In this document: positions 1 to 64,000 of the stretch, piece by piece | How the letters are laid out: the number at the start of each line of letters is the position of its first letter | How positions within the stretch are numbered: position 1 is the stretch's first letter | NCBI GenBank assembly: GCA_000002445.1 | Contig: CH464491.1 | Coordinates: forward strand, 992,001-1,056,000 | DNA length: 64,000 bases | Direction: 5' to 3' | DNA from: Trypanosoma brucei | Taxonomy: Eukaryota | Made by a program: the position numbers and the translations under genes | Notes under the pieces: model-generated | Seen by the model: the letters and a program-made list of their open reading frames with translations, nothing else | Database searches by the model: none | What the model was told of the DNA's origin: nothing

Positions 1-597
1 TCATTGTCTGCTTTCCGGAAGGAGCCAGCTCAAGTCTTGCGGGCGCATCAGCTGCCAAAACTTCCATTACTAACTCTGTTACTGCCCTGCTAGTAATTGC
101 TTTGGACCCAGCAAGTCTTCCGGTTAGACGGGTGATGTCGTGCACACGCAGCGCCGTCGAAGCCCTTGTGGCGGTTGTACGGACGCTTCCAGCATCATCG
201 GCGGTCCGAAAGCACGTCAAGCCGCTGTTGGTACTTCTCACTTTCAACCGATTTTACGGTGAGTAGTCTCTGCTGTAGATTTCTTGTTTGTGTAGACAGG
301 CGGGTTACTGTGCCGATATAACTCTTGCCGTCACAGAGCCCTTATCCCGGCGCAAAGCGTTCCCGGGCAGCGGCAACTGTGCGTATCCCGCACTGGTGGG
401 AAGATACAAACGATATTACTGCAATAAATTTCTTTGTGTTTGAATTTGCCGGTAGTTGTTGCACTCGCCAATTCGTTGGTGATTGTTACTTCATCACTTC
501 CCTGTCTTCTCCTCACATCTATTATTCCCCTCCAAGTGTGCTCCGTCCGCGCGCAACCCAATTGAGGCCAAGGAGTGCGCTCAAGTACTGTCCAGTC

Positions 598-2250
598 ATG
601 GTGCATAACACCTCCACTGCGCCTGATCCAGGGAATAAGGAAGATGACAACGAGGACTTCCTCGCAGTGGAAGAGGGGGAAATGATGGAAGAGGAGGGTG
701 AAGAAGAAATGAGTGAAGAAGAGGTGGGTGGCTTAAGCTGCGTCGGCGCCCTTGTCAGCAGTTGTGGGAATGAAACTGTGCTTTTACGCAATGACGTGTC
801 AGAGTTTACCCCTGCAGAACTAGAGGAGCTGGGACGCATGGAATTTGCTGATGACGATTATTACGGGAACATCCAAATGAATCGGGAGGTTGACGCAAAA
901 GGGGGTGATGGCTCTAGTGACGACGATGACAGTCCACAAGTTGGCAGTCATATCCACGGTACCCGTAGTCTCGTCAGCAGCAGTGGAAGGGTGTCCGCGA
1001 TGCACAGTGCTCTTCGCCCCAAAACAGAGGCTGGGGGCTGTGCTTACAAGCAATGTACGTTGACGCAGCTTCTCCCTGCCCGGGGGCGTGTGGGTGGAAC
1101 TGATGCCATAGTAGATGCAGTGTTGCAGCAGCAGCAGTTGCAAGTGGCCGATCGCGGTCTACGTGACACGTTACCCATTGAATGTTTCCTCAATCTCACG
1201 CATCTGTACATGCAGCACAACGAGGTTGAGTCACTCGAAGGTCTTGTGCTACTTGTTCAGTTGCGTGTTCTCGTCGCTCACCACAACGCTGTCACGTCAT
1301 TACGTCCCATCGCTGTGCTTCCTGCTTTGAGCTTCATTGATGCCCGAAGCAACAAAATCGAGGATGTAAACCCCATGGAAGATTTACCTTGTGACTCACT
1401 GAAGTACTTGGCCTTACTCGACAACCCATGCTGTAATGGGGATCGCTCGGTAGATCGCGAGCAGATTATGAAGGCTTGCCCGAAGTTGGCAATGCTTGAT
1501 GACGTGCCACGGGACCCGTCGGCCGAAAAGGTGACTGGCAGCGAAGAGGAAGAGAATAGCGATGAAGAAGATGGGTGCAAAAGATGGCACGCAGTCAGTG
1601 AGACTCCAACCGGCTGCAGCAAGGGCGTTTCCTCGCGCATCCACTTATATCGGTCTCTGAAGATGTGTGAACCGCTGCCCGTGTCAGTGCCGTCCCTGGA
1701 ACCCATACCAGTCACCTCACAAGACATCGACACAAACAGAGTGACAACTACCACAGACCGACTCTGTGAGCAACTTAGGCATCGCTCTAGCGCCATACGC
1801 CGCATGGCGGGACACCATGCATTAGGTCAGACAGAGGTCAGCGACCCTGTGTGGGATTTTGGGAATCATGTTGAAAATGACGGTGATTCCGAACACCGCA
1901 GTAACGGGAGGAGGAGACTAGATTCACCAGAATCCACCCTGTCATTAACGTTGCCGCCAGAGTTGGAACAGGAGCGGGCGACAAAGGCTCGTCTTTATGA
2001 TGATATTCGCTTTGCTCTGCAGGCGGATGACAGGCGGCTCCGGCAGCTCGCGGGGGTTGTTTGGGACGACGTGGACAAAGTGTTGTCAACAAGGCAGGCA
2101 CTGGTGGGCCACCGACGCCATCGAATGCACACGGCGCATCAGCAGCCATCCGATGCGTATGCAAAGAGCCTTGAGATACTCAAGCACGAAAATCGTGTAG
2201 CCAACTTGGACAAGTATAGGAAGCAAGAGAATGCCAATGCACCGCAGTAG
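598..2250 (+). CDS. Leucine-rich repeat protein (ORF 325..2250; Met at 598 is the more likely start)
   Basis: 641-aa ORF. It has SDS22-like LRR units (LNLTHLYMQHNEVESLEGLVLLVQLRVLVAHHNAVTSL...ARSNKIEDVNP...LKYLALLDNPC) and acidic stretches. The N-terminal 90 aa of the ORF look like read-through of the 5' UTR. Confidence 0.55.
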   Translation: MVHNTSTAPDPGNKEDDNEDFLAVEEGEMMEEEGEEEMSEEEVGGLSCVGALVSSCGNETVLLRNDVSEFTPAELEELGRMEFADDDYYGNIQMNREVDAKGGDGSSDDDDSPQVGSHIHGTRSLVSSSGRVSAMHSALRPKTEAGGCAYKQCTLTQLLPARGRVGGTDAIVDAVLQQQQLQVADRGLRDTLPIECFLNLTHLYMQHNEVESLEGLVLLVQLRVLVAHHNAVTSLRPIAVLPALSFIDARSNKIEDVNPMEDLPCDSLKYLALLDNPCCNGDRSVDREQIMKACPKLAMLDDVPRDPSAEKVTGSEEEENSDEEDGCKRWHAVSETPTGCSKGVSSRIHLYRSLKMCEPLPVSVPSLEPIPVTSQDIDTNRVTTTTDRLCEQLRHRSSAIRRMAGHHALGQTEVSDPVWDFGNHVENDGDSEHRSNGRRRLDSPESTLSLTLPPELEQERATKARLYDDIRFALQADDRRLRQLAGVVWDDVDKVLSTRQALVGHRRHRMHTAHQQPSDAYAKSLEILKHENRVANLDKYRKQENANAPQ

Positions 2251-2795
2251 TTGATTACCACTCGTTCAGTCTCCCGATTCCTTCCATTCCATAGAAGCAA
2301 GTGTATATTTGTTACTCGGCATATGCGATATATATGTACATGTATCCGCACTGGCCGTACCCTGTTGTGCAACTAAATATACTTGAAGCCTCTCATTGGG
2401 GTGGTTTCCAGTACTGTTTTTCTCACTCTTACTAATATTGCCATTATTTGCATCGACTTGATAATCCTTGATTTTCTTTGTGGGCATCGGTATCTGTTTC
2501 CTGTGGTTCTTTGTGTGTGTGTGTGTGCTTTACCCTTAGCTTCCCTCATCTGTTTACTTGAATTTCATTTTTCTTTTCTTTTGCTGTTGAAAACGTTCCG
2601 GTTTGACTCTCAATGTGCTGAAACAGTACGAAGTGTGACTTGAGTCGATTCCCCACGCGCGAGAACCCGTCTCCACATAAGATTTTGACGTATTGCAAGC
2701 GCGCTGCGGTTGGTCCGGAACCTCCAACAGCACTGCGGGGACTTGGTGTAAAAAAAAACGAAGGGAGGGTGAAACATACCCTCGTACTCAAGTAA

Positions 2796-3413
2796 ATGAA
2801 ACCGGAAGGTGCAAAAGGAGCGGTGGTTAGTGACGACGTGGGCGGTGACTCCGCCAACTTGGCCTACTGTTCTGATCGCATCACACTCTTAAGCCGAGCG
2901 GACATTGAAGCTTTCACTTGTTGTAGTAACGGTGCAGGTGGTGGTGGCGCGTCTAATTCAGAGAATCATAACGGTGGTTGTGGGGGACTTGCGTCAGAGG
3001 CTCAATCAGTGGATCCCTGCAGCACTTTAGACACATGCATAGCGGCACTTCCAATGTTCTTGCAATCGGAGGCGCTGGTGCTACGACGACATGAACAGCA
3101 ATTCAGGCATCACATGAAGGAGCTGGTAGAATTGACTGAATGTATAACGTTGCTGTGTGATGGGTCGCTACGGCAACACGCGGCCGCTGTTGCGGGGCAA
3201 CCTGCAGAGCAGTCGGCAGATGCGCAAAGGGCGGAAAGTGCTGCGTTGCACCGTATGTTGCACCGGGCGGAGGAATTGGAACGCTACGTGCGCGCCGCAG
3301 CTGTGGAGCGGTTGCGCAGTGCGCAACGGATGGTGCTAGCGGCTAGCACCACGAAGCGGAGGGAGAAGGTTGGGCGAAAGTCGGCAGTACGACCCCCGAA
3401 AGCAACGAAGTAG
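2796..3413 (+). CDS. Hypothetical Gly/Ala-rich small protein
   Basis: 205-aa + strand ORF in an otherwise gene-bearing orientation. No recognisable domain, and low complexity (GAGGGGASN). Confidence 0.3.
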   Translation: MKPEGAKGAVVSDDVGGDSANLAYCSDRITLLSRADIEAFTCCSNGAGGGGASNSENHNGGCGGLASEAQSVDPCSTLDTCIAALPMFLQSEALVLRRHEQQFRHHMKELVELTECITLLCDGSLRQHAAAVAGQPAEQSADAQRAESAALHRMLHRAEELERYVRAAAVERLRSAQRMVLAASTTKRREKVGRKSAVRPPKATK

Positions 3414-4238
3414 TACTGCACAAGCCCAAGACAGTGAAATATATCCACGCATCGAGATGTGAAGTGGTAGTCGTAGCAGTGCAGCACGGGGTTTTCGTGT
3501 CGCGTGCTCCTTGGTATTCACTTACGAAATTGCGGAGTGTACATGTGTATTTGCTGTGGATGCGGAGTGGTACGTTTCCAAAGGCCCTTTTCTCTGTTGA
3601 TGCTCTAGTTACGTTAAAAGGGGAGCGTGTACGCCTTCACCGGTACACCAGGAGTGCTAGTCCCTCAATTTTCTACTTCATTTCTTCCCCACACCCCTGT
3701 GACCATTCTCTTTGCCAGTGTTATTGTTTAGTCCTTCACCCTCAGTAGGTTCCGTTATACAGGGTTAAGGGTAAGACTAACTTTCGTTCGCATTGTGGTT
3801 TATTGAGACAAGGGGGAATATACAGCGAACACACGTGCCAGTTTCGTTGCTGTGTCTTATTGTTTTCATTTTTCTCCACTATATTCTTCCTTGCTTATTG
3901 GCTCCGGTTTGTACTTCTAACGAGTGGAGAAAGAAAAGGGGGGGAGGTTACCAGGAAGGTGGCTTCGTTGTTTTTTCCCTTCGTTAAGTTTCTGTTGGGG
4001 GAAGGGCTGCACACCTCATCCGTTCATGTGGGAGGGGGAAAGAAGGTTGTGAGGTGGGAAGGTAAAATGCTTGAACCCTTAACGAAAAAAGAAGGGAAAT
4101 ACGCTGGCGTGCACCTCTCTCCACCTTATTTCATCTTTTTCCATCCAATCATTTCCTAGGACCAACTCGAATTGAAAGCATCCGAGGACAGATAGAAAAG
4201 AGGAAGGAGGCAAAAGAATTCGTGGCTTAGTTTGAAAT

Positions 4239-5831
4239 ATGGTGTATGAGTTTGTGCTTGAGCACCAACCCGAAGCTGTGGGTACGGCGGTTCTTAACGT
4301 AATTCCGAAGGTGCGCCAGCCGCCCAAGAAGTCAGATGGTGACGTGCAGGAATATGCCCTTGCGCGCACCCAAGTGCCAAACCAATGCGCTGATGGCGGG
4401 GCTCAGTGGACAGGGGTAGAACCGGGTCCTTCTATCACTTTTCTGCCACAGCATATTCCGAACATACATTTCCAAGAGCGGCAACAGCAGAAGCAGCCAT
4501 CGTTGCGCGTTGGTGGCGTCGCTGTCTGCGCTGACGTGGGCCAGGAAGGGCTTGGCAGCAACGCGAACCCAGTCATGCACGGCAACTTCGGCACAAAATC
4601 GCCGATTGGAGGCCCGCCGAAAACCACTACTCTCCGGAAGACACGGACGAATAAGCCATACACCAGCCTTGTTCCGTTCTCCCCTGAGGAGGAGGAGCAA
4701 GAGGGGAAATACCGGAGGGATTTTGGACACGTTCGACCTAGTGAACAGGAGCTGATGAAGGGGCAACAGCAGTGCTTTTTGGGTCTTTATCAACGCCAAA
4801 AGGAACAAAGAGGTTCGCCAAATTGGAACCAGCAGGTCCAAGTGCTTAGTAGTGTGAAACAAGCACCTCAGTCGGATTACAAAATACAGGTGGGCAGTAA
4901 CAGTTGTTCCAACCTTACCGCTCTGTCTTCGGTACCAAGTGAGTGCTCTCCTGTACCGAAACCGCAAGTGCTGCAACAACAGATGAGTCCACCTCCGTAT
5001 TTTGGTCCACAGGAGGACCTGCATGGTTGGCTTCCTGGAGATGGTATGCGGAGTAACCACAGCAGCCACATACCAAGTGGGTCCATGCAAATGAAGTCAC
5101 GGTGTCGTGGTGGTGTGAACGTTGTAGGCAACGCTTTGAACCCTCAGGAGTACGGCAGGAGCATGTCCACAAACTCTGGTCCGCAGCCGCTGGTAGGGGT
5201 GGTGCCCAATCAACGACAAGAACAACAACAGTTGCAGTGGTGTGAGTGGCAAGGGGCACCCGGACCGCATGCAATGGTTCCTTCTGAGTCAGTGATGCCA
5301 CCGCAGGCAACCAACTCCGCGATGCCACAACATGTACCCGCCTATTATCCTCCACCAGGTGACGGCGGTTTCTCCGCTTTCCCCCAGGGCAATCGGACGC
5401 CTCAACACAGCGACCCGTCGTGTATGTCCATGAGTCCCACACCAGCGTGCGGGCCGTTTCTACAAGACCGCTGGGCCCATCCACGAGTCGTGAACGAACC
5501 ACAAGTGCAGTGGCACCCTGCACCCATGCCCTACCCTCTTCCGCCGTCATACAACAGTGAGGGTAGTCGGCCATCAAGCCTCTCTGTCTCGGTGGAGCCG
5601 TCTGCATACAACATGGAATACCATGACAACCAAAGACATATTATGCATCATCCAAACTCACAATGGGGTGGGGGTTGTGACGGGCCGAGGTTAACAGCAG
5701 CAACGCCCGGCTATCCATCACGTCGTGGGGGGCATGACGTGATGCGATGCCCTCAGTTTGTGCCACCACGTGGACCTGTCGCCCAATGGGCGATGGAAAG
5801 GACTATCGGACAGGACATGCATCCGTCTTAG
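4239..5831 (+). CDS. Hypothetical Q/P-rich protein
   Basis: 530-aa uninterrupted + strand ORF with low-complexity Gln/Pro-rich composition and no identifiable catalytic motif. Its length argues against chance. Confidence 0.5.
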   Translation: MVYEFVLEHQPEAVGTAVLNVIPKVRQPPKKSDGDVQEYALARTQVPNQCADGGAQWTGVEPGPSITFLPQHIPNIHFQERQQQKQPSLRVGGVAVCADVGQEGLGSNANPVMHGNFGTKSPIGGPPKTTTLRKTRTNKPYTSLVPFSPEEEEQEGKYRRDFGHVRPSEQELMKGQQQCFLGLYQRQKEQRGSPNWNQQVQVLSSVKQAPQSDYKIQVGSNSCSNLTALSSVPSECSPVPKPQVLQQQMSPPPYFGPQEDLHGWLPGDGMRSNHSSHIPSGSMQMKSRCRGGVNVVGNALNPQEYGRSMSTNSGPQPLVGVVPNQRQEQQQLQWCEWQGAPGPHAMVPSESVMPPQATNSAMPQHVPAYYPPPGDGGFSAFPQGNRTPQHSDPSCMSMSPTPACGPFLQDRWAHPRVVNEPQVQWHPAPMPYPLPPSYNSEGSRPSSLSVSVEPSAYNMEYHDNQRHIMHHPNSQWGGGCDGPRLTAATPGYPSRRGGHDVMRCPQFVPPRGPVAQWAMERTIGQDMHPS

Positions 5832-6734
5832 ATCCCACAGCTACACCAGCGGCTCCGACGCTGAAGGGACATCTGAAAGGGTGTGGTGTCGAAACACGTC
5901 GCGGGATCTTTTCAGACGACCCATTGAGTGAGGGGAAAGGGGGGAAAAGAATGGAAGAAGGTTAGCAGATGGAATGAACGAATGGGTCGTGTCAGGCATA
6001 GTGTGGGCGATGGAGTTGTCATGCTTTTATCGGTCGTTGGTGGTTAATATAGCAAATGTTATGGTGCGGCCAATTGCTAGAAGGGAAATCGAACAGGCAA
6101 CAAGTATTGTCTGTGCTCCGTTTAGCCCACTTGTGGACAGCAGTAGCAGGCTTATATTTACCATGCAGGGCTCTGCATATTTCGCGTTGCCAGTATGGAA
6201 AAAAAAAAGTGATGAGTAAACGGAAGGTGGAGGAACTTCCTTAACGAACCGAAGGGGAACGGTAGTTGCTAGACATCACGTGAACCAGAGATTTGTTCTC
6301 GCCGTACACTAAACAAGGCGTTATGTAGAAATGAAAAAAAAAATATAAGCGAAGCCCATGGGAGAGGAAACCTGGGAAGGGGGAGTTGATAAAGTCGGAA
6401 AGCGAAGGGGCCTCATATCTTTCTAGTGGCGCGTTTCCACATCGCATGGAGTTGTCCTTTTATCTCCATTTAACTTGCTCTCTTTTTGTTTCTTTCTTCT
6501 CGGTTTTATTGGCCCTCTTCATTTCGCTTTGCACTTCTTTATCTTCTGCTTCCCGTTACTTTTCCCTCCTCCTTACTACCGGGTGCAACGATTCCTCTCT
6601 CTCTCCGCTCGTTTTTTTCTCTTTTTATACGTTGTTATTTTTCGAACCTCGTTTGTTATTCCTTTTGTTTTTTTTGTTTCTTTATCTTTGGATGCGTGCG
6701 TGAGTTTGCTGTCCGTTAATTTGTTTACTTCCAG

Positions 6735-6758
6735 TATATATATATATATATATATATA
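6735..6758. repeat. (TA)12 microsatellite
   Basis: Direct reading. Confidence 0.9.
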
Positions 6759-9097
6759 CGTATGAAGGTTACTGCGTTTTATTTTAAAAGAAAGTTGTTA
6801 TTCGGCCCTTTTCGTTTTTACGCTCTTATGTCTTGTGTGCTTATGCTGTCGTTTGTTGTTGATTTTCTTTTTATTGCAATGAGCCTGCTGATATCAATTT
6901 TTGACATCATATTCGTGTTGCCAATAAAAATGAAGAGATGAGATGAAAGTAAGGAAGAGCACAGAGAGGCGACAAAACACTTCAGTTTGGATGAGTCAAG
7001 CGAAATTACTCGATGTTATTGAGAGAAATAGAAAGTAGAAAGGGAAAAGGACACGGAAGAGGTTCTTTAGTGTTGCTTTTGCTCTACAATTAGTTTCAAC
7101 CTATTTGTTTCACTCGTTTATCTATTTATTTGTGGTGAAGGGTTGAACAGTGATGACGAGAGGAATATATATATATATATACATATTTTCAAAAAAGGAA
7201 AGGAAAGGAGGTGTGATTTAAAAAAAAAAAAAGGAAAGCCGATCACAAAAAGGTGCAGTGTCGTTTCTTTCATGTTCCGTTTGTTTGTTTTTCGATGAAA
7301 ATTATAACGAAAAAAGAATAATAGTAATAGCGTTGTTTGTCTTTTACTTTTATTTCAACTTCGTTGGTTTGGTTTTGTTTTCGTTTCAGTGTTTTTTTTT
7401 TCTTCTGTGCGTGCGTATGCTCAGTTTTTGTTTTTTGTGCATGGGGGTAAAAGAGTGATCAAAGACACGTGAGTTTTTGTTTCCATTTTGTTTTGTTTGT
7501 TAAATAAAGAAAAAGAGGGAGAAAACCGGAATGTGGAGTATAACTTAAGTGCGGTCATATGTGTGTGCGTGTATGACTGTATTTAAATAAATAACAAAAT
7601 GAAAATGAAACAACAACAAGGCGCAAACATGTGAGTATTCTCCCGGAGACGAAATGAAATAAGGAAGATCCAAAACAATACAGAACTCGCTGGTAGCAAG
7701 AGGTGCAAGAAAAATAAACACACAAATGCTTACAAGGAGAGGGTCCAGTTTCGCTATATGTATTAGTTGTGTCAATGTTATATTGTGGTTTCGTGTTATT
7801 TTTATATATATTAATATATTTTCATGTATTTACTTTTATATATTTTTATTTATCCATATTTTCATACTTTACTTGTATTATATTATATTATCTTATATAT
7901 ACATTTATATATGCGTGTACGTTTGGATATATGTATACATGCTTTACTCGTTCTGTCTGTGTGTGTCTTTCTTTTTGTGTTTACTTTGGTTTCTTGCTGG
8001 TTCATGACTCTGCGGTCTTCACCACAGAAATGTGCCTGCGGTGGGGGGAAATTTATACATATTTTTGTTACTTTGATAAAAACAACAACAAACAACAGCA
8101 ACACAAAAGAAGAAAGGACAAAAGGAGTATATTTAAAAAAAAAGAAACCGGGGAAAGCAACCGCGCTGTATGTATGATTGGGCTAAAAGCAAGAAAAGAT
8201 AATGGTAGTTTGTATTATTTTAGCCCCTTTATTTTCTTCGACAGGTCGATTCGGTTTTGCGGCGAGTGAAGGCCGAAGGTTTTGGCATCCAGTTGATTGT
8301 TTATCTTTTTATCAGGCGTGCACTTTGCCGACACTGTCTGACGCTCATTTTTTTTTTGTTTTTTGTCTTCTTTTACTTGTGTATTTTCCCAACCTCGCAT
8401 TTGATTCGTATTGTTCTTCTGTATTTCACTTATGTGGCACGACTTGGAAAAATATGAAAAAAAAAGGAAACAAAAGGGGAATTGTGAGCCGCAGAGAAAA
8501 TTTACATGTTACTGTTGTTGACGTTGTTTGTTTGGCTCTTGGTGACTTTTTTTGTGTGTGTGTTTGTCACCTCTTTCATCACCGTGACGAGTCTCCCTTC
8601 TTTGATGTTTAAAGAGAAGAAAAGGGGAAGGGGAAAAAAATGAAAAAGGAAGAGAAAAAGTAACTTGAAGGAAAAGGGATGCTCTCACGGTTCTTTGCGT
8701 TCGTTTATTAGTTGTGTTGAGGTTTACTGGTGTTTGCTTTTTGTCATTCCCCACTCATTCCTTCCTTCTTTTGTTGTCTCGGCCATGTTTCTTTTTTTTA
8801 AAAAAAAAAAACTTCGTTGTGTGCATTTTTAACACTCGTTACCGTTACCGTCCCTAACATTTTGTTTACCGTTACCCATCACCAGAGCGGGGTTTTCACG
8901 AACCATAAATACAATAGCTCCTTCCCCACCATGTCAAAAAAAATGACGGGCAATAAGGAAAGAAAAATGAAAATACAGCGTCGCATCAGTTTACAGGAAT
9001 CGTAACTGGAAGCAAGGGAATTGAGTATTGTGGAAGAGAAATGGCTGTATTCATGAGACAAACACGTGGTCTCGTACGTGTATGATATGTAAGTGCA

Positions 9098-9099
<2 letters not shown>

Positions 9100-9135
<36 letters not shown>
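9100..9135. repeat. (AT)18 microsatellite
   Basis: Direct reading. Confidence 0.9.
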
Positions 9136-9136
<1 letters not shown>

Positions 9137-9470
9137 GTGATCTGTGAGCGTGTGGGTGGAGGTTGCTCATTGCGTTTATGTGTAAGATTGGAAAATGAGG
9201 GTACTTGAAGTTCTTATCACTCACAAAAAGGGATTTGGATAGCGCTTCGCGTGGTGAAATAAAAAACGATGTATTCATCCCGTGTTCATTGGCATTAAAT
9301 TCTGCACGAACACGCAGAGCGGCTCTGTCGAGTCAACATTAAGCGTGACATGCGAATGGGGAAATGTGATATCGCTATTGAAAAATGAATATGCTACCAA
9401 CGCGTTCGGATGTTGCAATGCAAGTTTTATATTACCCTTTTCCTGCATATCATTTGTAGCCGTCGCCATG

Positions 9471-9514
9471 TCCCTTCTGTTATCCTTTGTTTTTTTTTTT
9501 TACTTTTGTCATTC
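9471..9514 (+). promoter_or_regulatory. Polypyrimidine tract with downstream AG (9524-9525): probable trans-splice acceptor region for the 9530 CDS
   Basis: The tract tcccttctgttatcctttgttttttttttttacttttgtcattc is followed by an AG 5 nt upstream of the ATG at 9530. Confidence 0.45.
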
Positions 9515-9529
9515 GGCTATAAAAGATGC

Positions 9530-11599
9530 ATGTGGACCAGGCGTAATGTGTTTCCACTGATGTCTCTACGGGACGCAGCGCGTGCCCCTGTTGTTATCTC
9601 ACCACAGGCAAAAAACGGCGGACCATCGCCCCTCAGTCCGACCGCCAAAGAGGAATGCAAAAAGAGCGATTCAATTGTCTCAATGAATTACACATTGATT
9701 CCCGGTATTATGCCTGAAGAAGCTGTAATGATTCTCTCCTGGGCACTGTGCATTGACGACCCTATGGCCGTGTTTGGTAAGGAAGGCATTGAGGCGTTCA
9801 GGCAAGTGGAATATTTTTTCGCTGGCACAAGCGGCGGCCGGTTATTTGTTTACCCGCTGGTACCACCGGCAATGCGGCCTTTCCTCCCAAGTGATAACTG
9901 GGAGTGGTTGCAGGGTGAAGGGGTGAAGCAGAAACTGTCAGTGCCTTGGAACGCCGGACCACGGCGTTTGTTCCATCAACATCGGTACGATGAGCCGGTA
10001 ACAGCCATCGCTATTTTGGGGCGGCTGGTTGTATCCTGCAGCACGGACATGTATGTGCACATGAGTCTCTTTCACCCAACACCACATCACATTCTCACTA
10101 TTCGACATCCCTCCCCGCTGCGGTGTGTATTACTGTGGGAAGGTGCCGTGTTTGCCTCACGGTTGTTAGATTCACAACGAAGAGCACAAGTGGCTTCTGC
10201 TGAGTGTTGTGTTGTTTACCTCATCACCGGAGACGATGGCGGTATGGCCCGGATTTGGCGGTCCAACGTGGAAGCAGGTGAATATTTTCTAGTGGCTGTG
10301 TTAGCTGTTGTTACCAGTACATGCTACGTGGGCTTCGCTACACCTTTGCATTACATCGCGCGTGAGGATGCCGATGCCGAACACAGCAACCGCAGACCGA
10401 CGGCGGAGACAACGCGACAAACGAAAGCAATTTATTCACTTGCCGTCGATGACGACAGAAGGCTCATCGCCGGCGTGGAAGGCGGTGTTGTTGTGTGGTC
10501 TCTTGCTGATCTGCCGTACAAACAAAAGGAAAAGGATCATCTGCTGTGCTGGGACGAGAAGCGGATGGTGATGGAACCTCAAGCGACGTCGACGTTGCGT
10601 ATTCGTGGTCAACGACTGATGAACATGACAGTGTGGGTGAAAAGTGCAGCGTTTACTGAGGAATGCCTTTCTTCCTGCCGTATCGACCAGCGGGGCAGCA
10701 GCAGCTACGAGAGAGGGGAAAGCACAAATAACCATGCGGGAGAAAGTGTCATGAGGGATGCGGACGGGTCTCGAAAACCTCCTTTCCATACAGATGCTCG
10801 GTGGAGCAGTTGGAAGCCCAAGTACGGGACGCACGTTGCAGGTGGCCTCGATGTAGGCGTGGTAAGTAATGTTGTTTGTATGCCGTCCCTTAACGGTGAC
10901 AACCTCGATGAGAGGGGCTCTGCAGAATCGCTGCTCCGTGCAGCGTGTGCGCCTATAATATTTCCTTCACTGAAAAACATTGTGCACTTTCCTTTGTGGG
11001 TAGTGGAACCTGTATTTGCCCCAATGCGTATTTTATCCCTAACTGGAAGCATCTGCACAGCACTCCTCGTTCTTGTGCCTAGCGGCCGTGTTGTTACCGG
11101 TGGTTCGGACGGTGTGGTAACGTTGTGGTTGTGGGATGTCGCAGAAGCAACGTACGTACGGGCCATAGTTTCGGAGAGACCTCAATCCCACAGCGGTTTG
11201 TGCCGATGTCTGACGGCTCTACGCGAACCAGATATTTTTACCTCTTGTGGTTATGAAGACGGTATAATAAAGGAGTGGCACGTGTATGACGAACCGGAGC
11301 TGCTTATTCGCCTCGAGCGCAGTTTTGCTCTGCAGTCTGAAAGCTCCGGTAAATCTTCAACTTGGCCTGCCGAGCAGAAGCAGCAGTCATTTGGTGTGGG
11401 TGTGTCATGTGCTGTCTCCTTTCCGGCTTTTTGTGCCTTGTTTGTTGTCGGTGTTGATGAATGCCACATTAACACATTTGGACTGTTGGAAGTACTGGGG
11501 TGTAAGCCGCCCCCCGACTACATCTTCGACGGATACAAAACGGTGCGAGTCGTGCCGTCAAGCCATGATACCCACGGTATTGACAAGTGGGGAAAGTGA
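9530..11599 (+). CDS. Hypothetical protein with WD-repeat-like segments (ORF 9410..11599; start probably at 9530 or 9560)
   Basis: Long + ORF with WD-like signatures (GSDGVVTLWLWD, SCSTDMYVHM). The first 40 codons of the ORF are pyrimidine-tract read-through. Confidence 0.55.
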   Translation: MWTRRNVFPLMSLRDAARAPVVISPQAKNGGPSPLSPTAKEECKKSDSIVSMNYTLIPGIMPEEAVMILSWALCIDDPMAVFGKEGIEAFRQVEYFFAGTSGGRLFVYPLVPPAMRPFLPSDNWEWLQGEGVKQKLSVPWNAGPRRLFHQHRYDEPVTAIAILGRLVVSCSTDMYVHMSLFHPTPHHILTIRHPSPLRCVLLWEGAVFASRLLDSQRRAQVASAECCVVYLITGDDGGMARIWRSNVEAGEYFLVAVLAVVTSTCYVGFATPLHYIAREDADAEHSNRRPTAETTRQTKAIYSLAVDDDRRLIAGVEGGVVVWSLADLPYKQKEKDHLLCWDEKRMVMEPQATSTLRIRGQRLMNMTVWVKSAAFTEECLSSCRIDQRGSSSYERGESTNNHAGESVMRDADGSRKPPFHTDARWSSWKPKYGTHVAGGLDVGVVSNVVCMPSLNGDNLDERGSAESLLRAACAPIIFPSLKNIVHFPLWVVEPVFAPMRILSLTGSICTALLVLVPSGRVVTGGSDGVVTLWLWDVAEATYVRAIVSERPQSHSGLCRCLTALREPDIFTSCGYEDGIIKEWHVYDEPELLIRLERSFALQSESSGKSSTWPAEQKQQSFGVGVSCAVSFPAFCALFVVGVDECHINTFGLLEVLGCKPPPDYIFDGYKTVRVVPSSHDTHGIDKWGK

Positions 11600-12281
11600 G
11601 TTGATAGATGGAACCAGAAGGGCTCATGGGGTGCCGACAACAGCGAAGACTGTTAGGCGCGCGTGGGTGCACAGTTCGTGATGGTATGAGGAGGTTTTCG
11701 CTAATACTTTGTCACACACCGCTAGTCTACTTATGAATCACTTGGCGCGGTGCCCAGATTCAAAATTACCACGAGGCTCTAATAATAAGGATAATATTGG
11801 AAGGTGGGTGTTCCAGCGGCTCCGAGGCCCACCAAATTGCTTTGAGTTTGTTTGTTTTGTTTCGGTGGTAAACTCTATTTACCCTCTTTGGTGTTTGGTT
11901 TTGTTTTATTTGTGGTCGTTCTTCCAGCTTTCTTTAGGGAATTCTCCCCGTTTCACATATGCACATAGTGGTATGCATGGCACGCCATCATGATTGTTCG
12001 TGAAAACACCGGCCATTTTTGTGTTCTCTCATTCCTTCTCCTTAAGAGGGGTCACCCTACTTTCTGCACGCGTGCTCTCCTTTCGTTTTGATGCTATTAT
12101 GGGTTCTTGTCTTTCGTATTCCTTGATTTTTTTCTTTTTGATTTAATGTTTGTGGATTTACCATAGCGCTTAGGTGGGCGAACAAACTCACACACCTGTA
12201 AGGGAAAATATCTCTTCTCCCTTCCCCGTTGGTCTGGTGATATCACCCGCCATTCTCGTTCATATAAGCATATAGGCAGGG

Positions 12282-13178
12282 ATGCTGTCAGGTGCAGAGG
12301 AACTGATCTCTGACCTTTTCCGCCGTACTTCTACCACATCCAACGCAGTCGAATTTATTCTCAGTAGCAACAGTGCGGCGTACCATGATGTTATGCAGCG
12401 AATCTGCAACAGTAACCAACCCCAATTAGTTAAAGGTATTCTACGCACTGCACAGTCGCTGCTTCCAACAGAACTCTTCCAAGTATTTGGGAAGTCGGTA
12501 GTACCTGTCTTATTGCTCTTTGCTCCTGCCGTACTACGCAGAGTTGGTGAACTTCTGGCGGCACCAAAAGAAACTCCACTTTCAACATGCGGTGAGTGGG
12601 ATGCCTTTACTTCTTTTATTACCGGAATTCACTGCAAGCTGCTCGCTTCACCTGAATGTCGCGCCACCAACGTTAGGTCCCTCCCTCCACCACCCGTAGC
12701 CGCTCGGCATACACCATCATGGTCGAAAGTGTTCCATGGCGAAGAAAATGTGTCCGAAGGCGTGCCGCCACCTCAACCTTCTACTGACTGTGAGGTTAAT
12801 GTTACTGCGATTGGAACCGATAATTACGGTTCATTGTTGTGCACGATTGTCTGTGGACTTTCACACCTTCTGGCTTGCGTTGCAACTCCACCGTGTGTCA
12901 TCGGTGGTCCTGGTTTGACCACATTGTGTAACGAGGTTATGCGGCTGCTATCGTCGACACCGGTTTTTTGCTACGCTTCAAAAGACGCAAACCTGCAAAT
13001 TGCATGTGTCTCCCTATTGTTGTCTGTGCTGAATTTGGGGAAGGCAGTGCAGGGGTGTGTGGCATCATCATTCATGCCAACTATGCGACGGTGGTTTGAT
13101 CTGACATTATATTCAGCTAACGCCGTCTGCATCCAGTTGCTGTTTCCTTATATACTGCACGCGAGGGCGCATCGTTAA
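12282..13178 (+). CDS. Hypothetical protein
   Basis: 298-aa + strand ORF with no recognisable motif. Confidence 0.4.
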   Translation: MLSGAEELISDLFRRTSTTSNAVEFILSSNSAAYHDVMQRICNSNQPQLVKGILRTAQSLLPTELFQVFGKSVVPVLLLFAPAVLRRVGELLAAPKETPLSTCGEWDAFTSFITGIHCKLLASPECRATNVRSLPPPPVAARHTPSWSKVFHGEENVSEGVPPPQPSTDCEVNVTAIGTDNYGSLLCTIVCGLSHLLACVATPPCVIGGPGLTTLCNEVMRLLSSTPVFCYASKDANLQIACVSLLLSVLNLGKAVQGCVASSFMPTMRRWFDLTLYSANAVCIQLLFPYILHARAHR

Positions 13179-14022
13179 TTTTTTTTTTTTGCAGGGGGGA
13201 GCACAACACGGTTGGTAGAGGGCGGGACAAGGAAGAAAGAGGGGGAAACTGCAGATGCTCATTAAATCTTTTTGGATTATCCCCCGACCCGCTTATTGAC
13301 GCGTGGGATGTAGTGCAGTGTAGTACAAATGCACGCAGCAAAACATTGCTGCAGGCCGACTTACTTCCTGCTGGGACTTGATCTGCTGGCAATTGCACCA
13401 ATGAATTCACACCAGTGCGCATATTACTGCTGTTGGGCACCACCAGTCATTGTCACTGATTTACTGTCCATCCTAAACGTCACATCAAAGTAGTGTAGTG
13501 TTCTTGGTTACTCCTTGTATAGTGGTGATTAACTTCAATTGGTGCATACGCACACATAAACACACGCAGGGGCGTGTTACGGCTCTGCACGCGTTGTTTA
13601 TTTCCTTCTTAAGAAAAAAACCTACCTTGGGATCGGCATTAGTTGGCATGCACCAGTTCTTACCGCATCCGTTATGTTCTACGCGCATCATCTTGCTTTG
13701 ATTTGTTTTCTTGATTCAGTTAGACTTTACGTCAATTTAACCATACTTCTTACCTCTTAATTGTCTGCGCTAATGCGTACAGAGCGACTGCGGTGTAGAG
13801 TGTTTTCTTTTTTTTTTTTCTTTGCTTGTTTTCTTCCTCATTCAGAGGAAGCAAAGTGCGGTTACCGTTAGGTGGCTTTGGGAGGGGGAAGAGAATAATT
13901 AGGAATCAGCAGGGGTGACTTAACGTTTATACCCCGCTAAACTAATTCAGTAAAAAAGGGGGGAAACACGAAACACAAAACGTTAGATCCACAACAGCAA
14001 TTTTCCTTCGGCACCAAGCAGC

Positions 14023-15846
14023 ATGGGCAAGCAGGGAAATGTTGGGAACATACGTCCCGCAAGTAATAATGTGCGGACATCACTACCGCTGTTATTAGCT
14101 GTATTGCTTCCCATATGCCTTGTGCGTGCGGGTGAGGATACAAACACCTATAAAGCTGATGAGCGGGTGCGAGTGTACGCCGGTCAAATTGGGCCACTTC
14201 ATAACACATTTGAGACGTATAGCTTCTTCCGCACGCCAGGGTGTCCTCCAGCGTCGTGGAGTCGGAGGTCTTCCACACTCGGTCAAGCACTTACCGGGCG
14301 GCAGCTACAGGAAATGGGGGTTAATGTACGGTTTGGTAAAAATGTGACAGGCGGTGTTATGTGCACCTTCACACCGAAACAAGCAGACATCAAGCGTTGG
14401 CGCAAAATGATTCAAAAGAAATACGTCTATGAGCTATACGTGGATGAGTTGCCCATATGGGTGCTGCTTGGTGAGGTGACTCCGGCGGGCCCTGTGATTT
14501 ATCTTCATCGTAGGTTTCATATTGAGACTAACAAGAATCAGATCGTTCACGTTACGCTGGAGGCAGAGCAAGGGACAGTGTTAACGCAGGGGCGCGACTA
14601 CACTTTCACATATTCTGTCATCTTTACGGAATCCCAACTATCGTTTGAGGATCGCTTCAAGAAATATGTGGACCAGAAACTATTCGAACCGCGGTTTAGG
14701 TGGATTTCGGTTATAAACTCGGTGATCCTCGCTTTGCTACTTTCCATAATTAACATATTTATCGTCTCACGCGCCATCCACGCTGACTTGAAGGGCGACG
14801 AGGATGAGCTGGGCATTGATAGTAGCTATGGCCTCGTAGAGGGTTCCGGTTGGAAACAACTCAGCGCTGACGTGTATCGCGTGCCGCCGTATCCGATGGC
14901 TCTCTGTGCACTCCTCGGCACAGGAGCCCAACTTCTCTTAGTTTTCGTGGCTATGATTATGTCAGCAGCCTTTTACAATTCGCGGCACAAACCCACGTAT
15001 GGGGCGGTGACGGTGGTGACGGAGGCGTATGCCCTCACAGGGTTCGTTGCAGGATACGTTTCAGCTTCAAAGTTCGTCAGCTACACTGTATACAAACCGG
15101 CATTAGCAAGCCGGTGGATGCACTGCATGTATCTTACCATCGCCGCATTCCCTGCTGCCATTCTCTTCTGCGGTGTTTCAACCAATGCCATCGCATACCT
15201 GTACGGATCAGCTCGCGCACTTCACGTGGGCGGGGTGGCGTATGTAGCGCTTATATTGGTGTTTCTGTTTTGTCCCACGGTAGTTGTCGGCACCCTAACT
15301 GGAAGGTATATTTTCTGGCGTCGGTTTAACGCTGTGAGCAATCGCAACAGTTTGCCACACGTAAACCAGATCCCCCGCCTGGTGCCGAGGCCGCCCTATA
15401 GATTGTTATCACGACCGTATCTCATTCTTCTTACAGGTGCGCTGCCCTTTAGCTCTGTGGTCCTCGAGCTCTTCTTAGTGTTTAGTTGTATTTGGATGAA
15501 CAAACTCTATTATTTGTATTACTTTTTACTAATCGGTTTTACCATTTTTCTTGTCATCGCATGTTTTACATCGGTCGCCGCCACGTATTTACTGTTGAAT
15601 ATGGAGGATCATCGTTGGCAATGGATGGCATTTGGGTTTGGGGCATCAACGGGGATTTTTATTTTCATACATGCCACATACTTTTACTTTTTTCAGACGT
15701 CGATGAGCGGGATGTTCATGTTGGTGTTTTATTTCGCCTACTCGGCCCTATTTTCCCTCGCTATGAGTCTGGCGGGGGGCTGCGTTACATTCCTCGCCGG
15801 CTCGCAGTTTGTCCAGAAGATATACACTTCGGTGAAGCTTGATTAA
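14023..15846 (+). CDS. Transmembrane 9 superfamily (nonaspanin/EMP70) protein
   Basis: 607 aa. It has an N-terminal signal peptide, a large lumenal domain and 9 C-terminal TM helices. The characteristic segment is GWKQLSADVYRVP (compare TM9SF GWKLVHGDVFRPP), and the C-terminus is Gly/Phe-rich. Confidence 0.85.
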   Translation: MGKQGNVGNIRPASNNVRTSLPLLLAVLLPICLVRAGEDTNTYKADERVRVYAGQIGPLHNTFETYSFFRTPGCPPASWSRRSSTLGQALTGRQLQEMGVNVRFGKNVTGGVMCTFTPKQADIKRWRKMIQKKYVYELYVDELPIWVLLGEVTPAGPVIYLHRRFHIETNKNQIVHVTLEAEQGTVLTQGRDYTFTYSVIFTESQLSFEDRFKKYVDQKLFEPRFRWISVINSVILALLLSIINIFIVSRAIHADLKGDEDELGIDSSYGLVEGSGWKQLSADVYRVPPYPMALCALLGTGAQLLLVFVAMIMSAAFYNSRHKPTYGAVTVVTEAYALTGFVAGYVSASKFVSYTVYKPALASRWMHCMYLTIAAFPAAILFCGVSTNAIAYLYGSARALHVGGVAYVALILVFLFCPTVVVGTLTGRYIFWRRFNAVSNRNSLPHVNQIPRLVPRPPYRLLSRPYLILLTGALPFSSVVLELFLVFSCIWMNKLYYLYYFLLIGFTIFLVIACFTSVAATYLLLNMEDHRWQWMAFGFGASTGIFIFIHATYFYFFQTSMSGMFMLVFYFAYSALFSLAMSLAGGCVTFLAGSQFVQKIYTSVKLD

Positions 15847-16769
15847 AACAGTGCGCAGGGTCCAGTAGAAAAACCTGAAGGGCATGTGGAACATGAGACT
15901 AAAAGTGGGGCAACAAATGTTTGTTTTGACCACTTCTTATTTTTTCCTTTTCCCTCCTCATTACCGAAAGGGGAGGGGAGAAGGAATGCACTGCAGGGGT
16001 TTGCATATGTGGAACTGTGTGTGCAAACTTAGTGCGGGGTGTCAGAGGTGGGAATCCCCCAAATGAGAGAGGTGGAACACATATCCCACCGTGTGAAATG
16101 AAGAGGGGAGTATCATCTTGTGGGGACTGTAGGTTCAGACGGAATGCGATTTTGAGACGTGTGTGTGCGTGTGACCCGTCGTAGCCCTCGCATTTACTTG
16201 TTGTTGTGGCTTTTAATTTAACTTGCCGTCGTGATGTTTTTGCTGCTGTTGTCGTTGCAGTTATATGAAGTGGGGCAGTGGCCAAGCCCCCATTTTAACC
16301 TTTCTTGCATTTTGTTTCTTAACCGAAATGGGTACAGAGCCGCGGTGGTTTAATTTACGGAGGGGGGCAGGATTTCACAAGTCCGTAGCCCATTCAACTT
16401 CGTTATTGATGTTGTTAATTTTCGTTGTTGTTGTTGTTGCTTCCCTGTGCGTACCTTTCACAGTGTCTAGTGCTGCGCAGAAGGTAAAGAGAAAAAACGA
16501 AACGGAGATTTGGAAGCCTCCCTCAACGGTGGCTGCGGTGCTGGCCCTCGACAGGTGGCTGAAAAGCGTAAAGTATCGAGCATAGTAATACACTCCCCAG
16601 TGACAGAAGTGCAAGATATAATGTGTACATTAATAGTCTTCACAAAATTCTGTTTCCAACAGCACTTCTCTCTTGTTTGTTTTTTCCTATTACTATTGTT
16701 TTCCTGCATCTGTCACGAAAATGTGAAGGGACAGAGAGCGTGTCTGCATAAAAATCTCTACCTTACGGA

Positions 16770-18905
16770 ATGCAGCAGACCGAAAAGCGTGTGGGTGGTA
16801 ACTGTGACGATGATGAGGTAATAGCTACTTATAACGTGTACGCTTCCTCTTTTGCACAGCAGCAGCAGCAGTTACACATATTTCAATTCCCCTTAAGGTG
16901 CAGAGCTCGTCCCTATGAGGCTAACGAAGTGCGGCTCTTTGCAACGGAGGGTCTTATTCACAGCGACGAGGACTCAATTGCCAATAGTGGCTCGAGAGTG
17001 GGAGGAACTACGGCCTCCACACCGCGGCAAGAGACCTTCGGAGCTGTGGCTCCCGTCATCCATCATTCGTCACGACTGACAATGCACTGTCATATCGATA
17101 CGTTTGGCTCTAGTTCCTTCACTGAGCCGCAGCAGGATCATCGACTAGACGAGGACACCCAACGTGCGGAAGAGAGATCTAAGCACTCATACAACTACGC
17201 TCTACAGTCGCATCCTTTCAACCCTCACTGTGACTACATGGTGGGACTTATCGTGGACGGCGTCGTGCATATCACTCCGGTGACGAGCATCCAGCAATTT
17301 ACCCCCATTGTGAAGCCGCCTGATGCGAGCTCGATGCACCGAGTAGGTGATGGGTTTCTCAGCGTGCCTTCGGTGCCGATAGTTCCCGGTCTTGCCGTTT
17401 CGGACCGCATAACCAGGGAAATGCTGCGACAGCGGAGTGTAATGCTAAACAACGATGCGGACACTGCAAAAGAGCTGCAGTACTTCCCTATACAATCCGT
17501 AGAAAGCATGGCAATGCGGCGACGATTGTGGGACCGCACGGGCGCGTCGCACTGTTTCGCAGGACCCGCGGGTTGCGTTGGGAGTAACCCTTTTGGTGAC
17601 AGCAAAGACGGCCATAACAACGGGCCGTACGTCGGGCCGCGCACGGAAGACTGTTTTTTCCCACCGGAACTTCTTGTATCCGGTGGGATTACAGGTGGCG
17701 AGCACGTCGTTAGTGGTGACAAAATGCTCCGGCGCTACGCCAACAGGCGTAGTCTTGTTGACCAGGTGCATATCTACTTACGTCGCTGTCAGGTGCTGAC
17801 GCTTGATAAGCTGCGAGAGATGGTTGTTCCCCCTGACGGGGCCTTCTCTGGTGGTGCTTCTTCAACAAACCAATCAAAGGTACAGGAGAGTGTGACAGAT
17901 GGACAGCTGCTCGCCGCTTTGCGTGATGGTGCCATATGGATGCACGGTGTATGGGTGTCCAAAGTTGATCCAAACATGCGGGGTAACGCAGCTGCCCTAC
18001 GCGAAGTTGTTTTGCTACACTTCTGCGAGAGCCCCAGTGGTGCCTTGTCCCGTGCACGGCTTAACGCCCTCGTAAGCAGCAACACGTTAAAACGTACTGT
18101 GAAGGAAATACTGGAAAGTATTGCTACGTTGAATAGCGGGGAGAAAGACCCAGCACTGCGCGTGTGGCGGCTGCGGCACGTACCAGCCGATCCAATGGAA
18201 CGAGCCGCATTGCTGGAGGTTGCGCAAAATGCGTACAGACAGGAAATAGAATTCCAGACCATGCAGTGCAAAAGGCTTCACTCAAGCATAATGTCCCACC
18301 TTGAGGTGATCAACACCGGTAGGTTAGTGACACGTCTTCACTTTGTCAGTCGGGGAGGGGACAGAGGTGCAGAGGGCCCGACGGGGGCAGTAAACACAGC
18401 GGTCAGTACTGCAGCGGCGGCAGCAGCCACCACAGTGGCAACAAGTTTTACCGATAATGAACTTGCCCCCATCATCGCATTTATCCGACGATTGTTCCTT
18501 GAGCACGGAGTGGTGAACAAGCAGCGTGCGAAGGAGTTAGTATTGAAGGCAAAACAACAGAACTATCCCCATGCGACGAATGCAATGCTCAGCGCGGCGC
18601 TCCAGAGATGTGTTCAGCCCTTCACGGACGCAACGTGGGTATTGAAGACACTGGAGGAGCCCGATGTGGATCGTCACCGCCCATTGATACTCGAAACCGC
18701 GCTGGAGTTGGTCAACTTCGGGATCAGGCCGTTTAATGCTTTATTAGCGCAAAAGCAACAACAGCAGCAGCCGGATGGAGAAACAGCTGGTGCCCGGAAG
18801 GAGGACATGCAGAAAGTTGTTTCACGTGTGTTAGCTGAAATCGCGGTGTATCAATCGCACGAGAGGCTGTGGCACCTCAAGAGTGGCAATGTCATTGGAC
18901 AGTGA
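16770..18905 (+). CDS. Hypothetical protein
   Basis: 711-aa + strand ORF with Ala/Thr-rich and poly-Q patches and no recognised domain. Confidence 0.5.
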   Translation: MQQTEKRVGGNCDDDEVIATYNVYASSFAQQQQQLHIFQFPLRCRARPYEANEVRLFATEGLIHSDEDSIANSGSRVGGTTASTPRQETFGAVAPVIHHSSRLTMHCHIDTFGSSSFTEPQQDHRLDEDTQRAEERSKHSYNYALQSHPFNPHCDYMVGLIVDGVVHITPVTSIQQFTPIVKPPDASSMHRVGDGFLSVPSVPIVPGLAVSDRITREMLRQRSVMLNNDADTAKELQYFPIQSVESMAMRRRLWDRTGASHCFAGPAGCVGSNPFGDSKDGHNNGPYVGPRTEDCFFPPELLVSGGITGGEHVVSGDKMLRRYANRRSLVDQVHIYLRRCQVLTLDKLREMVVPPDGAFSGGASSTNQSKVQESVTDGQLLAALRDGAIWMHGVWVSKVDPNMRGNAAALREVVLLHFCESPSGALSRARLNALVSSNTLKRTVKEILESIATLNSGEKDPALRVWRLRHVPADPMERAALLEVAQNAYRQEIEFQTMQCKRLHSSIMSHLEVINTGRLVTRLHFVSRGGDRGAEGPTGAVNTAVSTAAAAAATTVATSFTDNELAPIIAFIRRLFLEHGVVNKQRAKELVLKAKQQNYPHATNAMLSAALQRCVQPFTDATWVLKTLEEPDVDRHRPLILETALELVNFGIRPFNALLAQKQQQQQPDGETAGARKEDMQKVVSRVLAEIAVYQSHERLWHLKSGNVIGQ

Positions 18906-19626
18906 GAGCATCACTTCGTTTCTACGGAGAGTGGGTAAGAAGAAAGGGAAGGCGTTATCAGCACAGGGAACCGCGATCGATCACGGTCAGTATTGGCATG
19001 GTTAAATGAAAAGGAAACAACTAAAGGGGAGGTGAAAGTGGTTATAACGGTCTGCGGCTCCTGAACAAGAGGTAATAAGAGGGTATTCGTGTCCGTGATG
19101 TTGCTCGTTCATCTTGGTCTATAACTTCTCTCCTCTACTTCCCAGCCCTTTTGTGGGATGCGTTTAAGCAATGTTGTGCATTTCGGTGCATCTCTTCTCG
19201 TTTATATGCGTGTGTGTGTGGGGGGGGTGAAGATTGTTGTTCTCCCTCTATGGAACACTATGTGTTGAATTCGAGGTATATTTCTTCTTAATGAGTACAT
19301 CCCCCCTGAAGCCCCCCCCAAAAAAAAAAATGGTTTTGTTCCTGCTGTATTACCTCTCTTTTTTCCTTTGTTACACCTCGTCACAGTGCGAAAGCGAAGA
19401 GTTGAAGAGGGAAAAGAGAAGGACAGACAATAAGCAGGGGGAAAGAATATCCGTATTTAACCGAAAGGGGAATAGCAAGGGGGAGTTAGTGAATACTGGC
19501 TGCGCGTTGCCACAGTTGCGGACACGCACACGCCCATTTGTACGGATATTTCTACATCCTTTTGCTTAGTTGGGCACTTTCTCGAGTAAAACAAGAGGGG
19601 GGTGGCTGGCGTAAAAAGGACCTCTG

Positions 19627-22062
19627 TTGATATCCATCGCGCCTACACATAGGTTTCGAGTGACCATGGACACCCTTACGTACGTGTGCAGGGAGTGCGA
19701 AGCCAGCGCGTTGCGCATTGAGGTGCCGTTAATTTCAGTTAAGGCAACCGCTTTTAACGATGACGTACCCGCGCTGATTTCATCCCACCGCCGGCTGCTC
19801 TGCATGAACATGAAGCAATCTAACCGCCTTCGTGTTCTCACACACCGGGGAAGTTACGCGGAGGTGGAAGTGGGCGCTACAGTACTCCGCAACCTCGTCT
19901 CCTCTGAGGGGTTACTGGAACACTGCTATTTTTTCGCAGCCGGTGGTAATGTGGTAGCGCGACTGGCCCCCATCAGGCAGGCGAACGGGGATGTAAAGAT
20001 CGAGAAACGTGAGGTGCGTCTGCCCGAAGAAGTATACGGTGTAACTGTGGGTTACGGAGATATCGTGTATGTACTAGGGAGGTCTTGTGCTTTTGAGGTG
20101 CATATGGAGTCATCAAAAACGTCACCAATTGGACTGGCACCCCGCACTTTTGTAAAACATTCGGTAATTGGATATCATCAACAGGCGAAATTACTGTTAG
20201 CGCCGGCAAAGGCGAACTGCCTCGACCTCGTATCAGCAACAGCCGGCACGAGCGTCTTACCGAAAGTCTGGGAACCGCACGCCAACTCGATGCCAACTGC
20301 CGCATTTTTCTTCCAGAGACGCAGTTTTTCGAATGAAAATTCGGATAACTTGTTCATTGTTACTGCGTCTCATGGCAACAGGGAACTCCGATTGTGGTCC
20401 TACAGCCAACGGACGAAGACATTTACTCTCAAACAGGACATATCCATCACTATGGAGGACGATGGAGTGGTGGATGGGGACGAAAATGCTTTTCTTATTA
20501 GCTGCACACCCACAGAAGAGTATATAACGCTTTGCTCAAAACAGCGTCCTCTTGCTGTGGTGCTGGAGCTCAACCGCAGTAGTTTCAAGGTCGATCGTGT
20601 TACTTCGTGGAGACTTAATGGCCCCGTACTGGGAAGTGTGGCAGCTGTTAGCAAGATGACAGAATCGGCGAGCAGCACATCTGTCGAGTACCAGGTGATT
20701 TTAACCGTCCGCACGGCGACCGGTTTTTATGGAGAAGTGCTGGACGTAGAAAAGCCTGCGGAAGCATCCAACACACCTTCACTGAGGACAAACTCCGCCT
20801 CCTCGTGGTTTCCGAAAAACGAGGCGGCACACATCGGTGGGACAGAGATTGCTCTGCCCACAGCACTGACATCGGTCTCTTCGTCCGTCTTGGGTGACAA
20901 AACGACAAACGCCGTGCCACAGGGAGTTGCATCTAACATTGTCCGTCAACAAGCCTCTCAGTTCTGTGAAACGCTGCGAAGCATTGATGAACGAGTTGTC
21001 AATTTGCAAAAGCATGCATCGGAAGCGATGCGCCTCCTTCAAGAGGCATGGGAGCGAGAAAAAGCACAGACAATCGGGCGCGAATTTGCCATTCGTAACA
21101 AAGGCAGGTTGGAGCAGCAACAACAAGTAGCAGGACAATCTACCGATAACCTCACCCCCAGGCAGCAGGAACTACTGGAGGAAATCCGTTCTATTGTGGA
21201 AAAGTCAGAGCAGCTGGCCGTAGATACTGCCACCGAGGTAGTGAAGGCACAACTTTCCCGGCGCCTGAAGGACGCCGTAGCGAAGGGTGCAAAGGAGGCA
21301 GATCAGGTTGAGTTGAGCTCCGGAACCCCCATTGTTCGTTCCACGGACAGCATGCGCCTGTTCAGCAACGGCGTGGACGCTGCCGTACGCACACTCGTTC
21401 GCGCAGTAAAAGGATACCACAAAACGATGAAAACTGTCGTGGATTCCTCATCAGCTGCGACAGCTAGTTGTGTTGCTAAAGCCAGGGAGTTCACGGCGTC
21501 CCTGAACCGTGAGAAGCAGTTACTTGCATCGGAATTGATGGCCACAATGGAGGTTGTGAGGCACGGCGGAGCACCGACCCAGCCGGTGGATCCAGACGCT
21601 CTTGTGGCGCGGGCAATCGCGCTAGCAGAAGCAAACGATTGGGTCACCTCCTTTACGACCGTGTTGGGGGCATCTGATATCACTGTCTTGTTGCACTTCC
21701 TCGAGAGTGAGGTGTGCGTGAATAACGTGACAGCTATGGTGAATCCGCAGTCGATTACCTTGCCTATATTTCTTAGCCTCTGTCTCCAGTTATCCTTTGA
21801 GCTGAATAACTTGCAGGGGCTCATTCCATCGCGTGTCAAGGCCCTTCACGCCTTCTTTGTTGAGTGGGATGATACACTGAAGGATATGAAGAGCAGGGCA
21901 GCAGATGGTAATAGCAAACACAAGCCGATGTTTGAGCTGACAAAACGCGAGTTGCGGAATGTATTGGAACAGTTGGAGATTGTCGACGATAAAGCAGTTG
22001 ACCGATGCAGTCGAAACAATCTCCGGCTGCTGAAGAAACTCATTCACTTCCTGGTGACATGA
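19627..22062 (+). CDS. Hypothetical coiled-coil protein (alternative start at Met 19666)
   Basis: 811-aa + ORF. The C-terminal half is predicted coiled-coil, with heptad-like charged/Leu patterning. Confidence 0.55.
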   Translation: MISIAPTHRFRVTMDTLTYVCRECEASALRIEVPLISVKATAFNDDVPALISSHRRLLCMNMKQSNRLRVLTHRGSYAEVEVGATVLRNLVSSEGLLEHCYFFAAGGNVVARLAPIRQANGDVKIEKREVRLPEEVYGVTVGYGDIVYVLGRSCAFEVHMESSKTSPIGLAPRTFVKHSVIGYHQQAKLLLAPAKANCLDLVSATAGTSVLPKVWEPHANSMPTAAFFFQRRSFSNENSDNLFIVTASHGNRELRLWSYSQRTKTFTLKQDISITMEDDGVVDGDENAFLISCTPTEEYITLCSKQRPLAVVLELNRSSFKVDRVTSWRLNGPVLGSVAAVSKMTESASSTSVEYQVILTVRTATGFYGEVLDVEKPAEASNTPSLRTNSASSWFPKNEAAHIGGTEIALPTALTSVSSSVLGDKTTNAVPQGVASNIVRQQASQFCETLRSIDERVVNLQKHASEAMRLLQEAWEREKAQTIGREFAIRNKGRLEQQQQVAGQSTDNLTPRQQELLEEIRSIVEKSEQLAVDTATEVVKAQLSRRLKDAVAKGAKEADQVELSSGTPIVRSTDSMRLFSNGVDAAVRTLVRAVKGYHKTMKTVVDSSSAATASCVAKAREFTASLNREKQLLASELMATMEVVRHGGAPTQPVDPDALVARAIALAEANDWVTSFTTVLGASDITVLLHFLESEVCVNNVTAMVNPQSITLPIFLSLCLQLSFELNNLQGLIPSRVKALHAFFVEWDDTLKDMKSRAADGNSKHKPMFELTKRELRNVLEQLEIVDDKAVDRCSRNNLRLLKKLIHFLVT

Positions 22063-22800
22063 CATCAGCGAAGGGAAAGGGTCGGAGAGGTTGGAGACTA
22101 GTAGGGAAAAAACGAAGAACGGATTGTGGATGAAAATGAAAACAAATACAAGGGGGGAAAGAGAAGAAGCAAGGTAAAAAGCAAATATTGTGAAGTTTAT
22201 AATTGTGGAATGCGCCGCCGCTACCCTTAACCAGCTAGCAAAAGGTACTTGGGCTGAGGAGCTAGTTTTCATTGAAACAGCAAATCGTGATGATGTGTAA
22301 AAAGTAAGTGGCACCGCTGCGAGTCGTGATGGTTTGGGCATGAGTTCGACGGTGTACGGTTTGCGCGGAAGGGGTGGACTGCATGAGCAAGAGGCTGAAA
22401 GTAAGATGATACAAATTAAGGTAAATAAACGTGGTGACTAGGCGTTTGATCAGTGTGTGTATGATCTAATGCCAAACAGGAGGACGGTTCGCGCACGCAA
22501 ACACATACACGCATGTGCGTATGCAAGTGTATACATCACACGCGTTTGTGTACTAGGGTAAAGAAGGGTGGGACAAGAAGCGATTGGTCACTTGATTTAC
22601 CTTCCGACTCTTAATCAATTCATCACCATTATTCTCTCCCTTTAAAGCGCGAGTGTGTTGACTTGGGTCGTCGGTAATGAGGTAACTTTCCTCTTTGAAC
22701 ATTTCCGACAAGTCCGGATATCTTGTTGTTTTAAGCATCTTCCCATCTTTTCTTTTCACTCGTTCCTTGTGCGTGCGGTACGTTCACCTAATCCTGACGG

Positions 22801-22822
22801 TGTTGTTTATTTTTTTTTTTTG
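22801..22822 (+). promoter_or_regulatory. Poly(T)-rich pyrimidine tract followed by CAG: probable trans-splice acceptor upstream of the AK7-like gene
   Basis: tgttgtttatttttttttttttgcag lies about 160 nt upstream of the ATG at 22984. Confidence 0.4.
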
Positions 22823-22983
22823 CAGTTAGAGTCCCTAAAAGGTGAGGAGGAGAACCATTAATAACGGGAAGATAAACAGAACAAAAAGAATATAAATTAG
22901 ATAGAAGTTTAGGACACATAAAGGATCAGGCAGCTCAACGAAGCAAGGAGCAGTGAAAGAGGAGAGATCGCTGTAAATAACAA

Positions 22984-25900
22984 ATGAGCGTAGAAGAAGT
23001 GTCATGTCTTTCGGAGGACTTCGCTAGCCGCACAACAACCAGCGTTCTCATCCTCTACGCTGACACGTACTTTGGTCGGAGGATGTTTCAGCAGTTTTAC
23101 GGCCGCAAGAGTAAGACGGGTACGTGCTACAGGATTAATGCGTGCATGTGGAGTGAGAGCAGCGTGGAAAACTTTATTGATTACTGTGACACGCTACCGT
23201 TCCAAATGGGTCACAGTTTCCGGTCCCGTCAGTCACTGCCAACCGTAATCGACCTCGGAACCCAGGCCGAAAAAGCCAATCTTGGTTCCACTATCGACGG
23301 TGGCGCCACACAGGGCCCAGATAATGCGGACGGGACGAGCCATCAGCTCAATGTCTTCTGGCGCCGAAATGGACCCAAGTTGCACCAGGCCGTGCTGGCA
23401 TCAGACCTGATAGTAGTTGAGTTGCGCAGTGCACAGGATGTATTTGACATTGTGCACCTTCTCACAACAAAGATTTTGCGAAAAACAAAGCGCCTTATTC
23501 TCGTCTCGTCACTACTAACGTGGTACGCCACGCCGCCCCTACAGAGGGAGTCGGTGGAGGAAGTGAACGGCGAAACAGACTCTGTTGAGAATGAAGAGGA
23601 GGGAGAACACCATGAGGAGGAACAGGAGGAGGTGCAGCAGCCCATGAAACCAGATGAAGTGGAGGCTTTGTTGGGACCTCTGGAGGTGGCCGAAGATGAT
23701 TATGAAAACTCTCCCTTGGAGGGGGAGGCAGAAGGTGAGTTGGAACTCCTAACAGAAGATCAATACAACCGTCGCATCCCGCATGCCAAGTATTTCAACT
23801 GGCGCGAGGCGGAACGAGTTGTGGCTTCAGCGAACAGCGATGATCGCCATTTGCAGACCTGCGTTGTGTTTGCGGGTCTCACATACGGTGAGGGGGAAGA
23901 TGTGATGGAGTCCTTCTTTCGCCAGGTGTGGAGCCGGGAGGAACATGGATTGCCCATATATGGTAGTGGCTCGCAGATTGTGCCATGTGTGCATATTCGC
24001 GACCTCGTGACGTTTGCGCAGCGGCTTTTGGAGGCGGCTGCACCGCCAACAAGCCGCTACGTGTTCGCTACAGATAACAGTAATGTTTCATGGCGGCGGA
24101 TGGTTCTCGCACTAAACCGGGCGTTCGGTGGGGAGAAAACATTCCATGTACCGCCTTCGGAGTACCTGCTTCACAAAAACGTAGAGCTCTTTACGATGAA
24201 CCTTCGTGTGGAGAATTCCACGATGAATGAAATGATGGACGAAAGTGATTGGGCGGCACGGGGCGGTTTCGTGGATTCCATTGATAAGGTTGCCCATGAG
24301 TTCATTGAGTCACATAACTTGCAACCGATACGCATCCTGATTCTCGGGCCACCTCTGTCCGGGAAAACTGCCCTGTCCGGGGCTGTGGCGAAGCGGCACT
24401 ATCATGTGCCTACTTTCACGATAGAGCAAGTGCGGGAAGAGTACAAGGAGCACATCGAGATCCTGAAATCTAGACTTGCAAAGTTCCGTCAGTGCCTACA
24501 TGAACGGGAAAAGACGCGTCGTGAAGAAGCGAAGAAGCGGGCATTCTTGCGACCGCGCAATAAGCCAGAGGTTAAGGAAGAAGAGGAAGATGACCAAAAT
24601 GCCATGGGTGAGACACAGCAGCAACCAACAGCGTCCCCCGACAGCGGCCGGCAGGGAAATATGGAAAGCACCAGGCTAGTGGATTGTTCAACTACCGTTG
24701 CTGAGGATGATGTCGATGGTAAGGCGGTTGACTTTTCGCTGAACGAGGAGGAAATGCAAAACGTGGAGGCACTCGTCGACGATTGGTACCAGGGCAACGA
24801 ACGTGCTATACAAATACGTGATACTATTGCGTCAATGGAGCGTGTACTCTCAATGCGGATAAGAGTACAGCCCCCAAGCTCAAATGACCCGTTGGGTTCC
24901 AGTAACCCAAAGAAGCGTAAAGAGGGAACGAAGCAGAAGCGTGTAGCAAAAGTTGTAAACAAGAAGCCAGTCGCTGAAGAAGAAGAACACAATCCTGTAC
25001 AACAGGAAAGTGCTCCATTTCAGGACAAGGCACTTGCATGCATGGTGCGGTGGCGGCTGTCCCGTCCGGATTGCCGTAACCAAGGATACGTGCTTGACGG
25101 CTTTCCAGAGACCGTGGAGCAGGCTCGCCTTGTCTTTGGCCAGACCCCACTGGAGCTTCCCGAAAACAATGAAGACACAGTAATTTCGTTGCCCTCCGCA
25201 CCAGCCGGTAGTGGAGGGTATGCAAGGACGGCGGTTGTGCGTCACTCGGCGTCACTCTCGGCGAATGCTCCACCCGAGAGCACGGAGTTGTGTGACGAAG
25301 ATCGGTTGCCTGATTTTGTCTTCGTCCTTACTGCTCCGGATAATTACCTCCTTGATCGTCTGACCGCTGTTTCCAAGATATCAGGCGAGACGGGAAGTAC
25401 TGAGGAAAAGTGTCTGAGGCGGTTCGAGGCAGCGATGGCAAACTACCAACAACAGTACACGAACGCAGAATACACCCTTCCAAACTTCTTCGAAACTGCC
25501 AGCACCGTCGCCAAAGTGCTTACGCCAGGAGGCCGCACCCCCACCGTGTTGGCGGTTGATGTGAGTGGTCAGCCCCTACTGCCTCCGCCACCACCGGAGT
25601 CCGATTTCGCCGTGCCCGAACCAGGTCAGCTGGAGAAACTTCTCTGCGCATACGTCGGACCCTCCCACACGTTGGGGCTTTCTCCAAAGCAACTCTTCGA
25701 TGAAGAAATACGAGCTCGTAATTTAGAAATGGAAGAAAGAAAGAAGGAGATGCGTGCCATCACCGAGCAGTACGAACGCGAGTTGCGTGAGTGCATGATG
25801 GAGAGCGAGCAGCGGTCCGTCGTAGAAGATGCTCGGCGCGCCATCGACCTCGCGGACCGGGAGGCCCTAGAAGAACGCAAAAGACCGCTGCGGATGTATC

Positions 25901-26037
25901 TTAACCATAACATCATACCGTTGCTGAGCAAGGGACTAGTAGAGGTGTGTAAAAGGCGACCCGTTGACCCTGTAGACTTCCTCGCCGAGTGGCTTATGCT
26001 CCACAACCCTCACGATGATTCGTGTTTTGAACTGTAA
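22984..26037 (+). CDS. AK7-like adenylate kinase domain protein with C-terminal DPY-30/RIIa-like dimerisation motif
   Basis: P-loop ILILGPPLSGKTALSGAVAKR and NMP-binding motif GYVLDGFPETVEQARLVF are present. The C-terminal ...LVEVCKRRPVDPVDFLAEWLMLHNP matches the DPY-30 motif. The N-terminal ~430 aa precede the kinase core, as in AK7. Confidence 0.75.
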   Translation: MSVEEVSCLSEDFASRTTTSVLILYADTYFGRRMFQQFYGRKSKTGTCYRINACMWSESSVENFIDYCDTLPFQMGHSFRSRQSLPTVIDLGTQAEKANLGSTIDGGATQGPDNADGTSHQLNVFWRRNGPKLHQAVLASDLIVVELRSAQDVFDIVHLLTTKILRKTKRLILVSSLLTWYATPPLQRESVEEVNGETDSVENEEEGEHHEEEQEEVQQPMKPDEVEALLGPLEVAEDDYENSPLEGEAEGELELLTEDQYNRRIPHAKYFNWREAERVVASANSDDRHLQTCVVFAGLTYGEGEDVMESFFRQVWSREEHGLPIYGSGSQIVPCVHIRDLVTFAQRLLEAAAPPTSRYVFATDNSNVSWRRMVLALNRAFGGEKTFHVPPSEYLLHKNVELFTMNLRVENSTMNEMMDESDWAARGGFVDSIDKVAHEFIESHNLQPIRILILGPPLSGKTALSGAVAKRHYHVPTFTIEQVREEYKEHIEILKSRLAKFRQCLHEREKTRREEAKKRAFLRPRNKPEVKEEEEDDQNAMGETQQQPTASPDSGRQGNMESTRLVDCSTTVAEDDVDGKAVDFSLNEEEMQNVEALVDDWYQGNERAIQIRDTIASMERVLSMRIRVQPPSSNDPLGSSNPKKRKEGTKQKRVAKVVNKKPVAEEEEHNPVQQESAPFQDKALACMVRWRLSRPDCRNQGYVLDGFPETVEQARLVFGQTPLELPENNEDTVISLPSAPAGSGGYARTAVVRHSASLSANAPPESTELCDEDRLPDFVFVLTAPDNYLLDRLTAVSKISGETGSTEEKCLRRFEAAMANYQQQYTNAEYTLPNFFETASTVAKVLTPGGRTPTVLAVDVSGQPLLPPPPPESDFAVPEPGQLEKLLCAYVGPSHTLGLSPKQLFDEEIRARNLEMEERKKEMRAITEQYERELRECMMESEQRSVVEDARRAIDLADREALEERKRPLRMYLNHNIIPLLSKGLVEVCKRRPVDPVDFLAEWLMLHNPHDDSCFEL

Positions 26038-26747
26038 GTGACCTGTTGTCTTTTCGTTTCTTACTTCGTCGGGTTGGGTTGTGAAGAGGGCCACACAGAG
26101 ACTTAGAGTGCATTGGAACTCGTACAGCGTAGCCGCTATTGTCTATAACACCCCTCCCTCCTATTTGACCCAGTAATAGGGGAAGTTTTGTTTATGTATG
26201 TTGTGAGTGTGCGCTATGCATATGCATATATATATATATGGATAATACCCCTTTCCATGTATATTTCATTCCTCAAGTCCACTCCTCTCGCCCCTTTCCT
26301 CTGCATGTTTCGGTACTTAGGTTGTTGTGTTGTGTCTGTGCTCGGCGAAAGGCCTCGGTGCTGTAGGAATGGAGGGAAGATTATCTTTCACGTTGCTCCT
26401 CAGCCTGTGTTGAGAAGGGATCTCTCGCCTGGCGTAAACATGTCATCTACTCGGCGGAATAACATATGCTTTTGTGTGCCAAGGGCGAGACGCCAAATAA
26501 GAGTGGTAGGAGGGGATGAAGAGGATTCAAATATCATCATTTTGTGGTCGGTCTGCATGAAAGAAAGGTTTTGCGTGGGAAGCACGCTTTTGAATTACGC
26601 CACAGCCTGATCTGTCCACTGTTTTCGCCCATTATTTCTTTCCCATGGTTTCCCCTCCTTTGTATGTGTTCGTGTAGTTTACAATTTAGGTTACTTCTGT
26701 CAGAAGTTGAGGAGGTGTAGCCGTGGCCCCGGCTGTGTGTCGCGTGT

Positions 26748-29330
26748 TTGGGGGTGTGCCTGTGTGTTTTACCCCAAATGTTTGGTGGTTTGGATTCGTC
26801 GGGTGACGAAGGTGAAGGATTGGCTAATCAGGGTCCATCTGGAAATAGAAACACACGACAAGTAGCGAGCAGAGGTATGAGGTCGATGTTTGCAGAAGAT
26901 GATATGCAGTCAAGGCAAGGCGTTACATCCCTGCGTTACGAAGATAAGGGGACTGACAAAGCGGTAGCACGTTCGGTGATGGGTAGTGGAGGCGCCACTG
27001 GGCAACAGTCAAATGCTTCGTCGCCACTGCAAACAGCAGTACAGGCCGTGGTGGTCGCATACAAAGGAGAGGAGGTGATTGGGTCATGCGTTGTGGCCGC
27101 ATGTGTGCCTCGTACAAGCGCCACGGCTCCTCCCCTCATTGCAATTATTGACCGGGACAAGCGACCGCAGTGTCGGGTGCGCATGGACGAAAATCTGCAA
27201 CTCATTCAGAGTGAAGGGGAGCCGCAGTACGCCTCGCTGTTCGATCCAAGTTTTGGAGGTCATTGGTCACTGATGTTCAAGGGGCGCCGGGAGTGCACAG
27301 AGTTTGTTGCTTCAGTACTTACTGCCCTCAACTCTTCGCGTCTGCAAGACAGTGGAGTGACGCCTCCAATTGTTGAGTGGGGAAGCGGCGCGTCGCCATA
27401 CGAAGAGCTGGGCGCAGCCGCACGCACGGTAACGCGTGGAGACACGGTAACGATTTCCTTCACGTCTTGGCTGCTACAACGGGTGCCGGGAACGTCCTTT
27501 TTTTCGTTAGGGAAAGTGATTGAGGAGGTGCCACCAGAGGCACCGCGTGAGGTAAGTGTGGGCTCCGGTACAATGATGATTGGTGTAGAAAACGCCCTGA
27601 CTGGCATGAGGGAAGGTGGTTTCTCACGACTGGTGTTTGTGACGCCGCGGTTGACGAAAGTGAACCGCGGCTTGGGGAATCCGGAGGTTCAGCCGTCTGA
27701 TACGGTCGTTACACACATCACTTGCCACGAGATTCTGCGGGCCGTGGGAAGAAACAAAGCTTCAAGGCCCGCACACCAAGTGGGGACGGTAGAAGCAGAC
27801 AATGTTAACTCCGCTTTTGATAACACAACGGCGGCATTGGGAGCGCCAGCGGTAATAAGTGACCGTAGGGAGTGCCCACCAGGGTCGGTGGAAACTGGAG
27901 CCGCGCAAACAGGGTCGTCAGACGTGAATTCGCTCATGCAAGTCCTTCTGCTACAGACGCTACAACAGCAGCAGCAACAGAAGCAGAGCGTCAGTGCCCC
28001 AGTTGCCGAGGGAGGGCAGTTGAGCTCAATTGAGCGAAGCGTGGAGCGACTTCACCTTCAGATTGCAACCCTTTATGAGAAGGTTGATCGCCTTGGCATT
28101 GACGAGAAGATAGAGAAAAACAACGCAGCGATTGAGCGGATCGTCAAAAAAGTTGTAGGGAAGGTGCCGATGGGTGAGGTAGATTTGGAAGATGCGGTAA
28201 AAGACCGTGATGGGCTTCTTGCGACTATTGAAAGGCTGAAAGGACGGCTCGAAGAGGAGACGAGTAATTACCATCGGGCCCTGGAGGCAATGAGTCGGCA
28301 CAAGGATGAGGTGCTCCAGTTACAGAAGGACCTGCAGCTGCAACAGGAAACTCACGGAGCGCGCGTGCAGCAACTTGAAGAAGATAGGCGCCTGCGGCTC
28401 GTGGAGGCCCATGTTCAGCAGCAACAGGCCGTAGAACGTGTAGGGGAGGAAAAGTTCCGCGAAGGCTACGAAGCCGGCGTCCGAGCAACTGAGCAAAAGC
28501 ATAAGGAACAGCGGGCCCTAGACCCCGCCGCAACCGATGGCTGCACAACACAGGAGTGGAAGGATCGTCTATTTGCCAGTGAACAGCGTGCAGTGCAGCT
28601 GGAAACGGCGCTTCAGCAAGCTGAAGGACGTCACATAGCAGAGAGGCGCCAACTGCAGGAGCATGTCGATGCGCTTACAAGGATGACGACGATGCTGCAG
28701 GAACGGGCAGAGGCCAAAGCATCAGCTGTAGAAATATTGGATGGCCAGCAGACGGCTGAACAGCAAAGTGCTTTCCTCCGCCGAACGATGAATTCGGTCT
28801 ATGTGAACTTGGAGACCCAACTACGTGCCATGGGGAGCGATACGGTTTCCGTGCTAGATGTGTTGCACCTGCTGAGTTCTGTTACTGCCGCCGAGGTCAG
28901 CGCGTTCAGCGATGATGCTTCCAAGGAGGCACTGCTACAGTGGAATCCAGCAGTGAGTGCTAACTCTGATCCGGTGGAACTGCACTCGACACACGTTGCA
29001 AACTACTTGCAAGACGCGAGCGAAATGCGAGCTGGAGGCACCGAGGGCACGTCGGACACACTCGGGTCTGTGGGTTATGCACATATCTCTGGCATTGACC
29101 AGCCGCCAGTTGTGCATGACGAGACAGGCCAGCTTGGTGTGCCACCGCCACCTGAGGGCGAGTCTCTATTTGCTTTCAACTCTGATGTCGATGGGTTCCC
29201 CGAGCCGCCCAACCTCCTGATCGATGCTGAGGATGGCAACGATGCCGCAGGCGGTGGAATTGATAACGTGAGGAACCTCGGGGAAATCTTTTTGGAAGGG
29301 GCACCAAGAGTAACGGACGGAGATGATTGA
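26748..29330 (+). CDS. FKBP-like domain protein with long coiled-coil region
   Basis: The segment GDTVTISFTSWLL...GKVIEEVPPE...VGSGTMMIGVENALTGMREGGFSRLVFVTP resembles an FKBP PPIase fold. It is followed by ~350 aa of heptad-patterned coiled coil and an acidic tail. Confidence 0.5.
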   Translation: MGVCLCVLPQMFGGLDSSGDEGEGLANQGPSGNRNTRQVASRGMRSMFAEDDMQSRQGVTSLRYEDKGTDKAVARSVMGSGGATGQQSNASSPLQTAVQAVVVAYKGEEVIGSCVVAACVPRTSATAPPLIAIIDRDKRPQCRVRMDENLQLIQSEGEPQYASLFDPSFGGHWSLMFKGRRECTEFVASVLTALNSSRLQDSGVTPPIVEWGSGASPYEELGAAARTVTRGDTVTISFTSWLLQRVPGTSFFSLGKVIEEVPPEAPREVSVGSGTMMIGVENALTGMREGGFSRLVFVTPRLTKVNRGLGNPEVQPSDTVVTHITCHEILRAVGRNKASRPAHQVGTVEADNVNSAFDNTTAALGAPAVISDRRECPPGSVETGAAQTGSSDVNSLMQVLLLQTLQQQQQQKQSVSAPVAEGGQLSSIERSVERLHLQIATLYEKVDRLGIDEKIEKNNAAIERIVKKVVGKVPMGEVDLEDAVKDRDGLLATIERLKGRLEEETSNYHRALEAMSRHKDEVLQLQKDLQLQQETHGARVQQLEEDRRLRLVEAHVQQQQAVERVGEEKFREGYEAGVRATEQKHKEQRALDPAATDGCTTQEWKDRLFASEQRAVQLETALQQAEGRHIAERRQLQEHVDALTRMTTMLQERAEAKASAVEILDGQQTAEQQSAFLRRTMNSVYVNLETQLRAMGSDTVSVLDVLHLLSSVTAAEVSAFSDDASKEALLQWNPAVSANSDPVELHSTHVANYLQDASEMRAGGTEGTSDTLGSVGYAHISGIDQPPVVHDETGQLGVPPPPEGESLFAFNSDVDGFPEPPNLLIDAEDGNDAAGGGIDNVRNLGEIFLEGAPRVTDGDD

Positions 29331-30330
29331 TGAACGTTGTTCGTAGGAAAAATATCTGGTACCTGCTTGATCACACGAAGTTGATTTCTACCCTTTTCCT
29401 CCCCATGCACGTTCTGTGAGGTCTGGTTGAGGGGCCAGGAAGGGTGGGGGGGGGAGGGGTACGTCGAGTGGAAAAGAGGGGGCAAATTTGGTGTGAAAAA
29501 AAGCCAAACAATGACAACGCAACTCCAAACACAAAAGTTTCCCCACCCATTTGAGGAAACATGTGCGCTGTACACAACTTTTCGTCGCAGTTGCTTGACG
29601 GATTTCGCTTATTTTTATTCTTTTCTTTTTTCTTCTTCTAATCTGTCTCCTCATTTCGCTTGCTCTGTCATAACTCGTTGTTATTATTTTCCACGGTATA
29701 CGTGTTTATACCATACTTTGCGGCACTGTGTAGGCTTGTATGAACCCCCGTAGGTACGCAACTGTTTCACCGGCCCTCCTTCCTCTAGTGCCATAACATA
29801 TTCAAACCTTCCTGTCAGGGAAAACAAGGTGTACCAATAAAAAATAGGTTACGGGGTGCTGCACGCAGTTTTCTTAATTTGCTGTGGCGCTTAATGTGGG
29901 GGCCAACAACTGCTGGATGACTCCGTTGGCAACTGTGTCTTTCTTGATGTTGTTGTCGCCCCTGTGAAACGGAATGGAAAAGGTGGGAGATGTCTATGCG
30001 AGGCTGAACCCTCGGTGTTTGCTGTTCGTTTTTTTGAAAAAAAACAAGAGAGAGATGGAAAAGTTGAGTGTGGGTGAAAGAGGAAAGTGATCACCACTTT
30101 GGAAAGTGTTGCGAAATGTTTTTAATAGGGAAAAGAGAACCCCCTGATTTTTGACCTCTCGTGATCAGCGAATTACGATAAAGATGCCTTCTATCCCTTC
30201 ACACAATTTGTCCCCCAATTTTCTTCCATACGAAACACAAAATTGTATAACGTTGCGCGTATATAAATCGGGGGTAAAACAGCGCTTCCCACTGCACGGT
30301 GCAGGGTGCCAATAAATAGGCAGAGCACAT

Positions 30331-31056
30331 ATGAAGGGGAATAAAGGTGCGAACATCGCCTATCCCGACAAGTACCACAAAGTAACGGAATTTTTTGATC
30401 GTGAATATGGTGACCTAGAGACGTGCACGAAGCTCAACGACTGTCAAAAGCTACTTTTTTACGCACTCAGACAGCAGGTGGAGCACGGCCCGTGCACCAG
30501 TGGCGCTCCTTTTATATGGCAGGTTCGGGAGCGTGCCAAACACGATGCTTGGAAACAACTAGGCGCCATGACGAAGTTTGAGGCGATGGTTCATTTTGTT
30601 ACGCATCTTGAAGAGTGCATTGGCGGGAATGTGGACTGGGGAGAAAAGTTGAGAGACCTCAACGGCATGCGAGACCAGCAGCGCGTCGGGGTGGAAAATG
30701 GGACTGGTGAGTCAAATGCTAACGAACAAACGGAGCGGGGAGTGAGCGAGGCGCATTGGGACGCTGATGTGCAGGCCCACTTGCAGCCTAGCGCGGAGAA
30801 TATAGAATATTTGGCGCGGGAAGTAATGCGGCTGCGCGGCGAGCTCCAACAGGTGCGACCTAACCGGGTGGTGCCCACACCCATCGTCGTTCCGCCACGG
30901 AAACCCATTGATTACGTCAGCACAAAAAATATTGTTCCCCCAGCCCGTACACTTGCTACGGTGGCCACGCGGACGGCGTTGTTGAATGCGCAAACAACCA
31001 ACAATCTTGTGGAGAGGCAACCACAAGGTTGGGGTGAGTGGTTTGGGCTCATCTAA
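30331..31056 (+). CDS. Acyl-CoA-binding protein (ACBP) domain protein
   Basis: N-terminal LLFYALRQQVEHGPCTSGAPFIWQVRERAKHDAWKQLGAMTKFEAMVHFV matches the ACBP signature (LxFYxLYKQAxxGPC...KWDAW...EAM). Confidence 0.7.
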   Translation: MKGNKGANIAYPDKYHKVTEFFDREYGDLETCTKLNDCQKLLFYALRQQVEHGPCTSGAPFIWQVRERAKHDAWKQLGAMTKFEAMVHFVTHLEECIGGNVDWGEKLRDLNGMRDQQRVGVENGTGESNANEQTERGVSEAHWDADVQAHLQPSAENIEYLAREVMRLRGELQQVRPNRVVPTPIVVPPRKPIDYVSTKNIVPPARTLATVATRTALLNAQTTNNLVERQPQGWGEWFGLI

Positions 31057-31910
31057 AGGAGCTCTTCTCTTTTGCGGCCACAGCGAGATGCGCTGTGGTT
31101 GTGGCGCAGTCACTCGTGTAGTCCTCAGAGGGACGTATGCGGCCGCCGGTTGAGGCGATTACCCGCGTTGTTTGAGAAATTCTACTTGGCATGTGTTATT
31201 CGGAATGATGCATCTGGAAGTTGAAAACCATTGCTGGATGTTCCTCTCACTTTCATCTTCAATTGCAGCATGCAATCTGATCCTTGTTCGTTAACGCTGC
31301 AATAACGAGAAGAAATGCAAGTTTTTTTTTTGCTTGCTGTTACCTGCATTCACCCTACACCTTCTTGCACGTTGCTCGTGGCGTGTCTGTGGCGCATGTT
31401 TGTGCAAACATATATATATATGTGTATACCTCATGTGTTTCTCTTGGTCCCATCTCGCTCTTCACTTGAATCCCCTTCTCCCATTCGGTCTGCACACGCG
31501 GCGAAATACGCGCTCACCGAGATTATGGGTCTGCCGTTAGGGTTCATTGCAGGCGCTGTGCCGCTAGCGCCAGCGGTAGAAGAAAACCGAACGAAAGGAT
31601 TAAAGTGCTCACGTGCTCGTGAATGAATCTCACTGCAAACTGGAGGATGTGTGAAGAGGCATGCGCACATAAATTTCCCCCGCTAAAATATGCGTAGCAC
31701 GCATCGCGAAACGCGTGACGTTGCCGCAGGTTTCTTGTCGGAACTGACGGGAAAATGGAAGGGCAAATAACGGGTGTGGATCTCGCGGAGTTGTGTGTAG
31801 CACACCACCCTGTTGTTGTTTGTGCAAGGTGTGGCTGATTCGCGCATACTCCACGCGCGCATGTGAATGATTGTTATGTTCTCCCGCTTTCCACATGTGT
31901 ATCCTATTGA

Positions 31911-32588
31911 ATGCAAATTTCTCCCCCTTTCTGTGGTTGCCTCTCTGAAATGTATGCGCGGTCGCTTGTCAAGCAAGGGGCCTTCAGTTGCTTCCGGTCT
32001 TGTGTACGGGTGGGGTCGGTGGCCATTATCGGCGGGGAGGCTCACATGTTCAAACAACTCTACAAACGTGACGAGAAGTTGCGCCTGTACAGGTCACTCA
32101 TCAAAGGGGCGAGCCGATTCCCGCTGCGTTCCCGCAGGGATATTGTAACGGAAGAAGTACGTAGCAGCTTTCGTCACCCACTAAACGATAGCCTTACAAA
32201 TGAGGAAGTCGACCGCAAGCTCGTGCTGGGGTGGGAACGGGCCGAGGCAATTAAGACATATGCGCAAAACATGTACTGGTTTCACTCGCGTGATGAGGTG
32301 TCGAAGGAAATGATGCATCACTCGTTGGAGCGGGACCGCCAACGAGTACGGGAGATGGAAAGATGCAACACTGTTGGAGCGGCACCACGGAAAACACCTG
32401 AGGTGACTGAGTTCAAGTCGTCGATGTACAACGTACATCCGGACTACTATGAAAAGATTGGGCAGAAACCACTGACGCACACAAGGGACATTTGGAGGGC
32501 TCGAGGGCAGTATGGCTCCGATGTTGGTGGTCCGCGACAGAAATTTTTTGTGCGGCGTTTCAAGGCCCTGTTTCCCCAGGGTTGGTGA
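31911..32588 (+). CDS. LYR-motif (Complex1_LYR-like) protein; start possibly at Met 32046
   Basis: KLRLYRSLIKGASRFPLRSRRDIVTEEVRSSFR fits the L-Y-R...F motif of the LYRM family. Confidence 0.45.
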   Translation: MQISPPFCGCLSEMYARSLVKQGAFSCFRSCVRVGSVAIIGGEAHMFKQLYKRDEKLRLYRSLIKGASRFPLRSRRDIVTEEVRSSFRHPLNDSLTNEEVDRKLVLGWERAEAIKTYAQNMYWFHSRDEVSKEMMHHSLERDRQRVREMERCNTVGAAPRKTPEVTEFKSSMYNVHPDYYEKIGQKPLTHTRDIWRARGQYGSDVGGPRQKFFVRRFKALFPQGW

Positions 32589-33294
32589 AGAAGTGCCGAT
32601 GCTGGGTGGTGCTTTGTGAGCTGTGGCACTCGCTGCCACAGCCGCCATATACATTTTTGCAAAAGAACGCGTATATGTACATGCGTATATTGGCTGAAAA
32701 GGATCGTGTGTTGCCACCCGCTTTAATGGGAGGTTCCATTGGCACCAGCCGCCTCAACAGGGCCCCAGCTTCTAACGAACCCCTGTTATGAGGTGAAGTG
32801 AGGAGCCGGTAACATCTTATATACGGGAAAAGGCTGTCGCATATGCTTTAGACACGGCAGCTTATGGCACATGCGCCAATACCGTTGTTCTATGACTCCG
32901 GCTCGCCCCTCTCGGTTACCAGCCGCGTGTCAGCGGCCTATTAGCATCGTCACGAGGGACAATGTGCTGCCAATTTTTGATACCAAAAGTATGGACCAGG
33001 CTGTACGTCAGTGGCCGATGCGGGGACGTTTCCCACAGGGGCACGGAAAAAGTTTTATCGGTTGTTGTGGGGCGTGCGTTATGGAAAAAAAAAGGTCAAT
33101 TGGATGAGATTGAAGCAACCACATTATCGTTGCAAGCGCTGCGAAATCACTCTCAGTTCGTTCCTTGCTTACGGTCCTCCCCGCCAACCAGTGGGGATGG
33201 CACCGCATACTCAGTCCTTCTTTAACTTACCCGCTTGTAATAGCAACAATAATAGCAAGTATTAGAAACGGTTGACACTCCCCTTGAGAGTTAG

Positions 33295-34290
33295 ATGAGC
33301 GTGCCTCGTTTGCGCGTCCCCGACCAGAACGACGAACAGTCATCCGCAAAACATTTTCCTGCAGATGACTGTCCAGCGAAGTCGTCAAGTGTAAGGACTA
33401 CGGCTGCTAACGGACAAAGTACAGCTCAATCAATCAATGTGAGTGCGCGCTTTTTGCCTTATGATGATATTTGCGGAATCGGACCAACACTTCATAGCAG
33501 CCCGACGGAGGAGAACGAGATGAACTGGTCTCACGAGCACGGCGCCAATAGGTTCCTATCGGATAGGGAAACGCATGGAACGCGCCGCCTTTGCTTCACA
33601 GGCGGCAGCAGTGGCGGTGGTACGCTCAGCGAGTCCCAAGAGACGACGGCGTCGGAGTTTGTGATGGAACTACGGGACGCCCTTAAGCAAACGATGGCGG
33701 AAGGCAACTCACCGACGGACTTGGAGGTTGACGGGAGTGCGGGCCCTGCCATTTGGATGCGCTTGTTTGAGAGGTGGCCCCTGGAGTTGGCCGCCTCGGG
33801 GTATGCGGAGTGGTGGTTGCGACACCCCAAGTGCGGTGAGGACGCTTCCCAGCTGTTCCAAATGTTCATCGATGGAATTGCGAGAGAGGAGTGCCGGCGT
33901 AACCCCCTTGACGGGGAAAAGGATGGAGAGGAACTGCGTGACGGTGTTCTTCAAGGTGCGCTTGTTATGCTTCAAGCTCTCTACGCTGACCCACCGCAGT
34001 CGCTTAGGGCGGCCTTCGGGACACCACTGTACCACCAACAGTTGTTCTTCCGTACCTGTCGCCTTGGTGCTCTCGGGGATGGACGGGAGTTGGCCCTCTG
34101 TCTTTCTCTTGCCGCTGCCATTGCGCAACGCATCGCAGGGAACAAACTGGCGATGCGCCACGACTTGAGCCGCTTCATTGGGAGAGTGCGCCGCAACTGG
34201 CAGGCTCTGCGGGAGAAGTGGTCAGACGAGGAAAAACTCGTCTTAGAGGTTGGAAAGGTGGAGGCTCTTCTTGCATTTGCCCTCGACTGA
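33295..34290 (+). CDS. Hypothetical protein
   Basis: 331-aa + strand ORF with no recognised domain. Confidence 0.45.
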   Translation: MSVPRLRVPDQNDEQSSAKHFPADDCPAKSSSVRTTAANGQSTAQSINVSARFLPYDDICGIGPTLHSSPTEENEMNWSHEHGANRFLSDRETHGTRRLCFTGGSSGGGTLSESQETTASEFVMELRDALKQTMAEGNSPTDLEVDGSAGPAIWMRLFERWPLELAASGYAEWWLRHPKCGEDASQLFQMFIDGIAREECRRNPLDGEKDGEELRDGVLQGALVMLQALYADPPQSLRAAFGTPLYHQQLFFRTCRLGALGDGRELALCLSLAAAIAQRIAGNKLAMRHDLSRFIGRVRRNWQALREKWSDEEKLVLEVGKVEALLAFALD

Positions 34291-34547
34291 GGCTTAAGGT
34301 TGCGCTTCGCAAGAAGGTTCGTTTCGTTGCTTCCCACATCACGGCCCTTCCTTACTACATGCGCTCTCATCAGGGTGTCCGGCATTTGGGTGGCATGCTC
34401 AGCGCCATCTTCATTCCCTTCTTGTACTTAAGGTGTTCCGTTCATCCTAACCATTACCGCTTCATTCTGCAATGGAAAAGTGATGTTGAGTCTCCGGAGT
34501 TTTCTATTACCTTCTTTTCATCAGCTTGCTTTTAGATTCTGGCTGCG

Positions 34548-35420
34548 ATGTCGACAAAGCCAAAACCTTTAGTCATTTTGGTTGTGGGAATGGCAGGCAC
34601 CGGCAAGACAACGCTAGTGCACAGGCTGCAACACTACGCCGAGGAGAAAGGTAAAAAGACGTATTTCATAAATTTGGATCCGGCAGTTGCGGATGTTCCT
34701 TACGGCGCCAACATCGACATTCGTGACACAGTCAACTACAAGGAAGTTATAAAACAGTATCGACTGGGACCCAACGGTGCTATCATGACATCGTTGAACC
34801 TGTTTGCAACGAAGTTTCACCAAGTCATTGGTATTCTTGAAAAAAAGGAAGGTCTTGAGTGGATCGTTGTGGATACGCCTGGTCAAATCGAAGTTTTCAC
34901 TTGGTCAGCATCGGGGCAAATAATCGCCGAGTCCCTGGCGGCCACGTGGCCAACAACACTTTTGTTTGTCGCTGATACAGCCCGCTGCGCAAGTACACAG
35001 ACATTCATGAGCACCATGCTATATGCGAGCAGCATCATGCTGAAGCAGCAGCTCCCGCTCGTCCTTCTCTTTAATAAAACGGATGTCGTTTCTTCAGATG
35101 CCGCAGTGACTTGGATGAAGGACCCGAATGCGTTGGCGGAAGCGGTTAACAGCGGTACGGATGGGAGTTACGCAGGGAGTTTAGTCCAATCCCTCTCCCT
35201 TTTCACGCACGGCTTCTACGAAAGCATTCCTTTTGCCAGCGCATCTGCTGCGTCAGGAAAGGGCATAGAGGAATTGGAGGAGGCCCTCGTAGTTGCGAAA
35301 GAACAGTATTTAAGGGACCGCGCGCCGCGAGTCGGCGAAAGAGAAAAGTTGGCGAATGAGGACGCGATTGCCGCGGAAGATATGATTCGCGCGTACCGCG
35401 AGGACCGGAAGAAGGATTAA
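34548..35420 (+). CDS. GPN-loop GTPase (XAB1/GPN1-like ATP/GTP-binding protein)
   Basis: Walker A VVGMAGTGKTT, the GPN-loop YRLGPNGAIMTSLNLF, and VDTPGQIEVF plus NKTD G-motifs. Confidence 0.85.
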   Translation: MSTKPKPLVILVVGMAGTGKTTLVHRLQHYAEEKGKKTYFINLDPAVADVPYGANIDIRDTVNYKEVIKQYRLGPNGAIMTSLNLFATKFHQVIGILEKKEGLEWIVVDTPGQIEVFTWSASGQIIAESLAATWPTTLLFVADTARCASTQTFMSTMLYASSIMLKQQLPLVLLFNKTDVVSSDAAVTWMKDPNALAEAVNSGTDGSYAGSLVQSLSLFTHGFYESIPFASASAASGKGIEELEEALVVAKEQYLRDRAPRVGEREKLANEDAIAAEDMIRAYREDRKKD

Positions 35421-38400
35421 ACTACCCAGCTGCTAAGTCAATGCATGTGAAGTGGGGTATCGTTTAAGGTGTTTTCATACCACATCCCTCCCTTGAGTCT
35501 GTAAAGCTTATGTTCATTTTTTTTTTTAACTCGTTTCACTGCACAATTTTCCTGCGGCACAAGGCACGCCGCCTTTTCTCTTCTTTTTTTTTTCGTTTTG
35601 TCATAGTGCCGTCTCTCTGCAGTGGGAATGAAACATTACGAAGCCCAAAAAAGGTGGGAGCTGGTGACGGGCCTTCACGTCAAAGGCAAAGTGTGTTATT
35701 TCACTGAAGGTATAGAAAATCAAGGAATCGGGGAAAAGCAACCGCTTTTTATGGGAATTGGTTGGCGGGGTCCATTCGAGGTCACCTCAACTGCGGGGCA
35801 ATGCCGGGCGGCTGAAAGAGGACCGGTACATTAAATGGCGCTAGGCTTCGCGTCATGTTGGTCGAGTCTAGGGTCTCGCTATCGAATTCCAACACACCAC
35901 CACAACCCCACTAGGAACCAAACGCAGAAATGATGATTATTATTATTATTAAAAGTTCTTGACAAACATTTGGTCGAGAAAAAAAAAACGAACAACATTT
36001 AAACGTGTAATGCTGTCGAAGTCCCGAGTACGGTCACTACAGGTGAAAGGCGAGTTGCCTGTGATTCACATTGCACTAGCGGTCTCCACACACACACGAA
36101 CACGCAGAAAAAAAAATAGAACGCTGCGCCGCCATGGGCAGAAGCCGGTGTTGTTGTAAGTTTTCTGTAAGCATGCATAATGATAGGGCGTGTGGACATT
36201 TGTATATTCCTTTTTTTCCCCCACGCTTTTGCTGCACAGATAGCGCTGTGGTGGCACAGCTCATTCAAATGGCTTTCAGGAAGGTTAGGTTGGCCACGGT
36301 ACCGTTTCCCCCCTCCAATTTCGCCACCTGTGACATTTAAGCGCGCGGATGGGGGGCTGTCAGTGCTCTTACCGTAAGTAACTGCGGGTCCTCCTCCCCT
36401 CCCTGGCCGTGTGCTCATCTTGGGTGCCTCATCAGCCCTGCTTTTCCGACAATGCGGCACCTGAGTGCATGGCGCTGGTGCATCATCCAACCATCCTTTT
36501 CCACTTCGTTCCTTTCCGCTTGGGGGCTTTGCAATGGCCGCGTTAGCTCCAAGATGAAGTTTCCTGGCGTGCTGCCATAGTCCCGTCTGTGCTCAGCAGG
36601 GCTTTCCACATTAATTCGACATCATATGTTTTTACCGAAAGGCCACTCAGGGGCGTTGCCGTTGCTTCCTCATGTTGTTCTCTTTGCTTCTTTCCTTCTA
36701 CTGTCTCCTCCGCCCTCCCTAAGACCTATTGAGCTGGTCGGTGAATAACCACGCCGCGGCAGCACTCGATCACTGCGGACTCGGTGCTATTTAAAGTGAC
36801 TGATTTTGTAAACTTCCTGCCACACCCCCCTCGATGCGCCCTGAGCCTACCCTTTTCACCCGTGGGGTCGAGCACACTGTTATCCCGTGTCAGGAATATG
36901 GCAACCGTGCTCCATTCGCGGCTCTTCTTCGCAATCGCCACTCTGTAGGTTTCCCTTCAGTCTCTCCCGTGTTGGCGACACCTCATTTATCAGGAGGAGT
37001 TTCCAATCCGCCTGAACTGTTAGTCGTGCTATGAGTCACCGTTTTCAATTTTTCCGCAAGCCCCTTTTCGGGACTCCGGTGCTCATGTCAAATCACTTCC
37101 CTTTCTTTACATAACACGCGGCCGACGGGGCTGTGGCGTCATCGTGTGTCGCTCCGCTTTGCGCCCGGTGTCAAGGAAATGCAGCCGCAGCTGAGGATTC
37201 CGGACGACACAGGAATGCCTTGCAACCCTTCCCTGAGGTGCCATGGGCTTGTGGTCGTATGTTGTTTTGAGAGATCGCCTGCTTTCGCTCGGCCAATTTT
37301 CCAGCTTCATTCCGCACCACTGATACGACCGCCTTGCAAATGGTCATCTTGGTGGTGTTAAACAGCTTCCGGACTTCGTTCTGCCTTTTCCCGCTCACCG
37401 AACCTCGGGAGCGCCCGTGCGCCACATTGAATTACACAAGCCCGAGTACTGACGGGCGGATGCGGCACTGTCCGTGACAGTCATGTTTACAAGGAGGTTT
37501 TGGGCGCCTTTTTGCCCTGTGCCAGCACTGGTGCCCGCACGCGCTTTTCGGCCACATCGTTTGCTGCTGAGTTTCATCCTGACGATAAAAAATGTTTCGG
37601 GGCATATGACCGTGCCTCGGATTCTGGCAGTGCTCCTATTCCGGGGCGGCCGCATTGTGGTTAGTTCGTTGGGAATTATGACGGGCCGGCTGCTCACCAC
37701 TTCTTCCCCTCGACCGCCTCACCGTGTGCACCGGTTTCGGCGCTTATTAGGGGCGATCGCTCTTCGGTATCGCCCAAAATGTTTCGTGGTGCGGGCACGG
37801 AATGATTCAGAGATAGTTTTTCCTGCCCTGCTGAACTTCCCCTTCTTCGGTGCAGGCTTATAGTTACCGCGGTTGCCTCTGCGCGTGCTTGGCCCTAATC
37901 CGGCTTCGAATGTAGCGTGTGCCTCTTTGTGCTTCTGCTTTATGTCTCCCACCAAAATATCAACTTTTATATGTTAGGTGTGTTTTTGTGCAGTTGTTTC
38001 TTCCACTGCAATCTCATCTGCTATTGCACTGTCTTTCCAAACAACGTGGTGGGAGAAATAAGCCGCATAGAAATCACCGCATTCTTTTTACTGATTGTGA
38101 AAATCACCCTTCCATACGCGGCTCGGGATTTCATCCTCCACGCGACTGTCTTTCATTGTTTCCAGTACCGTATTTAGCACCTTTTCAATTGGCACTGCTT
38201 CTGCACGATGGTTGCATGCCCATATTCAGGTGTCCCTTTAATTCTGTATTTTTCCGTGTTGCCGAAGATTATCATTTCTGCAGTGGACTAACTGCCTAAA
38301 CTCACCAGTTCATCTGTTGAAACTTTTCAGTCCTTGTTGTATATCCCTATTTTTTGCGGCGTATGAGCCCTCCTCCATCCGTCTGTTGCGTTTGCTTTTA

Positions 38401-40218
38401 TACCCACCCATGGAGGGCAATTTTGTGCACACTCTGGGACCAGCGTCCAAGGAGCTTTAAGTGTGGAGTACACCTTGATTTTTGGTGTCGGAGCACCATC
38501 CCTCCACTGAATTCAGCCATTCAAGTATTGGATTGTTTCGCGGACATCACCGGCTTACTATGCTTGAAAAGCGCCCTCTTTTAGCGTTTGACATGGGGCG
38601 GTATTCCGTCGTCCTCTTGTTTGCCGGTTTTCAAACAAATATCAGTCGTGCTTTTTTGAGCATGTCTTGTTTGTTCGAGTCCGAGGAAACCACAGCAATG
38701 ATTTGAACTGATTCAGCTTGCGCGCTTTCCGTCTTCCTCCCTTTCAGGTAGAGACATGAGAATCGCCTAAGAGCGACGCCGTAGTTTATCTTTTAGTGGA
38801 CGATTCCGTAGTGGAAGGCTGTAAACGCTTTCTTCCGTGGAGCACCGTTCAGCTAACACTACGGCATTGAGCCTCTCTAAACTTGTTCTTTCTGATTTTG
38901 TCGTTTGGTGAGCATGCTTTTCAATCCTTCTTTCAATGGGTGCAGTGTGGCCCGCGGGCTTTTGGGTCTTTGCATCGTTGGCCATTTTTCCTCGTCAACA
39001 TGAGGCCTTGTGGGTTCCAGATGCCTAATCCAAGTGCTGTGTGCCCCGTCTTTTCCTCCAGCGCTTGCGTATAGCATCTTAGCGGCTGTCGCGCAAACAC
39101 TCTTTCTCCGCTGCGGCGCACCTCCCAGTTTGTTTTCGTCCGAATCCGTCGCTTTGAGGATCGGATTCCTGGTAAATAAACTATCGTTGGGTCCTGGGGT
39201 CTTATTCAGTTCCGTGCTCAACGTTTCCATCGCTCTAAGAAATAGGATGCAGCCTAACGCCGACACCCGAAGAAACCCACGCGTCAATCCCGCGTTCGTC
39301 GAACTCTATAGTCGTTGTCATGATCTTTCTTGTTCAGTGAGGCGGGGAGTTGCTTATCCACCATGTTGGATGTGATATCTACTTTGAACCACCCCATCAC
39401 TCGAGCAACGTAGCTGCGACCCCACTCAATTAAGCCCCATCAAAGAGTTTATAAACACTGCTGCAATTAAGGAACTGTTTTCCTTCGATCCGATAGCACT
39501 CAGAAATTCTAAAACAGAATTAGCGCTGCATATTCATCGTTGGAAACCTGACTATTGTAGCTGAAGCGGCTCTCAGAGGCAGTTTTTTTTTCACTCTACC
39601 AAGTGCCACTCTTCGGATGACACCGACCGCGGTGCCGTCTGGCGCCAGCGGTTGGGATGATTCAACGCCTTTAGCTGATTTGTTCTGCTTAAAGAATGGT
39701 ACTATGGTCCCTCTTGGCTGCTCAGGGAATTTGTTCAACCTTTGGAAGCGGCTGTTAAACTAAGGTAAGAACCACCTTTAACGCTCCCCGGTATGAATTC
39801 CGTTGCATCCAGTCGCCGTCCACACTATATAATTTCCCCGTTACTTTCGATTCGCCACGAAGACGCCATGAATACACAACTGCGCGACTTTAAGGGCATT
39901 AGTGGAACGATTCGTATACTTGTCTGCCAAAGCCCGCAGCCGCCGCCCTTTCGTCGGTGGGTGACTGGTCATTACACTGGAATGGGGGCGGATGGCGGTC
40001 ACAACGCAAATACTGATTTTAGCAGCGCTCAGGTGTTCTTCAGGGTGGATTGTTTCGAGGCGTCCTGCCTCCCTGTCCCTAGAGCTGTTTCGGTTAGCGG
40101 ACTCTTTCTTATTTCGGTGAAGATAGTTCTCTTGGTCGACTTCCTATACTGGTTCATTCTGCTTTCAGGGGTTATCAGTTCTGCTGCTCTATCGAAGGTC
40201 GTTCGGCAGCGGTTGCCG

Positions 40219-40230
40219 TTAGAGTTTCCC
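40219..40230 (+). repeat. Left 12-bp target-site duplication (TTAGAGTTTCCC) of RIME insertion
   Basis: Identical 12-mer recurs at 40736-40747, immediately after the element poly(A). Confidence 0.8.
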
Positions 40231-40735
40231 CCTGGCGATGCCGGCCACCTCAACGTGGTGCCAGGGTCCAGTACCCCGTATCATCGGGGGAAGCCAAGAG
40301 CCAGCAGCGTTCCTTTCATGGGGAACACTGCTGTGCTCCGGCTACGGCATCATACAGCACAGGGATCAACAGCGTCTTGCTGGGACACTGTTTTTCATTT
40401 GTCGGTCCCTGGGCACGTGCCAGCGTGCCATCAGCAGTATCATCCGCGCTAAGATGCTGCTGTCCGGTGATGTGGAACTCCAAAAAAAAGAATTGCCAAT
40501 TGGCATCTTTTGGAGAGTCCGGAGTGGGGGGCTTCTCGCTCCATCTGCTGTATTCCGTTCATGTGCGGAAATACAACAAAAAATTATAGAGGGTGTGTCA
40601 GGATGAATGAAAAAGGGAGACTCTGCCACAGTCGCCAGACCGATAGCATCTCAGGGCTCTACGGTGATGGCTGATGGCCGCGCCAGTGGGGGGAAACTCT
40701 CATGAAGGCACGAAGAAAATTTCAAAAAAAAAAAA
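40231..40735 (+). mobile_element. RIME-type non-autonomous non-LTR retroposon (ingi/RIME family), complete copy with poly(A) tail
   Basis: The 5' end CCTGGCGATGCCGGCCACCTCAACGTGGTGCCAGGGTCCAGTACCCCGTATCATCGGGGGAAGCCAAGAGCCAGCAGC matches the conserved ~79-nt signature of trypanosomatid ingi/RIME/L1Tc elements, recalled from memory. Total length is ~505 bp, ending in A12 at 40724-40735. It is flanked by perfect 12-bp direct repeats. Confidence 0.78.
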
Positions 40736-40747
40736 TTAGAGTTTCCC
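40736..40747 (+). repeat. Right 12-bp target-site duplication (TTAGAGTTTCCC)
   Basis: Direct repeat of 40219-40230 abutting the poly(A). Confidence 0.8.
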
Positions 40748-43700
40748 GACTCTTTCAAATTTACCTCATCGCAATGCTTAAGACATGCGTCCTCTGTGGG
40801 AAGATATTTTAATCTAGCTACTCTTTGCCAGACCGGGGTTTCTTCATTAGCAATTGCTAAGACCAGTTCCATTTGCCAATCCACTATGAGCTCACCGCCC
40901 CTCTGAAGCACAGGACTCTCAGCGGCACGGCGATGGGCCCGTTTCCACTTCGGTGCCTGGTGGGTTTTGATTCCCGCTCGGTTGCTCCTGCTTCTCACTG
41001 ATTACGTTAAGACTCTTGGGGGAAACGCACGGAGGTCACAGCGAGACGTCGGTTGTTTGAAAACACCGGCGCAACGATTGCGCTTTCTAAAAGTCCTGTT
41101 GTCTGCGGACTCCTGAAAACAGTTAATCTATCTCGAGGGAGTGCTGAAAATCCTCCGCCTTCTGTTTTGGGGCGGGCCGCCCCAGTGCGTTGGTAGTGAA
41201 TGAGACTGTGTGCCGTACCCTCCCCAGCTTTCATGGACGCCTCCTGCGCCGGATCGGAACCCGCCGCGCCCACGTGGGCCGCTGTCGGCAAGGGCGGCTG
41301 TTCTCCATCTAACGGTGCTTTCGCGTTCCATTGACTTCGCCGGAGGATGGGGTATTGTGGTTCATGGGAATCCCAGCCACGAAGGGAAGGGGGCTCGAGA
41401 AACAGGGAGCGGCGGAGCTGTGTGTTTGCAGTTCCGGGGGCGGTTGCTTAAAGGGTGGGTCTTTCCTCCACGTTATCCCTTTCCAAAAAGCCGCTGCCTG
41501 GCCGCCGCGGAGGTTACCGGTTCAGGGTCAGCGAGAGGTTGGCTTTTGGCTTCGTTTTCACTAGCCGGCTGCCGGTGCCAGTTCATCGGATGGGTTGCAG
41601 TATCACGTGAAAGGACGTTCTCTCGCGTGCGGGAAATCGTTGTGCGAAAAGGTCGGGGGAATGAACCTTGCCAGTGGTATGCCCTCTACCGCTGCCGTCC
41701 TTGTGGTCTTGCAATGCTTTGACCTGTGGGCACGGTTGTTTTCGTTTGGTTATTGATGACATATGCCCACTTTCATCAATCCGCTTCGAGGTGTGTATGG
41801 TTCGCGCGTGGAACGGCTTTGGCTTCTACATTTTTTTAAAAAGTTTGACACTGTCTTCTCAAGTTACTTGGATTTCGTATTTGGGAAAGACGCTGGTGAT
41901 ATATTGTGGTTGTTGTTATACTGGTTGGAGATCTAATGCTCAAAGTAACTATTAATTATTACAACTCGATAAAAAAAAATGTCCCGAGGGTGCTAAAGGA
42001 TATGTATAAATGATGAAGCTTTCAAACGATTTCCCTCTGACTTTGTTCGGCCGGTTGTTCAGGCGTTTTGTAAGATTTTCATTGTTGCGAACAACTATGC
42101 TTGCTTTCCTATTGGTCTATGAGATGTGAAGCTATGGGGATACCTTTGCTTGGGATTAATAAAAAAGACTACTATTCCGTCGCAAGATTCTATTTTTTTC
42201 CCCCCTCTCTTTTGCGTGTATTTTAGCCCGGTAGGTTGTTTTTCTGGTGGTCATATATGATTTTATCTCATGGTGGTGTCGCAACCGATTTTGCTTAAAT
42301 CATATGGTTCATATTTCTTAGTGAAATATTTCTTTTGTTTAATACAGGAATACAGGCCAGTCCGTGGCATGTAGCGCATGCACTGATGAGGTCGCCGTTG
42401 TTCCGCCTCCGTGATATTGTGGAGGTAAGAGTTTCCCAAAATGTCTTCGAACCCTCAATGTAGTTAATGAATATTTGGGAACGGTGCGTTGTTGCTCCTT
42501 AGGGTGGATAAGGGCCACCTGGCGAATGCTTAGCGGTTTATCTTAAGGGCCTGAGGTTGGGGATGGGGACACACATCTAATTTGTAAGTGTTTTACACAC
42601 TTTTCTGATTTTGCTTTTGAGGGAAAATTGTTTGCGTCCCTCAGTGGGCAAAAAGGCGCTTAAACTCATTAGGCCACCATATTTTAAATATTGTGATCAA
42701 TGATGTTAAATATAGGTAAACTACTGTGCCCTCGCTTGACTCAAGGAGTTCAACCAACGATGATTCCACTGCCAATGACAAATGCATGTTCGAAACAAGA
42801 GGGGATGCGGTCGTTTTTCCGCGGGCGGCGTGCAAAAAAAAAAAAAAGGACGGCGAAGTGCAGTAACAACAAAACACTTTATAAAAATAATGCCACTCTC
42901 AGCGACACGTGCTGCTAATAGAGATGGTGCTACCCCTTGGATAATTATCCGTTAGCATGGCCACTGTGCCCACTTGTTGTCATGACTCTGTTGGGCTGTC
43001 ATCTTAACTGTTTGCCTTACCGATAGGTGCCCGTGAGGCATATCCGTAACAAGCAGTTGCTTATTCCTTTTCGTCTGGGTTACTTTCCAACAAACAAAAT
43101 TTGGTTGTACAATGCGCATCGTGAGGCTTCAGCAGAGGAACGACATCATTTCCTATTGAGGATTGTATGCTTGTACATAAAATATGTGAGTGCGTTTGAT
43201 TTTTTTTAACCTTTAAGGACAAATTAGTAGCATCCGTAGCAAAGGAGTGAATGTACAAGTGTCGGTGTGAATATAATTTCTCGTTATTCACATCGCTTTT
43301 TTGGGATGACTAAACCGCTGCGTGTATTGGCGTATCGGGTTATGCTGATATAGTTTTGATGTAATGCGGTCTAGTTTGTTGGACACATGTTATTGTGTTG
43401 GACTCGAATTTGGTGGTTTACTGTTTCGGTTCTTTGAATATTTTCATTGTGGTCCGTACAAAAGTTTTGGTCAGTTATATGTGGAGGGTTGTTTAAAAAT
43501 ATTTTCTCTTCGTTACTTTTTTGTTTTATTTACAACTGCTATAATCCTATTTCCCCATTTTACCTCTTGATAGAGGTATTTTCAAAGCAATTATTAACGG
43601 CGAATACACGACATCACCATCGATTGTTGACGGGCGAGTGTTTACACTTGGGGTATACTACTAAGTGAGGCCGAGTTTGATTATTTCCCCATGTGCTGTG

Positions 43701-45042
43701 ACGTTTCTATTGTGTTAGTTTTTACACTGGTCATATACTTAAATATTATACATTATATATATATACATATATTAAATTTTGAACCTGCGTCGCATCTTCT
43801 TCAGGAAAAAATTTTCTTACTCCCAATTCTGATAGTTATTTGCATTAATCGACCAGGCGTTTGTTGTGGAGACTGTTCTTTGGTCCTTGTTAATGGATCT
43901 GTGGTCAGGTGTGCGCGTGCATGCTATCTAAAATTTGATGTTTGCATGAATCTTGGGGGTCATATATTGACGAAGATAAAGATTCTGTTCATGGAATTGA
44001 GGTACGTAATTTTTGTGCTTTTCCGATCCGGTTATTACCAAATGACAGAAACACTGTTGTATTGCCACTTCGCGTAGGGGCGTTCAATTTCTAAATTTAT
44101 ATGTTTTTGTATCTGGTCCCGTGCCTAGCCAAAATTATCCGACGCTTCCGCTGATAATGATGTTGACCATTTCCTGTGTGGAATGGAAAGTATTCTCTTA
44201 ATGCTCAGCCGTCCTAGGGCCCCACCGTACTTTTCTAAAAAAAAGAAATGATGGTGACGAGGTGTTGTAGGTTGCGTATGAGGCGAATCGGTTGAGTGCA
44301 AAGACCTGTTGTCACTTGAGGAAGACGGTTTTATGCGTGGCTTTCCTTTAAACTGTTGGGAGGTTTGAGGCAGTCGATGCGATACAGAGCCTTCTGGGTG
44401 CTTGTTTGTTGTGAATATATTTTTTAATTTGTGTTGGATTGACACGATGGGTCGCCACGGTGCCAAGTGATGTTCCTTCTACTTTTGTGTTAGGAAAATA
44501 TCCTCTGTTAACTACATGTCTACCGTTGACTTTATTAATGGTGTGATGCCTAGCGTCGTCCTAATTGTTCTCTGTGGGTGATGGTTGGAAGAGGGTAAAT
44601 ATGTACGCATAGTTTCGTCGTTGAATTTGTTTTCCACTGTACGTGACAACAAGTGTACTGTTTTCTCTGATGCAAGGTGAGCAAACTCGGCTGTGCTTTT
44701 TATATGTTTTAGCTTCTTCAACATATACATATATTTAAGGTAAGTACACCTGGAAGAACGTACAATACTTTGCGTATTTTCTTTTTTAATGACTATTCCG
44801 ATCTTGACATACAACTTGTTTGTCTTTACTTGCTACGTTGTTGCGGCGGAACCATCGGGAATGTGGCATATTCTTTTTTACACCCTTTGTTTAGCTAAAA
44901 GTGTTGTGTCGTTATCCTATGTCTTGTTCTTTTGCCTTCTCTACCTGTTCACGCAGTTTATTAGACGGAAAGGAAAGAGAAGGATCACACATATTTGTTG
45001 GGCACCGCAAGAATAGGAGCATACGCTGAAGAGAAAAGTAAG

Positions 45043-47658
45043 ATGTCCACGATCGAACGGGATACTCTCCCAAGCGATCCAACACCGCACCACTACAAAG
45101 TCAGTATTGTTCCTGACTTCGAAACGTTCAAGTTCACCGGTCATGTTGACATAAAGATAACCGCCGAAAAACCTCAACAGAAAATCACTCTCAACTATAG
45201 TGATTTAACGTTTGTGAAAGTAAGGGTTACGCCAGGGGGGAGTGCATCGGAAACAGAGGAACTTCCCGCGGAATCCATAAGCCTCGACAAAACCGGGATG
45301 AAGGCAACGTTTTCTTTGCACAAGGCATTTCAAGGAGAGGCAACACTCTCGATTGATTACACGGGAATCATAAATGACAAACTGGCAGGATTTTACAGGA
45401 GCAAATACACTGTTAACGGAAAGGAGTCGTATATGGGGACAACACAGTTTGAAGCTGTTGACGCACGCCAGGCAATCCCCTGCTGGGATGAGCCTGCAGT
45501 GAAAGCTGTGTTTGAAATAATTATAACTGCTCCTTCGCACCTAATGGTGCTATCCAACACTCCATCTTACAAGAAGGAGGTGGTTGATGATAAGACACGT
45601 TGGTTCTTTGAGCCCACGCCCAAAATGTCGACTTATCTTCTCGCGTGGACGATAGGTGTGTTCGAGTGTATTGAGAGGCGCATCCAGAAGGTACACAAAG
45701 GAGCAGGTGGTCAAACTGAAGAGACCATTATACGCGTGTTTACTCCTGAAGGTAAAAAGTCAAAAGCTTCTTTTGCTCTGGATGTGGCTTCTAAAGTGTT
45801 GCCATTGTATGAAGAGTTCTTCGGATCAAATTACGTGCTTCCAAAAGTTGACCTTTTGGCAATTCCTGACTTTGCCGCCGGGGCAATGGAAAATTGGGGG
45901 CTTATAACATATCGTGAAACAGCCCTACTATGTGATGCCGAATCAAGTGCGGCTCAGAGGTACTATGTCGCTCTAGTGGTTGCCCATGAACTGGCCCACC
46001 AGTGGTTTGGAAACCTCGTGACCATGCAATGGTGGAAGGAGCTCTGGCTTAACGAATCGTTTGCCACGTACATGGAGTACCGGGCGGTGGATAAGTTGTT
46101 CCCAGAGTGGCGTGTCTTCACGCAGTTCGTCCACGATGAGGTTGCTCGAGCCTTTCAACTGGATTCGATGCGTAGTTCCCATCCCGTTGAAGTGGATGTC
46201 AAATACGCTAAGGAGATCGACGACATTTTTGATGCCATTAGTTACAGCAAGGGTGGGAGCATCATTCGCATGGCAGTTAATTTCATCGGAGAGGAGGCAT
46301 TCCAAAAGGGAATGTCGGAGTATTTGAAGCACTTCGCCTATGGTAATGCAACAACGAAGGATCTGTGGAATTTTCTTGGAAATGCTGCAGGCAAACCCTT
46401 GGCCCCTATACTGGAGTACTGGACGGGGCGGCAAGGTTATCCTTACCTTATTGTTACGTCGTCACCTGACAAAAAGACTTTGAACATAACTCAAAAGCGC
46501 TTTCTAGCTACAGGTGACGTCACCGCCGACGAGGATGAAACAGTGTGGAAGGTACCTTTGCTTATCTCGACTCCGGAAGACGGGGTTCAGCGTTATATTC
46601 TTGAGAAACGGGAAAACCCAATACCGGTAAAGTATAACTCGTGGATAAAGGTAAACAGTGAGCAATCGGCCTTCTGCCGTGTCCACTATCAAGGCAACGG
46701 TTTGCTCGAAGGTTTGCTTCCCGCCATTGCTTCGAAGAACCTCTCTGATATAGACCGATTTTCTATTATTTCCGACTACCACGCCTTTGCTCGTGCCGGT
46801 TACTGCAGCACCGTCGACGTGCTCAAGATTCTTTCTTCTTATGTTGACGAAGACGATTATACTGTGTGGTGCTCCGTCGTTGGCTTTGAGAAAGAGATAC
46901 GGATGCTGGTGTCCAGCCAGGGTCGAAGTGCTGTTGATTCACTGAATGCTTTCTGTCGCAACTTGTACTCGAATGCCATGAAACGACTCGGCTACGCGCA
47001 GAAGCCTGGCGACGATAATCGTTTGACTCAACTGCGCAGCGTTCTCTTCGACAGACTCGTAACATCTGAGGATAAGGAGGCCGTTGCCTATGCTTGCAAG
47101 CTTTATGCGGAACGGCAAAAGGTGCCAATTCCTTCGGACTTGCGGTACACTGTGTACGCTACGCACGTTAAATTAAACGGCGAGCCCGCGTTTCAGGAGG
47201 TGAAGCAACTTGCTGAGGTTACTGTGGACGCGATGGAGCGGACTCATTACCTTCGTGCGCTTGCATCTTCCGAAGTTGATGGTGTGGTGAGTCAGCTCTT
47301 TCAATACTCTCTCTCCGAAAAAGTTCGGAGCCAGGACGTTTTGGCCATTCTTGGCGCACTGGCCAGCAACGCTGCGAGGGTTAAAGCATACGCCGAAGAA
47401 CTGAAGCAGATGTGGCCAAGGTTGGGGAAGGAGCTTCCCGGACTTATACTCGGGAGGGCGCTAAAATATTTGGAAAATGGTGCTGATGCAGCGGTGGCCG
47501 ATGAAATGGAACAGTTCTGGAGCCACCTTGCTGATGAAGCTAAATTCGGGATGACCCGCAGCTTCCAACAGGGTGTGGAGGGACTCCGCAACAACGCAAA
47601 ATGGGCGGCGCGAGACGTGAAGACTGTGGTCGAGTTTCTTTCGGTTGCAGCGTTATAG
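45043..47658 (+). CDS. M1-family metallo-aminopeptidase (puromycin-sensitive aminopeptidase-like); ORF 44995..47658, likely start Met 45043
   Basis: GAMEN exopeptidase motif AAGAMENWGLITYRE and zinc-binding HELAHQWFGNLVTMQWWKELWLNESFATY (HEXXH-18-E). Full ~870-aa M1 architecture. Confidence 0.9.
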   Translation: MSTIERDTLPSDPTPHHYKVSIVPDFETFKFTGHVDIKITAEKPQQKITLNYSDLTFVKVRVTPGGSASETEELPAESISLDKTGMKATFSLHKAFQGEATLSIDYTGIINDKLAGFYRSKYTVNGKESYMGTTQFEAVDARQAIPCWDEPAVKAVFEIIITAPSHLMVLSNTPSYKKEVVDDKTRWFFEPTPKMSTYLLAWTIGVFECIERRIQKVHKGAGGQTEETIIRVFTPEGKKSKASFALDVASKVLPLYEEFFGSNYVLPKVDLLAIPDFAAGAMENWGLITYRETALLCDAESSAAQRYYVALVVAHELAHQWFGNLVTMQWWKELWLNESFATYMEYRAVDKLFPEWRVFTQFVHDEVARAFQLDSMRSSHPVEVDVKYAKEIDDIFDAISYSKGGSIIRMAVNFIGEEAFQKGMSEYLKHFAYGNATTKDLWNFLGNAAGKPLAPILEYWTGRQGYPYLIVTSSPDKKTLNITQKRFLATGDVTADEDETVWKVPLLISTPEDGVQRYILEKRENPIPVKYNSWIKVNSEQSAFCRVHYQGNGLLEGLLPAIASKNLSDIDRFSIISDYHAFARAGYCSTVDVLKILSSYVDEDDYTVWCSVVGFEKEIRMLVSSQGRSAVDSLNAFCRNLYSNAMKRLGYAQKPGDDNRLTQLRSVLFDRLVTSEDKEAVAYACKLYAERQKVPIPSDLRYTVYATHVKLNGEPAFQEVKQLAEVTVDAMERTHYLRALASSEVDGVVSQLFQYSLSEKVRSQDVLAILGALASNAARVKAYAEELKQMWPRLGKELPGLILGRALKYLENGADAAVADEMEQFWSHLADEAKFGMTRSFQQGVEGLRNNAKWAARDVKTVVEFLSVAAL

Positions 47659-48223
47659 CTTTTCTTTCGCCTTCATATACGTTATTACCATTAGAATTGG
47701 CTGTTGCTAAATTAGTGGATGCAGCTGTTGGCTAAAATTAGGTGGGAAAATGAGTAAAAAACTTTAGGGATAGAAGTGAATGTAGTAAAAGGTGGCTCAA
47801 TCATGGGTAGGAAAGTAAAAACGAGTTGGATTTTGATGAAGGGGGAATATCGTCGAGGAATGGTCCATTCTTCCTCGTCGCGATGATTTCGTAGTGGGCA
47901 CGTGCCACAGTGCTTCTGGCGGGAGAGTGGGTTTGTCAGGAGGTGCGGCGATAAAGGAATAGTTGTATTGGGTGTATACACGTATACTTGCACACTTGTT
48001 TCACACCAACGCTTCATCACTTTTAGGTTGTCGACATTTTTTCGCTTTAGGTAAGTATCCATATTACCTTTAGTGTTCTGCTTTACCTGTGATGCTCATC
48101 TACACCTTGCATCCACTTTTCTGTCACTTCAGTGTGTTGGTACTGTGCTGACCTATATTTGTTTTACTTTGCCTCTCTGTTTGCAAACCTGGGGCGCTGG
48201 AGCGAAGAAATAGGGCGGAGGCG

Positions 48224-49537
48224 TTGACCATGACACACAACAGGAGCGGGGCTGTTCGAAGGAAAGTCGTTCAACACGACTTTTATGATTCAGCTGACCA
48301 GGTTGGTGGAGTGGTGTTGCTGAACAACCCTACCAACGGCTCCTGGGAATATGATGAGTACCTTCGGCTGCTCACAACCAAAAGGTACTCTCGTATTCCT
48401 TCGTGGGAAGCACATTCCACTGCGCAGTGCTACTTTGTCTGCGCTGACGGTGTATATCCTAAACTTCAGTCATACGTCAAGGAGCGGCAGGTGAGCCATC
48501 CGCATCTTCGGTTGTTTCAATTTTTTCCTCTATGTGATGCTGTCATCGGTGATATGGACTCTTATGTCACTTCTTACGAAAAGGATGGTTGTGAAAGGCC
48601 TTCATCAACTCCAGAGGGCGGTTACGGCACTGTGGACGATATCCCTGTTGAGGTACTGGACACGATCCATCACAGGTGCCGCTCTGCGGCCGCGCTTTTT
48701 CGGGAGGTGGATGGGAGTGTGCCGGACACGCCACTGAATGGATGGAAAATGTTGCATGAAGAGCATTCCCACCCGTTACTTCGTCCGCTTTGGCTGCATA
48801 TCCAGTGCCAGATTACGACGGACTTCAAAAAGGCGCTGACACTCCTGAAACGGCTGCGCAAGCGGTACCCTGACGAGAACGCTGTCGTGTTACCTCCTGT
48901 TCTGCGTTCACCTGGTGCCGCGCGTATACTGGAAACCGGTGGCGGTGTTGTGGACCAAAGAAACTGCGGGTGCGACAACGACCCGATCCAGGAGCGTGAG
49001 CTGTGCGTTGCGGCCAGCCAGGTTGAAGCATTACTTCTGCCCACCGTTGTCGCTGTCGGTGCCTTCGGTGGTCGCTTTGACCACGAGGTGGGAGCCATCT
49101 CTACGATGCTTTCTGAGAGTCATGATGCACATATAGTGCTTATAAATTTGTTTAATACGGTGTTTGCGTGTCAGGGAGGTGGGTGGACACAGATTGTGCG
49201 GCAACCCGAGTATGAAGACAAGACTTGCGGTCTTGTAAACTACGGAAGAATGACTGAGTGCGAGACGAGTGGTTTGCTCTGGAATGTTGTGAAGGGCAGG
49301 GGGAGGCCAAGTGTTACAAACGATTTCGTTTTCGACTTTGGGGCGTTTATTTCCGTCTGCAACATTGTTCGCCGCGAAGTTATAACGGTTGATTTGCGGT
49401 GCCTTTTAACGAGTGTGGGGGAGTCACCTGCGGATGCGACGACCGCTACAGGCGCTTCTGATTGCGAAGCGCAACGCGGTCGTGGCCCACCTGTAGTGTT
49501 CTCCATACTTCGGCGGCAAAAAAAGGAGGGGGGCTAG
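48224..49537 (+). CDS. Thiamine pyrophosphokinase-like protein
   Basis: VIGDMDSY (compare TPK GDFDS) and VAVGAFGGRFDHEVGAISTM (compare TPK LGGLGGRFDQ). At 437 aa it is longer than canonical TPK. Confidence 0.6.
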   Translation: MTMTHNRSGAVRRKVVQHDFYDSADQVGGVVLLNNPTNGSWEYDEYLRLLTTKRYSRIPSWEAHSTAQCYFVCADGVYPKLQSYVKERQVSHPHLRLFQFFPLCDAVIGDMDSYVTSYEKDGCERPSSTPEGGYGTVDDIPVEVLDTIHHRCRSAAALFREVDGSVPDTPLNGWKMLHEEHSHPLLRPLWLHIQCQITTDFKKALTLLKRLRKRYPDENAVVLPPVLRSPGAARILETGGGVVDQRNCGCDNDPIQERELCVAASQVEALLLPTVVAVGAFGGRFDHEVGAISTMLSESHDAHIVLINLFNTVFACQGGGWTQIVRQPEYEDKTCGLVNYGRMTECETSGLLWNVVKGRGRPSVTNDFVFDFGAFISVCNIVRREVITVDLRCLLTSVGESPADATTATGASDCEAQRGRGPPVVFSILRRQKKEGG

Positions 49538-49967
49538 GTGCGTGTTTTCTTTGAGCTCTATTCGTCCTTGTTTTATTTATTCATCGTTTTCCTTGTGTTT
49601 GGTTACCCTGCTGTACACGAGAGTCCCACCAACATTGTACTGATATTTCCATCTTTTTTAGCGTTTCATTCTTAAACGCACCGTTTCTGGAGTGCGTATC
49701 CACGGCAATATAAGAAAACTTCACGAGTGCTAATGGGTGATCCTATCGATGATTTATTGCACCATTTTTAACGGCCATTTATTCGGGTATTCTGATCTTT
49801 TCTGTAAGTGTGTAATCTACTGCTGTCAACCGTTCTTAGGTGATAACGTCTGCGATTGTCTTACAGTATACCCATGTACATTTACTTTCAACATTCCCTT
49901 GTATATGTGTTACGTGCCTGTGTATGCGACATCCATACCATACATAAAACAGAAAGGAACCTGAAAC

Positions 49968-50789
49968 ATGGCCAAGAAGCACCTAAAGCGCCTGTATGCC
50001 CCCAAGGACTGGATGCTGAGCAAACTCACTGGTGTGTTTGCCCCTCGTCCACGTGCTGGTCCCCACAAACTACGCGAGTGCCTTTCGCTTCTGATTATTA
50101 TTCGCAACCGGCTGAAGTATGCACTAAATGCCCTCGAAGCGCAGATGATCCTTCGTCAGGGACTCGTGTGTGTAGACGGCAAGCCCCGCAAGGATGGTAA
50201 GTACCCAGCCGGTTTCATGGACGTGGTGGAGATTCCCAAGACGGGCGACCGCTTCCGCATCCTATATGACGTGAAAGGACGCTTTGCGCTTGTCCGCGTG
50301 AGCGAGGCTGAGTCGAGCATCAAGATGATGAAGGTTGTCAACGTATACACCGGCACGGGACGCATTCCTGTTGCTGTGACACACGACGGCCACCGGATTC
50401 GCTATCCCGACCCCCGTACGAGCCGTGGAGACACTTTGGTGTATGACGTGAAAGAAAAAAAGGTTTTGGACCTAATCAAGATTGGCAACGGCAAGGTTGT
50501 GATGGTGACAGGTGGTGCCAACCGTGGTCGTATTGGAGAAATTGTGTCCATTGAACGTCACCCTGGCGCCTTCGACATCGCCCGCCTCAAGGATGCGTCT
50601 GGTCACGAATTCGCAACTCGTGCCACAAACATTTTTGTGATTGGCAAGGACATGTCGAGTGTTCCAGTTACGTTACCTAAGCAACAGGGTTTGCGTATCA
50701 ACGTGATTCAGGAGCGTGAGGAAAAACTCATAGCCGCCGAAACACGCAGAACAACTCAGGCGCACAGCAAGCGAAAGACTAAGGTGTAA
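49968..50789 (+). CDS. RPS4: 40S ribosomal protein S4, copy 1
   Basis: 273 aa, MAKKHLKRLYAPKDWMLSKLTGVFAPRPRAGPHKLRE... is a canonical eukaryotic RPS4 N-terminus, with KOW-like and S4 domains. Confidence 0.95.
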   Translation: MAKKHLKRLYAPKDWMLSKLTGVFAPRPRAGPHKLRECLSLLIIIRNRLKYALNALEAQMILRQGLVCVDGKPRKDGKYPAGFMDVVEIPKTGDRFRILYDVKGRFALVRVSEAESSIKMMKVVNVYTGTGRIPVAVTHDGHRIRYPDPRTSRGDTLVYDVKEKKVLDLIKIGNGKVVMVTGGANRGRIGEIVSIERHPGAFDIARLKDASGHEFATRATNIFVIGKDMSSVPVTLPKQQGLRINVIQEREEKLIAAETRRTTQAHSKRKTKV

Positions 50790-51037
50790 GTTGGTCTCTT
50801 TCTGCTGACTTTTTTTTTTACGAAGAAGCAAGGATTTTGGTTCCATTCATACTAATTTATTTTACGTTTTATAATCTATTGATTTATGTTGATCGAGACC
50901 CGTCACTATCACTAACATCAGCAAGGCAAGTGTGCACACTTGCAGTTCCCCCTTGTCGATAGTGTATAAAAGATACGCATTTCCTCCCCCGAAAACAATG
51001 TCTTCCGTTTAAAAAGTGGTTTGTTTAGCCGTCCCCA

Positions 51038-51859
51038 ATGGCCAAGAAGCACCTAAAGCGCCTGTATGCCCCCAAGGACTGGATGCTGAGCAAACTCACT
51101 GGTGTGTTTGCCCCTCGTCCACGTGCTGGTCCCCACAAACTACGCGAGTGCCTTTCGCTTCTGATTATTATTCGCAACCGGCTGAAGTATGCACTAAATG
51201 CCCTCGAAGCGCAGATGATCCTTCGTCAGGGACTCGTGTGTGTAGACGGCAAGCCCCGCAAGGATGGTAAGTACCCAGCCGGTTTCATGGACGTGGTGGA
51301 GATTCCCAAGACTGGCGACCGCTTCCGCATCCTATATGACGTGAAAGGACGCTTTGCGCTTGTCCGCGTGAGCGAGGCTGAGTCGAGCATCAAGATGATG
51401 AAGGTTGTCAACGTATACACCGGCACGGGACGCATTCCTGTTGCTGTGACACACGACGGCCACCGGATTCGCTATCCCGACCCCCGTACGAGCCGTGGAG
51501 ACACTTTGGTGTATGACGTGAAAGAAAAAAAGGTTTTGGACCTAATCAAGATTGGCAACGGCAAGGTTGTGATGGTGACAGGTGGTGCCAACCGTGGTCG
51601 TATTGGAGAAATTGTGTCCATTGAACGTCACCCTGGCGCCTTCGACATCGCCCGCCTCAAGGATGCGTCTGGTCACGAATTCGCAACTCGTGCCACAAAC
51701 ATTTTTGTGATTGGCAAGGACATGTCGAGTGTTCCAGTTACGTTACCTAAGCAACAGGGTTTGCGTATCAACGTGATTCAGGAGCGTGAGGAAAAACTCA
51801 TAGCCGCCGAAACACGAAGAACAACTCAGGCGCACAGCAAGCGAAAGACTAAGGTGTAA
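51038..51859 (+). CDS. RPS4: 40S ribosomal protein S4, copy 2 (identical protein)
   Basis: Encoded protein is 100% identical to copy 1, with 2 synonymous nt differences. The flanks are unrelated. Confidence 0.95.
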   Translation: MAKKHLKRLYAPKDWMLSKLTGVFAPRPRAGPHKLRECLSLLIIIRNRLKYALNALEAQMILRQGLVCVDGKPRKDGKYPAGFMDVVEIPKTGDRFRILYDVKGRFALVRVSEAESSIKMMKVVNVYTGTGRIPVAVTHDGHRIRYPDPRTSRGDTLVYDVKEKKVLDLIKIGNGKVVMVTGGANRGRIGEIVSIERHPGAFDIARLKDASGHEFATRATNIFVIGKDMSSVPVTLPKQQGLRINVIQEREEKLIAAETRRTTQAHSKRKTKV

Positions 51860-51980
51860 CGGCTAAATTCACATACAGTTACTTTCATTCTTTACACACC
51901 ACCTTGATCAACTGCACATATTAAATACTTGCCTGTAAAATGAGCAGTATCATCCCCACTTAAGGAAACTGTAAGCTTAG

Positions 51981-52008
51981 TCACTTCCCTCCTTTCTCTT
52001 TCTTTTTG
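51981..52008 (+). promoter_or_regulatory. Polypyrimidine tract plus downstream AG: probable trans-splice acceptor of transporter gene (repeated in each unit at 54960.. and 57932..)
   Basis: tcacttccctcctttctctttctttttgt followed by an AG (gaAGgttaaAG) lies about 130 nt upstream of the ATG and is conserved in all three units. Confidence 0.45.
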
Positions 52009-52151
52009 TACGAAGGTTAAAGCCACAAGACTCTCTTACTGAACTCAGGCAAGTGAACAACACCGCACTAAACCAGAATCGCATAAGTTACATCCACTAT
52101 CCATCCACTCGGGTTTAACTGAATTGCATCGCTGGATACCTTTCGTGTGCA

Positions 52152-53459
52152 ATGGCTCTTGGATTTTCCTCTGCGGGGGAAGTGTACATGTACGCAACAT
52201 GCATCCTTCTTGGAGTGTCCCTTCTAATGCCCCTTAACGCTCTCGTTTCCGCACCGCGCTTTATGGTGGACTACTACAAGTACGTATCTGGTAAAGAGGA
52301 TGCCGAACCGAACCTTCCCTTTTTCTGGAAGAATATTTTCACGTTCTACAATGTTGTATCGCTTGCGTCGCAGGTGATTGCTGGACCGACCGTTCTAACT
52401 CGTGCAGCCCGTCGACTTTCATTATCTGTGCGCTTTGCCCTTTCCATCACGTTGATGATGTCGGAGGTATTTGTAGTTCTCATGATGCCTGTGATCAAGG
52501 TACCTCAAACAGTTGCCATTGTTCTTCTCTGCCTTGTGACAATATTTGCAGGTATTGGGAAATCATACCATGAGGCGACGTGCTACGTTCTGGTGGCGTC
52601 GATGCCATCTAAGTTCATGTCTGCTGTTATGTTTGGAGTGTCACTATGCGGTGTAATAACGTCCACACTACAGTGCATCATCAAGGCATCGATGGAAGAT
52701 ACCTATGAGTCCGTGCTGACGCAGTCATACATTTATTTTTCACTTGGTCTACTGATAATGGCGGGTACACTTGCGATGGCTCTCTGTCTACGATATAATT
52801 CCTACGCGCAGGAGCACGTTGCTGAGTACCGTATGCTCAAACTACAAGAACAAGGAGTAGATGCTGAGTCTCAAAATGATGAGAATGAACCCGTGGCTGA
52901 AGGTAAAGGTGAAGGTGAAGGTAAGAGTGAGGGTGCCATGACGACAGCAGAGCAACTGACGGCAACTGCTGTTATGCCCGTAGCGAGGATAATCCGTATG
53001 ATGTTAGTGACAGTCTTCTGCGGCTTCTTCCTCACCTTATTTATCTTCCCCAGTCTTATTATTCCCATCGATCGTGACCACAATTGGTTTGCGACAATTG
53101 CCATTCTGCTATACAACTGTGGGGATGCTATTGGACGTTTCTCCACCTCGTTCAAGTGCGTTTGGCCGCCCCGCCGTGCTCTGCTGTACGCCACCTTCGC
53201 CCGCTTCATTTTTGTTCTGCCCTTCATGTTATGCATTTACCAATACATCCCTGGCCATGTCGGTCCGTATATCTTCTCGTTTCTCCTTGGCCTGACCAAC
53301 TGTGTGGGTGCCATGTCGATGGTGTATGGCCCAATAACCCCTGGTCTTGAGACTGCGGGTCAGAAATTGATGGCTGGACAGTTGATGGGGATTTCGCTGC
53401 TTTCTGGAATTGCCGCTGCATCTGTGCTTGCGATGATTGTGGTTGTCTTCCTACCATGA
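52152..53459 (+). CDS. Equilibrative nucleoside/nucleobase transporter (ENT family), copy 1; resembles T. brucei NT8-type purine nucleobase transporters
   Basis: 435 aa with ~11 predicted TM helices and the ENT N-terminal pattern (EVYMYATCILLGVSLLMPLNALVSAPRFMVDYY). There is a charged EG-repeat cytoplasmic loop between TM6 and TM7. Confidence 0.88.
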   Translation: MALGFSSAGEVYMYATCILLGVSLLMPLNALVSAPRFMVDYYKYVSGKEDAEPNLPFFWKNIFTFYNVVSLASQVIAGPTVLTRAARRLSLSVRFALSITLMMSEVFVVLMMPVIKVPQTVAIVLLCLVTIFAGIGKSYHEATCYVLVASMPSKFMSAVMFGVSLCGVITSTLQCIIKASMEDTYESVLTQSYIYFSLGLLIMAGTLAMALCLRYNSYAQEHVAEYRMLKLQEQGVDAESQNDENEPVAEGKGEGEGKSEGAMTTAEQLTATAVMPVARIIRMMLVTVFCGFFLTLFIFPSLIIPIDRDHNWFATIAILLYNCGDAIGRFSTSFKCVWPPRRALLYATFARFIFVLPFMLCIYQYIPGHVGPYIFSFLLGLTNCVGAMSMVYGPITPGLETAGQKLMAGQLMGISLLSGIAAASVLAMIVVVFLP

Positions 53460-53567
53460 GTACGCTTAATGGAGGAGCCGCCTCTCACTAACACCACTTT
53501 GTTAGTACGTGACGTGTTTTAAGTGATGGAGCATCGTTGATGTTTTATCAAAGATACTATCTTAACT

Positions 53568-53568
<1 letters not shown>

Positions 53569-53598
<30 letters not shown>
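53569..53598. repeat. (TA)15 microsatellite in transporter intergenic region (11 repeats in unit 2 at 56549-56570, absent in unit 3)
   Basis: Direct reading of tatatata...; repeat count differs between array units. Confidence 0.9.
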
Positions 53599-53602
<4 letters not shown>

Positions 53603-55130
53603 TAGTTTATATCTTTTTTACATTAACAAGATTATTTTATTTTAATTATTTATTTTTTTTTGATTTTCCTTTAACTGAAGGCATGTGCGGGTAAGGCAGC
53701 ATAAACTATTTTGGACTGCCTCAGTACGCTAGCCCCTTTATAACATACGTTTTTGTTTATTTTTTTTGTCTTAGGACTGCTTCCCCGCTACTGGGTATGT
53801 TGAGGGAAAAAACGTCAGACACTTTCTCTCGGCACCTGGTGCGGTGTGTCCGGCATTTACTTCCCTTCCTTTTTTTTTATGATGCACATTACGTTGCCTG
53901 CTGAAGATATTGTTTGGAGCAATGTGCTTGTGGTGTTTGGGTGTACTGAAATTTGTGGTGAGACGGTGCGACTCTTGTGTGGTTAAGTAAAGGAATGTGA
54001 ACTGATTGTACGATATGCCACTGGTGTCGCTACCATTCACTGTCAACGAGCTTCAACCATTATTAGTGGTGTGATTTTAGTGGATATAAATAAGAAATAA
54101 ATTCCTAGTGTGTGTTTTCTCCCGTTTCCTCCTTCTTTCATGTAGGCCAACTTTAGTGCGTATGTACGGAGGTATAATATTAGTGTTTAGTAATTTCTGC
54201 GTAAATACCTGCGGTTTCCTTGTTTGCAGCAACACGTTACCTTTCAACTATAGACCTCCGTTGCGTGCTACAATCGTTATTTGTGTATTATAATTATCTA
54301 TTTTAAAAAAATTTTCTATATATATATATATATGTTTGTTTGTTGTATAACTTCGGGGAAGCGCTGTTTTGTAAGGCTGTGTTAGGAAATCTATATTACT
54401 GGTAACAGTAGTAATAAATGGGAGATCGTCTAATTTGTGTGCGTCACGGGGTTTAATGATTATTGTGATGTGCGGTTGTATTGCTGTTATTTTCTGCATC
54501 TGATATGCTTTAGGTTTAAGTACTCAATACCTTCTCCATCCATATAGATATTGTTTCCTTCTCTTTCTCCTTTTCTTTCCTTTCTTATATCTTATTCCTA
54601 CTGCCCCATTGCGATAGTGATAGCGTCAAGTTTATGTATGTTGTTGTAGTTGTACTTGCCGCGCTGCTTCGAAGCTGTTGGCTCACCAATGGTTTTACTG
54701 GATATGGTGTTCCGAAGTTTTTGGAGGACCTATTGCATATGTCCATGTTGCTGTACCGTTGTGTTTGCCTTTCGATGAACTCCCGTGGATTTGCGTGCTC
54801 GTGTTTTTGCTTTTTGCTTCTGTTATGTGGTAATGGCGGATGTGTATACGATGGCGATATCCACATATATGTGATAAGGATGGTGCAGAACCGCAACCAC
54901 TAAATACTTGCCTGTAAAATGAGCAGTATCATCCCCACTTAAGGAAACTGTAAGCTTAGTCACTTCCCTCCTTTCTCTTTCTTTTTGTACGAAGGTTAAA
55001 GCCACAAGACTCTCTTACTGAACTCAGGCAAGTGAACAACACCGCACTAAACCAGAATCGCATAAGTTACATCCACTATCCATCCACTCGGGTTTAACTG
55101 AATTGCATCGCTGGATACCTTTCGTGTGCA

Positions 55131-56438
55131 ATGGCTCTTGGATTTTCCTCTGCGGGGGAAGTGTACATGTACGCAACATGCATCCTTCTTGGAGTGTCCC
55201 TTCTAATGCCCCTTAACGCTCTCGTTTCCGCACCGCGCTTTATGGTGGACTACTACAAGTACGTATCTGGTAAAGAGGATGCCGAACCGAACCTTCCCTT
55301 TTTCTGGAAGAATATTTTCACGTTCTACAATGTTGTATCGCTTGCGTCGCAGGTGATTGCTGGACCGACCGTTCTAACTCGTGCAGCCCGTCGACTTTCA
55401 TTATCTGTGCGCTTTGCCCTTTCCATCACGTTGATGATGTCGGAGGTATTTGTAGTTCTCATGATGCCTGTGATCAAGGTACCTCAAACAGTTGCCATTG
55501 TTCTTCTCTGCCTTGTGACAATATTTGCAGGTATTGGGAAATCATACCATGAGGCGACGTGCTACGTTCTGGTGGCGTCGATGCCATCTAAGTTCATGTC
55601 TGCTGTTATGTTTGGAGTGTCACTATGCGGTGTAATAACGTCCACACTACAGTGCATCATCAAGGCATCGATGGAAGATACCTATGAGTCCGTGCTGACG
55701 CAGTCATACATTTATTTTTCACTTGGTCTACTGATAATGGCGGGTACACTTGCGATGGCTCTCTGTCTACGATATAATTCCTACGCGCAGGAGCACGTTG
55801 CTGAGTACCGTATGCTCAAACTACAAGAACAAGGAGTAGATGCTGAGTCTCAAAATGATGAGAAGGAACCCGTGGCTGAAGGTAAAGGTGAAGGTGAAGG
55901 TAAGAGTGAGGGTGCCATGACGACAGCAGAGCAACTGACGGCAACTGCTGTTATGCCCGTAGCGAGGATAATCCGTATGATGTTAGTGACAGTCTTCTGC
56001 GGCTTCTTCCTCACCTTATTTATCTTCCCCAGTCTTATTATTCCCATCGATCGTGACCACAATTGGTTTGCGACAATTGCCATTCTGCTATACAACTGTG
56101 GGGATGCTATTGGACGTTTCTCCACCTCGTTCAAGTGCGTTTGGCCGCCCCGCCGTGCTCTGCTGTACGCCACCTTCGCCCGCTTCATTTTTGTTCTGCC
56201 CTTCATGTTATGCATTTACCAATACATCCCTGGCCATGTCGGTCCGTATATCTTCTCGTTTCTCCTTGGCCTGACCAACTGTGTGGGTGCCATGTCGATG
56301 GTGTATGGCCCAATAACCCCTGGTCTTGAGACTGCGGGTCAGAAATTGATGGCTGGACAGTTGATGGGGATTTCGCTGCTTTCTGGAATTGCCGCTGCAT
56401 CTGTGCTTGCGATGATTGTGGTTGTCTTCCTACCATGA
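55131..56438 (+). CDS. ENT-family transporter, copy 2 (1 aa different from copy 1: N to K in loop)
   Basis: 435 aa. The only difference from copy 1 is QNDENEP versus QNDEKEP. Confidence 0.88.
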   Translation: MALGFSSAGEVYMYATCILLGVSLLMPLNALVSAPRFMVDYYKYVSGKEDAEPNLPFFWKNIFTFYNVVSLASQVIAGPTVLTRAARRLSLSVRFALSITLMMSEVFVVLMMPVIKVPQTVAIVLLCLVTIFAGIGKSYHEATCYVLVASMPSKFMSAVMFGVSLCGVITSTLQCIIKASMEDTYESVLTQSYIYFSLGLLIMAGTLAMALCLRYNSYAQEHVAEYRMLKLQEQGVDAESQNDEKEPVAEGKGEGEGKSEGAMTTAEQLTATAVMPVARIIRMMLVTVFCGFFLTLFIFPSLIIPIDRDHNWFATIAILLYNCGDAIGRFSTSFKCVWPPRRALLYATFARFIFVLPFMLCIYQYIPGHVGPYIFSFLLGLTNCVGAMSMVYGPITPGLETAGQKLMAGQLMGISLLSGIAAASVLAMIVVVFLP

Positions 56439-58101
56439 GTACGCTTAATGGAGGAGCCGCCTCTCACTAACACCACTTTGTTAGTACGTGACGTGTTTTA
56501 AGTGATGGAGCATCGTTGATGTTTTATCAAAGATACTATCTTAACTTGTATATATATATATATATATATATGTATTAGTTTATATCTTTTTTACATTAAC
56601 AAGATTATTTTATTTTAATTATTTATTTTTTTTTGATTTTCCTTTAACTGAAGGCATGTGCGGGTAAGGCAGCATAAACTATTTTGGACTGCCTCAGTAC
56701 GCTAGCCCCTTTATAACATACGTTTTTGTTTATTTTTTTTGTCTTAGGACTGCTTCCCCGCTACTGGGTATGTTGAGGGAAAAAACGTCAGACACTTTCT
56801 CTCGGCACCTGGTGCGGTGTGTCCGGCATTTACTTCCCTTCCTTTTTTTTTATGATGCACATTACGTTGCCTGCTGAAGATATTGTTTGGAGCAATGTGC
56901 TTGTGGTGTTTGGGTGTACTGAAATTTGTGGTGAGACGGTGCGACTCTTGTGTGGTTAAGTAAAGGAATGTGAACTGATTGTACGATATGCCACTGGTGT
57001 CGCTACCATTCACTGTCAACGAGCTTCAACCATTATTAGTGGTGTGATTTTAGTGGATATAAATAAGAAATAAATTCCTAGTGTGTGTTTTCTCCCGTTT
57101 CCTCCTTCTTTCATGTAGGCCAACTTTAGTGCGTATGTACGGAGGGATAATATTAGTGTTTAGTAATTTCTGCGTAAATACCTGCGGTTTCCTTGTTTGC
57201 AGCAACACGTTACCTTTCAACTATAGACCTCCGTTGCGTGCTACAATCGTTATTTGTGTATTATAATTATCTATTTTAAAAAATTTTTCTATATATATAT
57301 ATGTTTGTTTGTTGTATAACTTCGGGGAAGCGCTGTTTTGTAAGGCCGTGTTAGGAAATCTGTATTACTGGTAACAGTAGTAATAAATGGGAGATCGTCT
57401 AATTTGTGTGCGTCACGGGGTTTAATGATTATTGTGATGTGCGGTTGTATTGCTGTTATTTTCTGCATCTGATATGCTTTAGGTTTAAGTACTCAATACC
57501 TTCTCCATCCATATAGATATTGTTTCCTTCTCTTTCTCTTTCTCCTTTTCTTTCTTATATCTTATTCCTACTGCCCCATTGCGATAGTGATAGCGTCAAG
57601 TTTATGTATGTTGTTGTAGTTGTACTTGCCGCGCTGCTTCGAAGCTGTTGGCTCACCAATGGTTTTACTGGATATGGTGTTCCGAAGTTTTTGGAGGACC
57701 TATTGCATATGTCCATGTTGCTGTACCGTTGTGTTTGCCTTTCGATGAACTCCCGTGGATTTGCGTGCTCGTGTTTTTGCTTTTTGCTTCTGTTATGTGG
57801 TAATTGCGGATGTGTATACGATGGCGATATCCACAAAATATGTGATAAGGATGGTGCAGAACCGCAACCACTAAATACTTGCCTGTAAAATGAGCAGTAT
57901 CATCCCCACTTAAGGAAACTGTAAGCTTAGTCACTTCCCTCCTTTCTCTTTCTTTTTGTACGAAGGTTAAAGCCACAAGACTCTCTTACTGAACTCAGGC
58001 AAGTGAACAACACCGCACTAAACCAGAATCGCATAAGTTACATCCACTATCCATCCACTCGGGTTTAACTGAATTGCATCGCTGGATACCTTTCGTGTGC
58101 A

Positions 58102-59424
58102 ATGGCTCTTGGATTTTCCTCTGCGGGGGAAGTGTACATGTACGCAACATGCATCCTTCTTGGGATTTCCCTCCTCATGCCTCTCTGTGTCCTGGTTTCC
58201 GCACCAAGCTTTATGTTGAACTACTACAAGTACGTATCTGGTAAAGAGGATTCCGAACCGAACCTTCCCTTTTTCTGGAAGAATATTTTCACGTTCTACA
58301 ATGTTGTATCGCTTGCGTCGCAGGTGATTGCTGGACCGACCGTTCTAACTCGTGCAGCCCGTCGACTTTCATTATCTGTGCGCTTTGCCCTTTCCATCAC
58401 GTTGATGATGTCGGAGGTATTTGTAGTTCTCATGATGCCTGTGATCAAGGTACCTCAAACAGTTGCCATTGTTCTTCTCTGCCTTGTGACAATATTTGCA
58501 GGTATTGGGAAATCATACCATGAGGCGACGTGCTACGTTCTGGTGGCGTCGATGCCATCTAAGTTCATGTCTGCTGTTATGTTTGGAGTGTCACTATGCG
58601 GTGTAATAACGTCCACACTACAGTGCATCATCAAGGCATCGATGGATGATACCTATGAGTCTGTGCTGAAGCAGTCATACATTTATTTTTCACTTGGGAT
58701 TTTAATAATGTCCGCAACACTTGCGATGGCTCTCTGTCTACGATATAATTCCTACGCGCAGGAGCACGTTGCTGAGTACCGTATGCTCAAACTACAAGAA
58801 CAAGGAGTAGATGCTGAGTCTCAACATGATGAGAATGAACCCACTGCTGAAGGTGAAGGTGAAAGTAAAGGTGAGGGTGGCGAAGGTGATGCTGAAGGTG
58901 GCATGACGACAGCAGAGCAACTGACAGCAACTGCTGTTATGCCTGTCGTGAAGATTATCCGTATGATGTTATTATGTGTCTTCTGCGGCTTCTTCCTCAC
59001 CTTATTTATCTTCCCCAGTCTTATTATTCCCATCGATCGTAAACACAATTGGTTTGCGACAATTGCCATTCTGCTATACAACTGTGGGGATGCTATTGGA
59101 CGTTTCTCCACCTCGTTCAAGTGCGTTTGGCCGCCCCGCCGTGCTCTGCTGTATTTCACTTTTGGTCGCTTTATTTTTATTTTGCCTTTTATTCTGTGTA
59201 TTTACAAACACATCCCTGGTCACGCAGCTCCGTATATCTTCTCGTTTCTCCTTGGCCTGACCAACTGTGTGGGTGCCATGTCGATGGTGTATGGCCCAAT
59301 AACCCCTGGTCTTGAGACTGCGGGTCAGAAATTGATGGCTGGACAGTTGATGGGGATTTCGCTGCTTTCTGGAATTGCCGCTGCATCTGTGCTTGCGATG
59401 ATTGTGGTTATCTTCCTACCATGA
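58102..59424 (+). CDS. ENT-family transporter, copy 3 (440 aa; mosaic divergent paralogue)
   Basis: Long stretches are identical to copies 1 and 2. Divergent patches are the N-terminal TM1 region, TM6, a 5-aa longer EG-repeat loop, TM7 and TM9/10. Confidence 0.88.
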   Translation: MALGFSSAGEVYMYATCILLGISLLMPLCVLVSAPSFMLNYYKYVSGKEDSEPNLPFFWKNIFTFYNVVSLASQVIAGPTVLTRAARRLSLSVRFALSITLMMSEVFVVLMMPVIKVPQTVAIVLLCLVTIFAGIGKSYHEATCYVLVASMPSKFMSAVMFGVSLCGVITSTLQCIIKASMDDTYESVLKQSYIYFSLGILIMSATLAMALCLRYNSYAQEHVAEYRMLKLQEQGVDAESQHDENEPTAEGEGESKGEGGEGDAEGGMTTAEQLTATAVMPVVKIIRMMLLCVFCGFFLTLFIFPSLIIPIDRKHNWFATIAILLYNCGDAIGRFSTSFKCVWPPRRALLYFTFGRFIFILPFILCIYKHIPGHAAPYIFSFLLGLTNCVGAMSMVYGPITPGLETAGQKLMAGQLMGISLLSGIAAASVLAMIVVIFLP

Positions 59425-60371
59425 GTACGCATAATGGAGGGGCCGCCTCTCGCTTAAACATTCTTTTTTATGTATTAATTTTTTGTAATTTCTTTTTTGT
59501 TTTTAATATATGTAAAGTATCTTAACGTAACATTTTTGGTACTTAATTATTTTGTTGTTTTTTGTGATTTTCTTTTAATTGAAGGCAAGTGTGGGTGAGG
59601 CAGCATAAACTATTTTGGACTGCCTCAGTACGCTAGTCGGTTACTAAATTTGAAAATTTTGTCTTAGGACTGCTTCCCCGCTACTGGGTATGTTGAGGGA
59701 AAAAACGTCAGACACTTTCTCTCGGCACCTGGTGCGGTGTGTCCGGCATTTACTTCCCTTCCTTTTTTTTATGATGCACATTACGTTGCCTGCTGAAGAT
59801 ATTGTTTGGAGCAATGTGCTTGTGGTGTTTGGGTGTACTGAAATTTGTGGTGAGATGGTGCGACTCTTGTGTGGTTAAGTAAAGGAATGTGAACTGATTG
59901 TACGATATGCCACTGGTGTCGCTACCATTCACTGTTAATGGCCTCGACCATTTTTTTTTTTGACATTAATGGGGAAATTTTTGTTTTTGTAAAACGGCAT
60001 GAAGAAAGTAATAATACTGGTATCAGTAGTAATAAACGGGGATTCACCTAACTCTCGTGTAGTTTGCGGTTATTCTGCTTGTTGTTGTACCTACTGTGCT
60101 TTAATGCAATGTGGTTGGTGGGTCCTTCATTTCTCTATCTTTCTCTGCTTCTTCTTTAATTTTTTTTCTTATCTCTTAATCTTAATGTTTCACTGCGGCA
60201 GTTATTGCTCCAAGCTTGTGTATGTTGTAGCTGTACTTGGTGAGTTGTTCTTCTTTGTGTTTTACCTTTTTATTTGTTCCTTTATATTGTTTGATTTCCC
60301 ATTTCCCATTTCTTTTCTTCTTTTATTATTTTTTTGTTATTTTGTTTCATATTCATTAGTATTTTTGTGTA

Positions 60372-60929
60372 ATGTTAAAGTGCTCCTTGTGCTATCTAGC
60401 AAGCAAGGTGACTGCGGGTAATGCGAAAAATCAAGCCGGCCACCCAAGGCGGAGGGCTAAACTATTTCATGTTGTTCCTGGTACTCCAGTTACTCCATTT
60501 GAGAAGCTAAAGGAACAGAGGCGGCGGTTTGGTCAGGATCGTCATTCGCGTTTACCTGAATATCGACCAGGGAATAATGTCCGTATGGATCCTAATACAT
60601 ACACGTTGTACGCCACAAAGAAGGGCGTGATGACGATACGTGAGAGCCGCATTAATCCCAAGTATAAATGGCTTGATGTGGAACCTGACATTCAAAAGGT
60701 TTATCGCAGTAGAGAATTGCGACGGGCACTTCAGGAAAGGGAAATGGCCTCTATGGCGGTTGGTGAAAACTCGAACTACCGGGTAGAACTGGACTTGTTG
60801 CTGGAACCGGATTGGCGTGAGCGTGTCATGCATGTGCCGAAGGCTACGGAGCGCTTCAAGGACCCCAATCTCTTTACCCGTGGTGTTGTTAACGAGCTGT
60901 CACCCTTGGATAGGTACAGTTACACATGA
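60372..60929 (+). CDS. Hypothetical protein (start uncertain)
   Basis: 185-aa + strand ORF with mixed charged composition and no recognised domain. Confidence 0.35.
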   Translation: MLKCSLCYLASKVTAGNAKNQAGHPRRRAKLFHVVPGTPVTPFEKLKEQRRRFGQDRHSRLPEYRPGNNVRMDPNTYTLYATKKGVMTIRESRINPKYKWLDVEPDIQKVYRSRELRRALQEREMASMAVGENSNYRVELDLLLEPDWRERVMHVPKATERFKDPNLFTRGVVNELSPLDRYSYT

Positions 60930-63002
60930 AATAGGTAGATGGCAGTAGGTTTTTACCTTGCGTTTGCTCGCTCTCTCACATGCCTCTATGGGTTTGATCT
61001 TTATGTGAGGAAAGCAGGGGACTTAGTCCGTATGGACGGTGTCTGTATGTGCTCTTAAAGTTGCGAGGCGGACCTGCGACAGTTGTGGGAGACACACTTC
61101 GTTTTCCCGTAGTGTTCCACTGTGAGGAGTCAGTAATTAACACAAATCGTGAAATAATAGCAATGACTATACTTATAGTTGATTGCCGACAAATATCGAC
61201 CAGGAGCTAAACATTTTTTTTTGCAAGACTGCACTGTATGCAGAGTTTGCTTCTCTTTCTGTCGTTCTCGTGCATTTGTGCGTATTATTACAGGTTAAAC
61301 ATTGGTGGACTATGGGTTGCCGCAGTTTTTGGTACTGTTTCATATTGAACGCACGTGGTTCGGTCGGGCTGCGCATATGTGTATCGTGTCAGCTAACGTT
61401 GCATTGCTAGTTAATGGGGCTCCTGCGATGGCAGTGGTTAACGCAGGTTATGAAGCAGGAATTGACGACTAACAAAACCATCTGGTCCGGAATGTAAGCC
61501 AAAGTTACTACTGAGTGCATGGGTCGGAAGGGTACGAGCCAAACTGCTTTGTGACTGCGTTGGTGGTTACTTTACCATCTATTCTCTGGAGTGCTGTCCA
61601 TGGTGACGCCGGAAACGCTGCGTTACCAGCGGTTCACCATGGCGCCCTACCACAAATCCGTACCAAAGAAATATATGATACTAACCAACTTAACGGGCTC
61701 CCGTGCTGTGGCACTACACTGAACCATGTGAGTGGCCCACTGAGTTATGTTGGGGGAGTTACAAAATCTAGAGGTCATCGGTGCCGAAGTGTAACCGAAA
61801 GCCTTTGCAATCTTCCTCGTTTGGTGGCAGCGTATCGTAGCGCCACACATCACTGCACCGACCGGCACCAGTGTGAATAAGTAGGGCCTGTACGCGAAAC
61901 CCCGTGTTGTAGCGGAGTGGGTTGTACGCGGTTGGGCGCGTTTGCAGTTGGCTGGACTCGCAGCGATATCTGTTCGCCTCCCATTCCTGTTATTTATCGT
62001 CCCTGTAGCCGCTGTTGTGTCATGTGTATGTGTGAAGTCTCATTTCTGCGCGGACGTTTGGTGATGCTTCCGCCAGAGAAAGGGGTGTTAAGGTACCACA
62101 TTCCTCAAATCATGGAATGTTAGCGTTGCTTGTTGTATAAAAGGCTGTTGCTCTTCATTCCCGTCCTGTAGCGAAATTTAGAACTGATGGCGGCAAACAT
62201 CCCTCGAGCTGTGATACGTGCCCCATGTTGCACCGAAGGCTTTCAGTGAGGTATAACGGATCGGTTGAATGTGGATGAGCTCGACCTGCTTGTCTCTTCG
62301 GGTGAATGAATGGGGTGGTATGGTATTTCTTCGCAGTAGGAATACATTCCAAAATGATCCCCTTTTCACTCAGCCCCTTTCTTTTTGTTGTATCATTTAT
62401 TATTATTGTTATCGGTGCCAGTTTTTCTTGTCGGGGTTGCTGATACGAATTTTAGCTGCCGCCACCTCTGTGTATGTGTACACCAGGTGGGCGTGGTGGC
62501 GTTGCGCTGTTGGTTACTTTTCATGTTGTTTCCCGTCTATTACGTTGGTTCAATCGGCGAAGCGTCACTGCTCCCAAGAAGAAAAAATTTTGTCAAACCA
62601 AACGAACCAAAGAAAAGGGCCGAAAAGGAGGAGGAGGGTTTGGCAGGGAAGTGGGGTCGCGGGTTGGAAACAGGGATGATGAGGAGGAGCGAAGCAAGTT
62701 CAAGAGGAAAAGAAACAGAACGAAGCGTGGAGGGGGAGGGAACCGTATTAAATAACTTAAGAGTGTGGCCGGGAACTCGGAAAGGACGGGGGAACTCATT
62801 TGTAACGAAGAAAGAAGCTCCGCTTTATTTTTTACCCTTCGTTATTCCCAGTTAAGTAAGAGCGTACACACATCCAAGCAAGTAGGTTAGATATAGGAAG
62901 TTAAGAGCTGGTGAAGAAGAAACTGAGACGAAATACAGAGAAGATACCGAAGGAAAGGGATATCATTTGCATCTGCTCTTTACTGCGAGGCTACAGTGAA
63001 AC

Positions 63003-64000
63003 ATGGCCGCGGCTCCAAGTGCGACAGCACCTAAGCATAACTACACACTCGGAACAAATGCTTCGCAACTCGAGCTGTACAAGTACCTCAAGACTGTTCC
63101 TCCCATCCCAGAGCTGCGACAGGCGGTAACAATTAAGAAGTACGAAGAGGCTTCTGTTGATGATACCTTGTACCCGTTGATTGATGAGCACCAGATCATC
63201 ATGGTGGTCGGTGCTTTCTTCGGAGATGAGGGAAAGGGGAAGACAGTGGATGCCGTTGCTCGCCACCCCGCATGCACGTGCGTCGCCCGAGTTAACAGCG
63301 GAGAAAATGCTGGACACACAGTCTTTGATGACATTGGCCGCAAGTATGTGTTTAACCTTGCCCCATCCAGCCTTCTCACGCCCAACACGCGCAACTACGT
63401 GAGCTCGGAGTGTGTTATGGATCCCATTAGCTTCATGGAGAGGGAGATAGGACAATTTATCAAATCAAATATGCCCTACAAGGACAAGCTCTTTGTTGGC
63501 AATGTTTTTGTGGTTACACCCTACCACAAGTTGCTTGATTTGCTTGGATCCGCACCAAACTCCTCAACCTTGAAGGGCATGTCCCCCATCCATGCCTCAA
63601 AGGTGACGAAGCGTGGCATCCGCCTGGACCACATTTTCAATGATGAGGGGGTTCTCCGAGCCCGGCTTGCTAAGGACATGGACACATACTATGGATTGCT
63701 AAAAGTTAAGGGACTAACCGATAAGGATGTGGTCCGCCGCTGTCAAGAGGAGAATGCTGATGGTGTGGAGCGTGTGCCAGGTTATGTGGTAGACTTTGCG
63801 CGGGCGGAGAATAAGATCGACTATTTGGTGAAACTCTACACTGAGCGAGTGAAGAACAACAAGGACTTCCCACGGCGTTGTGACGTGACCCATGAATTAC
63901 GCGCGGCACTTGCCAGGGGTGAGAAATTGCTGTTGGAGGGCCCGCAGTCCTACTGGCTGAGTAACGCCCGTGAGAAATTCTGGGAGAGCACCACCTCCGC
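63003..64000 (+). CDS. ADSS: Adenylosuccinate synthetase, 5' partial (continues beyond window end)
   Basis: Translated by hand from ATG 63003, preceded by an in-frame TGA at 62997. The product is MAAAPSATAPKHNYTLGTNASQLELYKYL...HQIIMVVGAFFGDEGKGKTVDAVARH...ARVNSGENAGHTVFDDIGRKYVFNLAPS. It contains the GDEGKGK P-loop and NAGHT motifs diagnostic of AdSS, with an N-terminal extension as in trypanosomatid enzymes. Confidence 0.85.
   Translation, partial: MAAAPSATAPKHNYTLGTNASQLELYKYLKTVPPIPELRQAVTIKKYEEASVDDTLYPLIDEHQIIMVVGAFFGDEGKGKTVDAVARHPACTCVARVNSGENAGHTVFDDIGRKYVFNLAPSSLLTPNTRNYVSSECVMDPISFMEREIGQFIKSNMPYKDKLFVGNVFVVTPYHKLLDLLGSAPNSSTLKGMSPIHASKVTKRGIRLDHIFNDEGVLRARLAKDMDTYYGLLKVKGLTDKDVVRRCQEENADGVERVPGYVVDFARAENKIDYLVKLYTERVKNNKDFPRRCDVTHELRAALARGEKLLLEGPQSYWLSNAREKFWESTTS

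What the first reader, a model, noticed from the sequence alone, without database searches (positions are those of the whole stretch)
22984..26037. AK7-type architecture: adenylate kinase core split by a long acidic insert and capped by a DPY-30 motif
The kinase P-loop (ILILGPPLSGKT, ~aa 445) and the NMP-binding GYVLDGFPETVEQA motif (~aa 700) are separated by ~250 residues, much more than in canonical AKs. The insert is rich in E/K/R and includes a KKRKEGTKQKRVAKVVNKK basic patch. The C-terminus ends in a textbook DPY-30/RIIa-like docking motif (DPVDFLAEWLMLHNP), the module that tethers proteins to axonemal radial-spoke or AKAP-like scaffolds. Together with the long N-terminal domain this parallels AK7, which is linked to ciliary function, so I predict a flagellar ATP-homeostasis enzyme. 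The NMP-binding insert is unusual.
Basis: partly seen in the sequence, partly recalled or inferred. Interest (0 to 1): 0.5.

Follow-up and report, generated by a model that had tools for sequence, protein, structure and literature searches.

The report
Trypanosome AK7, a radial-spoke adenylate kinase
This gene is the trypanosome version of AK7, a known flagellar radial-spoke protein; it is already in the databases, but it has a greatly enlarged insert in its kinase domain and has changed several residues that such kinases normally use for catalysis.

Summary
ORF 22984..26037 (+) encodes 1017 aa with a P-loop (aa 451-462), a GYVLDGFPET motif (aa 701-714), a KKRKEG...NKK patch (aa 643-661) and a Dpy-30 domain (Pfam E=1.4e-14). 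The protein is collinear over its whole length with mammalian AK7 (E=1.7e-52). A predicted structure matches the AK7 chains of mouse and bovine radial spoke 3 (RS3) best (E~1e-24). With the insert removed in silico, Pfam ADK passes its threshold across both halves. The window is Trypanosoma brucei-group DNA, and the identical protein is already annotated ('Adenylate kinase' / 'Dpy-30 motif containing protein'). The insert is not simply acidic: it is a 43-aa helix, an acidic linker, a helical hairpin and a basic linker. It enlarges an insertion site present in most AK7s and is shared across Discoba (Bodo, Papus, Diplonema, Pharyngomonas). Its helices are as conserved as the kinase core. Verdict: an ordinary orthologue of a known family with lineage-specific variations. 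No localisation or enzyme data were found.

The parts
22984..26037 (+). Complete CDS of the AK7 orthologue (1017 aa plus stop)
   Evidence: ORF list. 100% identical to an annotated T. equiperdum protein. E=1.7e-52 to mammalian AK7.
23032..24318 (+). N-terminal extended-SDR / NAD-epimerase-like Rossmann domain (aa 17-445). Its Gly-rich dinucleotide motif looks degenerate (YADTYFG instead of GxxGxxG, by manual reading).
   Evidence: Pfam Epimerase scores 23.9 bits (cut-off 20.9) once the acidic loop is removed. Foldseek hits to NAD-dependent epimerases, e.g. 5u4q. aa 256-445 aligns with AK7 residues 173-398.
23539..23748 (+). Acidic disordered loop inside the N-domain (aa 186-255; D+E 0.40, net charge -26)
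   Evidence: Composition. Mostly pLDDT <50, apart from a short helix at aa 223-230. Variable among orthologues, 0.42-0.56 column identity.
24319..25641 (+). Adenylate-kinase-fold domain (aa 446-886), interrupted by the insert
   Evidence: Pfam ADK scores 33.4-34.4 bits (cut-off 26.8) over model positions 1-136/151 on insert-deleted constructs. Foldseek hits to AKs 4pzl, 2bbw and 2bwj.
24346..24369 (+). Walker A / P-loop GPPLSGKT (aa 455-462)
   Evidence: G455, P457, G460 and K461 are invariant in 18 kinetoplastid orthologues.
24421..24549 (+). Insert part 1: a 43-residue helix (aa 480-522) that continues the first NMP-binding-domain helix
   Evidence: Model helix H480-522, pLDDT ~85-91. 0.78 column identity in Trypanosoma with no gaps. 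Homologous in Bodo, Papus and Diplonema.
24550..24744 (+). Insert part 2: variable, acidic, disordered linker (aa 523-587)
   Evidence: pLDDT <50 for aa 526-580. Column identity 0.37-0.48. Net negative charge by 20-aa windows.
24745..24849 (+). Insert part 3: conserved helical hairpin (aa 588-622; '...IASMERVLSMRIR')
   Evidence: Model helices H588-604 and H606-622, pLDDT 77-89. 0.80 column identity in Trypanosoma with no gaps. The '(R/K)VLxhR' block is shared with other Discoba.
24850..24993 (+). Insert part 4: disordered basic linker (aa 623-670), including the NPKKRKEGTKQKRVAKVVNKK patch (aa 641-661; nt 24904-24966)
   Evidence: net charge +8 in one 20-aa window. pLDDT <50 for aa 631-670. 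'NPKKRKE' is conserved in Trypanosoma and 'NPK(K/D)(K/R)K' in Bodo, Papus and Diplonema. Patch column identity 0.75.
25084..25125 (+). NMP-site motif GYVLDGFPETVEQA (aa 701-714). E709 occupies the position of the catalytic Arg (E. coli R88 / AK1 R97).
   Evidence: K or R at this position in 3/22 trypanosomatid-like sequences, against 16/17 other long-insert and 61/92 short-insert AK7s.
25144..25302 (+). Second, smaller disordered loop after DGFP (aa 721-773)
   Evidence: pLDDT <50 for aa 735-765. Variable. Short acidic loops occur at the same place in other AK7s.
25345..25458 (+). LID-equivalent region (aa 788-825). R792 is kept (= AK1 R128). The family's 'THN-EE' His is absent and the family's 'F-x-R-R-L' reads F814-E-A-A-M.
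   Evidence: MAFFT, hhalign at prob 99.9 and phmmer against bovine AK7 all give the same register.
25684..25884 (+). Long C-terminal helix leading into the docking domain (aa 901-967)
   Evidence: Model helix H901-991, pLDDT ~75-93. Aligns with AK7 residues 602-690.
25885..26007 (+). Dpy-30 dimerisation/docking domain (aa 968-1008)
   Evidence: Pfam PF05186 E=1.4e-14, model positions 1-41/42. PDB hits to DPY30, NME5 and AK7 C-termini. 0.88 column identity in Trypanosoma.

Best explanation
This is the Trypanosoma brucei-group orthologue of adenylate kinase 7 (AK7). It most likely sits in the head of axonemal radial spoke 3 (RS3).

Shown here: it has the full AK7 domain order. That is an SDR-like N-domain, one adenylate-kinase fold, a long helix and a C-terminal Dpy-30 domain.

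Inferred from mammalian structures: the Dpy-30 domain pairs with the Dpy-30 domain of a partner protein. The pair then clamps onto an amphipathic helix of the RS3 scaffold (CFAP91 in mammals), fixing the protein once or twice per 96-nm repeat next to the dyneins.

The kinase domain carries an enlarged version of the insertion that most AK7s have inside the NMP-binding sub-domain. Here it is a long helix, an acidic linker, a helical hairpin and a basic linker. The helices are conserved as strongly as the kinase core. I therefore infer that they form a lineage-specific protein-protein contact surface on the spoke head.

Whether the domain still interconverts 2 ADP <-> ATP + AMP is open. The P-loop, the Mg-site Asp and one LID Arg are kept. 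Three phosphate-contacting positions that other AK7s keep are substituted in all or most trypanosomatids. I rate a mainly structural role, with reduced or no catalysis, as somewhat more likely than a fully active enzyme.
For: Orthology:
- phmmer against the PDB gives AK7 at E=1.7e-52 and 2.1e-46, in collinear pieces covering aa 256-1010.
- Foldseek ranks the AK7 chains of mouse RS3 (9d2f) and bovine sperm (9fqr) first, E~1e-24 to 1e-22.
- Pfam finds Dpy-30, and ADK and Epimerase above threshold once the loops are removed.
- Orthologues exist throughout kinetoplastids, and 182 representatives match at E<1e-30.

RS3 role, from papers:
- Two AK7 copies sit in the mammalian RS3 head. They dock through DPY30-domain dimers (with EFCAB5 or AK9) onto CFAP91 (PMC11779644).
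- AK7-/- mice lose the RS3 head and neck, and AK7 is reported conserved in species with three full spokes (bioRxiv 10.1101/2025.05.19.654877).
- Tetrahymena Ak7A and Ak7B depend on CFAP91 (PMC12399478).

Insert:
- The spacing distribution is bimodal, and the long form is found across Discoba.
- The blocks are homologous across these taxa.
- Model confidence and secondary structure support folded helices.
- Helix conservation is 0.78-0.80, against 0.80-0.89 for the kinase core.

Catalytic doubt:
- Residue counts.
- The alignment register is confirmed by hhalign and phmmer.
Against: - No trypanosome localisation, knock-down or enzyme data were found.
- No near-identical chain exists in the PDB copy searched, so the protein has not been placed in any deposited trypanosome axoneme structure.
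- The Chlamydomonas AK7-like protein FAP75 is assigned to the C2 central-pair microtubule, not a spoke (PMC12680740), so location is not fixed across eukaryotes.
- On the catalytic doubt: R812/R813 lie one helical turn before the lost Arg pair and could substitute. An ungapped manual alignment anchored on 'NEE' would put R813 on AK1 R149.
- Glu after DGFP also occurs in 13 of the 92 short-insert AK7 representatives that could be aligned (a motif scan counted 9).
- AK7s in general lack the E. coli R36 and R123 equivalents, yet human AK7 is reported active (Panayiotou et al. 2011, from my memory, not checked here).
- The structure model is only moderately confident (mean pLDDT 61, 18-sequence alignment).
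Confidence: 0.8

Rival explanations
1. It is a fully active axonemal adenylate kinase. It regenerates ATP from ADP beside the dyneins, and the insert is a tolerated or regulatory loop.
For: - The P-loop GxPxxGK is invariant in 18 orthologues.
- The Asp of DGFP is kept in 19/22 and R792 (AK1 R128) in 22/22.
- Q713 (E. coli Q92 equivalent) is kept in 14/22.
- The kinase core is conserved at 0.80-0.89 column identity.
- R484 sits at the exact E. coli R36 distance in T. brucei, and R812/R813 are near the lost Arg pair.
- RS3-dependent AK activity was measured in Tetrahymena axonemes.
Against: - E709 puts a negative charge where canonical AKs have the AMP alpha-phosphate Arg and most AK7s have Lys or Arg.
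- The family's LID His and Arg pair are absent in 22/22 trypanosomatid-like sequences, yet present in their nearest free-living relatives.
- Some trypanosomatids have even lost the Mg-site Asp (Phytomonas has V, P0016 has H) or the P-loop Thr/Ser (P0016 has K). This points to relaxed catalytic constraint in the clade.
- R484 is not conserved outside T. brucei and T. congolense.
Confidence: 0.4
2. It is a central-pair (C2) protein like Chlamydomonas FAP75, rather than a radial-spoke protein.
For: FAP75 has the same NADP-binding + ADK + DPY30 layout. Proteomics assigns it to C2 (PMC12680740). Tetrahymena AK7/AK9 cross-link to central-pair projection proteins.
Against: - Chlamydomonas lacks a full-length RS3 (it has only the short stump RS3S), so its AK7-like protein cannot sit in an RS3 head.
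- The Tetrahymena central-pair assignment was re-interpreted as RS3.
- A cryo-EM preprint on the T. brucei central apparatus contains no mention of FAP75, AK7, DPY30 or any kinase.
Confidence: 0.12
3. It is a non-flagellar, nuclear or chromatin-linked protein. The KKRKE...KQKR patch would act as a bipartite nuclear localisation signal, and the Dpy-30 domain would bind a COMPASS-like complex.
For: The basic patch resembles a classical NLS and is conserved. Dpy-30 domains also occur in histone-methyltransferase complexes; the PDB hits include DPY30 itself.
Against: - The whole protein, not just the Dpy-30 end, is collinear with axonemal AK7.
- The best Dpy-30-region hits include the axonemal proteins AK7 and NME5.
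- The patch lies in a disordered linker inside a kinase insert.
- The named relatives are flagellate lineages such as kinetoplastids, diplonemids and Pharyngomonas.
Confidence: 0.03

Closest known systems
Mammalian adenylate kinase 7 (AK7), RS3-head subunit (PDB 9fqr bovine sperm; 9d2f mouse respiratory cilia)
   Same: - Same domain order: SDR-like N-domain, one AK fold, a long helix and a C-terminal DPY30 domain.
- Collinear sequence match at E=1.7e-52, and the best structural match.
- The P-loop is GPPxxGK(S/T) in both.
- Both lack the E. coli R36 and R123 equivalents.
- Both carry an insertion at the same point of the NMP-binding sub-domain.
- Both have an Arg immediately before the conserved Phe of the post-LID helix ('DRF' against 'RRF').
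   Different: - The protein is ~300 residues longer. Distance from the P-loop Lys to the Asp of the DGFP motif is 244 residues, against about 95-100 in the metazoan-like forms.
- It has extra conserved helices and a basic patch in the insert.
- It has an extra acidic loop in the N-domain.
- Glu replaces Lys after DGFP.
- There is no 'TH' in the LID, and 'FEAAM' replaces 'FLRAL'.
- Location and partners are untested in trypanosomes.
AK7 orthologues of other Discoba (Bodo saltans A0A0S4JBN3, Papus ankaliazontas, Diplonema japonicum, Pharyngomonas kirbyi)
   Same: They share the long-insert form of AK7 (P-loop Lys to DGFP Asp distance of 202-244 residues) with homologous helix, acidic linker, helix and basic patch blocks.
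   Different: They keep Lys after DGFP, the LID 'HN' and the 'F-Q-R-R-L' Arg pair. Trypanosomatids have replaced all three.
Chlamydomonas FAP75
   Same: An AK7-like layout of NADP-binding domain, ADK domain and non-canonical DPY30 (PMC12680740).
   Different: It is assigned to the C2 central-pair microtubule, in an organism without a full RS3. Similarity to human AK7 is low (21.7% identity, 1e-05 in that paper). It was not compared directly here.
Canonical short adenylate kinases (E. coli Adk, human AK1)
   Same: The P-loop, the 'DCRN-G(F/Y)(L/V)LDGFP' block, Gln four residues after the Arg position, and the 'DR(I/L)' Arg.
   Different: - A 170-residue insert in the NMP-binding domain.
- Glu in place of R88/R97.
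- No R123/R132, R156/R138 or R167/R149 equivalents in the aligned register.
- Embedded in a 1017-aa multidomain protein.
- The intact protein is below the Pfam ADK cut-off.

Membership tests
AK7 (adenylate kinase 7) orthologous family | Full-length, collinear similarity to bona fide AK7, not just to a generic AK domain | tested here: met
   phmmer against the PDB gives AK7 at E=1.7e-52, in ordered pieces: query 256-480 with AK7 173-398, 670-727 with 447-504, 774-838 with 517-577, and 887-1010 with 602-722. Foldseek's top four hits are AK7 chains.
AK7 (adenylate kinase 7) orthologous family | N-terminal NAD(P)-binding-like (extended SDR) domain preceding the kinase | tested here: met
   Pfam Epimerase scores 23.9 bits against a cut-off of 20.9 after loop removal. 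Foldseek hits NAD-dependent epimerases and dehydratases.
AK7 (adenylate kinase 7) orthologous family | A single adenylate-kinase fold with a P-loop and a DGFP motif | tested here: met
   Pfam ADK scores 33.4-34.4 bits against 26.8 over both halves on insert-deleted constructs. The intact protein scores only 23 bits.
AK7 (adenylate kinase 7) orthologous family | C-terminal DPY30 dimerisation/docking domain | tested here: met
   PF05186 scores 53.9 bits against 22, E=1.4e-14, over the full model.
AK7 (adenylate kinase 7) orthologous family | The family-typical active-site signature: Lys/Arg after DGFP, a LID His ('THN-EE') and an 'F-x-R-R-L' Arg pair. This is typical of the family, not strictly defining. 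| tested here: not met
   The sequence has E709, no LID His, and F814-E-A-A-M. Counts in trypanosomatid-like sequences against the other representatives: 3/22 vs 77/109, 0/22 vs 69/109, and 0/22 vs 101/109. The register is confirmed. This lowers the claim 'active kinase', not the claim 'AK7 orthologue'.
AK7 (adenylate kinase 7) orthologous family | Location in the RS3 head, docked on CFAP91 through a DPY30 heterodimer | not testable with these tools
   Known for mouse and bovine. No trypanosome data were found, and no trypanosome chain is in the PDB copy.
Catalytically competent adenylate kinase (EC 2.7.4.3) | Walker A Lys and the Mg-site Asp of the DGFP motif | tested here: met
   K461 is invariant. 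D705 is present, and the Asp is kept in 19/22 trypanosomatid-like sequences.
Catalytically competent adenylate kinase (EC 2.7.4.3) | NMP-site arginines (E. coli R36, R88) | tested here: not met
   The R88 position is E709. The R36 position is R484 in T. brucei and T. congolense only, and is L/I/V/A/E elsewhere.
Catalytically competent adenylate kinase (EC 2.7.4.3) | LID / phosphate-clamp arginines (E. coli R119, R123, R156, R167) | tested here: inconclusive
   The R119 equivalent, R792, is kept in 22/22. The R123, R156 and R167 equivalents are absent in the aligned register. However, R812/R813 lie one turn upstream, and mammalian AK7 is also divergent here.
Catalytically competent adenylate kinase (EC 2.7.4.3) | Measured phosphotransfer activity | not testable with these tools
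   This requires recombinant protein and an enzyme assay.
Dpy-30 / RIIa-type dimerisation-docking domains | A helix-loop-helix docking module matching PF05186 | tested here: met
   (Dpy-30 at 53.9 bits; RIIa weak at 15 bits). Model helices run up to residue 991 and over 996-1007.
Functional extended short-chain dehydrogenase/epimerase | A Gly-rich dinucleotide-binding motif (TGxxGxxG) after strand 1 | tested here: not met
   Direct reading of aa 21-34, VLILYADTYFGRRM: only the last Gly (G31, invariant) is present, with Tyr and Thr at the other two positions. This is a manual alignment, not a profile alignment.

The most novel reading that the evidence does not exclude
Trypanosomatid AK7 has become a pseudo-kinase. 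After the split from bodonids it lost the Lys/Arg after DGFP, the LID His and the Arg pair. It is retained because its kinase fold, together with the enlarged and conserved helical insert, builds a lineage-specific part of the RS3 head. The P-loop would at most act as a nucleotide-binding or sensing site. Such a part could contribute to the firmly connected spoke heads described for trypanosomes, or to contact with the central pair.
Probability: 0.3. Interest if true: 0.45.

Novelty: new member of a known kind. Interest (0 to 1): 0.25.

Why it matters
AK7 is a human disease gene for primary ciliary dyskinesia and male infertility. In mice it is required to build the radial spoke 3 head.

T. 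brucei is an established, genetically tractable model for flagellar proteins. Its orthologue could therefore be used to separate AK7's structural role from its enzymatic role.

The trypanosomatid protein looks like a natural experiment. The docking domain, fold and insert helices are conserved, while several catalytic positions have drifted. If the protein proves inactive yet essential for motility, that would argue AK7's main job is architectural.

Beyond that, this is a routine orthologue that public databases already annotate as an adenylate kinase / Dpy-30 protein.

Tried and rejected
1. Literature searches for trypanosome-specific data on this protein used these term combinations: AK7 with Trypanosoma and radial spoke; RS3 with adenylate kinase and DPY30; 'Dpy-30 motif containing protein'; AK7 with TrypTag; TbRSP63; and CFAP91 with T. 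brucei. Nothing specific turned up.
   - The Science 2025 trypanosome doublet paper (PMC12165780) is not held.
   - The T. brucei central-apparatus preprint does not mention FAP75, AK7, DPY30 or kinases.
2. A search for a citable statement of human AK7 enzyme activity failed. That point rests on my memory of Panayiotou et al. 2011.
3. My first regular expression for the Dpy-30 motif found almost nothing. It was replaced, and the new one found the motif in 110 of 167 sequences.
4. I first read the MAFFT result as a clear loss of the AK1 R149 equivalent. I then noticed that an ungapped alignment anchored on 'NEE' would keep it. hhalign and phmmer support the MAFFT register. I keep the conclusion at 'uncertain' because R812/R813 lie one helical turn away.
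5. Gene neighbourhood as functional evidence was rejected. The neighbours are unrelated housekeeping genes in one polycistronic unit.
6. tRNA and Rfam scans of the window found nothing.
7. The nuclear/NLS reading of the basic patch was considered and rated unlikely (see rivals).
I could not superpose the model on AK7 or on AK-Ap5A structures to settle where the arginines or the insert point.


Full report
**What is there**

All four quoted motifs are present:
- ILILGPPLSGKT at aa 451-462.
- GYVLDGFPETVEQA at aa 701-714.
- KKRKEGTKQKRVAKVVNKK at aa 643-661.
- DPVDFLAEWLMLHNP at aa 995-1009.

All ORFs of 200 aa or more in the window, apart from two shadow ORFs, lie on the + strand. The neighbours are unrelated housekeeping genes: EMP70, RPC5, an FKBP-like protein, ACBP, an M1 aminopeptidase, RPS4 and nucleoside transporters. 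This is the pattern of a kinetoplastid polycistronic unit, so gene neighbourhood says nothing about function.

The protein is 100% identical to a Trypanosoma equiperdum protein. NCBI calls it 'Dpy-30 motif containing protein, putative' and UniRef calls it 'Adenylate kinase'. It is encoded in assembly GCA_001457755.2 with the same neighbours. Orthologues at 50-65% identity exist in all Trypanosoma species sampled. Orthologues at ~32-41% exist in Phytomonas, Leptomonas and unnamed trypanosomatid-like assemblies.

**Is it AK7?**

Yes, as far as sequence and fold can tell.
- A phmmer search of all PDB chains puts mammalian adenylate kinase 7 first (9fqr_Xc E=1.7e-52; 9d2f_D E=2.1e-46).
- The alignment is in ordered, collinear pieces: query 256-480 with AK7 173-398, 670-727 with 447-504, 774-838 with 517-577, and 887-1010 with 602-722.
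- An AlphaFold2 model built on 18 kinetoplastid orthologues has mean pLDDT 61.2 and pTM 0.53. The folded parts are at 70-93.
- The model's best Foldseek matches are the AK7 chains of the mouse RS3 structure and of the bovine sperm 96-nm repeat (E 3.5e-24 to 2.5e-22).
- NAD-dependent epimerases (N-domain) and adenylate kinases follow in the ranking.
- Pfam gives a clear Dpy-30 hit (53.9 bits, E=1.4e-14).

On the intact protein the ADK model hits only aa 681-734, at 23 bits against a cut-off of 26.8. The P-loop half appears only as weak AAA_18.

With aa 501-673 deleted, ADK scores 33.4 bits over model positions 1-108. With the second loop also deleted it scores 34.4 bits over positions 1-136 of 151. 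The ADK domain does span both halves. In the same call the N-domain passes the Epimerase cut-off (23.9 against 20.9 bits) once its acidic loop is removed.

**The insert**

It is mixed-charge: D+E 0.21, K+R 0.19, net charge -5. The strongly acidic stretch is a different loop, aa 186-255, in the N-domain.

The model divides the kinase insert into four parts:
- A 43-residue helix (aa 480-522, pLDDT ~85-91) that continues the first helix of the NMP-binding sub-domain.
- A disordered acidic linker (aa 526-580).
- A helical hairpin (aa 588-604 and 606-622, pLDDT 77-89).
- A disordered basic linker (aa 631-670) that carries the KKRKE patch.

Among ten Trypanosoma orthologues the two helical parts have column identities of 0.78 and 0.80 with no gaps. 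That equals the kinase core (0.80-0.89) and approaches the Dpy-30 domain (0.88). The linkers score 0.33-0.56. The helices are therefore under constraint and are not filler.

**How unusual is the insert?**

An exhaustive phmmer search found 1337 cluster representatives at E<=1e-3 and 182 at E<1e-30. I measured the distance from the P-loop Lys to the Asp of DGFP in 124 of the sequences held:
- 85 AK7-family representatives: 47-160 residues.
- 18 further representatives: 200-272 residues.
- The 21 trypanosomatid-like sequences: 222-262 residues.

The distribution is bimodal. The named long-insert members outside trypanosomatids are Bodo saltans, Papus ankaliazontas, Diplonema japonicum and the heterolobosean Pharyngomonas kirbyi. 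Their inserts align block for block with the T. brucei one. The shared blocks are a long helix, an acidic linker, a helix ending '(R/K)VLxhR', and an 'NPK(K/D)(K/R)K' patch. The short metazoan-like forms show a miniature helix, acidic run and helix at the same site.

So the insert is unusual compared with canonical AKs. Within AK7 it is an old, Discoba-wide expansion of an insertion site that most of the family shares.

**Active site**

The groups are 22 trypanosomatid-like sequences, 17 other long-insert sequences and 92 short-insert sequences.

| Position | Trypanosomatid-like | Other long-insert | Short-insert |
|---|---|---|---|
| P-loop Lys | kept | kept | kept |
| D93 | kept 19/22 (Phytomonas V; P0016 H) | D 14/17 | D 86/92 |
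| R128 (T. brucei R792) | kept 22/22 | R 17/17 | R 85/92 |
| R97 (E. coli R88) as K or R | 3/22 (T. brucei has E709) | 16/17 | 61/92 |
| LID His of 'THN-EE' | 0/22 | 13/17 | 56/92 |
| R149 (E. coli R167) as R or K | 0/22 | 16/17 | 85/92 |

At the R149 position the family reads 'F-x-R-R-L', whereas T. brucei reads F814-E-A-A-M.

The register around F814 matters, so I checked it three ways. MAFFT, hhalign profile-profile alignment at probability 99.9 and phmmer against bovine AK7 ('rrfeaamany' with 'DRFLRALSNY') all agree.

Several caveats apply:
- R812/R813 lie one helical turn upstream and could reach the same site.
- A manual ungapped alignment anchored on 'NEE' would put R813 on R149.
- Glu after DGFP also occurs in 13 of the 92 short-insert representatives that could be aligned (a motif scan counted 9).
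- AK7s in general lack the E. coli R36 and R123 equivalents.
- Mammalian AK7 also has only one Arg of the pair.

Bodo, Papus and Diplonema keep all three features. The changes therefore arose on the trypanosomatid stem. I conclude that catalytic competence is doubtful but not disproved.

**How it most likely works**

From the literature:
- In mammals two AK7 copies sit in the RS3 head.
- Each DPY30 domain dimerises with the DPY30 domain of EFCAB5 or AK9, and the dimer docks on CFAP91 (PMC11779644).
- AK7-/- mice lose the RS3 head and neck and about ten RS3 proteins.
- AK7 is reported to be conserved in organisms with three full spokes (bioRxiv 10.1101/2025.05.19.654877).
- Tetrahymena Ak7A and Ak7B depend on CFAP91 (PMC12399478).
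- The same paper treats Trypanosoma as having all three radial spokes and states that all its RS heads are firmly connected.

By orthology I infer that the trypanosome protein docks through its Dpy-30 domain in the RS3 head. There it would act at least as a structural subunit, with the conserved insert helices providing lineage-specific contacts. ATP regeneration (2 ADP <-> ATP + AMP) is possible but uncertain.

Steps shown here: domain architecture, orthology, insert anatomy and conservation, and residue substitutions. Steps inferred: location, docking partner, role of the insert, and activity.

**Rivals**

- A fully active enzyme: confidence ~0.4. This overlaps with the main model on location.
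- A central-pair location like Chlamydomonas FAP75 (PMC12680740): ~0.12. This is weakened because Chlamydomonas lacks a full RS3. A T. brucei central-apparatus preprint also mentions no such protein.
- A nuclear role through the NLS-like patch and Dpy-30: ~0.03.

**Novelty and verdict**

The gene is already annotated and belongs to a well-known family. I found no paper on the trypanosome orthologue, and no near-identical chain in the PDB copy.

I file it as a new member of a known kind. Two lineage-specific variations are worth a line in an annotation: the Discoba-type long NMP-domain insert, and the trypanosomatid-specific drift of catalytic positions. Interest is low to moderate (0.25).

Noticed in passing
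window 23539-23748 (aa 186-255 of the same protein): A second, strongly acidic, mostly disordered loop (D+E 0.40, net charge -26) splits the N-terminal SDR-like domain. This loop, not the kinase insert, is the really acidic segment. With the basic patch at aa 641-661, the protein carries two oppositely charged disordered regions.
   Followed up: partly
window 49968-50789 and 51038-51859: Two tandem copies of a 273-aa ribosomal protein S4e gene on the + strand. Pfam was run on the first copy only; the second is inferred from its identical ORF length.
   Followed up: partly
window 52152-53459, 55131-56438, 58102-59424: Three tandem ORFs of 435-440 aa. The first matches Pfam Nucleoside_tran (E=1.9e-26), so this looks like a nucleoside-transporter gene array.
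   Followed up: partly
window 6001-8000; 35421-39792; 40607-44994: ORF-poor stretches with lower GC (0.36 at 6-8 kb; 0.40 at 42-44 kb) and negative GC skew at 36-40 kb. No tRNA or Rfam family was found. They are presumably long intergenic or UTR regions.
   Followed up: partly
window 25867-25869 (L962): In the 723-aa AK7 chain 9d2f_D, residue 673 by my count is the second Leu of 'RELLEVQS'. It aligns with T. brucei L962, which is invariant in 18 kinetoplastid orthologues. Human AK7 L673P is reported to cause male infertility (cited in PMC12399478). I did not verify that human numbering equals that chain's numbering.
   Followed up: partly
window 19627-22062 and 33295-34290: Two sizeable + strand ORFs (811 aa and 331 aa) with no Pfam match at E<=1e-3. 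The 811-aa ORF is the immediate upstream neighbour of the AK7 gene.
   Followed up: no
window 26748-29330: The downstream neighbour (860 aa) has a single weak FKBP_C domain (E=4.9e-6) inside a long, Gln/Glu-rich, apparently coiled-coil protein.
   Followed up: no

What the first reader, a model, noticed from the sequence alone, without database searches (positions are those of the whole stretch)
35421..44994. 9.5-kb stretch without any convincing ORF inside an otherwise gene-dense polycistron
Between the GPN-GTPase gene (ends 35420) and the M1 aminopeptidase gene (starts 45043) the longest ORF is 219 aa, and that one spans the RIME junction. Everywhere else in the window genes are 0.3-1 kb apart, with one further 3.7-kb gene-free interval at 5832-9529. 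Composition is heterogeneous. A moderately GC-rich block with scattered short ORFs on both strands (36.4-41.7 kb, including very GC-rich 41.2-41.7 kb) carries the RIME. It is followed by AT-rich, homopolymer-rich sequence (41.8-44.9 kb) containing an A14 tract at 42835-42848. This could be a decayed gene or DIRE-type degenerate retroelement, a long non-coding transcript, or an unusually long UTR. A retroposon landing here is consistent with reduced constraint.
Basis: seen in the sequence. Interest (0 to 1): 0.6.

Follow-up and report, generated by a model that had tools for sequence, protein, structure and literature searches.

The report
Fossil retroposon filling a lost-gene slot
The 9.6-kb gene-free stretch in this Trypanosoma brucei chromosome 11 segment is mostly a dead, heavily mutated ingi-type retroposon lying backwards in the transcription unit, with a young RIME element inserted into it, at a position where related parasites carry a nuclease gene; it is ordinary genomic debris of a well-known kind.

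Summary
Between the GPN-loop GTPase gene (ends 35420) and the M1 aminopeptidase gene (ATG 45043) there are 9,622 bases with no credible ORF. Other gene spacings in the window are 0.25-3.6 kb.

About half of the gap is a degenerate ingi/L1Tc-clade retroposon (DIRE-like) on the minus strand. Endonuclease, reverse-transcriptase and RNase H/C-terminal similarity runs collinearly from 41363 down to 37599. The best match scores 99.8 bits (E 7e-25), against at most 29 bits in reversed or shuffled controls. That alignment contains 19 in-frame stops and the catalytic motif is destroyed.

A 505-bp RIME (40231-40735, + strand, A12 tail, perfect 12-bp target-site duplication) sits inside the DIRE.

The flanks (35421-36200 and 41830-45042) have the composition of ordinary intergenic/UTR sequence.

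Leishmania major, T. cruzi, T. rangeli and T. melophagium carry a DNA/RNA non-specific endonuclease-like gene in this slot. T. brucei and T. vivax do not. T. vivax instead has a 13-kb gap with its own minus-strand ingi-like pseudogene.

This kind of element is already catalogued in T. brucei. Interest is low.

The parts
34548..35420 (+). GPN-loop GTPase gene (upstream flank)
   Evidence: Pfam ATP_bind_1 E 9e-67. Orthologues in all trypanosomatids searched.
35421..36200 (+). GPN 3' flank: ordinary UTR/intergenic-type sequence. Contains a 23-nt polypyrimidine tract at 35572-35594 with the next AG at 35605.
   Evidence: GC 0.46 with skews in the range of other intergenic regions. Polypyrimidine tract listed. 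Its use as a trans-splice acceptor is inference.
36201..37598 (-). Presumed 3' (C-terminal plus 3' UTR) portion of the degenerate retroposon. No detectable similarity remains.
   Evidence: Same GC-rich, C>G and T>A composition as the core. Extrapolating the HMM coordinates places the end of the ORF near 36711. No poly(A) tail or TSD was recognised. The boundary is uncertain by about 0.5 kb.
37599..38819 (-). DIRE core: RNase H and C-terminal region remnant
   Evidence: tblastn P0241 aa 808-1198 = 38819-37728, 79 bits, E 5e-18. P0255 and P0243 extend to 37599. HMM positions 837-886 and 1139-1218.
39138..40017 (-). DIRE core: reverse-transcriptase remnant. The FADD catalytic motif is replaced and there are many in-frame stops.
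   Evidence: P0259 aa 10-652 = 39587-37728, 99.8 bits, E 7e-25, 19 in-frame stops. P0241 aa 397-701 = 40002-39138. HMM positions 415-738.
40219..40230 (+). RIME target-site duplication, left copy (TTAGAGTTTCCC)
   Evidence: Exact 12-mer found twice.
40231..40735 (+). RIME (505 bp, A12 tail), inserted in the opposite orientation inside the DIRE
   Evidence: Its first 80 nt are 80% identical to the 5' hallmark of the T. vivax ingi-like element. Its 5' half encodes an ingi-like N-terminus (P0298 aa 10-109, E 6e-5). A12 run at 40724-40735 and perfect TSD. An internal piece recurs at the end of the T. equiperdum contig.
40736..40747 (+). RIME target-site duplication, right copy
40748..41363 (-). 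DIRE core: AP-endonuclease-domain remnant
   Evidence: P0267 aa 64-176 = 41351-41010 (E 1.4e-6). P0301 and P0284 hits at 41246-41010 and 40896-40681. HMM positions 60-175 = 41363-41013, E 1.6e-6.
41364..41830 (-). Presumed 5' end of the DIRE (very GC-rich), bounded by a sharp GC drop. A T5A7 run lies at 41831-41842.
   Evidence: 100-nt GC is 0.57-0.62 up to 41.7 kb, then 0.33-0.43. The HMM extrapolates the ORF start to about 41540. The 76-79-nt Pr77 hallmark was NOT detectable here. On the minus strand the T5A7 run fits the published ingi6 target motif TTTTxxxxxA^A (PMC3820030), but it is low-complexity, so this is only a weak lead.
41831..45042 (+). AT-rich spacer upstream of the M1 gene (includes A14 at 42834-42847). 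Ordinary intergenic/UTR-type sequence, and possibly the fully decayed site of the lost nuclease gene.
   Evidence: GC 0.40, GC skew +0.13, AT skew -0.18, within the range of the window's other intergenic regions. No RT, EndoNS, Pfam, Rfam or tRNA signal. No TSD for the A14 run.
45043..47658 (+). M1 aminopeptidase gene (downstream flank)
   Evidence: Pfam. Identical to the TREU927 protein P0121.

Best explanation
The interval is non-coding because roughly half of it (about 36.2/36.7 to 41.5/41.8 kb) is a fossil non-LTR retroposon of the ingi/L1Tc clade. This is a DIRE-type element of about 4.3-5 kb, oriented against the polycistronic transcription unit. It has decayed so far that only family-specific protein profiles still recognise it.

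A much younger RIME later retrotransposed into its endonuclease/RT junction in the sense orientation. The remaining 0.8 kb and 3.2 kb flanks are ordinary T. brucei UTR/intergenic-type DNA.

The slot between the GPN GTPase and M1 aminopeptidase genes ancestrally held a DNA/RNA non-specific endonuclease-like gene. That gene is absent from the slot in T. brucei and T. vivax.

Inferred, not shown: RNA polymerase II reads through the whole interval as part of the polycistron. The GPN and M1 mRNAs are cut out by polyadenylation and trans-splicing at the edges, and the retroposon-derived RNA is discarded, possibly feeding the retroposon siRNA pool. The element itself has no function.
For: (1) Retroposon similarity. 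68 ingi-like proteins from T. vivax and T. congolense hit the window only inside the interval, and (apart from the RIME's own 5' half on the + strand) only on the minus strand. The hits are collinear: endonuclease at 41351-41010, RT at 40014-39138, RNase H/C-terminus at 38819-37599. The best is 99.8 bits, E 7e-25. The reversed sequence and five local shuffles give at most 29.3 bits.

(2) Profile map. A 1,557-position profile HMM of the family gives six collinear minus-strand hits (positions 60-175, 415-463, 529-574, 668-738, 837-886, 1139-1218).

(3) Degeneracy. There are 19 in-frame stops in one 620-codon alignment, and the FADD motif is lost. Pfam sees nothing in any of the six frames. An 84-aa fragment finds only one marginal hit among 1.84 billion proteins.

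(4) Composition. The 36.2-41.8 kb block is the only non-genic stretch in the window with GC 0.52 and C>G. That fits inverted former coding sequence.

(5) RIME. It is 505 bp long with an A12 tail and a perfect 12-bp TSD. Its 5' 80 nt match the clade hallmark.

(6) Synteny. The order is GPN -> Endonuclease_NS gene (-> M1) in T. melophagium, T. rangeli and L. major, and Endonuclease_NS -> M1 in T. cruzi. The four nuclease proteins are mutually homologous. T. vivax has a 13,023-nt gap with a near full-length minus-strand ingi-like pseudogene (HMM positions 3-1557) and no nuclease gene.

(7) Assembly. An independent T. equiperdum assembly is collinear through 39.4 kb, so the stretch is not an assembly artefact.

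(8) Literature. It defines DIREs as about 5-kb degenerate vestigial ingi/L1Tc-related retroposons present in all trypanosomatid genomes, and states that they are already annotated in T. brucei (PMC3820030, PMC2323293, PMC4035085).
Against: The 76-79-nt 5' hallmark (Pr77) that DIREs typically share was not detectable at the predicted 5' end, by local alignment or by a two-sequence nhmmer profile. No poly(A) tail or TSD of the old element was found. Its ends therefore rest on composition and HMM extrapolation only.

About 1.4 kb (36.2-37.6 kb) assigned to the element has no detectable similarity.

Nothing here shows how the interval is transcribed or processed. Whether T. brucei keeps a copy of the nuclease gene elsewhere could not be tested. 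Amino-acid identity to active elements is only 23-29%.
Confidence: 0.85

Rival explanations
1. The interval is essentially one very long 3' UTR of the GPN gene, or one or more functional long non-coding RNAs, and the retroposon remnants are incidental passengers.
For: Trypanosome polycistrons are transcribed throughout. There are several strong polypyrimidine tracts followed by AG inside the interval (35572, 36207, 36389, 38732, 42193) that could act as trans-splice/polyadenylation signals. From my own knowledge, T. brucei has catalogued lncRNAs.
Against: There is no detectable sequence conservation with the T. vivax gap apart from retroposon parts. There are no Rfam matches. The block diverges about 20 times faster than ordinary intergenic DNA between TREU927 and T. 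equiperdum. The first polypyrimidine tract lies only 150 nt after the GPN stop codon, which argues for a short GPN 3' UTR (inference).
Confidence: 0.08
2. The GC-rich block is the decayed pseudogene of the host DNA/RNA non-specific endonuclease-like gene that occupies this slot in other trypanosomatids.
For: That gene lies between GPN and M1 (or directly after GPN) in T. melophagium, T. rangeli, T. cruzi and L. major. The non-retroposon residue of the T. brucei gap (about 4-4.8 kb) is similar in size to the ancestral segment of 2.9-3.4 kb.
Against: tblastn and 3- and 4-sequence profile HMMs of the nuclease find nothing in any frame of the interval (best E 0.33 on a 37-aa fragment). The GC-rich block instead matches retroposon proteins on the opposite strand. 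An undetectable relic in the AT-rich flank cannot be excluded.
Confidence: 0.04
3. The gap is an internal boundary of the polycistronic unit: Pol II termination followed by a new start site with a GT-rich promoter.
For: Internal start regions in T. brucei are multi-kb gene-free stretches (from my own knowledge). 41.3-44.8 kb is G>C and T>A on the coding strand.
Against: The same skews occur in ordinary short intergenic regions of the window (GC skew up to +0.23, AT skew down to -0.26). There is no tRNA gene. Gene orientation does not change. The length is accounted for by retroposon insertions.
Confidence: 0.04
4. The element is a recent, merely truncated copy of the active T. brucei ingi rather than an ancient DIRE.
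For: A RIME, which is made of ingi ends, is present in the block.
Against: Outside the RIME there is no nucleotide similarity to the ingi 5' end carried by the RIME. Amino-acid identity to ingi-clade proteins is only 23-29%, with 19 stops in 620 codons. The RIME has its own perfect TSD and the opposite orientation, so it is a separate, later insertion.
Confidence: 0.02

Closest known systems
[quoted passage not shown]
   Same: It is long: about 4.3-5 kb after removing the RIME. It keeps collinear vestiges of the AP-endonuclease, RT and RNase H/C-terminal regions of ingi-clade proteins. It is riddled with stops, cannot be autonomous, and shows no nucleotide similarity to the active ingi ends tested. 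It lies in the chromosome core of T. brucei (definition in PMC3820030, PMC2323293).
   Different: The clade's 76-79-nt 5' hallmark, a poly(A) tail and a TSD were not detectable, so the element may be 5'-eroded. Its subclade (ingi1-6) was not determined.
RIME (non-autonomous partner of ingi in T. brucei)
   Same: It is 505 bp with an A-rich tail and a 12-bp TSD. Its first ~80 nt carry the clade hallmark, and its 5' half encodes an ingi-like N-terminus.
   Different: Nothing unusual, except that its landing site is inside an older retroposon in the opposite orientation. The published ingi4 target motif was compared by eye only and fitted poorly.
Tvingi-type pseudogene at the syntenic T. vivax locus
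   Same: It occupies the same slot (GPN to M1), has the same minus orientation and belongs to the same protein family. The nuclease gene is likewise absent there.
   Different: The T. vivax copy is nearly full length (HMM positions 3-1557). It still has its 5' hallmark, and its fragments are 53-93% identical to other T. vivax copies. It is therefore much younger and probably an independent insertion.
Retroelement-associated synteny differences among trypanosomatid genomes (comparative genomics of the three reference trypanosomatid genomes; from my own knowledge)
   Same: A lineage-specific gene-content difference coincides with retroposon debris.
   Different: Here gene order on both sides is kept between T. 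brucei, T. vivax and the stercorarian species. Only one gene is missing.

Membership tests
[quoted passage not shown] | Protein-level relatedness to the ingi/L1Tc ORF, with domains in the native order | tested here: met
   Collinear minus-strand hits for endonuclease, RT and RNase H/C-terminus. Best 99.8 bits against at most 29.3 bits in controls. Six collinear HMM hits.
[quoted passage not shown] | Degenerate: many stops or frameshifts, no coding capacity | tested here: met
   19 in-frame stops in the 39587-37728 alignment and FADD motif lost. Longest minus-strand stop-free stretch within the matched core (37599-41363) is 146 aa. Pfam finds nothing.
[quoted passage not shown] | Long element of about 5 kb | tested here: met
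   Detectable core 37599-41363. The extrapolated ORF is 36711-41540 and the GC-rich block is 36.2-41.8 kb. After removing the 517 bp of RIME plus TSD this gives 4.3-5.1 kb. The ends are approximate.
[quoted passage not shown] | 76-79-nt 5' hallmark (Pr77) shared by the clade | tested here: not met
   No match above noise to the RIME or T. vivax hallmark anywhere outside the RIME (local alignment; nhmmer best E 8.5). It may be eroded or 5'-truncated. I therefore file the element as 'DIRE-like / ingi-clade fossil' rather than as a complete DIRE.
[quoted passage not shown] | Poly(dA) tail and target-site duplication | tested here: inconclusive
   No convincing T-run or TSD at the predicted 3' end (36.2-36.7 kb). 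Only a T7 run at about 36212-36218, within the polypyrimidine tract 36207-36222. Chance matches are expected for short degenerate TSDs.
RIME | About 500 bp, made of ingi 5' and 3' ends, with the hallmark at the 5' end | tested here: met
   505 bp. The 5' 80 nt are 80% identical to the T. vivax ingi-like 5' end. The 5' half matches an ingi-like N-terminus. Identity of the 3' half to the ingi 3' end was not tested, because no ingi sequence was available.
RIME | Poly(A) tail and flanking TSD | tested here: met
   A12 at 40724-40735. TTAGAGTTTCCC at 40219-40230 and 40736-40747.
Host DNA/RNA non-specific endonuclease-like gene (Pfam Endonuclease_NS) as a pseudogene | Residual similarity to the orthologues that occupy this slot in other trypanosomatids | tested here: not met
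   tblastn E >= 1.8 with no hit in the interval. Profile HMM best E 0.33.
Structured RNA gene (snoRNA cluster, tRNA, other Rfam family) | Match to a covariance model or tRNA model | tested here: not met
   Rfam at gathering thresholds gives 0 hits in the window. At the E-value threshold there are only two chance-level hits. ARAGORN gives 0.

The most novel reading that the evidence does not exclude
The GPN-M1 slot is a recurrent retroposon landing site in salivarian trypanosomes. T. brucei has an ancient DIRE followed by a RIME, T. vivax has an independent Tvingi, and T. equiperdum may have a further ingi/RIME. On this reading the first insertion, near where the start of the nuclease gene lies in T. 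rangeli and T. melophagium, caused the lineage-specific loss of a DNA/RNA non-specific endonuclease-like gene that is conserved from Leishmania to T. cruzi.
Probability: 0.25. Interest if true: 0.35.

Novelty: already known. Interest (0 to 1): 0.15.

Why it matters
It matters little. DIRE and RIME elements are well-described residents of the T. brucei genome, and the literature states that all copies in the reference genome were catalogued. The window's aminopeptidase is identical to the TREU927 protein.

The practical value is twofold. The 'mystery' gap is explained without invoking a new gene, RNA or regulatory region. It also shows that generic domain scans (Pfam on six frames) can miss a retroposon this decayed, while family-targeted searches recover it.

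The one modestly interesting by-product is that a nuclease-like gene conserved at this position from Leishmania to stercorarian trypanosomes is missing from the slot in T. brucei and T. vivax, where retroposons sit instead.

Tried and rejected
- **Pfam on all six X-masked frames of the interval:** no hit at E <= 1. This was a false negative for the retroposon.
- **Rfam (gathering and E-value modes) and ARAGORN:** nothing.
- **Tandem repeats:** only trivial short arrays.
- **Bacterial promoter/terminator scan:** irrelevant to a trypanosome.
- **tblastn of the T. melophagium nuclease, the T. vivax 347-aa ORF and short T. vivax RT fragments:** only one weak RT hit (E 0.011). That hit was the lead that prompted the family search.
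- **Nuclease profile HMMs against six-frame fragments of the T. brucei and T. vivax gaps:** nothing.
- **Search for the 79-nt hallmark at the DIRE 5' end:** negative.
- **TSD search for the A14 run:** none found, so there is no evidence that it is a retroposon tail.
- **GT-rich promoter idea:** dropped, because the skews equal those of ordinary intergenic regions.
- **phmmer of an 84-aa DIRE fragment against 1.84 billion representatives:** one unnamed 169-aa hit, E 4e-4, uninformative.
- **Look-up of the TREU927 locus by the aminopeptidase protein:** not on record.
- **Literature search by guessed gene identifiers, and for the nuclease paralogue:** nothing useful.
- **Low-threshold tblastn:** produced only noise outside 37.6-41.4 kb.
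- **T. congolense synteny:** could not be examined, because no contig is on record for its orthologues.

Full report
**1. The observation**

The window is a T. brucei-group chromosome 11 segment. All long ORFs lie on the + strand. They include a GPN-loop GTPase (34548-35420), an M1 aminopeptidase (45043-47658), thiamine pyrophosphokinase, two RPS4 copies and three nucleoside-transporter copies. The aminopeptidase and GTPase products are identical to database proteins from T. b. brucei TREU927 and from T. equiperdum/T. brucei.

The distance from the GTPase stop to the aminopeptidase ATG is 9,622 nt. The other 19 spacings between long ORFs are 248-3,578 nt.

The longest ATG ORF inside the gap is 219 aa (39793-40452) and it runs into the RIME. 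Shuffled versions of the interval give a mean longest ORF of 133 aa and a maximum of 278 aa. None of the five longest ORFs exists as a protein in a 15-billion-sequence collection.

The compositional description is correct. The block at 36.2-41.8 kb has GC 0.52, and 41.8-45.0 kb has GC 0.40.

An independent T. equiperdum assembly is collinear with the window up to about 39.4 kb. The stretch is therefore real and not an assembly artefact.

**2. First passes that found nothing**

- Pfam on all six frames of the interval, with stops masked as X, gave no family at E <= 1.
- Rfam and tRNA scans gave nothing.
- Tandem repeats are trivial.

**3. Synteny gave the lead**

I looked up contigs that encode orthologues of the two flanking genes.

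- T. melophagium: GPN -> Endonuclease_NS-domain gene (400 aa) -> M1, with 3.4 kb in total.
- T. rangeli: the same order, within 2.9 kb.
- T. cruzi: the nuclease gene lies 0.8 kb upstream of M1.
- L. major: an 859-aa Endonuclease_NS protein follows GPN.

The four nuclease proteins are mutually homologous. Their sources name them 'DNA/RNA non-specific endonuclease(-like) protein'. The ancestral slot therefore held a gene.

In T. vivax the GPN-to-M1 gap is 13,023 nt. It contains one annotated 347-aa ORF that is unrelated to the nuclease and looks like a chance ORF. It also contains a run of minus-strand ORF fragments, one of which hits RVT_1. A second T. vivax assembly breaks on both sides of that element, as expected for a repeat.

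**4. The retroposon**

A weak tblastn hit of the T. vivax RT fragment to window 39587-39429 (E 0.011), together with weak collinear tblastx hits, suggested a similar element in T. brucei.

I used the concatenated T. vivax fragments to collect 68 ingi-like proteins from T. vivax, T. congolense and T. equiperdum. In tblastn these proteins hit the 64-kb window only inside the interval. Apart from the RIME's own 5' half on the + strand, they hit only the minus strand. The hits are collinear:

| Domain | Window coordinates |
|---|---|
| Endonuclease | 41351-41010 and 40896-40681 |
| Reverse transcriptase | 40014-39138 |
| RNase H / C-terminal region | 38819-37599 |

The best single alignment is P0259 aa 10-652 against 39587-37728. 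It has 23% identity, 99.8 bits and E 7e-25. It contains 19 in-frame stop codons, and the FADD catalytic motif is replaced. The reversed interval and five locally shuffled versions give at most 29.3 bits.

A 1,557-position profile HMM of the family gives six collinear minus-strand hits in T. brucei. For comparison, it covers the T. vivax element almost end to end, from position 3 to 1557. Extrapolating the HMM coordinates places the former ORF at about 36711-41540. That agrees with the compositional block at 36.2-41.8 kb. After removing the RIME and its duplication, the element is 4.3-5.1 kb long.

This block is the only non-genic stretch in the window with high GC and C>G on the + strand. That fits former coding sequence read backwards.

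The features match the published description of DIREs: about 5-kb degenerate vestigial ingi/L1Tc-related retroposons found in all trypanosomatid genomes (PMC3820030, PMC2323293, PMC4035085).

Two typical features could not be found. The first is the 76-79-nt 5' hallmark. The second is a poly(A) tail with a target-site duplication. I therefore call the element DIRE-like, probably eroded at its ends.

A T5A7 run at 41831-41842 fits, on the minus strand, the published ingi6 target motif TTTTxxxxxA^A (PMC3820030). It is low-complexity sequence, so this is only a weak lead.

**5. The RIME**

The 12-mer TTAGAGTTTCCC occurs at 40219-40230 and again at 40736-40747. The two copies bracket a 505-bp element that ends in A12.

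- Its first 80 nt are 80% identical to the 5' end of the T. vivax element, which is the clade hallmark.
- Its 5' half encodes an ingi-like N-terminus.

It lies on the + strand inside the minus-strand fossil, between the endonuclease and RT remnants. Its intact duplication marks it as a much later event.

**6. The flanks**

The two flanks are 35421-36200 and 41831-45042. Their GC content (0.46 and 0.40) and strand skews fall within the range of the window's ordinary intergenic regions. For that reason I dropped an early idea that the G>C, T>A bias marks a GT-rich internal promoter.

A 23-nt polypyrimidine tract starts 150 nt after the GPN stop. A pyrimidine-rich run ending in AG lies about 90 nt upstream of the aminopeptidase ATG (read). 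These suggest short UTRs for both genes, but that is inference.

No trace of the nuclease gene remains in any frame of the T. brucei or T. vivax gaps. The non-retroposon residue of the T. brucei gap (about 4-4.8 kb) is similar in size to the ancestral segment. The fossil's 3' end lies 0.8-1.3 kb after the GPN stop. That is about where the nuclease start codon lies in T. rangeli (+1.1 kb) and T. melophagium (+1.0 kb).

Disruption of the nuclease gene by the insertion, followed by decay in place, is therefore possible. It is not shown. I also could not test whether T. brucei keeps the gene elsewhere.

**7. How it most likely works**

It does nothing. By the established rules of trypanosome gene expression, the polycistron is transcribed through the interval. 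The flanking mRNAs are excised by coupled polyadenylation and trans-splicing, and the rest is degraded. All of this is inference, because no transcript or chromatin data were available.

**8. Verdict**

DIRE and RIME copies in the T. brucei reference genome are stated to be already identified and annotated (PMC2323293). This is a known kind of feature in a reference genome, and interest is low.

The most novel reading still open is that this slot is a recurrent retroposon landing site and that its first insertion removed a conserved nuclease-like gene in salivarian trypanosomes.

Noticed in passing
window 35421-39450 versus L001 (T. equiperdum OVI contig CZPT02001221.1): Substitutions per kb between the two genomes are 0.4 in coding sequence, 1.7 in ordinary intergenic DNA, 16.7 in 35421-36200 and 35.7 in the retroposon block. 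The peak is at 38000-39450. The T. equiperdum contig then ends in 67 nt that match the RIME interior (40437-40370) in reverse. Possible causes are contig-end mis-assembly, a divergent haplotype, gene conversion between DIRE copies, or an extra ingi/RIME insertion. Unresolved.
   Followed up: partly
L002 14929-19547 (= L005 1042-5660), T. vivax: A nearly full-length (HMM positions 3-1557) but frameshifted ingi-like retroposon lies on the minus strand in the same GPN-M1 slot, with its 5' hallmark intact. The T. vivax gap is 13,023 nt, and a second T. vivax assembly breaks on both sides of the element.
   Followed up: yes
L002 13121-14164, T. vivax: The annotated 347-aa 'hypothetical protein ERJ75_000994100' has no homologue among the slot's nuclease genes and has the composition of translated GC-rich non-coding DNA. 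It is probably a spurious gene call.
   Followed up: partly
L004 11856-13058, L009 4697-5926, L007 7805-9187, L008 13586-16165: A DNA/RNA non-specific endonuclease-like gene (Pfam Endonuclease_NS) is conserved immediately downstream of the GPN GTPase gene, or upstream of M1, in T. melophagium, T. rangeli, T. cruzi and L. major. It is missing from that slot in T. brucei and T. vivax. Whether salivarian trypanosomes keep a copy elsewhere was not testable here.
   Followed up: partly
window 5832-9409: A second long gene-free interval (3,578 nt, GC 0.38, G>C). It has no similarity to ingi-like proteins and no Rfam or tRNA hit. Not examined further.
   Followed up: partly
window 22984-32588 versus L004 1-8355 and L008 1-3968: Upstream synteny also differs. 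T. brucei and T. vivax have Dpy-30/ADK, FKBP-domain and ACBP genes before the LYR-motif gene. T. melophagium has four DUF5075 genes there and L. major has at least one.
   Followed up: no
window 35572-35605: A 23-nt polypyrimidine tract followed by AG lies only about 150-185 nt after the GPN stop codon. If it is used as a trans-splice acceptor, it would give the GPN mRNA a very short 3' UTR and start a non-coding transcript running antisense into the retroposon. It could also be the orphaned acceptor of the lost nuclease gene (speculation).
   Followed up: no
window 41831-41842: A T5A7 run on the minus strand lies exactly at the GC-content break. It fits the published ingi6 endonuclease target motif TTTTxxxxxA^A, reported upstream of one subgroup of eight T. 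brucei DIREs (PMC3820030). It is low-complexity and may be coincidence.
   Followed up: partly
L007 16226-22404 (T. cruzi) versus window 49968-51859: The RPS4 gene is present as at least six tandem copies in the T. cruzi contig, against two in T. brucei and T. vivax.
   Followed up: no

What the first reader, a model, noticed from the sequence alone, without database searches (positions are those of the whole stretch)
40219..40747. Complete RIME-like retroposon with perfect 12-bp target-site duplications
A ~505-bp element begins with the conserved 5' signature of trypanosomatid non-LTR retroposons (CCTGGCGATGCCGGCCACCTCAACGTGGTGCCAGGGTCCAGTACCCCGTATCATCGGGGGAAGCC...). It ends in an A12 tract and is bracketed by identical 12-mers (TTAGAGTTTCCC at 40219-40230 and 40736-40747). 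Size, poly(A) tail and 12-bp target-site duplication are the classic hallmarks of RIME, the ingi deletion derivative mobilised in trans. Perfect duplications and an intact tail suggest a relatively recent insertion, so the empty site may still exist in other strains.
Basis: partly seen in the sequence, partly recalled or inferred. Interest (0 to 1): 0.75.

Follow-up and report, generated by a model that had tools for sequence, protein, structure and literature searches.

The report
RIME retroposon insertion, polymorphic between strains
This is an ordinary copy of RIME, the well-known 0.5-kb non-autonomous retroposon of Trypanosoma brucei, lying between two genes on chromosome 11 of the reference strain; a related strain still has the uninterrupted target site, which proves it arrived by insertion, but nothing about it is new.

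Summary
TTAGAGTTTCCC occurs exactly at 40219-40230 and 40736-40747, bracketing a 505/506-bp element that ends in A12.

- The window is T. b. brucei TREU927 chromosome 11.
- The element matches independent ~503-508-bp RIME copies end to end at 93-96%. Each of those copies has its own 12-bp duplication.
- Its two halves match the two ends of a 5,254-bp ingi.
- Nothing else in the window is related to ingi.

The decisive evidence is a clean empty site in T. equiperdum OVI (...GCCG TTAGAGTTTCCC GACTC...), with the 12-mer present once. T. b. gambiense DAL972 and T. b. equiperdum BoTat carry the same insertion with the same duplications.

"Recent" needs qualifying. The insertion predates the split of those three lineages, and the copy is about 3% from a small paralog consensus, which is typical for the family.

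One refinement: all copies start CCCTGG, so the true 5' end is C40230. One C is therefore ambiguous between the duplication and the element.

Side observations:
- The deletion junction cuts the ingi 2A motif.
- A GGNTG motif lies upstream of the duplication.
- The orthologous RIME copies diverge about five times more than their flanks.

This is a textbook element in a fully annotated reference genome, so interest is low.

The parts
40211..40215 (+). GGTTG, an upstream motif 2-3 nt before the target-site duplication. It is the presumed part of the ingi endonuclease recognition site.
   Evidence: GGNTG sits in the same register (2 nt before a 12-nt duplication abutting CCCTGG) in 5 of 8 RIME/ingi copies examined, and GGTTC in a sixth. 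The binomial P is about 1e-10. The literature states that a conserved motif precedes Tbingi/TbRIME (PMC3820030). The published consensus itself could not be retrieved.
40219..40230 (+). 5' copy of the target-site duplication, TTAGAGTTTCCC. The last C is ambiguous with the first base of the element.
   Evidence: The 12-mer is present once in the empty allele of T. equiperdum OVI.
40230..40735 (+). RIME retroposon. It is 506 bp if counted from CCCTGG, or 505 bp from 40231.
   Evidence: It is 95.7% and 93.1% identical end to end to RIMEs in L003 and L002, and no other ingi-related DNA is present in the window. GC is 53.2% against 48-49% in the flanks; the published RIME value is 53.8% (PMC2323293).
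40230..40308 (+). 79-bp signature (Pr77 hallmark). In the L1Tc/ingi clade it is described as an internal promoter and an HDV-like ribozyme.
   Evidence: It is identical over these 79 nt to the L003 RIME and nearly so to the other copies. It starts CCCTGGC like the L1Tc Pr77 primer, and CGTG lies at +25..+28 (PMC4748587). Function is taken from the literature and was not tested here. Rfam gives no hit, and the nested fold is not unusually stable.
40254..40257 (+). CGTG, the downstream promoter element of Pr77, at +25..+28.
   Evidence: Position read. The motif and its position are as described for L1Tc/ingi/RIME in PMC4748587.
40230..40477 (+). 5' half, equal to the first ~248 nt of ingi.
   Evidence: It is 97.6% identical to L004 6993-7240, the start of a 5,254-bp ingi.
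40238..40606 (+). Residual 122-codon ORF. It consists of the ingi N-terminal leader ending in a truncated 2A motif (MLLSGDVE at 40454-40477), followed by out-of-context 3' sequence.
   Evidence: The ingi-encoded proteins P0003 and P0004 continue ...LLSGDVEENPGPSLRGMQWNCAG, while the RIME copies read ...LLSGDVELQKK.
40478..40735 (+). 3' half, equal to the last ~257 nt of ingi, beginning at the A-rich junction CTCCAAAAAAAA.
   Evidence: It is 90.3% identical to L004 11992-12247, the 3' end of the same ingi. The same junction is present in independent RIMEs L002 and L003.
40724..40735 (+). Poly(A) tail, A12.
   Evidence: The orthologous copies in DAL972 and BoTat read A10TA.
40736..40747 (+). 3' copy of the target-site duplication, TTAGAGTTTCCC.

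Best explanation
A full-length RIME lies in the sense orientation within a 9.5-kb gene-free stretch of a + strand polycistronic unit on T. b. brucei TREU927 chromosome 11. RIME is the non-autonomous, internally deleted derivative of the ingi non-LTR retroposon.

The inferred mechanism is target-primed reverse transcription.
1. A RIME RNA was copied into this site using the endonuclease and reverse transcriptase of an ingi expressed elsewhere. The RNA's 5' end was defined by the Pr77 promoter or ribozyme, and its 3' end was poly(A).
2. The bottom strand was nicked at the left edge of TTAGAGTTTCC(C), a few bases downstream of a GGTTG motif.
3. The top strand was nicked about 12 nt further on.
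4. Fill-in of the stagger produced the duplication.

Shown here: the element's identity, its precise boundaries, the pre-insertion allele, and the fact that the insertion is shared by some Trypanozoon lineages and absent from another. Inferred from the literature: mobilisation in trans by ingi, the order of the nicks, and the promoter and ribozyme roles of the first 77-79 nt.
For: - Source genome: the flanking proteins are exact matches to TREU927 entries EAN79325.1 and EAN79326.1, on a 5.26-Mb contig.
- Independent copies: end-to-end identity of 93-96% to RIMEs at other loci in T. b. gambiense. Each has its own 12-bp duplication, TGAAAAAAGATT or TTTAATTATTTA.
- ingi ends: the halves 1-247 and 246-503 map to the two ends of a 5,254-bp ingi.
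- Coding capacity: no endonuclease or RT coding sequence. The longest ORF is 122 aa, and tblastx finds only the ingi ends.
- Empty site: T. equiperdum OVI has the single 12-mer and continuous flanks.
- Filled orthologous site with identical duplications in DAL972 and BoTat.
- The OVI haplotype is 1.2-4.6% diverged around the site, against 0.1-0.7% for the filled haplotypes. This fits ancestral absence.
- Upstream GGNTG motif in register.
- Literature definitions: 0.5 kb, an ingi lacking its central 4.7 kb, a 79-bp signature, an A-rich tail, a 12-bp duplication and an upstream endonuclease motif (PMC2323293; PMC3820030).
Against: Nothing contradicts the identification. The caveats are these:
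- The published ingi4 upstream consensus could not be read. The motif test therefore rests on eight copies gathered here.
- The OVI assembly is fragmented around this locus, with N gaps and a contig end in RIME sequence. However, the empty junction itself lies in uninterrupted sequence.
- Neither ribozyme nor promoter activity is detectable computationally.
- The 5' boundary is ambiguous by one C.
Confidence: 0.97

Rival explanations
1. The 0.5-kb element arose in place, by internal deletion of a full-length ingi that had inserted here, rather than by retrotransposition of an already deleted RIME RNA.
For: The junction lies in an A-rich stretch (CTCCAAAAAAAA against ingi ATCAAAACAAAA), where slippage or recombination is conceivable.
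Against: The same junction is present in independent RIMEs at other loci (L002, L003), each with its own duplication. It is also present in all three orthologous copies. The deleted form therefore propagated as a unit. No allele with a full ingi at this site was seen.
Confidence: 0.02
2. The empty site in T. equiperdum OVI is secondary. It would be either a precise loss by recombination between the two 12-mers or an assembly artefact, so the insertion would be fixed and older than it appears.
For: The OVI assembly is a scaffolded draft with gaps 0.8 kb upstream, and a contig end runs into RIME sequence. A diploid heterozygote could have had only its empty allele assembled.
Against: The empty junction is clean to the base, inside 10.8 kb of continuous alignment. 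Assemblers do not remove a repeat together with exactly one duplication copy. The OVI flanks form a distinct, much more diverged haplotype, as expected if the insertion happened on the other haplotype lineage. Heterozygosity in OVI would still mean that an empty allele exists.
Confidence: 0.07
3. The copy has been co-opted by the host, for example as a promoter, ribozyme or siRNA source that affects the neighbouring aminopeptidase or GTPase genes. In that case it would be maintained for that reason.
For: It is retained in three lineages and lies in sense orientation inside a transcription unit. Pr77 has promoter and ribozyme activity in related elements (PMC4035085, PMC4748587). Retroposon transcripts are controlled by TbAGO1 (PMC3447711).
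Against: An allele without it exists. The orthologous copies diverge faster than the flanks, not slower. No expression data were available here.
Confidence: 0.05
4. The two 12-mers are a chance or locally repeated sequence, and the intervening DNA is not a mobile element.
For: None found.
Against: See for the lack of background repeats. The empty site and the family matches also argue against it.
Confidence: 0.003

Closest known systems
TbRIME (ribosomal mobile element; Hasan et al. 1984), the non-autonomous partner of Tbingi in the ingi4 subclade
   Same: Length of about 0.5 kb, made of the ingi 5' ~250 nt plus the 3' ~250 nt. It has the 79-bp signature, a poly(A) tail, a 12-bp duplication, an upstream motif, GC of 53% and a Trypanozoon host. 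Divergence from the consensus (about 3%) is close to the family median of 4% (PMC2323293).
   Different: Nothing of substance. The 5' junction shares one C with the target, and the tail is A12 here against A10TA in the two orthologous copies.
Tbingi, the 5.25-kb autonomous non-LTR retroposon
   Same: The first ~248 nt and last ~257 nt, including the N-terminal leader codons up to LLSGDVE.
   Different: [quoted passage not shown] The 2A motif DVEENPGP is cut after DVE.
NARTc/L1Tc of T. cruzi and the SIDER/DIRE degenerate relatives
   Same: The Pr77/79-bp hallmark at the 5' end, an A-rich 3' end and a 12-bp duplication (PMC3820030, PMC2323293).
   Different: NARTc is a 0.25-kb 3'-deleted derivative of L1Tc in another species. 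SIDER and DIRE elements are degenerate (8-18% or more from their consensus), whereas this copy is 97.6% identical to an ingi 5' end.

Membership tests
TbRIME | About 0.5 kb, consisting of the 5' and 3' ends of ingi with the central 4.7 kb missing | tested here: met
   Element positions 1-247 match L004 6994-7240 (97.6%) and 246-503 match L004 11992-12247 (90.3%). These are the two ends of a 5,254-bp ingi. The definition comes from PMC2323293.
TbRIME | 79-bp signature (Pr77 hallmark) at the extreme 5' end | tested here: met
   The first 79 nt are identical to the L003 copy and nearly identical to the other RIME/ingi copies. It starts CCCTGGC, and CGTG lies at +25..28 as described in PMC4748587.
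TbRIME | 3' poly(A) tail | tested here: met
   A12 at 40724-40735.
TbRIME | 12-bp target-site duplication generated by insertion | tested here: met
   Exact 12-mers, of which 11 nt are unambiguous and 1 is shared with the element start. The 12-mer is present once in the OVI empty allele. The 12-bp rule comes from PMC3820030.
TbRIME | Conserved motif upstream of the duplication (ingi4 endonuclease site) | tested here: inconclusive
   GGTTG at 40211-40215 fits a GGNTG motif found in register in 5 of 8 copies gathered here. The published consensus exists only in a figure or in papers not held, so no comparison with it was possible.
TbRIME | No coding capacity for endonuclease or reverse transcriptase | tested here: met
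   The longest ORF is 122 aa. The homologues found are short ORFs at RIME/ingi 5' ends. tblastx with a whole ingi hits only the two ends.
TbRIME | Host is T. brucei sensu lato (Trypanozoon) | tested here: met
   The flanking proteins are exact matches to T. b. brucei TREU927 entries. Orthologous loci were found in DAL972, BoTat and OVI.
TbRIME | Mobilised in trans by ingi-encoded proteins | not testable with these tools
   Past mobility is shown by the presence/absence alleles. The source of the enzymes is inferred from shared ends and the shared upstream motif (literature).
HDV-like ribozyme / Pr77 promoter (L1TcRz type) | Self-cleavage immediately 5' of nt +1, and internal promoter activity | not testable with these tools
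   No Rfam family matches. The nested MFE fold is not unusual, z = -0.61. By eye, helices CCCUGGC/GCCAGGG, CCAC/GUGG and CCCCG/CGGGG can be drawn. Activity is reported for clade members in PMC4035085.
Tbingi (autonomous) | 5.25 kb with a long ORF encoding endonuclease, RT and RNase H | tested here: not met
   The element is 506 bp and contains no internal ingi sequence.
TbSIDER / DIRE (degenerate relatives) | Highly degenerate sequence, 8-18% or more from the consensus, usually with decayed duplications | tested here: not met
   The copy is about 3% from the paralog majority and has perfect duplications.

The most novel reading that the evidence does not exclude
Two features are not explained by the standard picture.

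1. The three orthologous copies of this one insertion differ from each other about five times more than their flanks do. The differences are clustered, and in the gambiense copy the variant bases are those carried by paralogous copies. This would fit ongoing ectopic gene conversion among dispersed RIME/ingi copies, that is, concerted evolution seen at a single dated locus.

2. The target sequence AGAGTTTCCC is perfectly complementary to a conserved segment 35 nt from the RIME 3' end. This could mean that RNA-target pairing helped to choose this site.

Either could instead be an assembly artefact in repeats or a coincidence.
Probability: 0.2. Interest if true: 0.35.

Novelty: already known. Interest (0 to 1): 0.12.

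Why it matters
It matters little beyond bookkeeping. RIME has been known since 1984, and all ingi/RIME copies of the TREU927 reference genome are reported as identified and annotated (PMC2323293). The variable positions of mobile genetic elements already underlie a strain-typing PCR (MGE-PCR; PMC4183442 cites Simo et al. 2005; that its primer is RIME-based is from my memory).

What this locus adds is a clean, sequence-verified presence/absence marker on chromosome 11. It is filled in TREU927, DAL972 and BoTat and empty in T. equiperdum OVI. It separates the two "equiperdum" lineages and gives a dated reference point for looking at sequence exchange among RIME copies.

Tried and rejected
- Rfam at gathering and at permissive thresholds found no HDV-like ribozyme or other RNA family in the element. 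The weak miRNA-like hits are chance-level.
- A nested RNA fold of the first 79 nt is no more stable than shuffles. It cannot represent the double pseudoknot anyway.
- An exact look-up of the aminopeptidase through the look-up of encoding contigs found nothing.
- A homologue search with the 219-aa flank-into-RIME ORF aimed to find more filled or empty alleles in public assemblies. It returned only the BoTat orthologue and unrelated RIME-containing ORFs.
- The Bringaud 2004 and 2009 papers with the upstream consensus are not held.
- A search for MGE-PCR plus RIME found no paper.
- I looked for extended homology between the target flanks and an inverted RIME 3' end, in case the target was an old RIME remnant. 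None exists beyond the 10-12 nt match (by eye).
- I looked for other ingi/DIRE remnants in the 9.5-kb gene-free gap. None was found.
- The inverted RIME sequences near window-equivalent 39405-39419 in the OVI assembly could not be resolved because of N gaps and a non-homologous left flank.

Full report
**Observation.** Reading 39900-41100 shows the sequence ...GCCG TTAGAGTTTCCC CCTGGCGATGCCGGCCACC... on the left and ...GAAAATTTC AAAAAAAAAAAA TTAGAGTTTCCC GACTC... on the right. The 12-mer is exact at 40219-40230 and 40736-40747. A12 lies at 40724-40735, and the enclosed element is 505 bp. The 41-nt 5' signature occurs once in the window and never in shuffles. TRF finds no tandem array in 39000-42000, and the direct repeat is exactly 12 nt long. 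In the non-tandem part of the window only four exact 12-mer pairs lie 300-700 bp apart, and the other three are simple sequence.

**Source and context.** All ORFs above 180 aa lie on the + strand, as in a trypanosomatid polycistronic unit. The aminopeptidase (44995-47658) and the GPN-loop GTPase (34548-35420) are exact matches to T. b. brucei TREU927 proteins EAN79326.1 and EAN79325.1, on a 5.26-Mb contig. The window is therefore TREU927 chromosome 11. The consecutive accession numbers indicate no annotated coding gene in the 9.5 kb between them. The element lies in that gap, in the sense orientation of the unit.

**Identity.** The 122-codon ORF that starts in the element finds only Trypanosoma proteins, mostly short "hypothetical, unlikely" ORFs of T. 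brucei subspecies. I fetched the DNA behind three of them and ran BLAST.
- The element aligns end to end with a 503-bp copy on T. b. gambiense chromosome FN554969 (95.7%).
- It aligns end to end with a 508-bp copy on FN554964 (93.1%).
- Each of these copies is flanked by its own perfect 12-bp duplication, TGAAAAAAGATT or TTTAATTATTTA.
- In a T. b. equiperdum locus, positions 1-247 match at 97.6% and positions 246-503 match 4.75 kb further on at 90.3%. These are the two ends of a 5,254-bp ingi whose internal ORFs carry endonuclease and RT domains.
- BLASTN and TBLASTX of that whole ingi against the window hit only 40231-40733.

This is exactly the published definition of RIME: 0.5 kb, an ingi lacking its central 4.7 kb, a 79-bp 5' signature, an A-rich tail and a 12-bp duplication (PMC2323293; PMC3820030). 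GC is 53.2% against 48-49% in the flanks; the published RIME value is 53.8%.

**Proof of insertion.** The ribosomal protein S4 gene downstream is identical in T. equiperdum OVI, which gave access to scaffold CZPT02001941.1. There, window 39472-40230 and window 40736-50789 align to adjacent stretches that overlap by exactly 12 nt. The sequence reads ...GGCAGCGGTCGCCG TTAGAGTTTCCC GACTCTTTCAAATTTACC.... This is the unoccupied target with a single copy of the 12-mer.

Through the thiamine pyrophosphokinase gene I obtained the orthologous loci of T. b. gambiense DAL972 and T. b. equiperdum BoTat. Both are collinear with the window across the site. Both contain the RIME with the same two 12-mers, and their tail reads A10TA.

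The OVI haplotype differs from TREU927 by 1.2-4.6% per 500 bp around the site. DAL972 and BoTat differ by 0.1-0.7%. The simplest history is one insertion on the haplotype lineage shared by TREU927, DAL972 and BoTat, after that lineage separated from the one sampled in OVI.

The inference of a "recent" event is only relative. The copy differs from the majority of the paralogs gathered here at 16 of 511 columns, or 3.1%. The reported family median is 4% (PMC2323293).

**Anatomy refinements.**
- *5' boundary.* All eight RIME/ingi 5' ends examined begin CCCTGG, as does the L1Tc Pr77 primer (PMC4748587). In L002 and L003 the verified 12-bp duplications stop before that first C. In the window there are five Cs where a 12-bp duplication plus a full element would give six. 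One C (40230) is therefore shared, a 1-nt microhomology at the 5' junction.
- *Promoter element.* Counting from 40230, the CGTG downstream promoter element falls at +25..+28 (40254-40257), as described for L1Tc, ingi and RIME.
- *Deletion junction.* It lies between 40477 and 40478. The ingi reads CTGCTGTCCGGTGATGTGGAA|GAGAATCCCGGCCCG (LLSGDVE|ENPGP, the 2A skipping motif), followed by the endonuclease start MQWNCAG. The RIME reads ...GGAA|CTCCAAAAAAAAG. RIME thus keeps the 80-residue leader and half of the 2A motif.
- *Upstream motif.* Aligning the upstream flanks of the eight copies shows GGNTG two bases before the duplication in five of them, and GGTTC in a sixth. The chance of five exact matches in register is about 1e-10. 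The window has GGTTG at 40211-40215. This fits the statement that Tbingi and TbRIME are preceded by a conserved endonuclease recognition motif (PMC3820030). I could not read the published consensus.

**Mechanism.** The element cannot encode its own machinery. It shares both termini and the upstream motif with ingi, so mobilisation in trans by ingi proteins through target-primed reverse transcription is the accepted model, and I adopt it here. In that model the first nick is on the bottom strand at the left edge of the duplication, cDNA synthesis starts at the poly(A), the second nick is about 12 nt away on the top strand, and repair creates the duplication.

Because the copy is in sense orientation within a Pol II unit, it is probably transcribed by read-through. 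For related elements the first 77 nt are reported to act as an internal promoter and, in RNA, as an HDV-like ribozyme that cuts just before +1 (PMC4035085; PMC4748587). This is not testable here. Rfam has no matching family, and a nested fold is unremarkable. Retroposon transcripts in T. brucei are kept down by the RNAi Argonaute TbAGO1 (PMC3447711).

**Unexplained details.**
- *Excess divergence between orthologous copies.* They differ at 13-15 of 505 columns, against about 3 expected from the flanks (Poisson P about 1e-5 to 3e-6). The differences are clustered at 40491-40529 in DAL972 and 40372-40424 in BoTat. The DAL972 states are those seen in paralogs. The explanations are ectopic gene conversion between dispersed copies or mixing of repeat reads during assembly. 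Three single-base homopolymer deletions in BoTat look like sequencing errors.
- *Target complementarity.* The target AGAGTTTCCC, plus the element's first CC, is 12/12 complementary to GGGGGAAACTCT at 40689-40700, a conserved 3' segment. About 0.6% of random window 12-mers share a run of at least 10 nt with the element. Other RIME duplications show nothing similar. I treat this as coincidence until it is tested on many copies.
- *A possible second RIME in OVI.* RIME sequence in inverted orientation abuts window-equivalent 39405-39419 on two OVI contigs. One junction has a GGGTC-GC motif in register. However, the scaffold has N gaps there, and its left flank is a VSG region without a matching duplication. 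This may be a second, independent insertion 0.8 kb upstream in OVI, or a scaffolding chimera.

**Verdict.** This is a genuine, complete RIME with a verified empty-site allele. It belongs to a family described in 1984 and lies in a reference genome whose retroposons have been catalogued. The finding is correct and ordinary.

Noticed in passing
window 40231-40735 versus L007 2006-2508 and L008 1985-2486: Orthologous copies of this one RIME differ by 2.6-3.0%, while 5.8 kb of flanks differ by 0.1-0.7%. The differences are clustered, and in DAL972 the variant bases match those of paralogous copies. This suggests ectopic gene conversion or repeat-read mixing in the assemblies.
   Followed up: partly
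window 40221-40232 and 40689-40700; also 40691-40703 and 40735-40747: The target-site sequence is perfectly complementary (12/12 including the element's first CC) to a conserved segment near the RIME 3' end. The chance level is roughly 0.6% for a run of at least 10 nt. Two other RIME duplications do not show this.
   Followed up: partly
window 40454-40482; L004 7220-7255: The RIME internal deletion breakpoint cuts the ingi 2A ribosome-skipping motif in two (LLSGDVE|ENPGP). Every RIME therefore keeps the ingi leader ORF and half of the motif.
   Followed up: yes
L015 4036-4460 and L001 14862-14928 (window-equivalent 39405-39419): T. equiperdum OVI has inverted RIME sequence abutting a site 0.8 kb upstream of the TREU927 insertion, and TREU927 is uninterrupted there. 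N gaps and a VSG-bearing left flank without a duplication leave open whether this is a real second insertion or a scaffolding chimera.
   Followed up: partly
window 39472-44994 versus L015 4953-9952: In this intergenic stretch the OVI haplotype is 1.2-4.6% diverged from TREU927. The upstream 14 kb of genes is 99.2% identical, and DAL972 and BoTat are 99.3-99.9% identical here. This is a locally deep haplotype split.
   Followed up: partly
window 35421-44994: A 9.5-kb stretch inside a + strand transcription unit has no ORF above 219 aa and no annotated protein (consecutive accessions EAN79325/EAN79326). It is pyrimidine-rich on the + strand at 36-40 kb (GC skew -0.07 to -0.08, AT skew about -0.2). 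Apart from the RIME it contains no ingi-related DNA.
   Followed up: partly
window 39793-40452: A 219-codon ORF runs from unique flank into the RIME 5' half. Its BoTat counterpart is deposited as hypothetical protein DPX39_110042700. It is most likely an annotation artefact created by the insertion.
   Followed up: partly
window 49968-50789 and 51038-51859: Tandem identical ribosomal protein S4 genes with a 1,070-bp period. There are two copies here and in DAL972 but four in BoTat, so the array varies in copy number.
   Followed up: partly
window 51888-59950: Three tandem units of about 2.97 kb, each with a 435-440-aa ORF. The DAL972 orthologues carry the nucleoside transporter domain PF01733. 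The third unit is more diverged (85-97%).
   Followed up: no
window 6709-6775, 9078-9138, 53542-53612, 56521-56585: Long (TA)n microsatellites lie in AT-rich intergenic stretches. GC drops to 36-42% at 6-10 kb.
   Followed up: no

What the first reader, a model, noticed from the sequence alone, without database searches (positions are those of the whole stretch)
49968..51859. RPS4 tandem duplicates: identity starts exactly at ATG and stops exactly at the stop codon
The two 822-bp CDSs differ at only two synonymous positions (acg/act at ~50242 versus 51312, and cgc/cga near 50743 versus 51813). The sequences immediately 5' (gaaaggaacctgaaac versus tagccgtccccA) and 3' (gttggtctctttctg versus cggctaaattcacat) are unrelated. 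Homogenisation is therefore restricted to the coding sequence, giving two identical proteins under independent UTR-mediated control, which is the principal regulatory layer in trypanosomatids.
Basis: seen in the sequence. Interest (0 to 1): 0.5.

Follow-up and report, generated by a model that had tools for sequence, protein, structure and literature searches.

The report
Tandem RPS4 genes homogenised by recombination
Two neighbouring copies of the trypanosome gene for ribosomal protein S4 are kept almost identical by recombination only inside the coding sequence, while their flanks are old and unrelated; this pattern is real and very old, but already well known for trypanosomatid ribosomal-protein genes.

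Summary
The two 822-bp eS4 (RPS4) coding sequences, 49968-50789 and 51038-51859, differ at two synonymous third positions. Identity begins at the A of ATG and ends at the last base of TAA. The flanks show no detectable similarity.

It is not a recent segmental duplication. The same TPK–RPS4×N–nucleobase-transporter locus carries 2-4 near-identical copies in T. equiperdum, T. vivax, T. congolense, T. theileri, T. cruzi, four Leishmania species and Angomonas. Within a species dS is at most 0.01. Between species it is 0.6 to saturation. Identity always stops 0-33 nt outside the CDS. Flanks are orthologous between species but unrelated within a species. This is ancient duplication plus concerted evolution by homologous recombination, confined to the only homology that selection preserves.

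Copy number varies: 4 in a long-read T. equiperdum assembly, 3 in T. cruzi, each with identical spacers. The unit is therefore CDS plus a ~248-bp spacer, and "two" may be a lower bound.

Distinct UTRs are shown and are conserved by copy position. Independent regulation is inferred, not shown. The kind is known (Jackson 2006/2007; Borges 2024), so interest is low to moderate.

The parts
49538..49967 (+). Upstream intergenic region, the 5' flank specific to the first copy. It holds pyrimidine-rich stretches, candidate trans-splice acceptor AGs at 49951-49952 and 49955-49956, and the conserved block AGGAACCTGAAAC (49955-49967; GGAACC at 49956-49961).
   Evidence: No similarity to the spacer or the downstream flank. 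The block AGGAACCT[A/G]AAAC just before ATG is shared by the first-copy flank of T. brucei, T. theileri, T. melophagium, T. cruzi and T. c. marinkellei. T. vivax has AGAAACCT. AGGAACCT also occurs in Angomonas and Phytomonas. The splice-site assignment is inferred, not mapped.
49968..50789 (+). RPS4 (eS4) copy 1 CDS, 273 aa; probably Tb927.11.3590.
   Evidence: ORF; Pfam RS4NT, S4, Ribosomal_S4e, KOW and 40S_S4_C; identical to TREU927 EAN79328/EAN79329.
50790..51037 (+). The 248-bp spacer. It holds the 3' UTR and poly(A) region of copy 1, with a T10 run at 50810-50819 and the conserved GGTTCC at 50839-50844. It also holds pyrimidine tracts (50978-50991, 51000-51011), the conserved AG|TGG (AG at 51015-51016) and the ~21-nt 5' UTR of copy 2.
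   Evidence: Unique within the window. Repeated three times, identically, between the four T. equiperdum copies, and differs from the window spacer by 1 substitution and 1 T-run indel. Spacer length is 247-272 nt in all Trypanosoma examined. AGTG[G/A]G lies ~22 nt upstream of ATG in five species. TGGTTCC is conserved in T. brucei, T. theileri and T. cruzi. RNA-processing sites are inferred.
51038..51859 (+). RPS4 (eS4) copy 2 CDS, the terminal copy; probably Tb927.11.3600. It carries the two private synonymous variants, 51313 T and 51817 A.
   Evidence: T. equiperdum copies 1-3 are identical to window copy 1. The terminal copy is the divergent one in T. equiperdum and T. cruzi as well.
51860..51921 (+). 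The 62-nt 3' flank unique to the last RPS4 copy; the likely 3' UTR and poly(A) region of copy 2.
   Evidence: No similarity to the spacer. Identical in T. equiperdum after its fourth copy.
51922..52151 (+). The 230 nt upstream of the first NT8-type transporter gene. It is 100% identical to the equivalent stretch of the two internal transporter intergenic regions, and contains the pyrimidine tract (~51983-52007) that would drive trans-splicing of the transporter mRNA and polyadenylation of RPS4 copy 2.
   Evidence: Alignment A3; repeat families D1-D3. The processing role is inferred from the known coupling of polyadenylation to downstream trans-splicing in trypanosomes (own knowledge).

Best explanation
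The locus is an old tandem array of the eS4 ribosomal-protein gene inside a polycistronic transcription unit. It was already present, with distinct outer flanks and an internal spacer, in the common ancestor of Trypanosoma and probably of trypanosomatids. The coding sequences are repeatedly homogenised by homologous recombination between the misaligned copies, through gene conversion and unequal sister-chromatid or allelic exchange. Recombination needs homology on both sides of a tract. Only the CDS is held constant by purifying selection, so the unconstrained flank homology has eroded and the homogenised block has shrunk to the CDS. In T. brucei it has shrunk exactly to ATG...TAA. Unequal exchange within the CDS also expands and contracts the array, duplicating the spacer with it. 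The consequences are extra gene dosage for an abundant protein that cannot be regulated at transcription, an identical protein from every copy, and mRNAs that differ in both UTRs. The first copy has its own 5' UTR. The later copies have the spacer-derived 5' UTR. The last copy has its own 3' UTR. What is shown: the anatomy, concerted evolution, copy-number variation and position-specific flank conservation. What is inferred: the recombination pathway, the RNA-processing sites and any difference in expression between copies.
For: (1) Identity is 820/822 and bounded exactly by the CDS, with random-level flanks. (2) The same syntenic locus (M1 peptidase / TPK-like – RPS4×N – ENT transporter) carries tandem RPS4 copies in T. 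equiperdum (4), T. theileri (2), T. vivax (2), T. cruzi (3, in two long-read assemblies), T. congolense (at least 2), L. braziliensis (2), three Mundinia Leishmania (2 each) and Angomonas deanei (2). (3) Paralogs within a species differ at 0-3 of 822 nt (dS 0-0.010). Orthologs between species are 72-86% identical, with dS from 0.62 to above 1.4. Synonymous sites are therefore free to change but are kept alike within a genome. (4) In every species identity stops 0-15 nt upstream and 0-33 nt downstream of the CDS. (5) The duplication predates speciation. In Mundinia the upstream, spacer and downstream regions are each 89-95% identical between species and unrelated within a species. Yet 7 variable CDS sites are fixed in both copies of one species, and 0 sites separate the copy-1s from the copy-2s. 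In Trypanosoma, the first-copy 5' flank and the spacer-type 5' flank each carry their own conserved block. (6) Paralog differences cluster at the ends of the homology block, with 10 of 14 lying within 70 nt of a CDS end (binomial p about 1e-5). This is as expected if tracts rarely reach the edge. In arrays of more than two copies the terminal copy is the divergent one. (7) The spacer copies within the T. equiperdum array and within the T. cruzi array are identical, which shows DNA-level unequal recombination at this locus. (8) The pattern is described for other trypanosomatid genes (PMC1855330; PMC1533823; PMC11098316).
Against: No conversion tract or recombination event is observed directly. 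The two variants in the window do not define a mosaic. Outside Mundinia and the T. cruzi / T. theileri pair, non-coding sequence is too diverged for full-length flank orthology. The Trypanosoma-wide argument therefore rests on short conserved blocks (z 3-7 against shuffles; class test p = 0.01). Several assemblies show one copy: T. melophagium, T. c. marinkellei, CL Brener, Phytomonas and Bodo. These could be real single copies or collapsed repeats. The window's own copy number could also be collapsed. No expression data were available, so the regulatory consequence is untested.
Confidence: 0.85

Rival explanations
1. Simple recent segmental (tandem) duplication in T. brucei. The copies are alike because they have had no time to diverge.
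For: Near-identity of the CDS. Copy number does change on short time scales, 2 versus 4 within Trypanozoon.
Against: A recent duplication would leave homologous flanks, and there are none. The pair or array, with the same spacer size and the same flank classes, is present across Trypanosoma, Leishmania and Angomonas. Recent expansion explains the extra internal copies of T. equiperdum but not the first and last copies.
Confidence: 0.02
2. No homogenisation: strong purifying selection on codon usage or mRNA sequence of a highly expressed gene freezes synonymous sites in both copies.
For: Ribosomal-protein genes are highly expressed, and codon choice affects mRNA level in trypanosomes (PMC5896880, listed; not read).
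Against: Synonymous divergence between species is 0.6 to saturation for the same gene. Species-specific synonymous changes are present in both copies. Selection cannot explain why the same new synonymous variant appears in both paralogs.
Confidence: 0.02
3. Homogenisation occurs, but the donor is cDNA made from the abundant mRNA (RNA-mediated gene conversion), as proposed for fungal ribosomal-protein paralogs. This would naturally spare non-transcribed or non-homologous flanks.
For: A CDS-only pattern is what Mullis et al. took as support for cDNA donors in fungi (PMC6993855). RPS4 mRNA is abundant. T. brucei has active retroelements (own knowledge).
Against: There are no introns here to discriminate between the two donors. 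No spliced-leader remnant occurs anywhere in the window, and no poly(A) tract follows either copy. Whole spacers are duplicated in T. equiperdum and T. cruzi. That requires DNA-level exchange, which is therefore already shown to act at this locus and is sufficient.
Confidence: 0.08
4. Repeated birth and death: each lineage collapses to one copy by deletion between repeats and re-duplicates later, so the copies are always young.
For: Copy number is labile. Several assemblies show a single copy.
Against: Collapse to one copy deletes the spacer, and a new duplication would create a new junction with flank homology. Instead, spacer length (247-272 nt) and the spacer's conserved blocks (AG|TG[G/A]G, TGGTTCC) persist across Trypanosoma. 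Whole spacers are orthologous among Mundinia species. The single-copy cases are mostly short-read or Sanger assemblies of species whose long-read assemblies show three copies (T. cruzi).
Confidence: 0.04
5. Assembly artefact: the two copies, or their number, result from mis-assembly of a repeat.
For: Short-read assemblies of this locus are visibly collapsed or scrambled (T. equiperdum OVI L002, T. cruzi L008). A long-read T. equiperdum assembly has four copies.
Against: The two copies carry distinguishing variants and each has unique sequence on one side. The same first and last flanks bound the array in the independent T. equiperdum assembly. The existence of at least two copies with unrelated outer flanks is therefore solid. 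Only the number of internal copies is uncertain.
Confidence: 0.03

Closest known systems
Leishmania major RPS16 tandem paralogs (LmjF.26.0880/0890), and the general rule that most Leishmania ribosomal-protein genes are duplicated with divergent UTRs (Borges et al. 2024, PMC11098316)
   Same: A tandem pair of ribosomal-protein genes in a polycistronic unit, with identical CDS and divergent 5' and 3' UTRs.
   Different: For RPS16, paralog-specific protein abundance and compensation were measured. Nothing is measured for RPS4. That paper does not address how CDS identity is maintained. Here the comparative evidence for concerted evolution is explicit, and copy number varies from 2 to 4.
Concerted evolution of tandem gene arrays in T. 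brucei (Jackson 2007, PMC1855330)
   Same: Tandem duplicates in a polycistronic unit are homogenised by recombination. The first and last copies have curtailed or 'sometimes entirely different' outer non-coding regions. Disruption of flank homology limits concerted evolution.
   Different: In most arrays described there, and in the neighbouring NT8 array of this window (230 nt shared), the terminal flanks keep a stretch identical to the internal intergenic sequence. Here the shared stretch is 0 nt on both sides. RPS4 does not appear in the passages of that paper retrieved with the search terms used; its array list and supplementary files were not checked.
Leishmania beta-tubulin paralogs (Jackson et al. 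2006, PMC1533823)
   Same: Coding sequences are homogenised within a species while UTRs are locus-specific. The last array copy shares only 15 bp with the internal spacer after the stop codon. This is the same order as the 0-33 nt seen here.
   Different: It involves dispersed loci (ectopic conversion) as well as an array, and a different gene family.
Parallel concerted evolution of duplicated ribosomal-protein genes in fungi (Mullis et al. 2019, PMC6993855)
   Same: Ribosomal-protein paralogs are kept alike at synonymous sites for long periods while non-coding parts diverge.
   Different: The fungal paralogs are dispersed (whole-genome duplication or retroposition) and contain introns, and a cDNA donor is proposed. 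Here the copies are tandem and intronless, and DNA-level unequal exchange is evident.

Membership tests
Eukaryotic/archaeal ribosomal protein eS4 (RPS4) | Domain architecture RS4NT – S4 – Ribosomal_S4e – KOW – 40S_S4_C, about 260-275 aa | tested here: met
   All five Pfam domains score above their gathering thresholds, in order, in a 273-aa protein. The protein is 100% identical to the annotated T. brucei 40S ribosomal protein S4.
Concerted evolution of paralogs (gene conversion / unequal crossing-over) | Paralogs within a genome are more similar than orthologs between species, including at synonymous sites | tested here: met
   Within-species dS is 0-0.010, against 0.62 to above 1.4 between species, in 6 lineages. 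Differences are 0-3 within and 2-55 between Leishmania species.
Concerted evolution of paralogs (gene conversion / unequal crossing-over) | The duplication predates the speciation events compared (positional orthology of flanks, conserved synteny) | tested here: met
   Synteny is conserved from Angomonas and Leishmania to Trypanosoma. Mundinia upstream, spacer and downstream regions are orthologous at 89-95%. Trypanosoma flank classes are conserved by position. This is weaker for the deep Trypanosoma nodes, which rest on short motifs only.
Concerted evolution of paralogs (gene conversion / unequal crossing-over) | Lineage-specific substitutions are shared by both copies, with no sites supporting copy-wise orthology | tested here: met
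   7 concerted sites versus 0 orthology sites among three Mundinia species. 48 sites are fixed in both L. braziliensis copies and absent from all Mundinia copies.
Concerted evolution of paralogs (gene conversion / unequal crossing-over) | Directly observed conversion tracts or recombinant mosaics | tested here: inconclusive
   Too few differences (0-3 per pair) to define tracts. The only indirect signals are the clustering of differences at the CDS ends (p about 1e-5) and copy-number variants with identical spacers.
Trypanosomatid ribosomal-protein paralog pairs with identical CDS and divergent UTRs (RPS16 type) | Tandem or dispersed duplicate RP genes with identical or near-identical CDS and unalignable UTRs | tested here: met
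   definition from PMC11098316.
Trypanosomatid ribosomal-protein paralog pairs with identical CDS and divergent UTRs (RPS16 type) | Paralog-specific expression attributable to the UTRs | not testable with these tools
   No transcript or protein data are available here. The main texts that mention Tb927.11.3590 do not separate the copies.
Recent segmental tandem duplication | Homology extends beyond the gene into both flanks, i.e. the junction unit is repeated | tested here: not met
   0 nt of extension on either side and no significant flank alignment.
Retroposed (processed) gene copy | Spliced-leader or 5' UTR remnant upstream, a poly(A) tract downstream, and target-site duplications | tested here: not met
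   No match to the 3' part of the T. brucei spliced leader (sequence from own knowledge) with up to 3 mismatches anywhere in the window. No A-run follows either stop codon. Identity excludes the UTRs that an mRNA copy would carry.

The most novel reading that the evidence does not exclude
The two flank types are not just diverged leftovers. They may be separately selected, copy-specific regulatory modules maintained since before the Trypanosoma radiation. The first-copy mRNA carries GGAACC 12 nt before its ATG (49956-49961) and the exact reverse complement GGTTCC about 50 nt after its stop (50839-50844). The same pair occurs in T. theileri and T. cruzi. T. vivax has changed both sides together (GAAACCTC / GAGGTTTC). 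The motifs are absent from the other flank types. This could be a conserved 5'UTR–3'UTR pairing, or a shared protein site, that gives the first copy its own translational or stability control while recombination keeps the protein identical.
Probability: 0.1. Interest if true: 0.5.

Novelty: new member of a known kind. Interest (0 to 1): 0.25.

Why it matters
Trypanosomatids cannot tune individual genes at transcription, so dosage (copy number) and UTRs are the main controls. This locus is a clean, compact example of how recombination and selection divide a gene. The protein-coding block is kept identical across copies for what appears to be the whole history of the family, and the flanks evolve as separate, position-specific units. 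There are two practical consequences. The copies cannot be told apart by CDS reads or peptides, so expression data for Tb927.11.3590/3600 are ambiguous unless UTR-specific. Copy number in older assemblies may also be under-counted. None of this changes current understanding, because the pattern is documented for other trypanosomatid ribosomal-protein and tubulin genes.

Tried and rejected
(1) Gapped, sensitive alignment of all flank pairs within the window found nothing beyond chance.

(2) Full-length alignment of spacers and flanks between distant Trypanosoma species gave mostly pyrimidine-tract hits. Only T. cruzi versus T. theileri gave co-linear matches. I therefore relied on proximal 80-nt windows and on the Mundinia species.

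(3) RNAduplex of the 30-nt 5' flank against the 120-nt 3' flank gave energies no better than shuffles (z -0.5 to -2.2). The 5'/3' complementarity idea rests only on the specific conserved hexamer pair and one compensatory change. The pair count was made on segments I selected by hand, so it is biased.

(4) Rfam, tRNA and tandem-repeat scans of the whole window found nothing. There is no hidden RNA gene in the spacer.

(5) The spliced-leader remnant search was negative, so retroposition was rejected.

(6) Literature searches for copy-specific data on Tb927.11.3590/3600 or their older identifiers found no main text that separates the two copies.

(7) T. melophagium, T. c. marinkellei, Phytomonas and Bodo loci show one copy. 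I could not decide between true single copies and collapsed repeats, so they are not used as evidence for dating the duplication.
Full report
**1. The observation**

Two ATG-to-TAA ORFs of 822 nt lie at 49968-50789 and 51038-51859 on the + strand. They differ at two positions:
- 50243/51313, ACG/ACT, Thr.
- 50747/51817, CGC/CGA, Arg.

Both are synonymous third positions. The base before each ATG and the base after each TAA already differ, so exact identity extends 0 nt outside the CDS.

Blastn with word size 7 compared the upstream intergenic region (49538-49967), the 248-bp spacer (50790-51037) and the downstream intergenic region (51860-52151). It gave only chance-level matches, best E 0.07.

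The protein has the complete eS4 domain set. It is identical to the two adjacent T. b. brucei TREU927 entries EAN79328.1 and EAN79329.1. Tb927.11.3590 is listed as ribosomal protein S4 in PMC3493610.

All ORFs of at least 200 aa that do not lie inside a longer + strand ORF are on the + strand, as expected for a trypanosomatid polycistronic unit.

**2. Context in the window**

Upstream is a thiamin-pyrophosphokinase-like gene (48224-49537). Downstream are three equilibrative-transporter genes at 52152, 55131 and 58102. These correspond to the TbNT8 nucleobase transporters, Tb927.11.3610 onward.

That neighbouring array is a useful internal contrast. Its ~2.97-kb unit is homologous through the intergenic regions. 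The 230 nt upstream of its first gene (51922-52151) are 100% identical to the internal intergenic copies. [quoted passage not shown] The RPS4 array shares 0 nt with its outer flanks.

**3. The unit is CDS plus spacer, and copy number varies**

An exact-protein look-up found the locus in a long-read T. b. equiperdum assembly (L001). It has four copies at a 1069-bp period between the same outer flanks as in the window.
- The three spacers are identical to each other. They differ from the window's spacer by one substitution and one T-run indel.
- Copies 1-3 equal window copy 1.
- The fourth, terminal copy carries two private changes, one of them P134L.

T. cruzi long-read assemblies have three copies, with identical spacers in L009. 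Short-read or Sanger assemblies of the same species show one copy or scrambled copies.

It follows that unequal homologous exchange operates at this locus. With two copies the spacer simply has no partner. The window's "two" may be a lower bound.

**4. Ancient duplication or recent duplication**

The syntenic locus was retrieved from these species:
- T. theileri, T. vivax, T. congolense and T. cruzi.
- L. braziliensis and three Mundinia Leishmania.
- Angomonas deanei.
- T. melophagium, T. c. marinkellei, Phytomonas and Bodo saltans, each with a single assembled copy.

Wherever two or more copies are assembled, they differ at 0-3 of 822 nt (dS 0-0.010). Between species, nucleotide identity is 72-86% and dS runs from 0.62 (T. 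cruzi / T. theileri) to saturation. Synonymous sites therefore evolve freely between species, which excludes codon-level selection as the cause of the within-genome identity.

In every species the identity stops close to the CDS:

| Species | nt upstream of ATG | nt downstream of stop |
|---|---|---|
| T. brucei | 0 | 0 |
| T. theileri | 1 | 1 |
| T. cruzi | 0 | 2 |
| T. vivax | 1 | 8 |
| Angomonas | 4 | 2 |
| Mundinia | 10 | 5-9 |
| L. braziliensis | 15 | 25 |
| T. congolense | not available | 33 |

The boundary is therefore not tied to the start and stop codons as such. It wanders within a few tens of nucleotides, and in T. brucei it happens to coincide with them exactly.

**5. The duplication predates speciation**

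Among the three Mundinia species, the upstream, spacer and downstream regions are each 89-95% identical between species and unrelated to each other within a species. The CDS–spacer–CDS arrangement is therefore older than these species.

Even so, 7 variable CDS sites are fixed in both copies of one species. No site groups the copy-1s against the copy-2s. 48 sites are fixed in both L. braziliensis copies and absent from all Mundinia copies. This is the signature of concerted evolution after duplication.

In Trypanosoma the non-coding DNA is mostly too diverged to align, but the proximal flanks keep position-specific blocks:
- The first-copy 5' flank ends in AGGAACCT[A/G]AAAC-ATG in T. brucei, T. 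theileri, T. melophagium, T. cruzi and T. c. marinkellei. T. vivax has AGAAACCT. AGGAACCT is also present in Angomonas and Phytomonas.
- The spacer-type 5' flank has AG|TG[G/A]G about 22 nt before ATG in five species.

Flanks of the same class score higher between species than flanks of different classes (Mann-Whitney p = 0.01). The first-copy class gives z 3.2-6.9 for every species pair. Spacer length is 247-272 nt throughout Trypanosoma.

**6. Mechanism**

The best explanation is homology-dependent recombination between the copies, by gene conversion and unequal exchange. It is limited to the block of homology that purifying selection on the protein preserves. Flank homology, once lost by mutation, cannot be restored, because a tract must end in homologous sequence.

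Two further observations fit this:
- Paralog differences cluster at the ends of the block. 10 of 14 lie within 70 nt of a CDS end, against 17% expected (binomial p about 1e-5).
- In arrays of more than two copies, the terminal copy is the divergent one.

A cDNA donor, as proposed for fungal ribosomal-protein paralogs, cannot be excluded. It is unnecessary, however, because DNA-level exchange is demonstrated by the duplicated spacers. There is also no spliced-leader or poly(A) trace.

**7. Regulatory consequence**

The copies necessarily yield mRNAs with different UTRs. From the sequence I infer the following; none of it is mapped:
- Copy 1: a splice acceptor AG at 49951-52 or 49955-56, giving a 5' UTR of about 11-15 nt.
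- Copy 2: a splice acceptor AG at 51015-16, giving a 5' UTR of 21 nt.
- Short 3' UTRs: within the 248-bp spacer for copy 1, and within about 62 nt of unique sequence before the shared NT8 upstream region for copy 2.

Conservation of each 5' flank class across species whose synonymous sites are saturated suggests that the classes are under selection. Whether that amounts to independent control is untested. The nearest experimental precedent is L. major RPS16, where tandem paralogs with identical CDS and divergent UTRs differ in abundance and compensate for each other.

**8. Comparison with what is known, and novelty**

The pattern is documented in several places:
- T. brucei arrays in general (Jackson 2007).
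- Leishmania beta-tubulin, where only 15 bp are shared after the stop of the last copy.
- Leishmania ribosomal-protein genes, as a rule.
- Fungal ribosomal-protein paralogs.

RPS4 is a further and unusually clean member. It shows a 0-nt flank in T. brucei, and the arrangement is conserved from Angomonas and Leishmania to Trypanosoma. I found no paper that treats RPS4 specifically. I rate it a new member of a known kind, of low to moderate interest.

**9. A weak lead**

The first-copy 5' motif GGAACC (49956-49961) has its exact reverse complement GGTTCC in the spacer, 50 nt after the stop (50839-50844). The same pair occurs in T. theileri (+45) and T. cruzi (+34). T. vivax has GAAACCTC and GAGGTTTC (+36), which is a change on both sides. 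Neither motif occurs in the other flank classes.

A pair count on hand-picked segments gives 87.5% of cells paired and 2 pairs changed on both sides; 20 of 500 shuffles reach that. The segments were chosen for their complementarity, and there are only four sequences. Whole-flank duplex energies are not better than shuffles.

This could be a first-copy-specific 5'–3' UTR interaction or a shared protein site, or it could be chance. I give it about 10%.

Noticed in passing
window 49956-49961 and 50839-50844: GGAACC lies 12 nt before the ATG of copy 1, and its reverse complement GGTTCC lies 50 nt after the stop of copy 1. The same pair occurs in T. theileri and T. cruzi. T. vivax has a change on both sides (GAAACCTC / GAGGTTTC). 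The motifs are absent from the other flank classes. This may be a first-copy-specific 5'UTR-3'UTR pairing or a shared protein site. The statistical support is weak.
   Followed up: partly
window 51922-60000 (genes at 52152-53459, 55131-56438, 58102-59424): A three-copy array of NT8-type nucleobase transporters with a ~2.97-kb unit, homologous through the intergenic regions. The 230 nt upstream of the first gene are 100% identical in all three units and begin only 62 nt after the RPS4 copy 2 stop. The third copy (440 aa) is more diverged: 85-91% in two of the compared repeat segments and 97-100% in the others. The literature describes a purine-responsive repressor stem-loop in the TbNT8.1 3' UTR. 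I did not locate it in the window.
   Followed up: partly
L001 7070-7891 (T. b. equiperdum, fourth RPS4 copy): The terminal copy of the four-copy array carries two private changes relative to copies 1-3. One is non-synonymous (P134L). It could be a real variant of the less-homogenised end copy or a long-read consensus error.
   Followed up: no
L017 (Bodo saltans) 6001-6831: The free-living outgroup has one assembled RPS4 copy between the M1 peptidase and the transporter gene, with no TPK-like gene between them. Its 5' flank (CAG|TGATCGG) resembles the spacer-type flank (AG|TG[G/A]G) more than the first-copy type. It is a short-read assembly, so the copy number is uncertain.
   Followed up: no
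window 35420-39793 and 40452-44995: Two stretches of about 4.4 kb each have no ORF of 200 aa or more on the coding strand of an otherwise densely packed polycistronic unit. They contain only short ORFs of 113-170 aa, and no tRNA, Rfam or tandem-repeat hits.
   Followed up: no
L011 1-10 (T. congolense contig start): The partial first RPS4 copy differs from the second at six clustered positions (CDS 163-172) at the very start of the contig. Elsewhere it is identical over about 650 nt. This is probably contig-end noise rather than real divergence.
   Followed up: no
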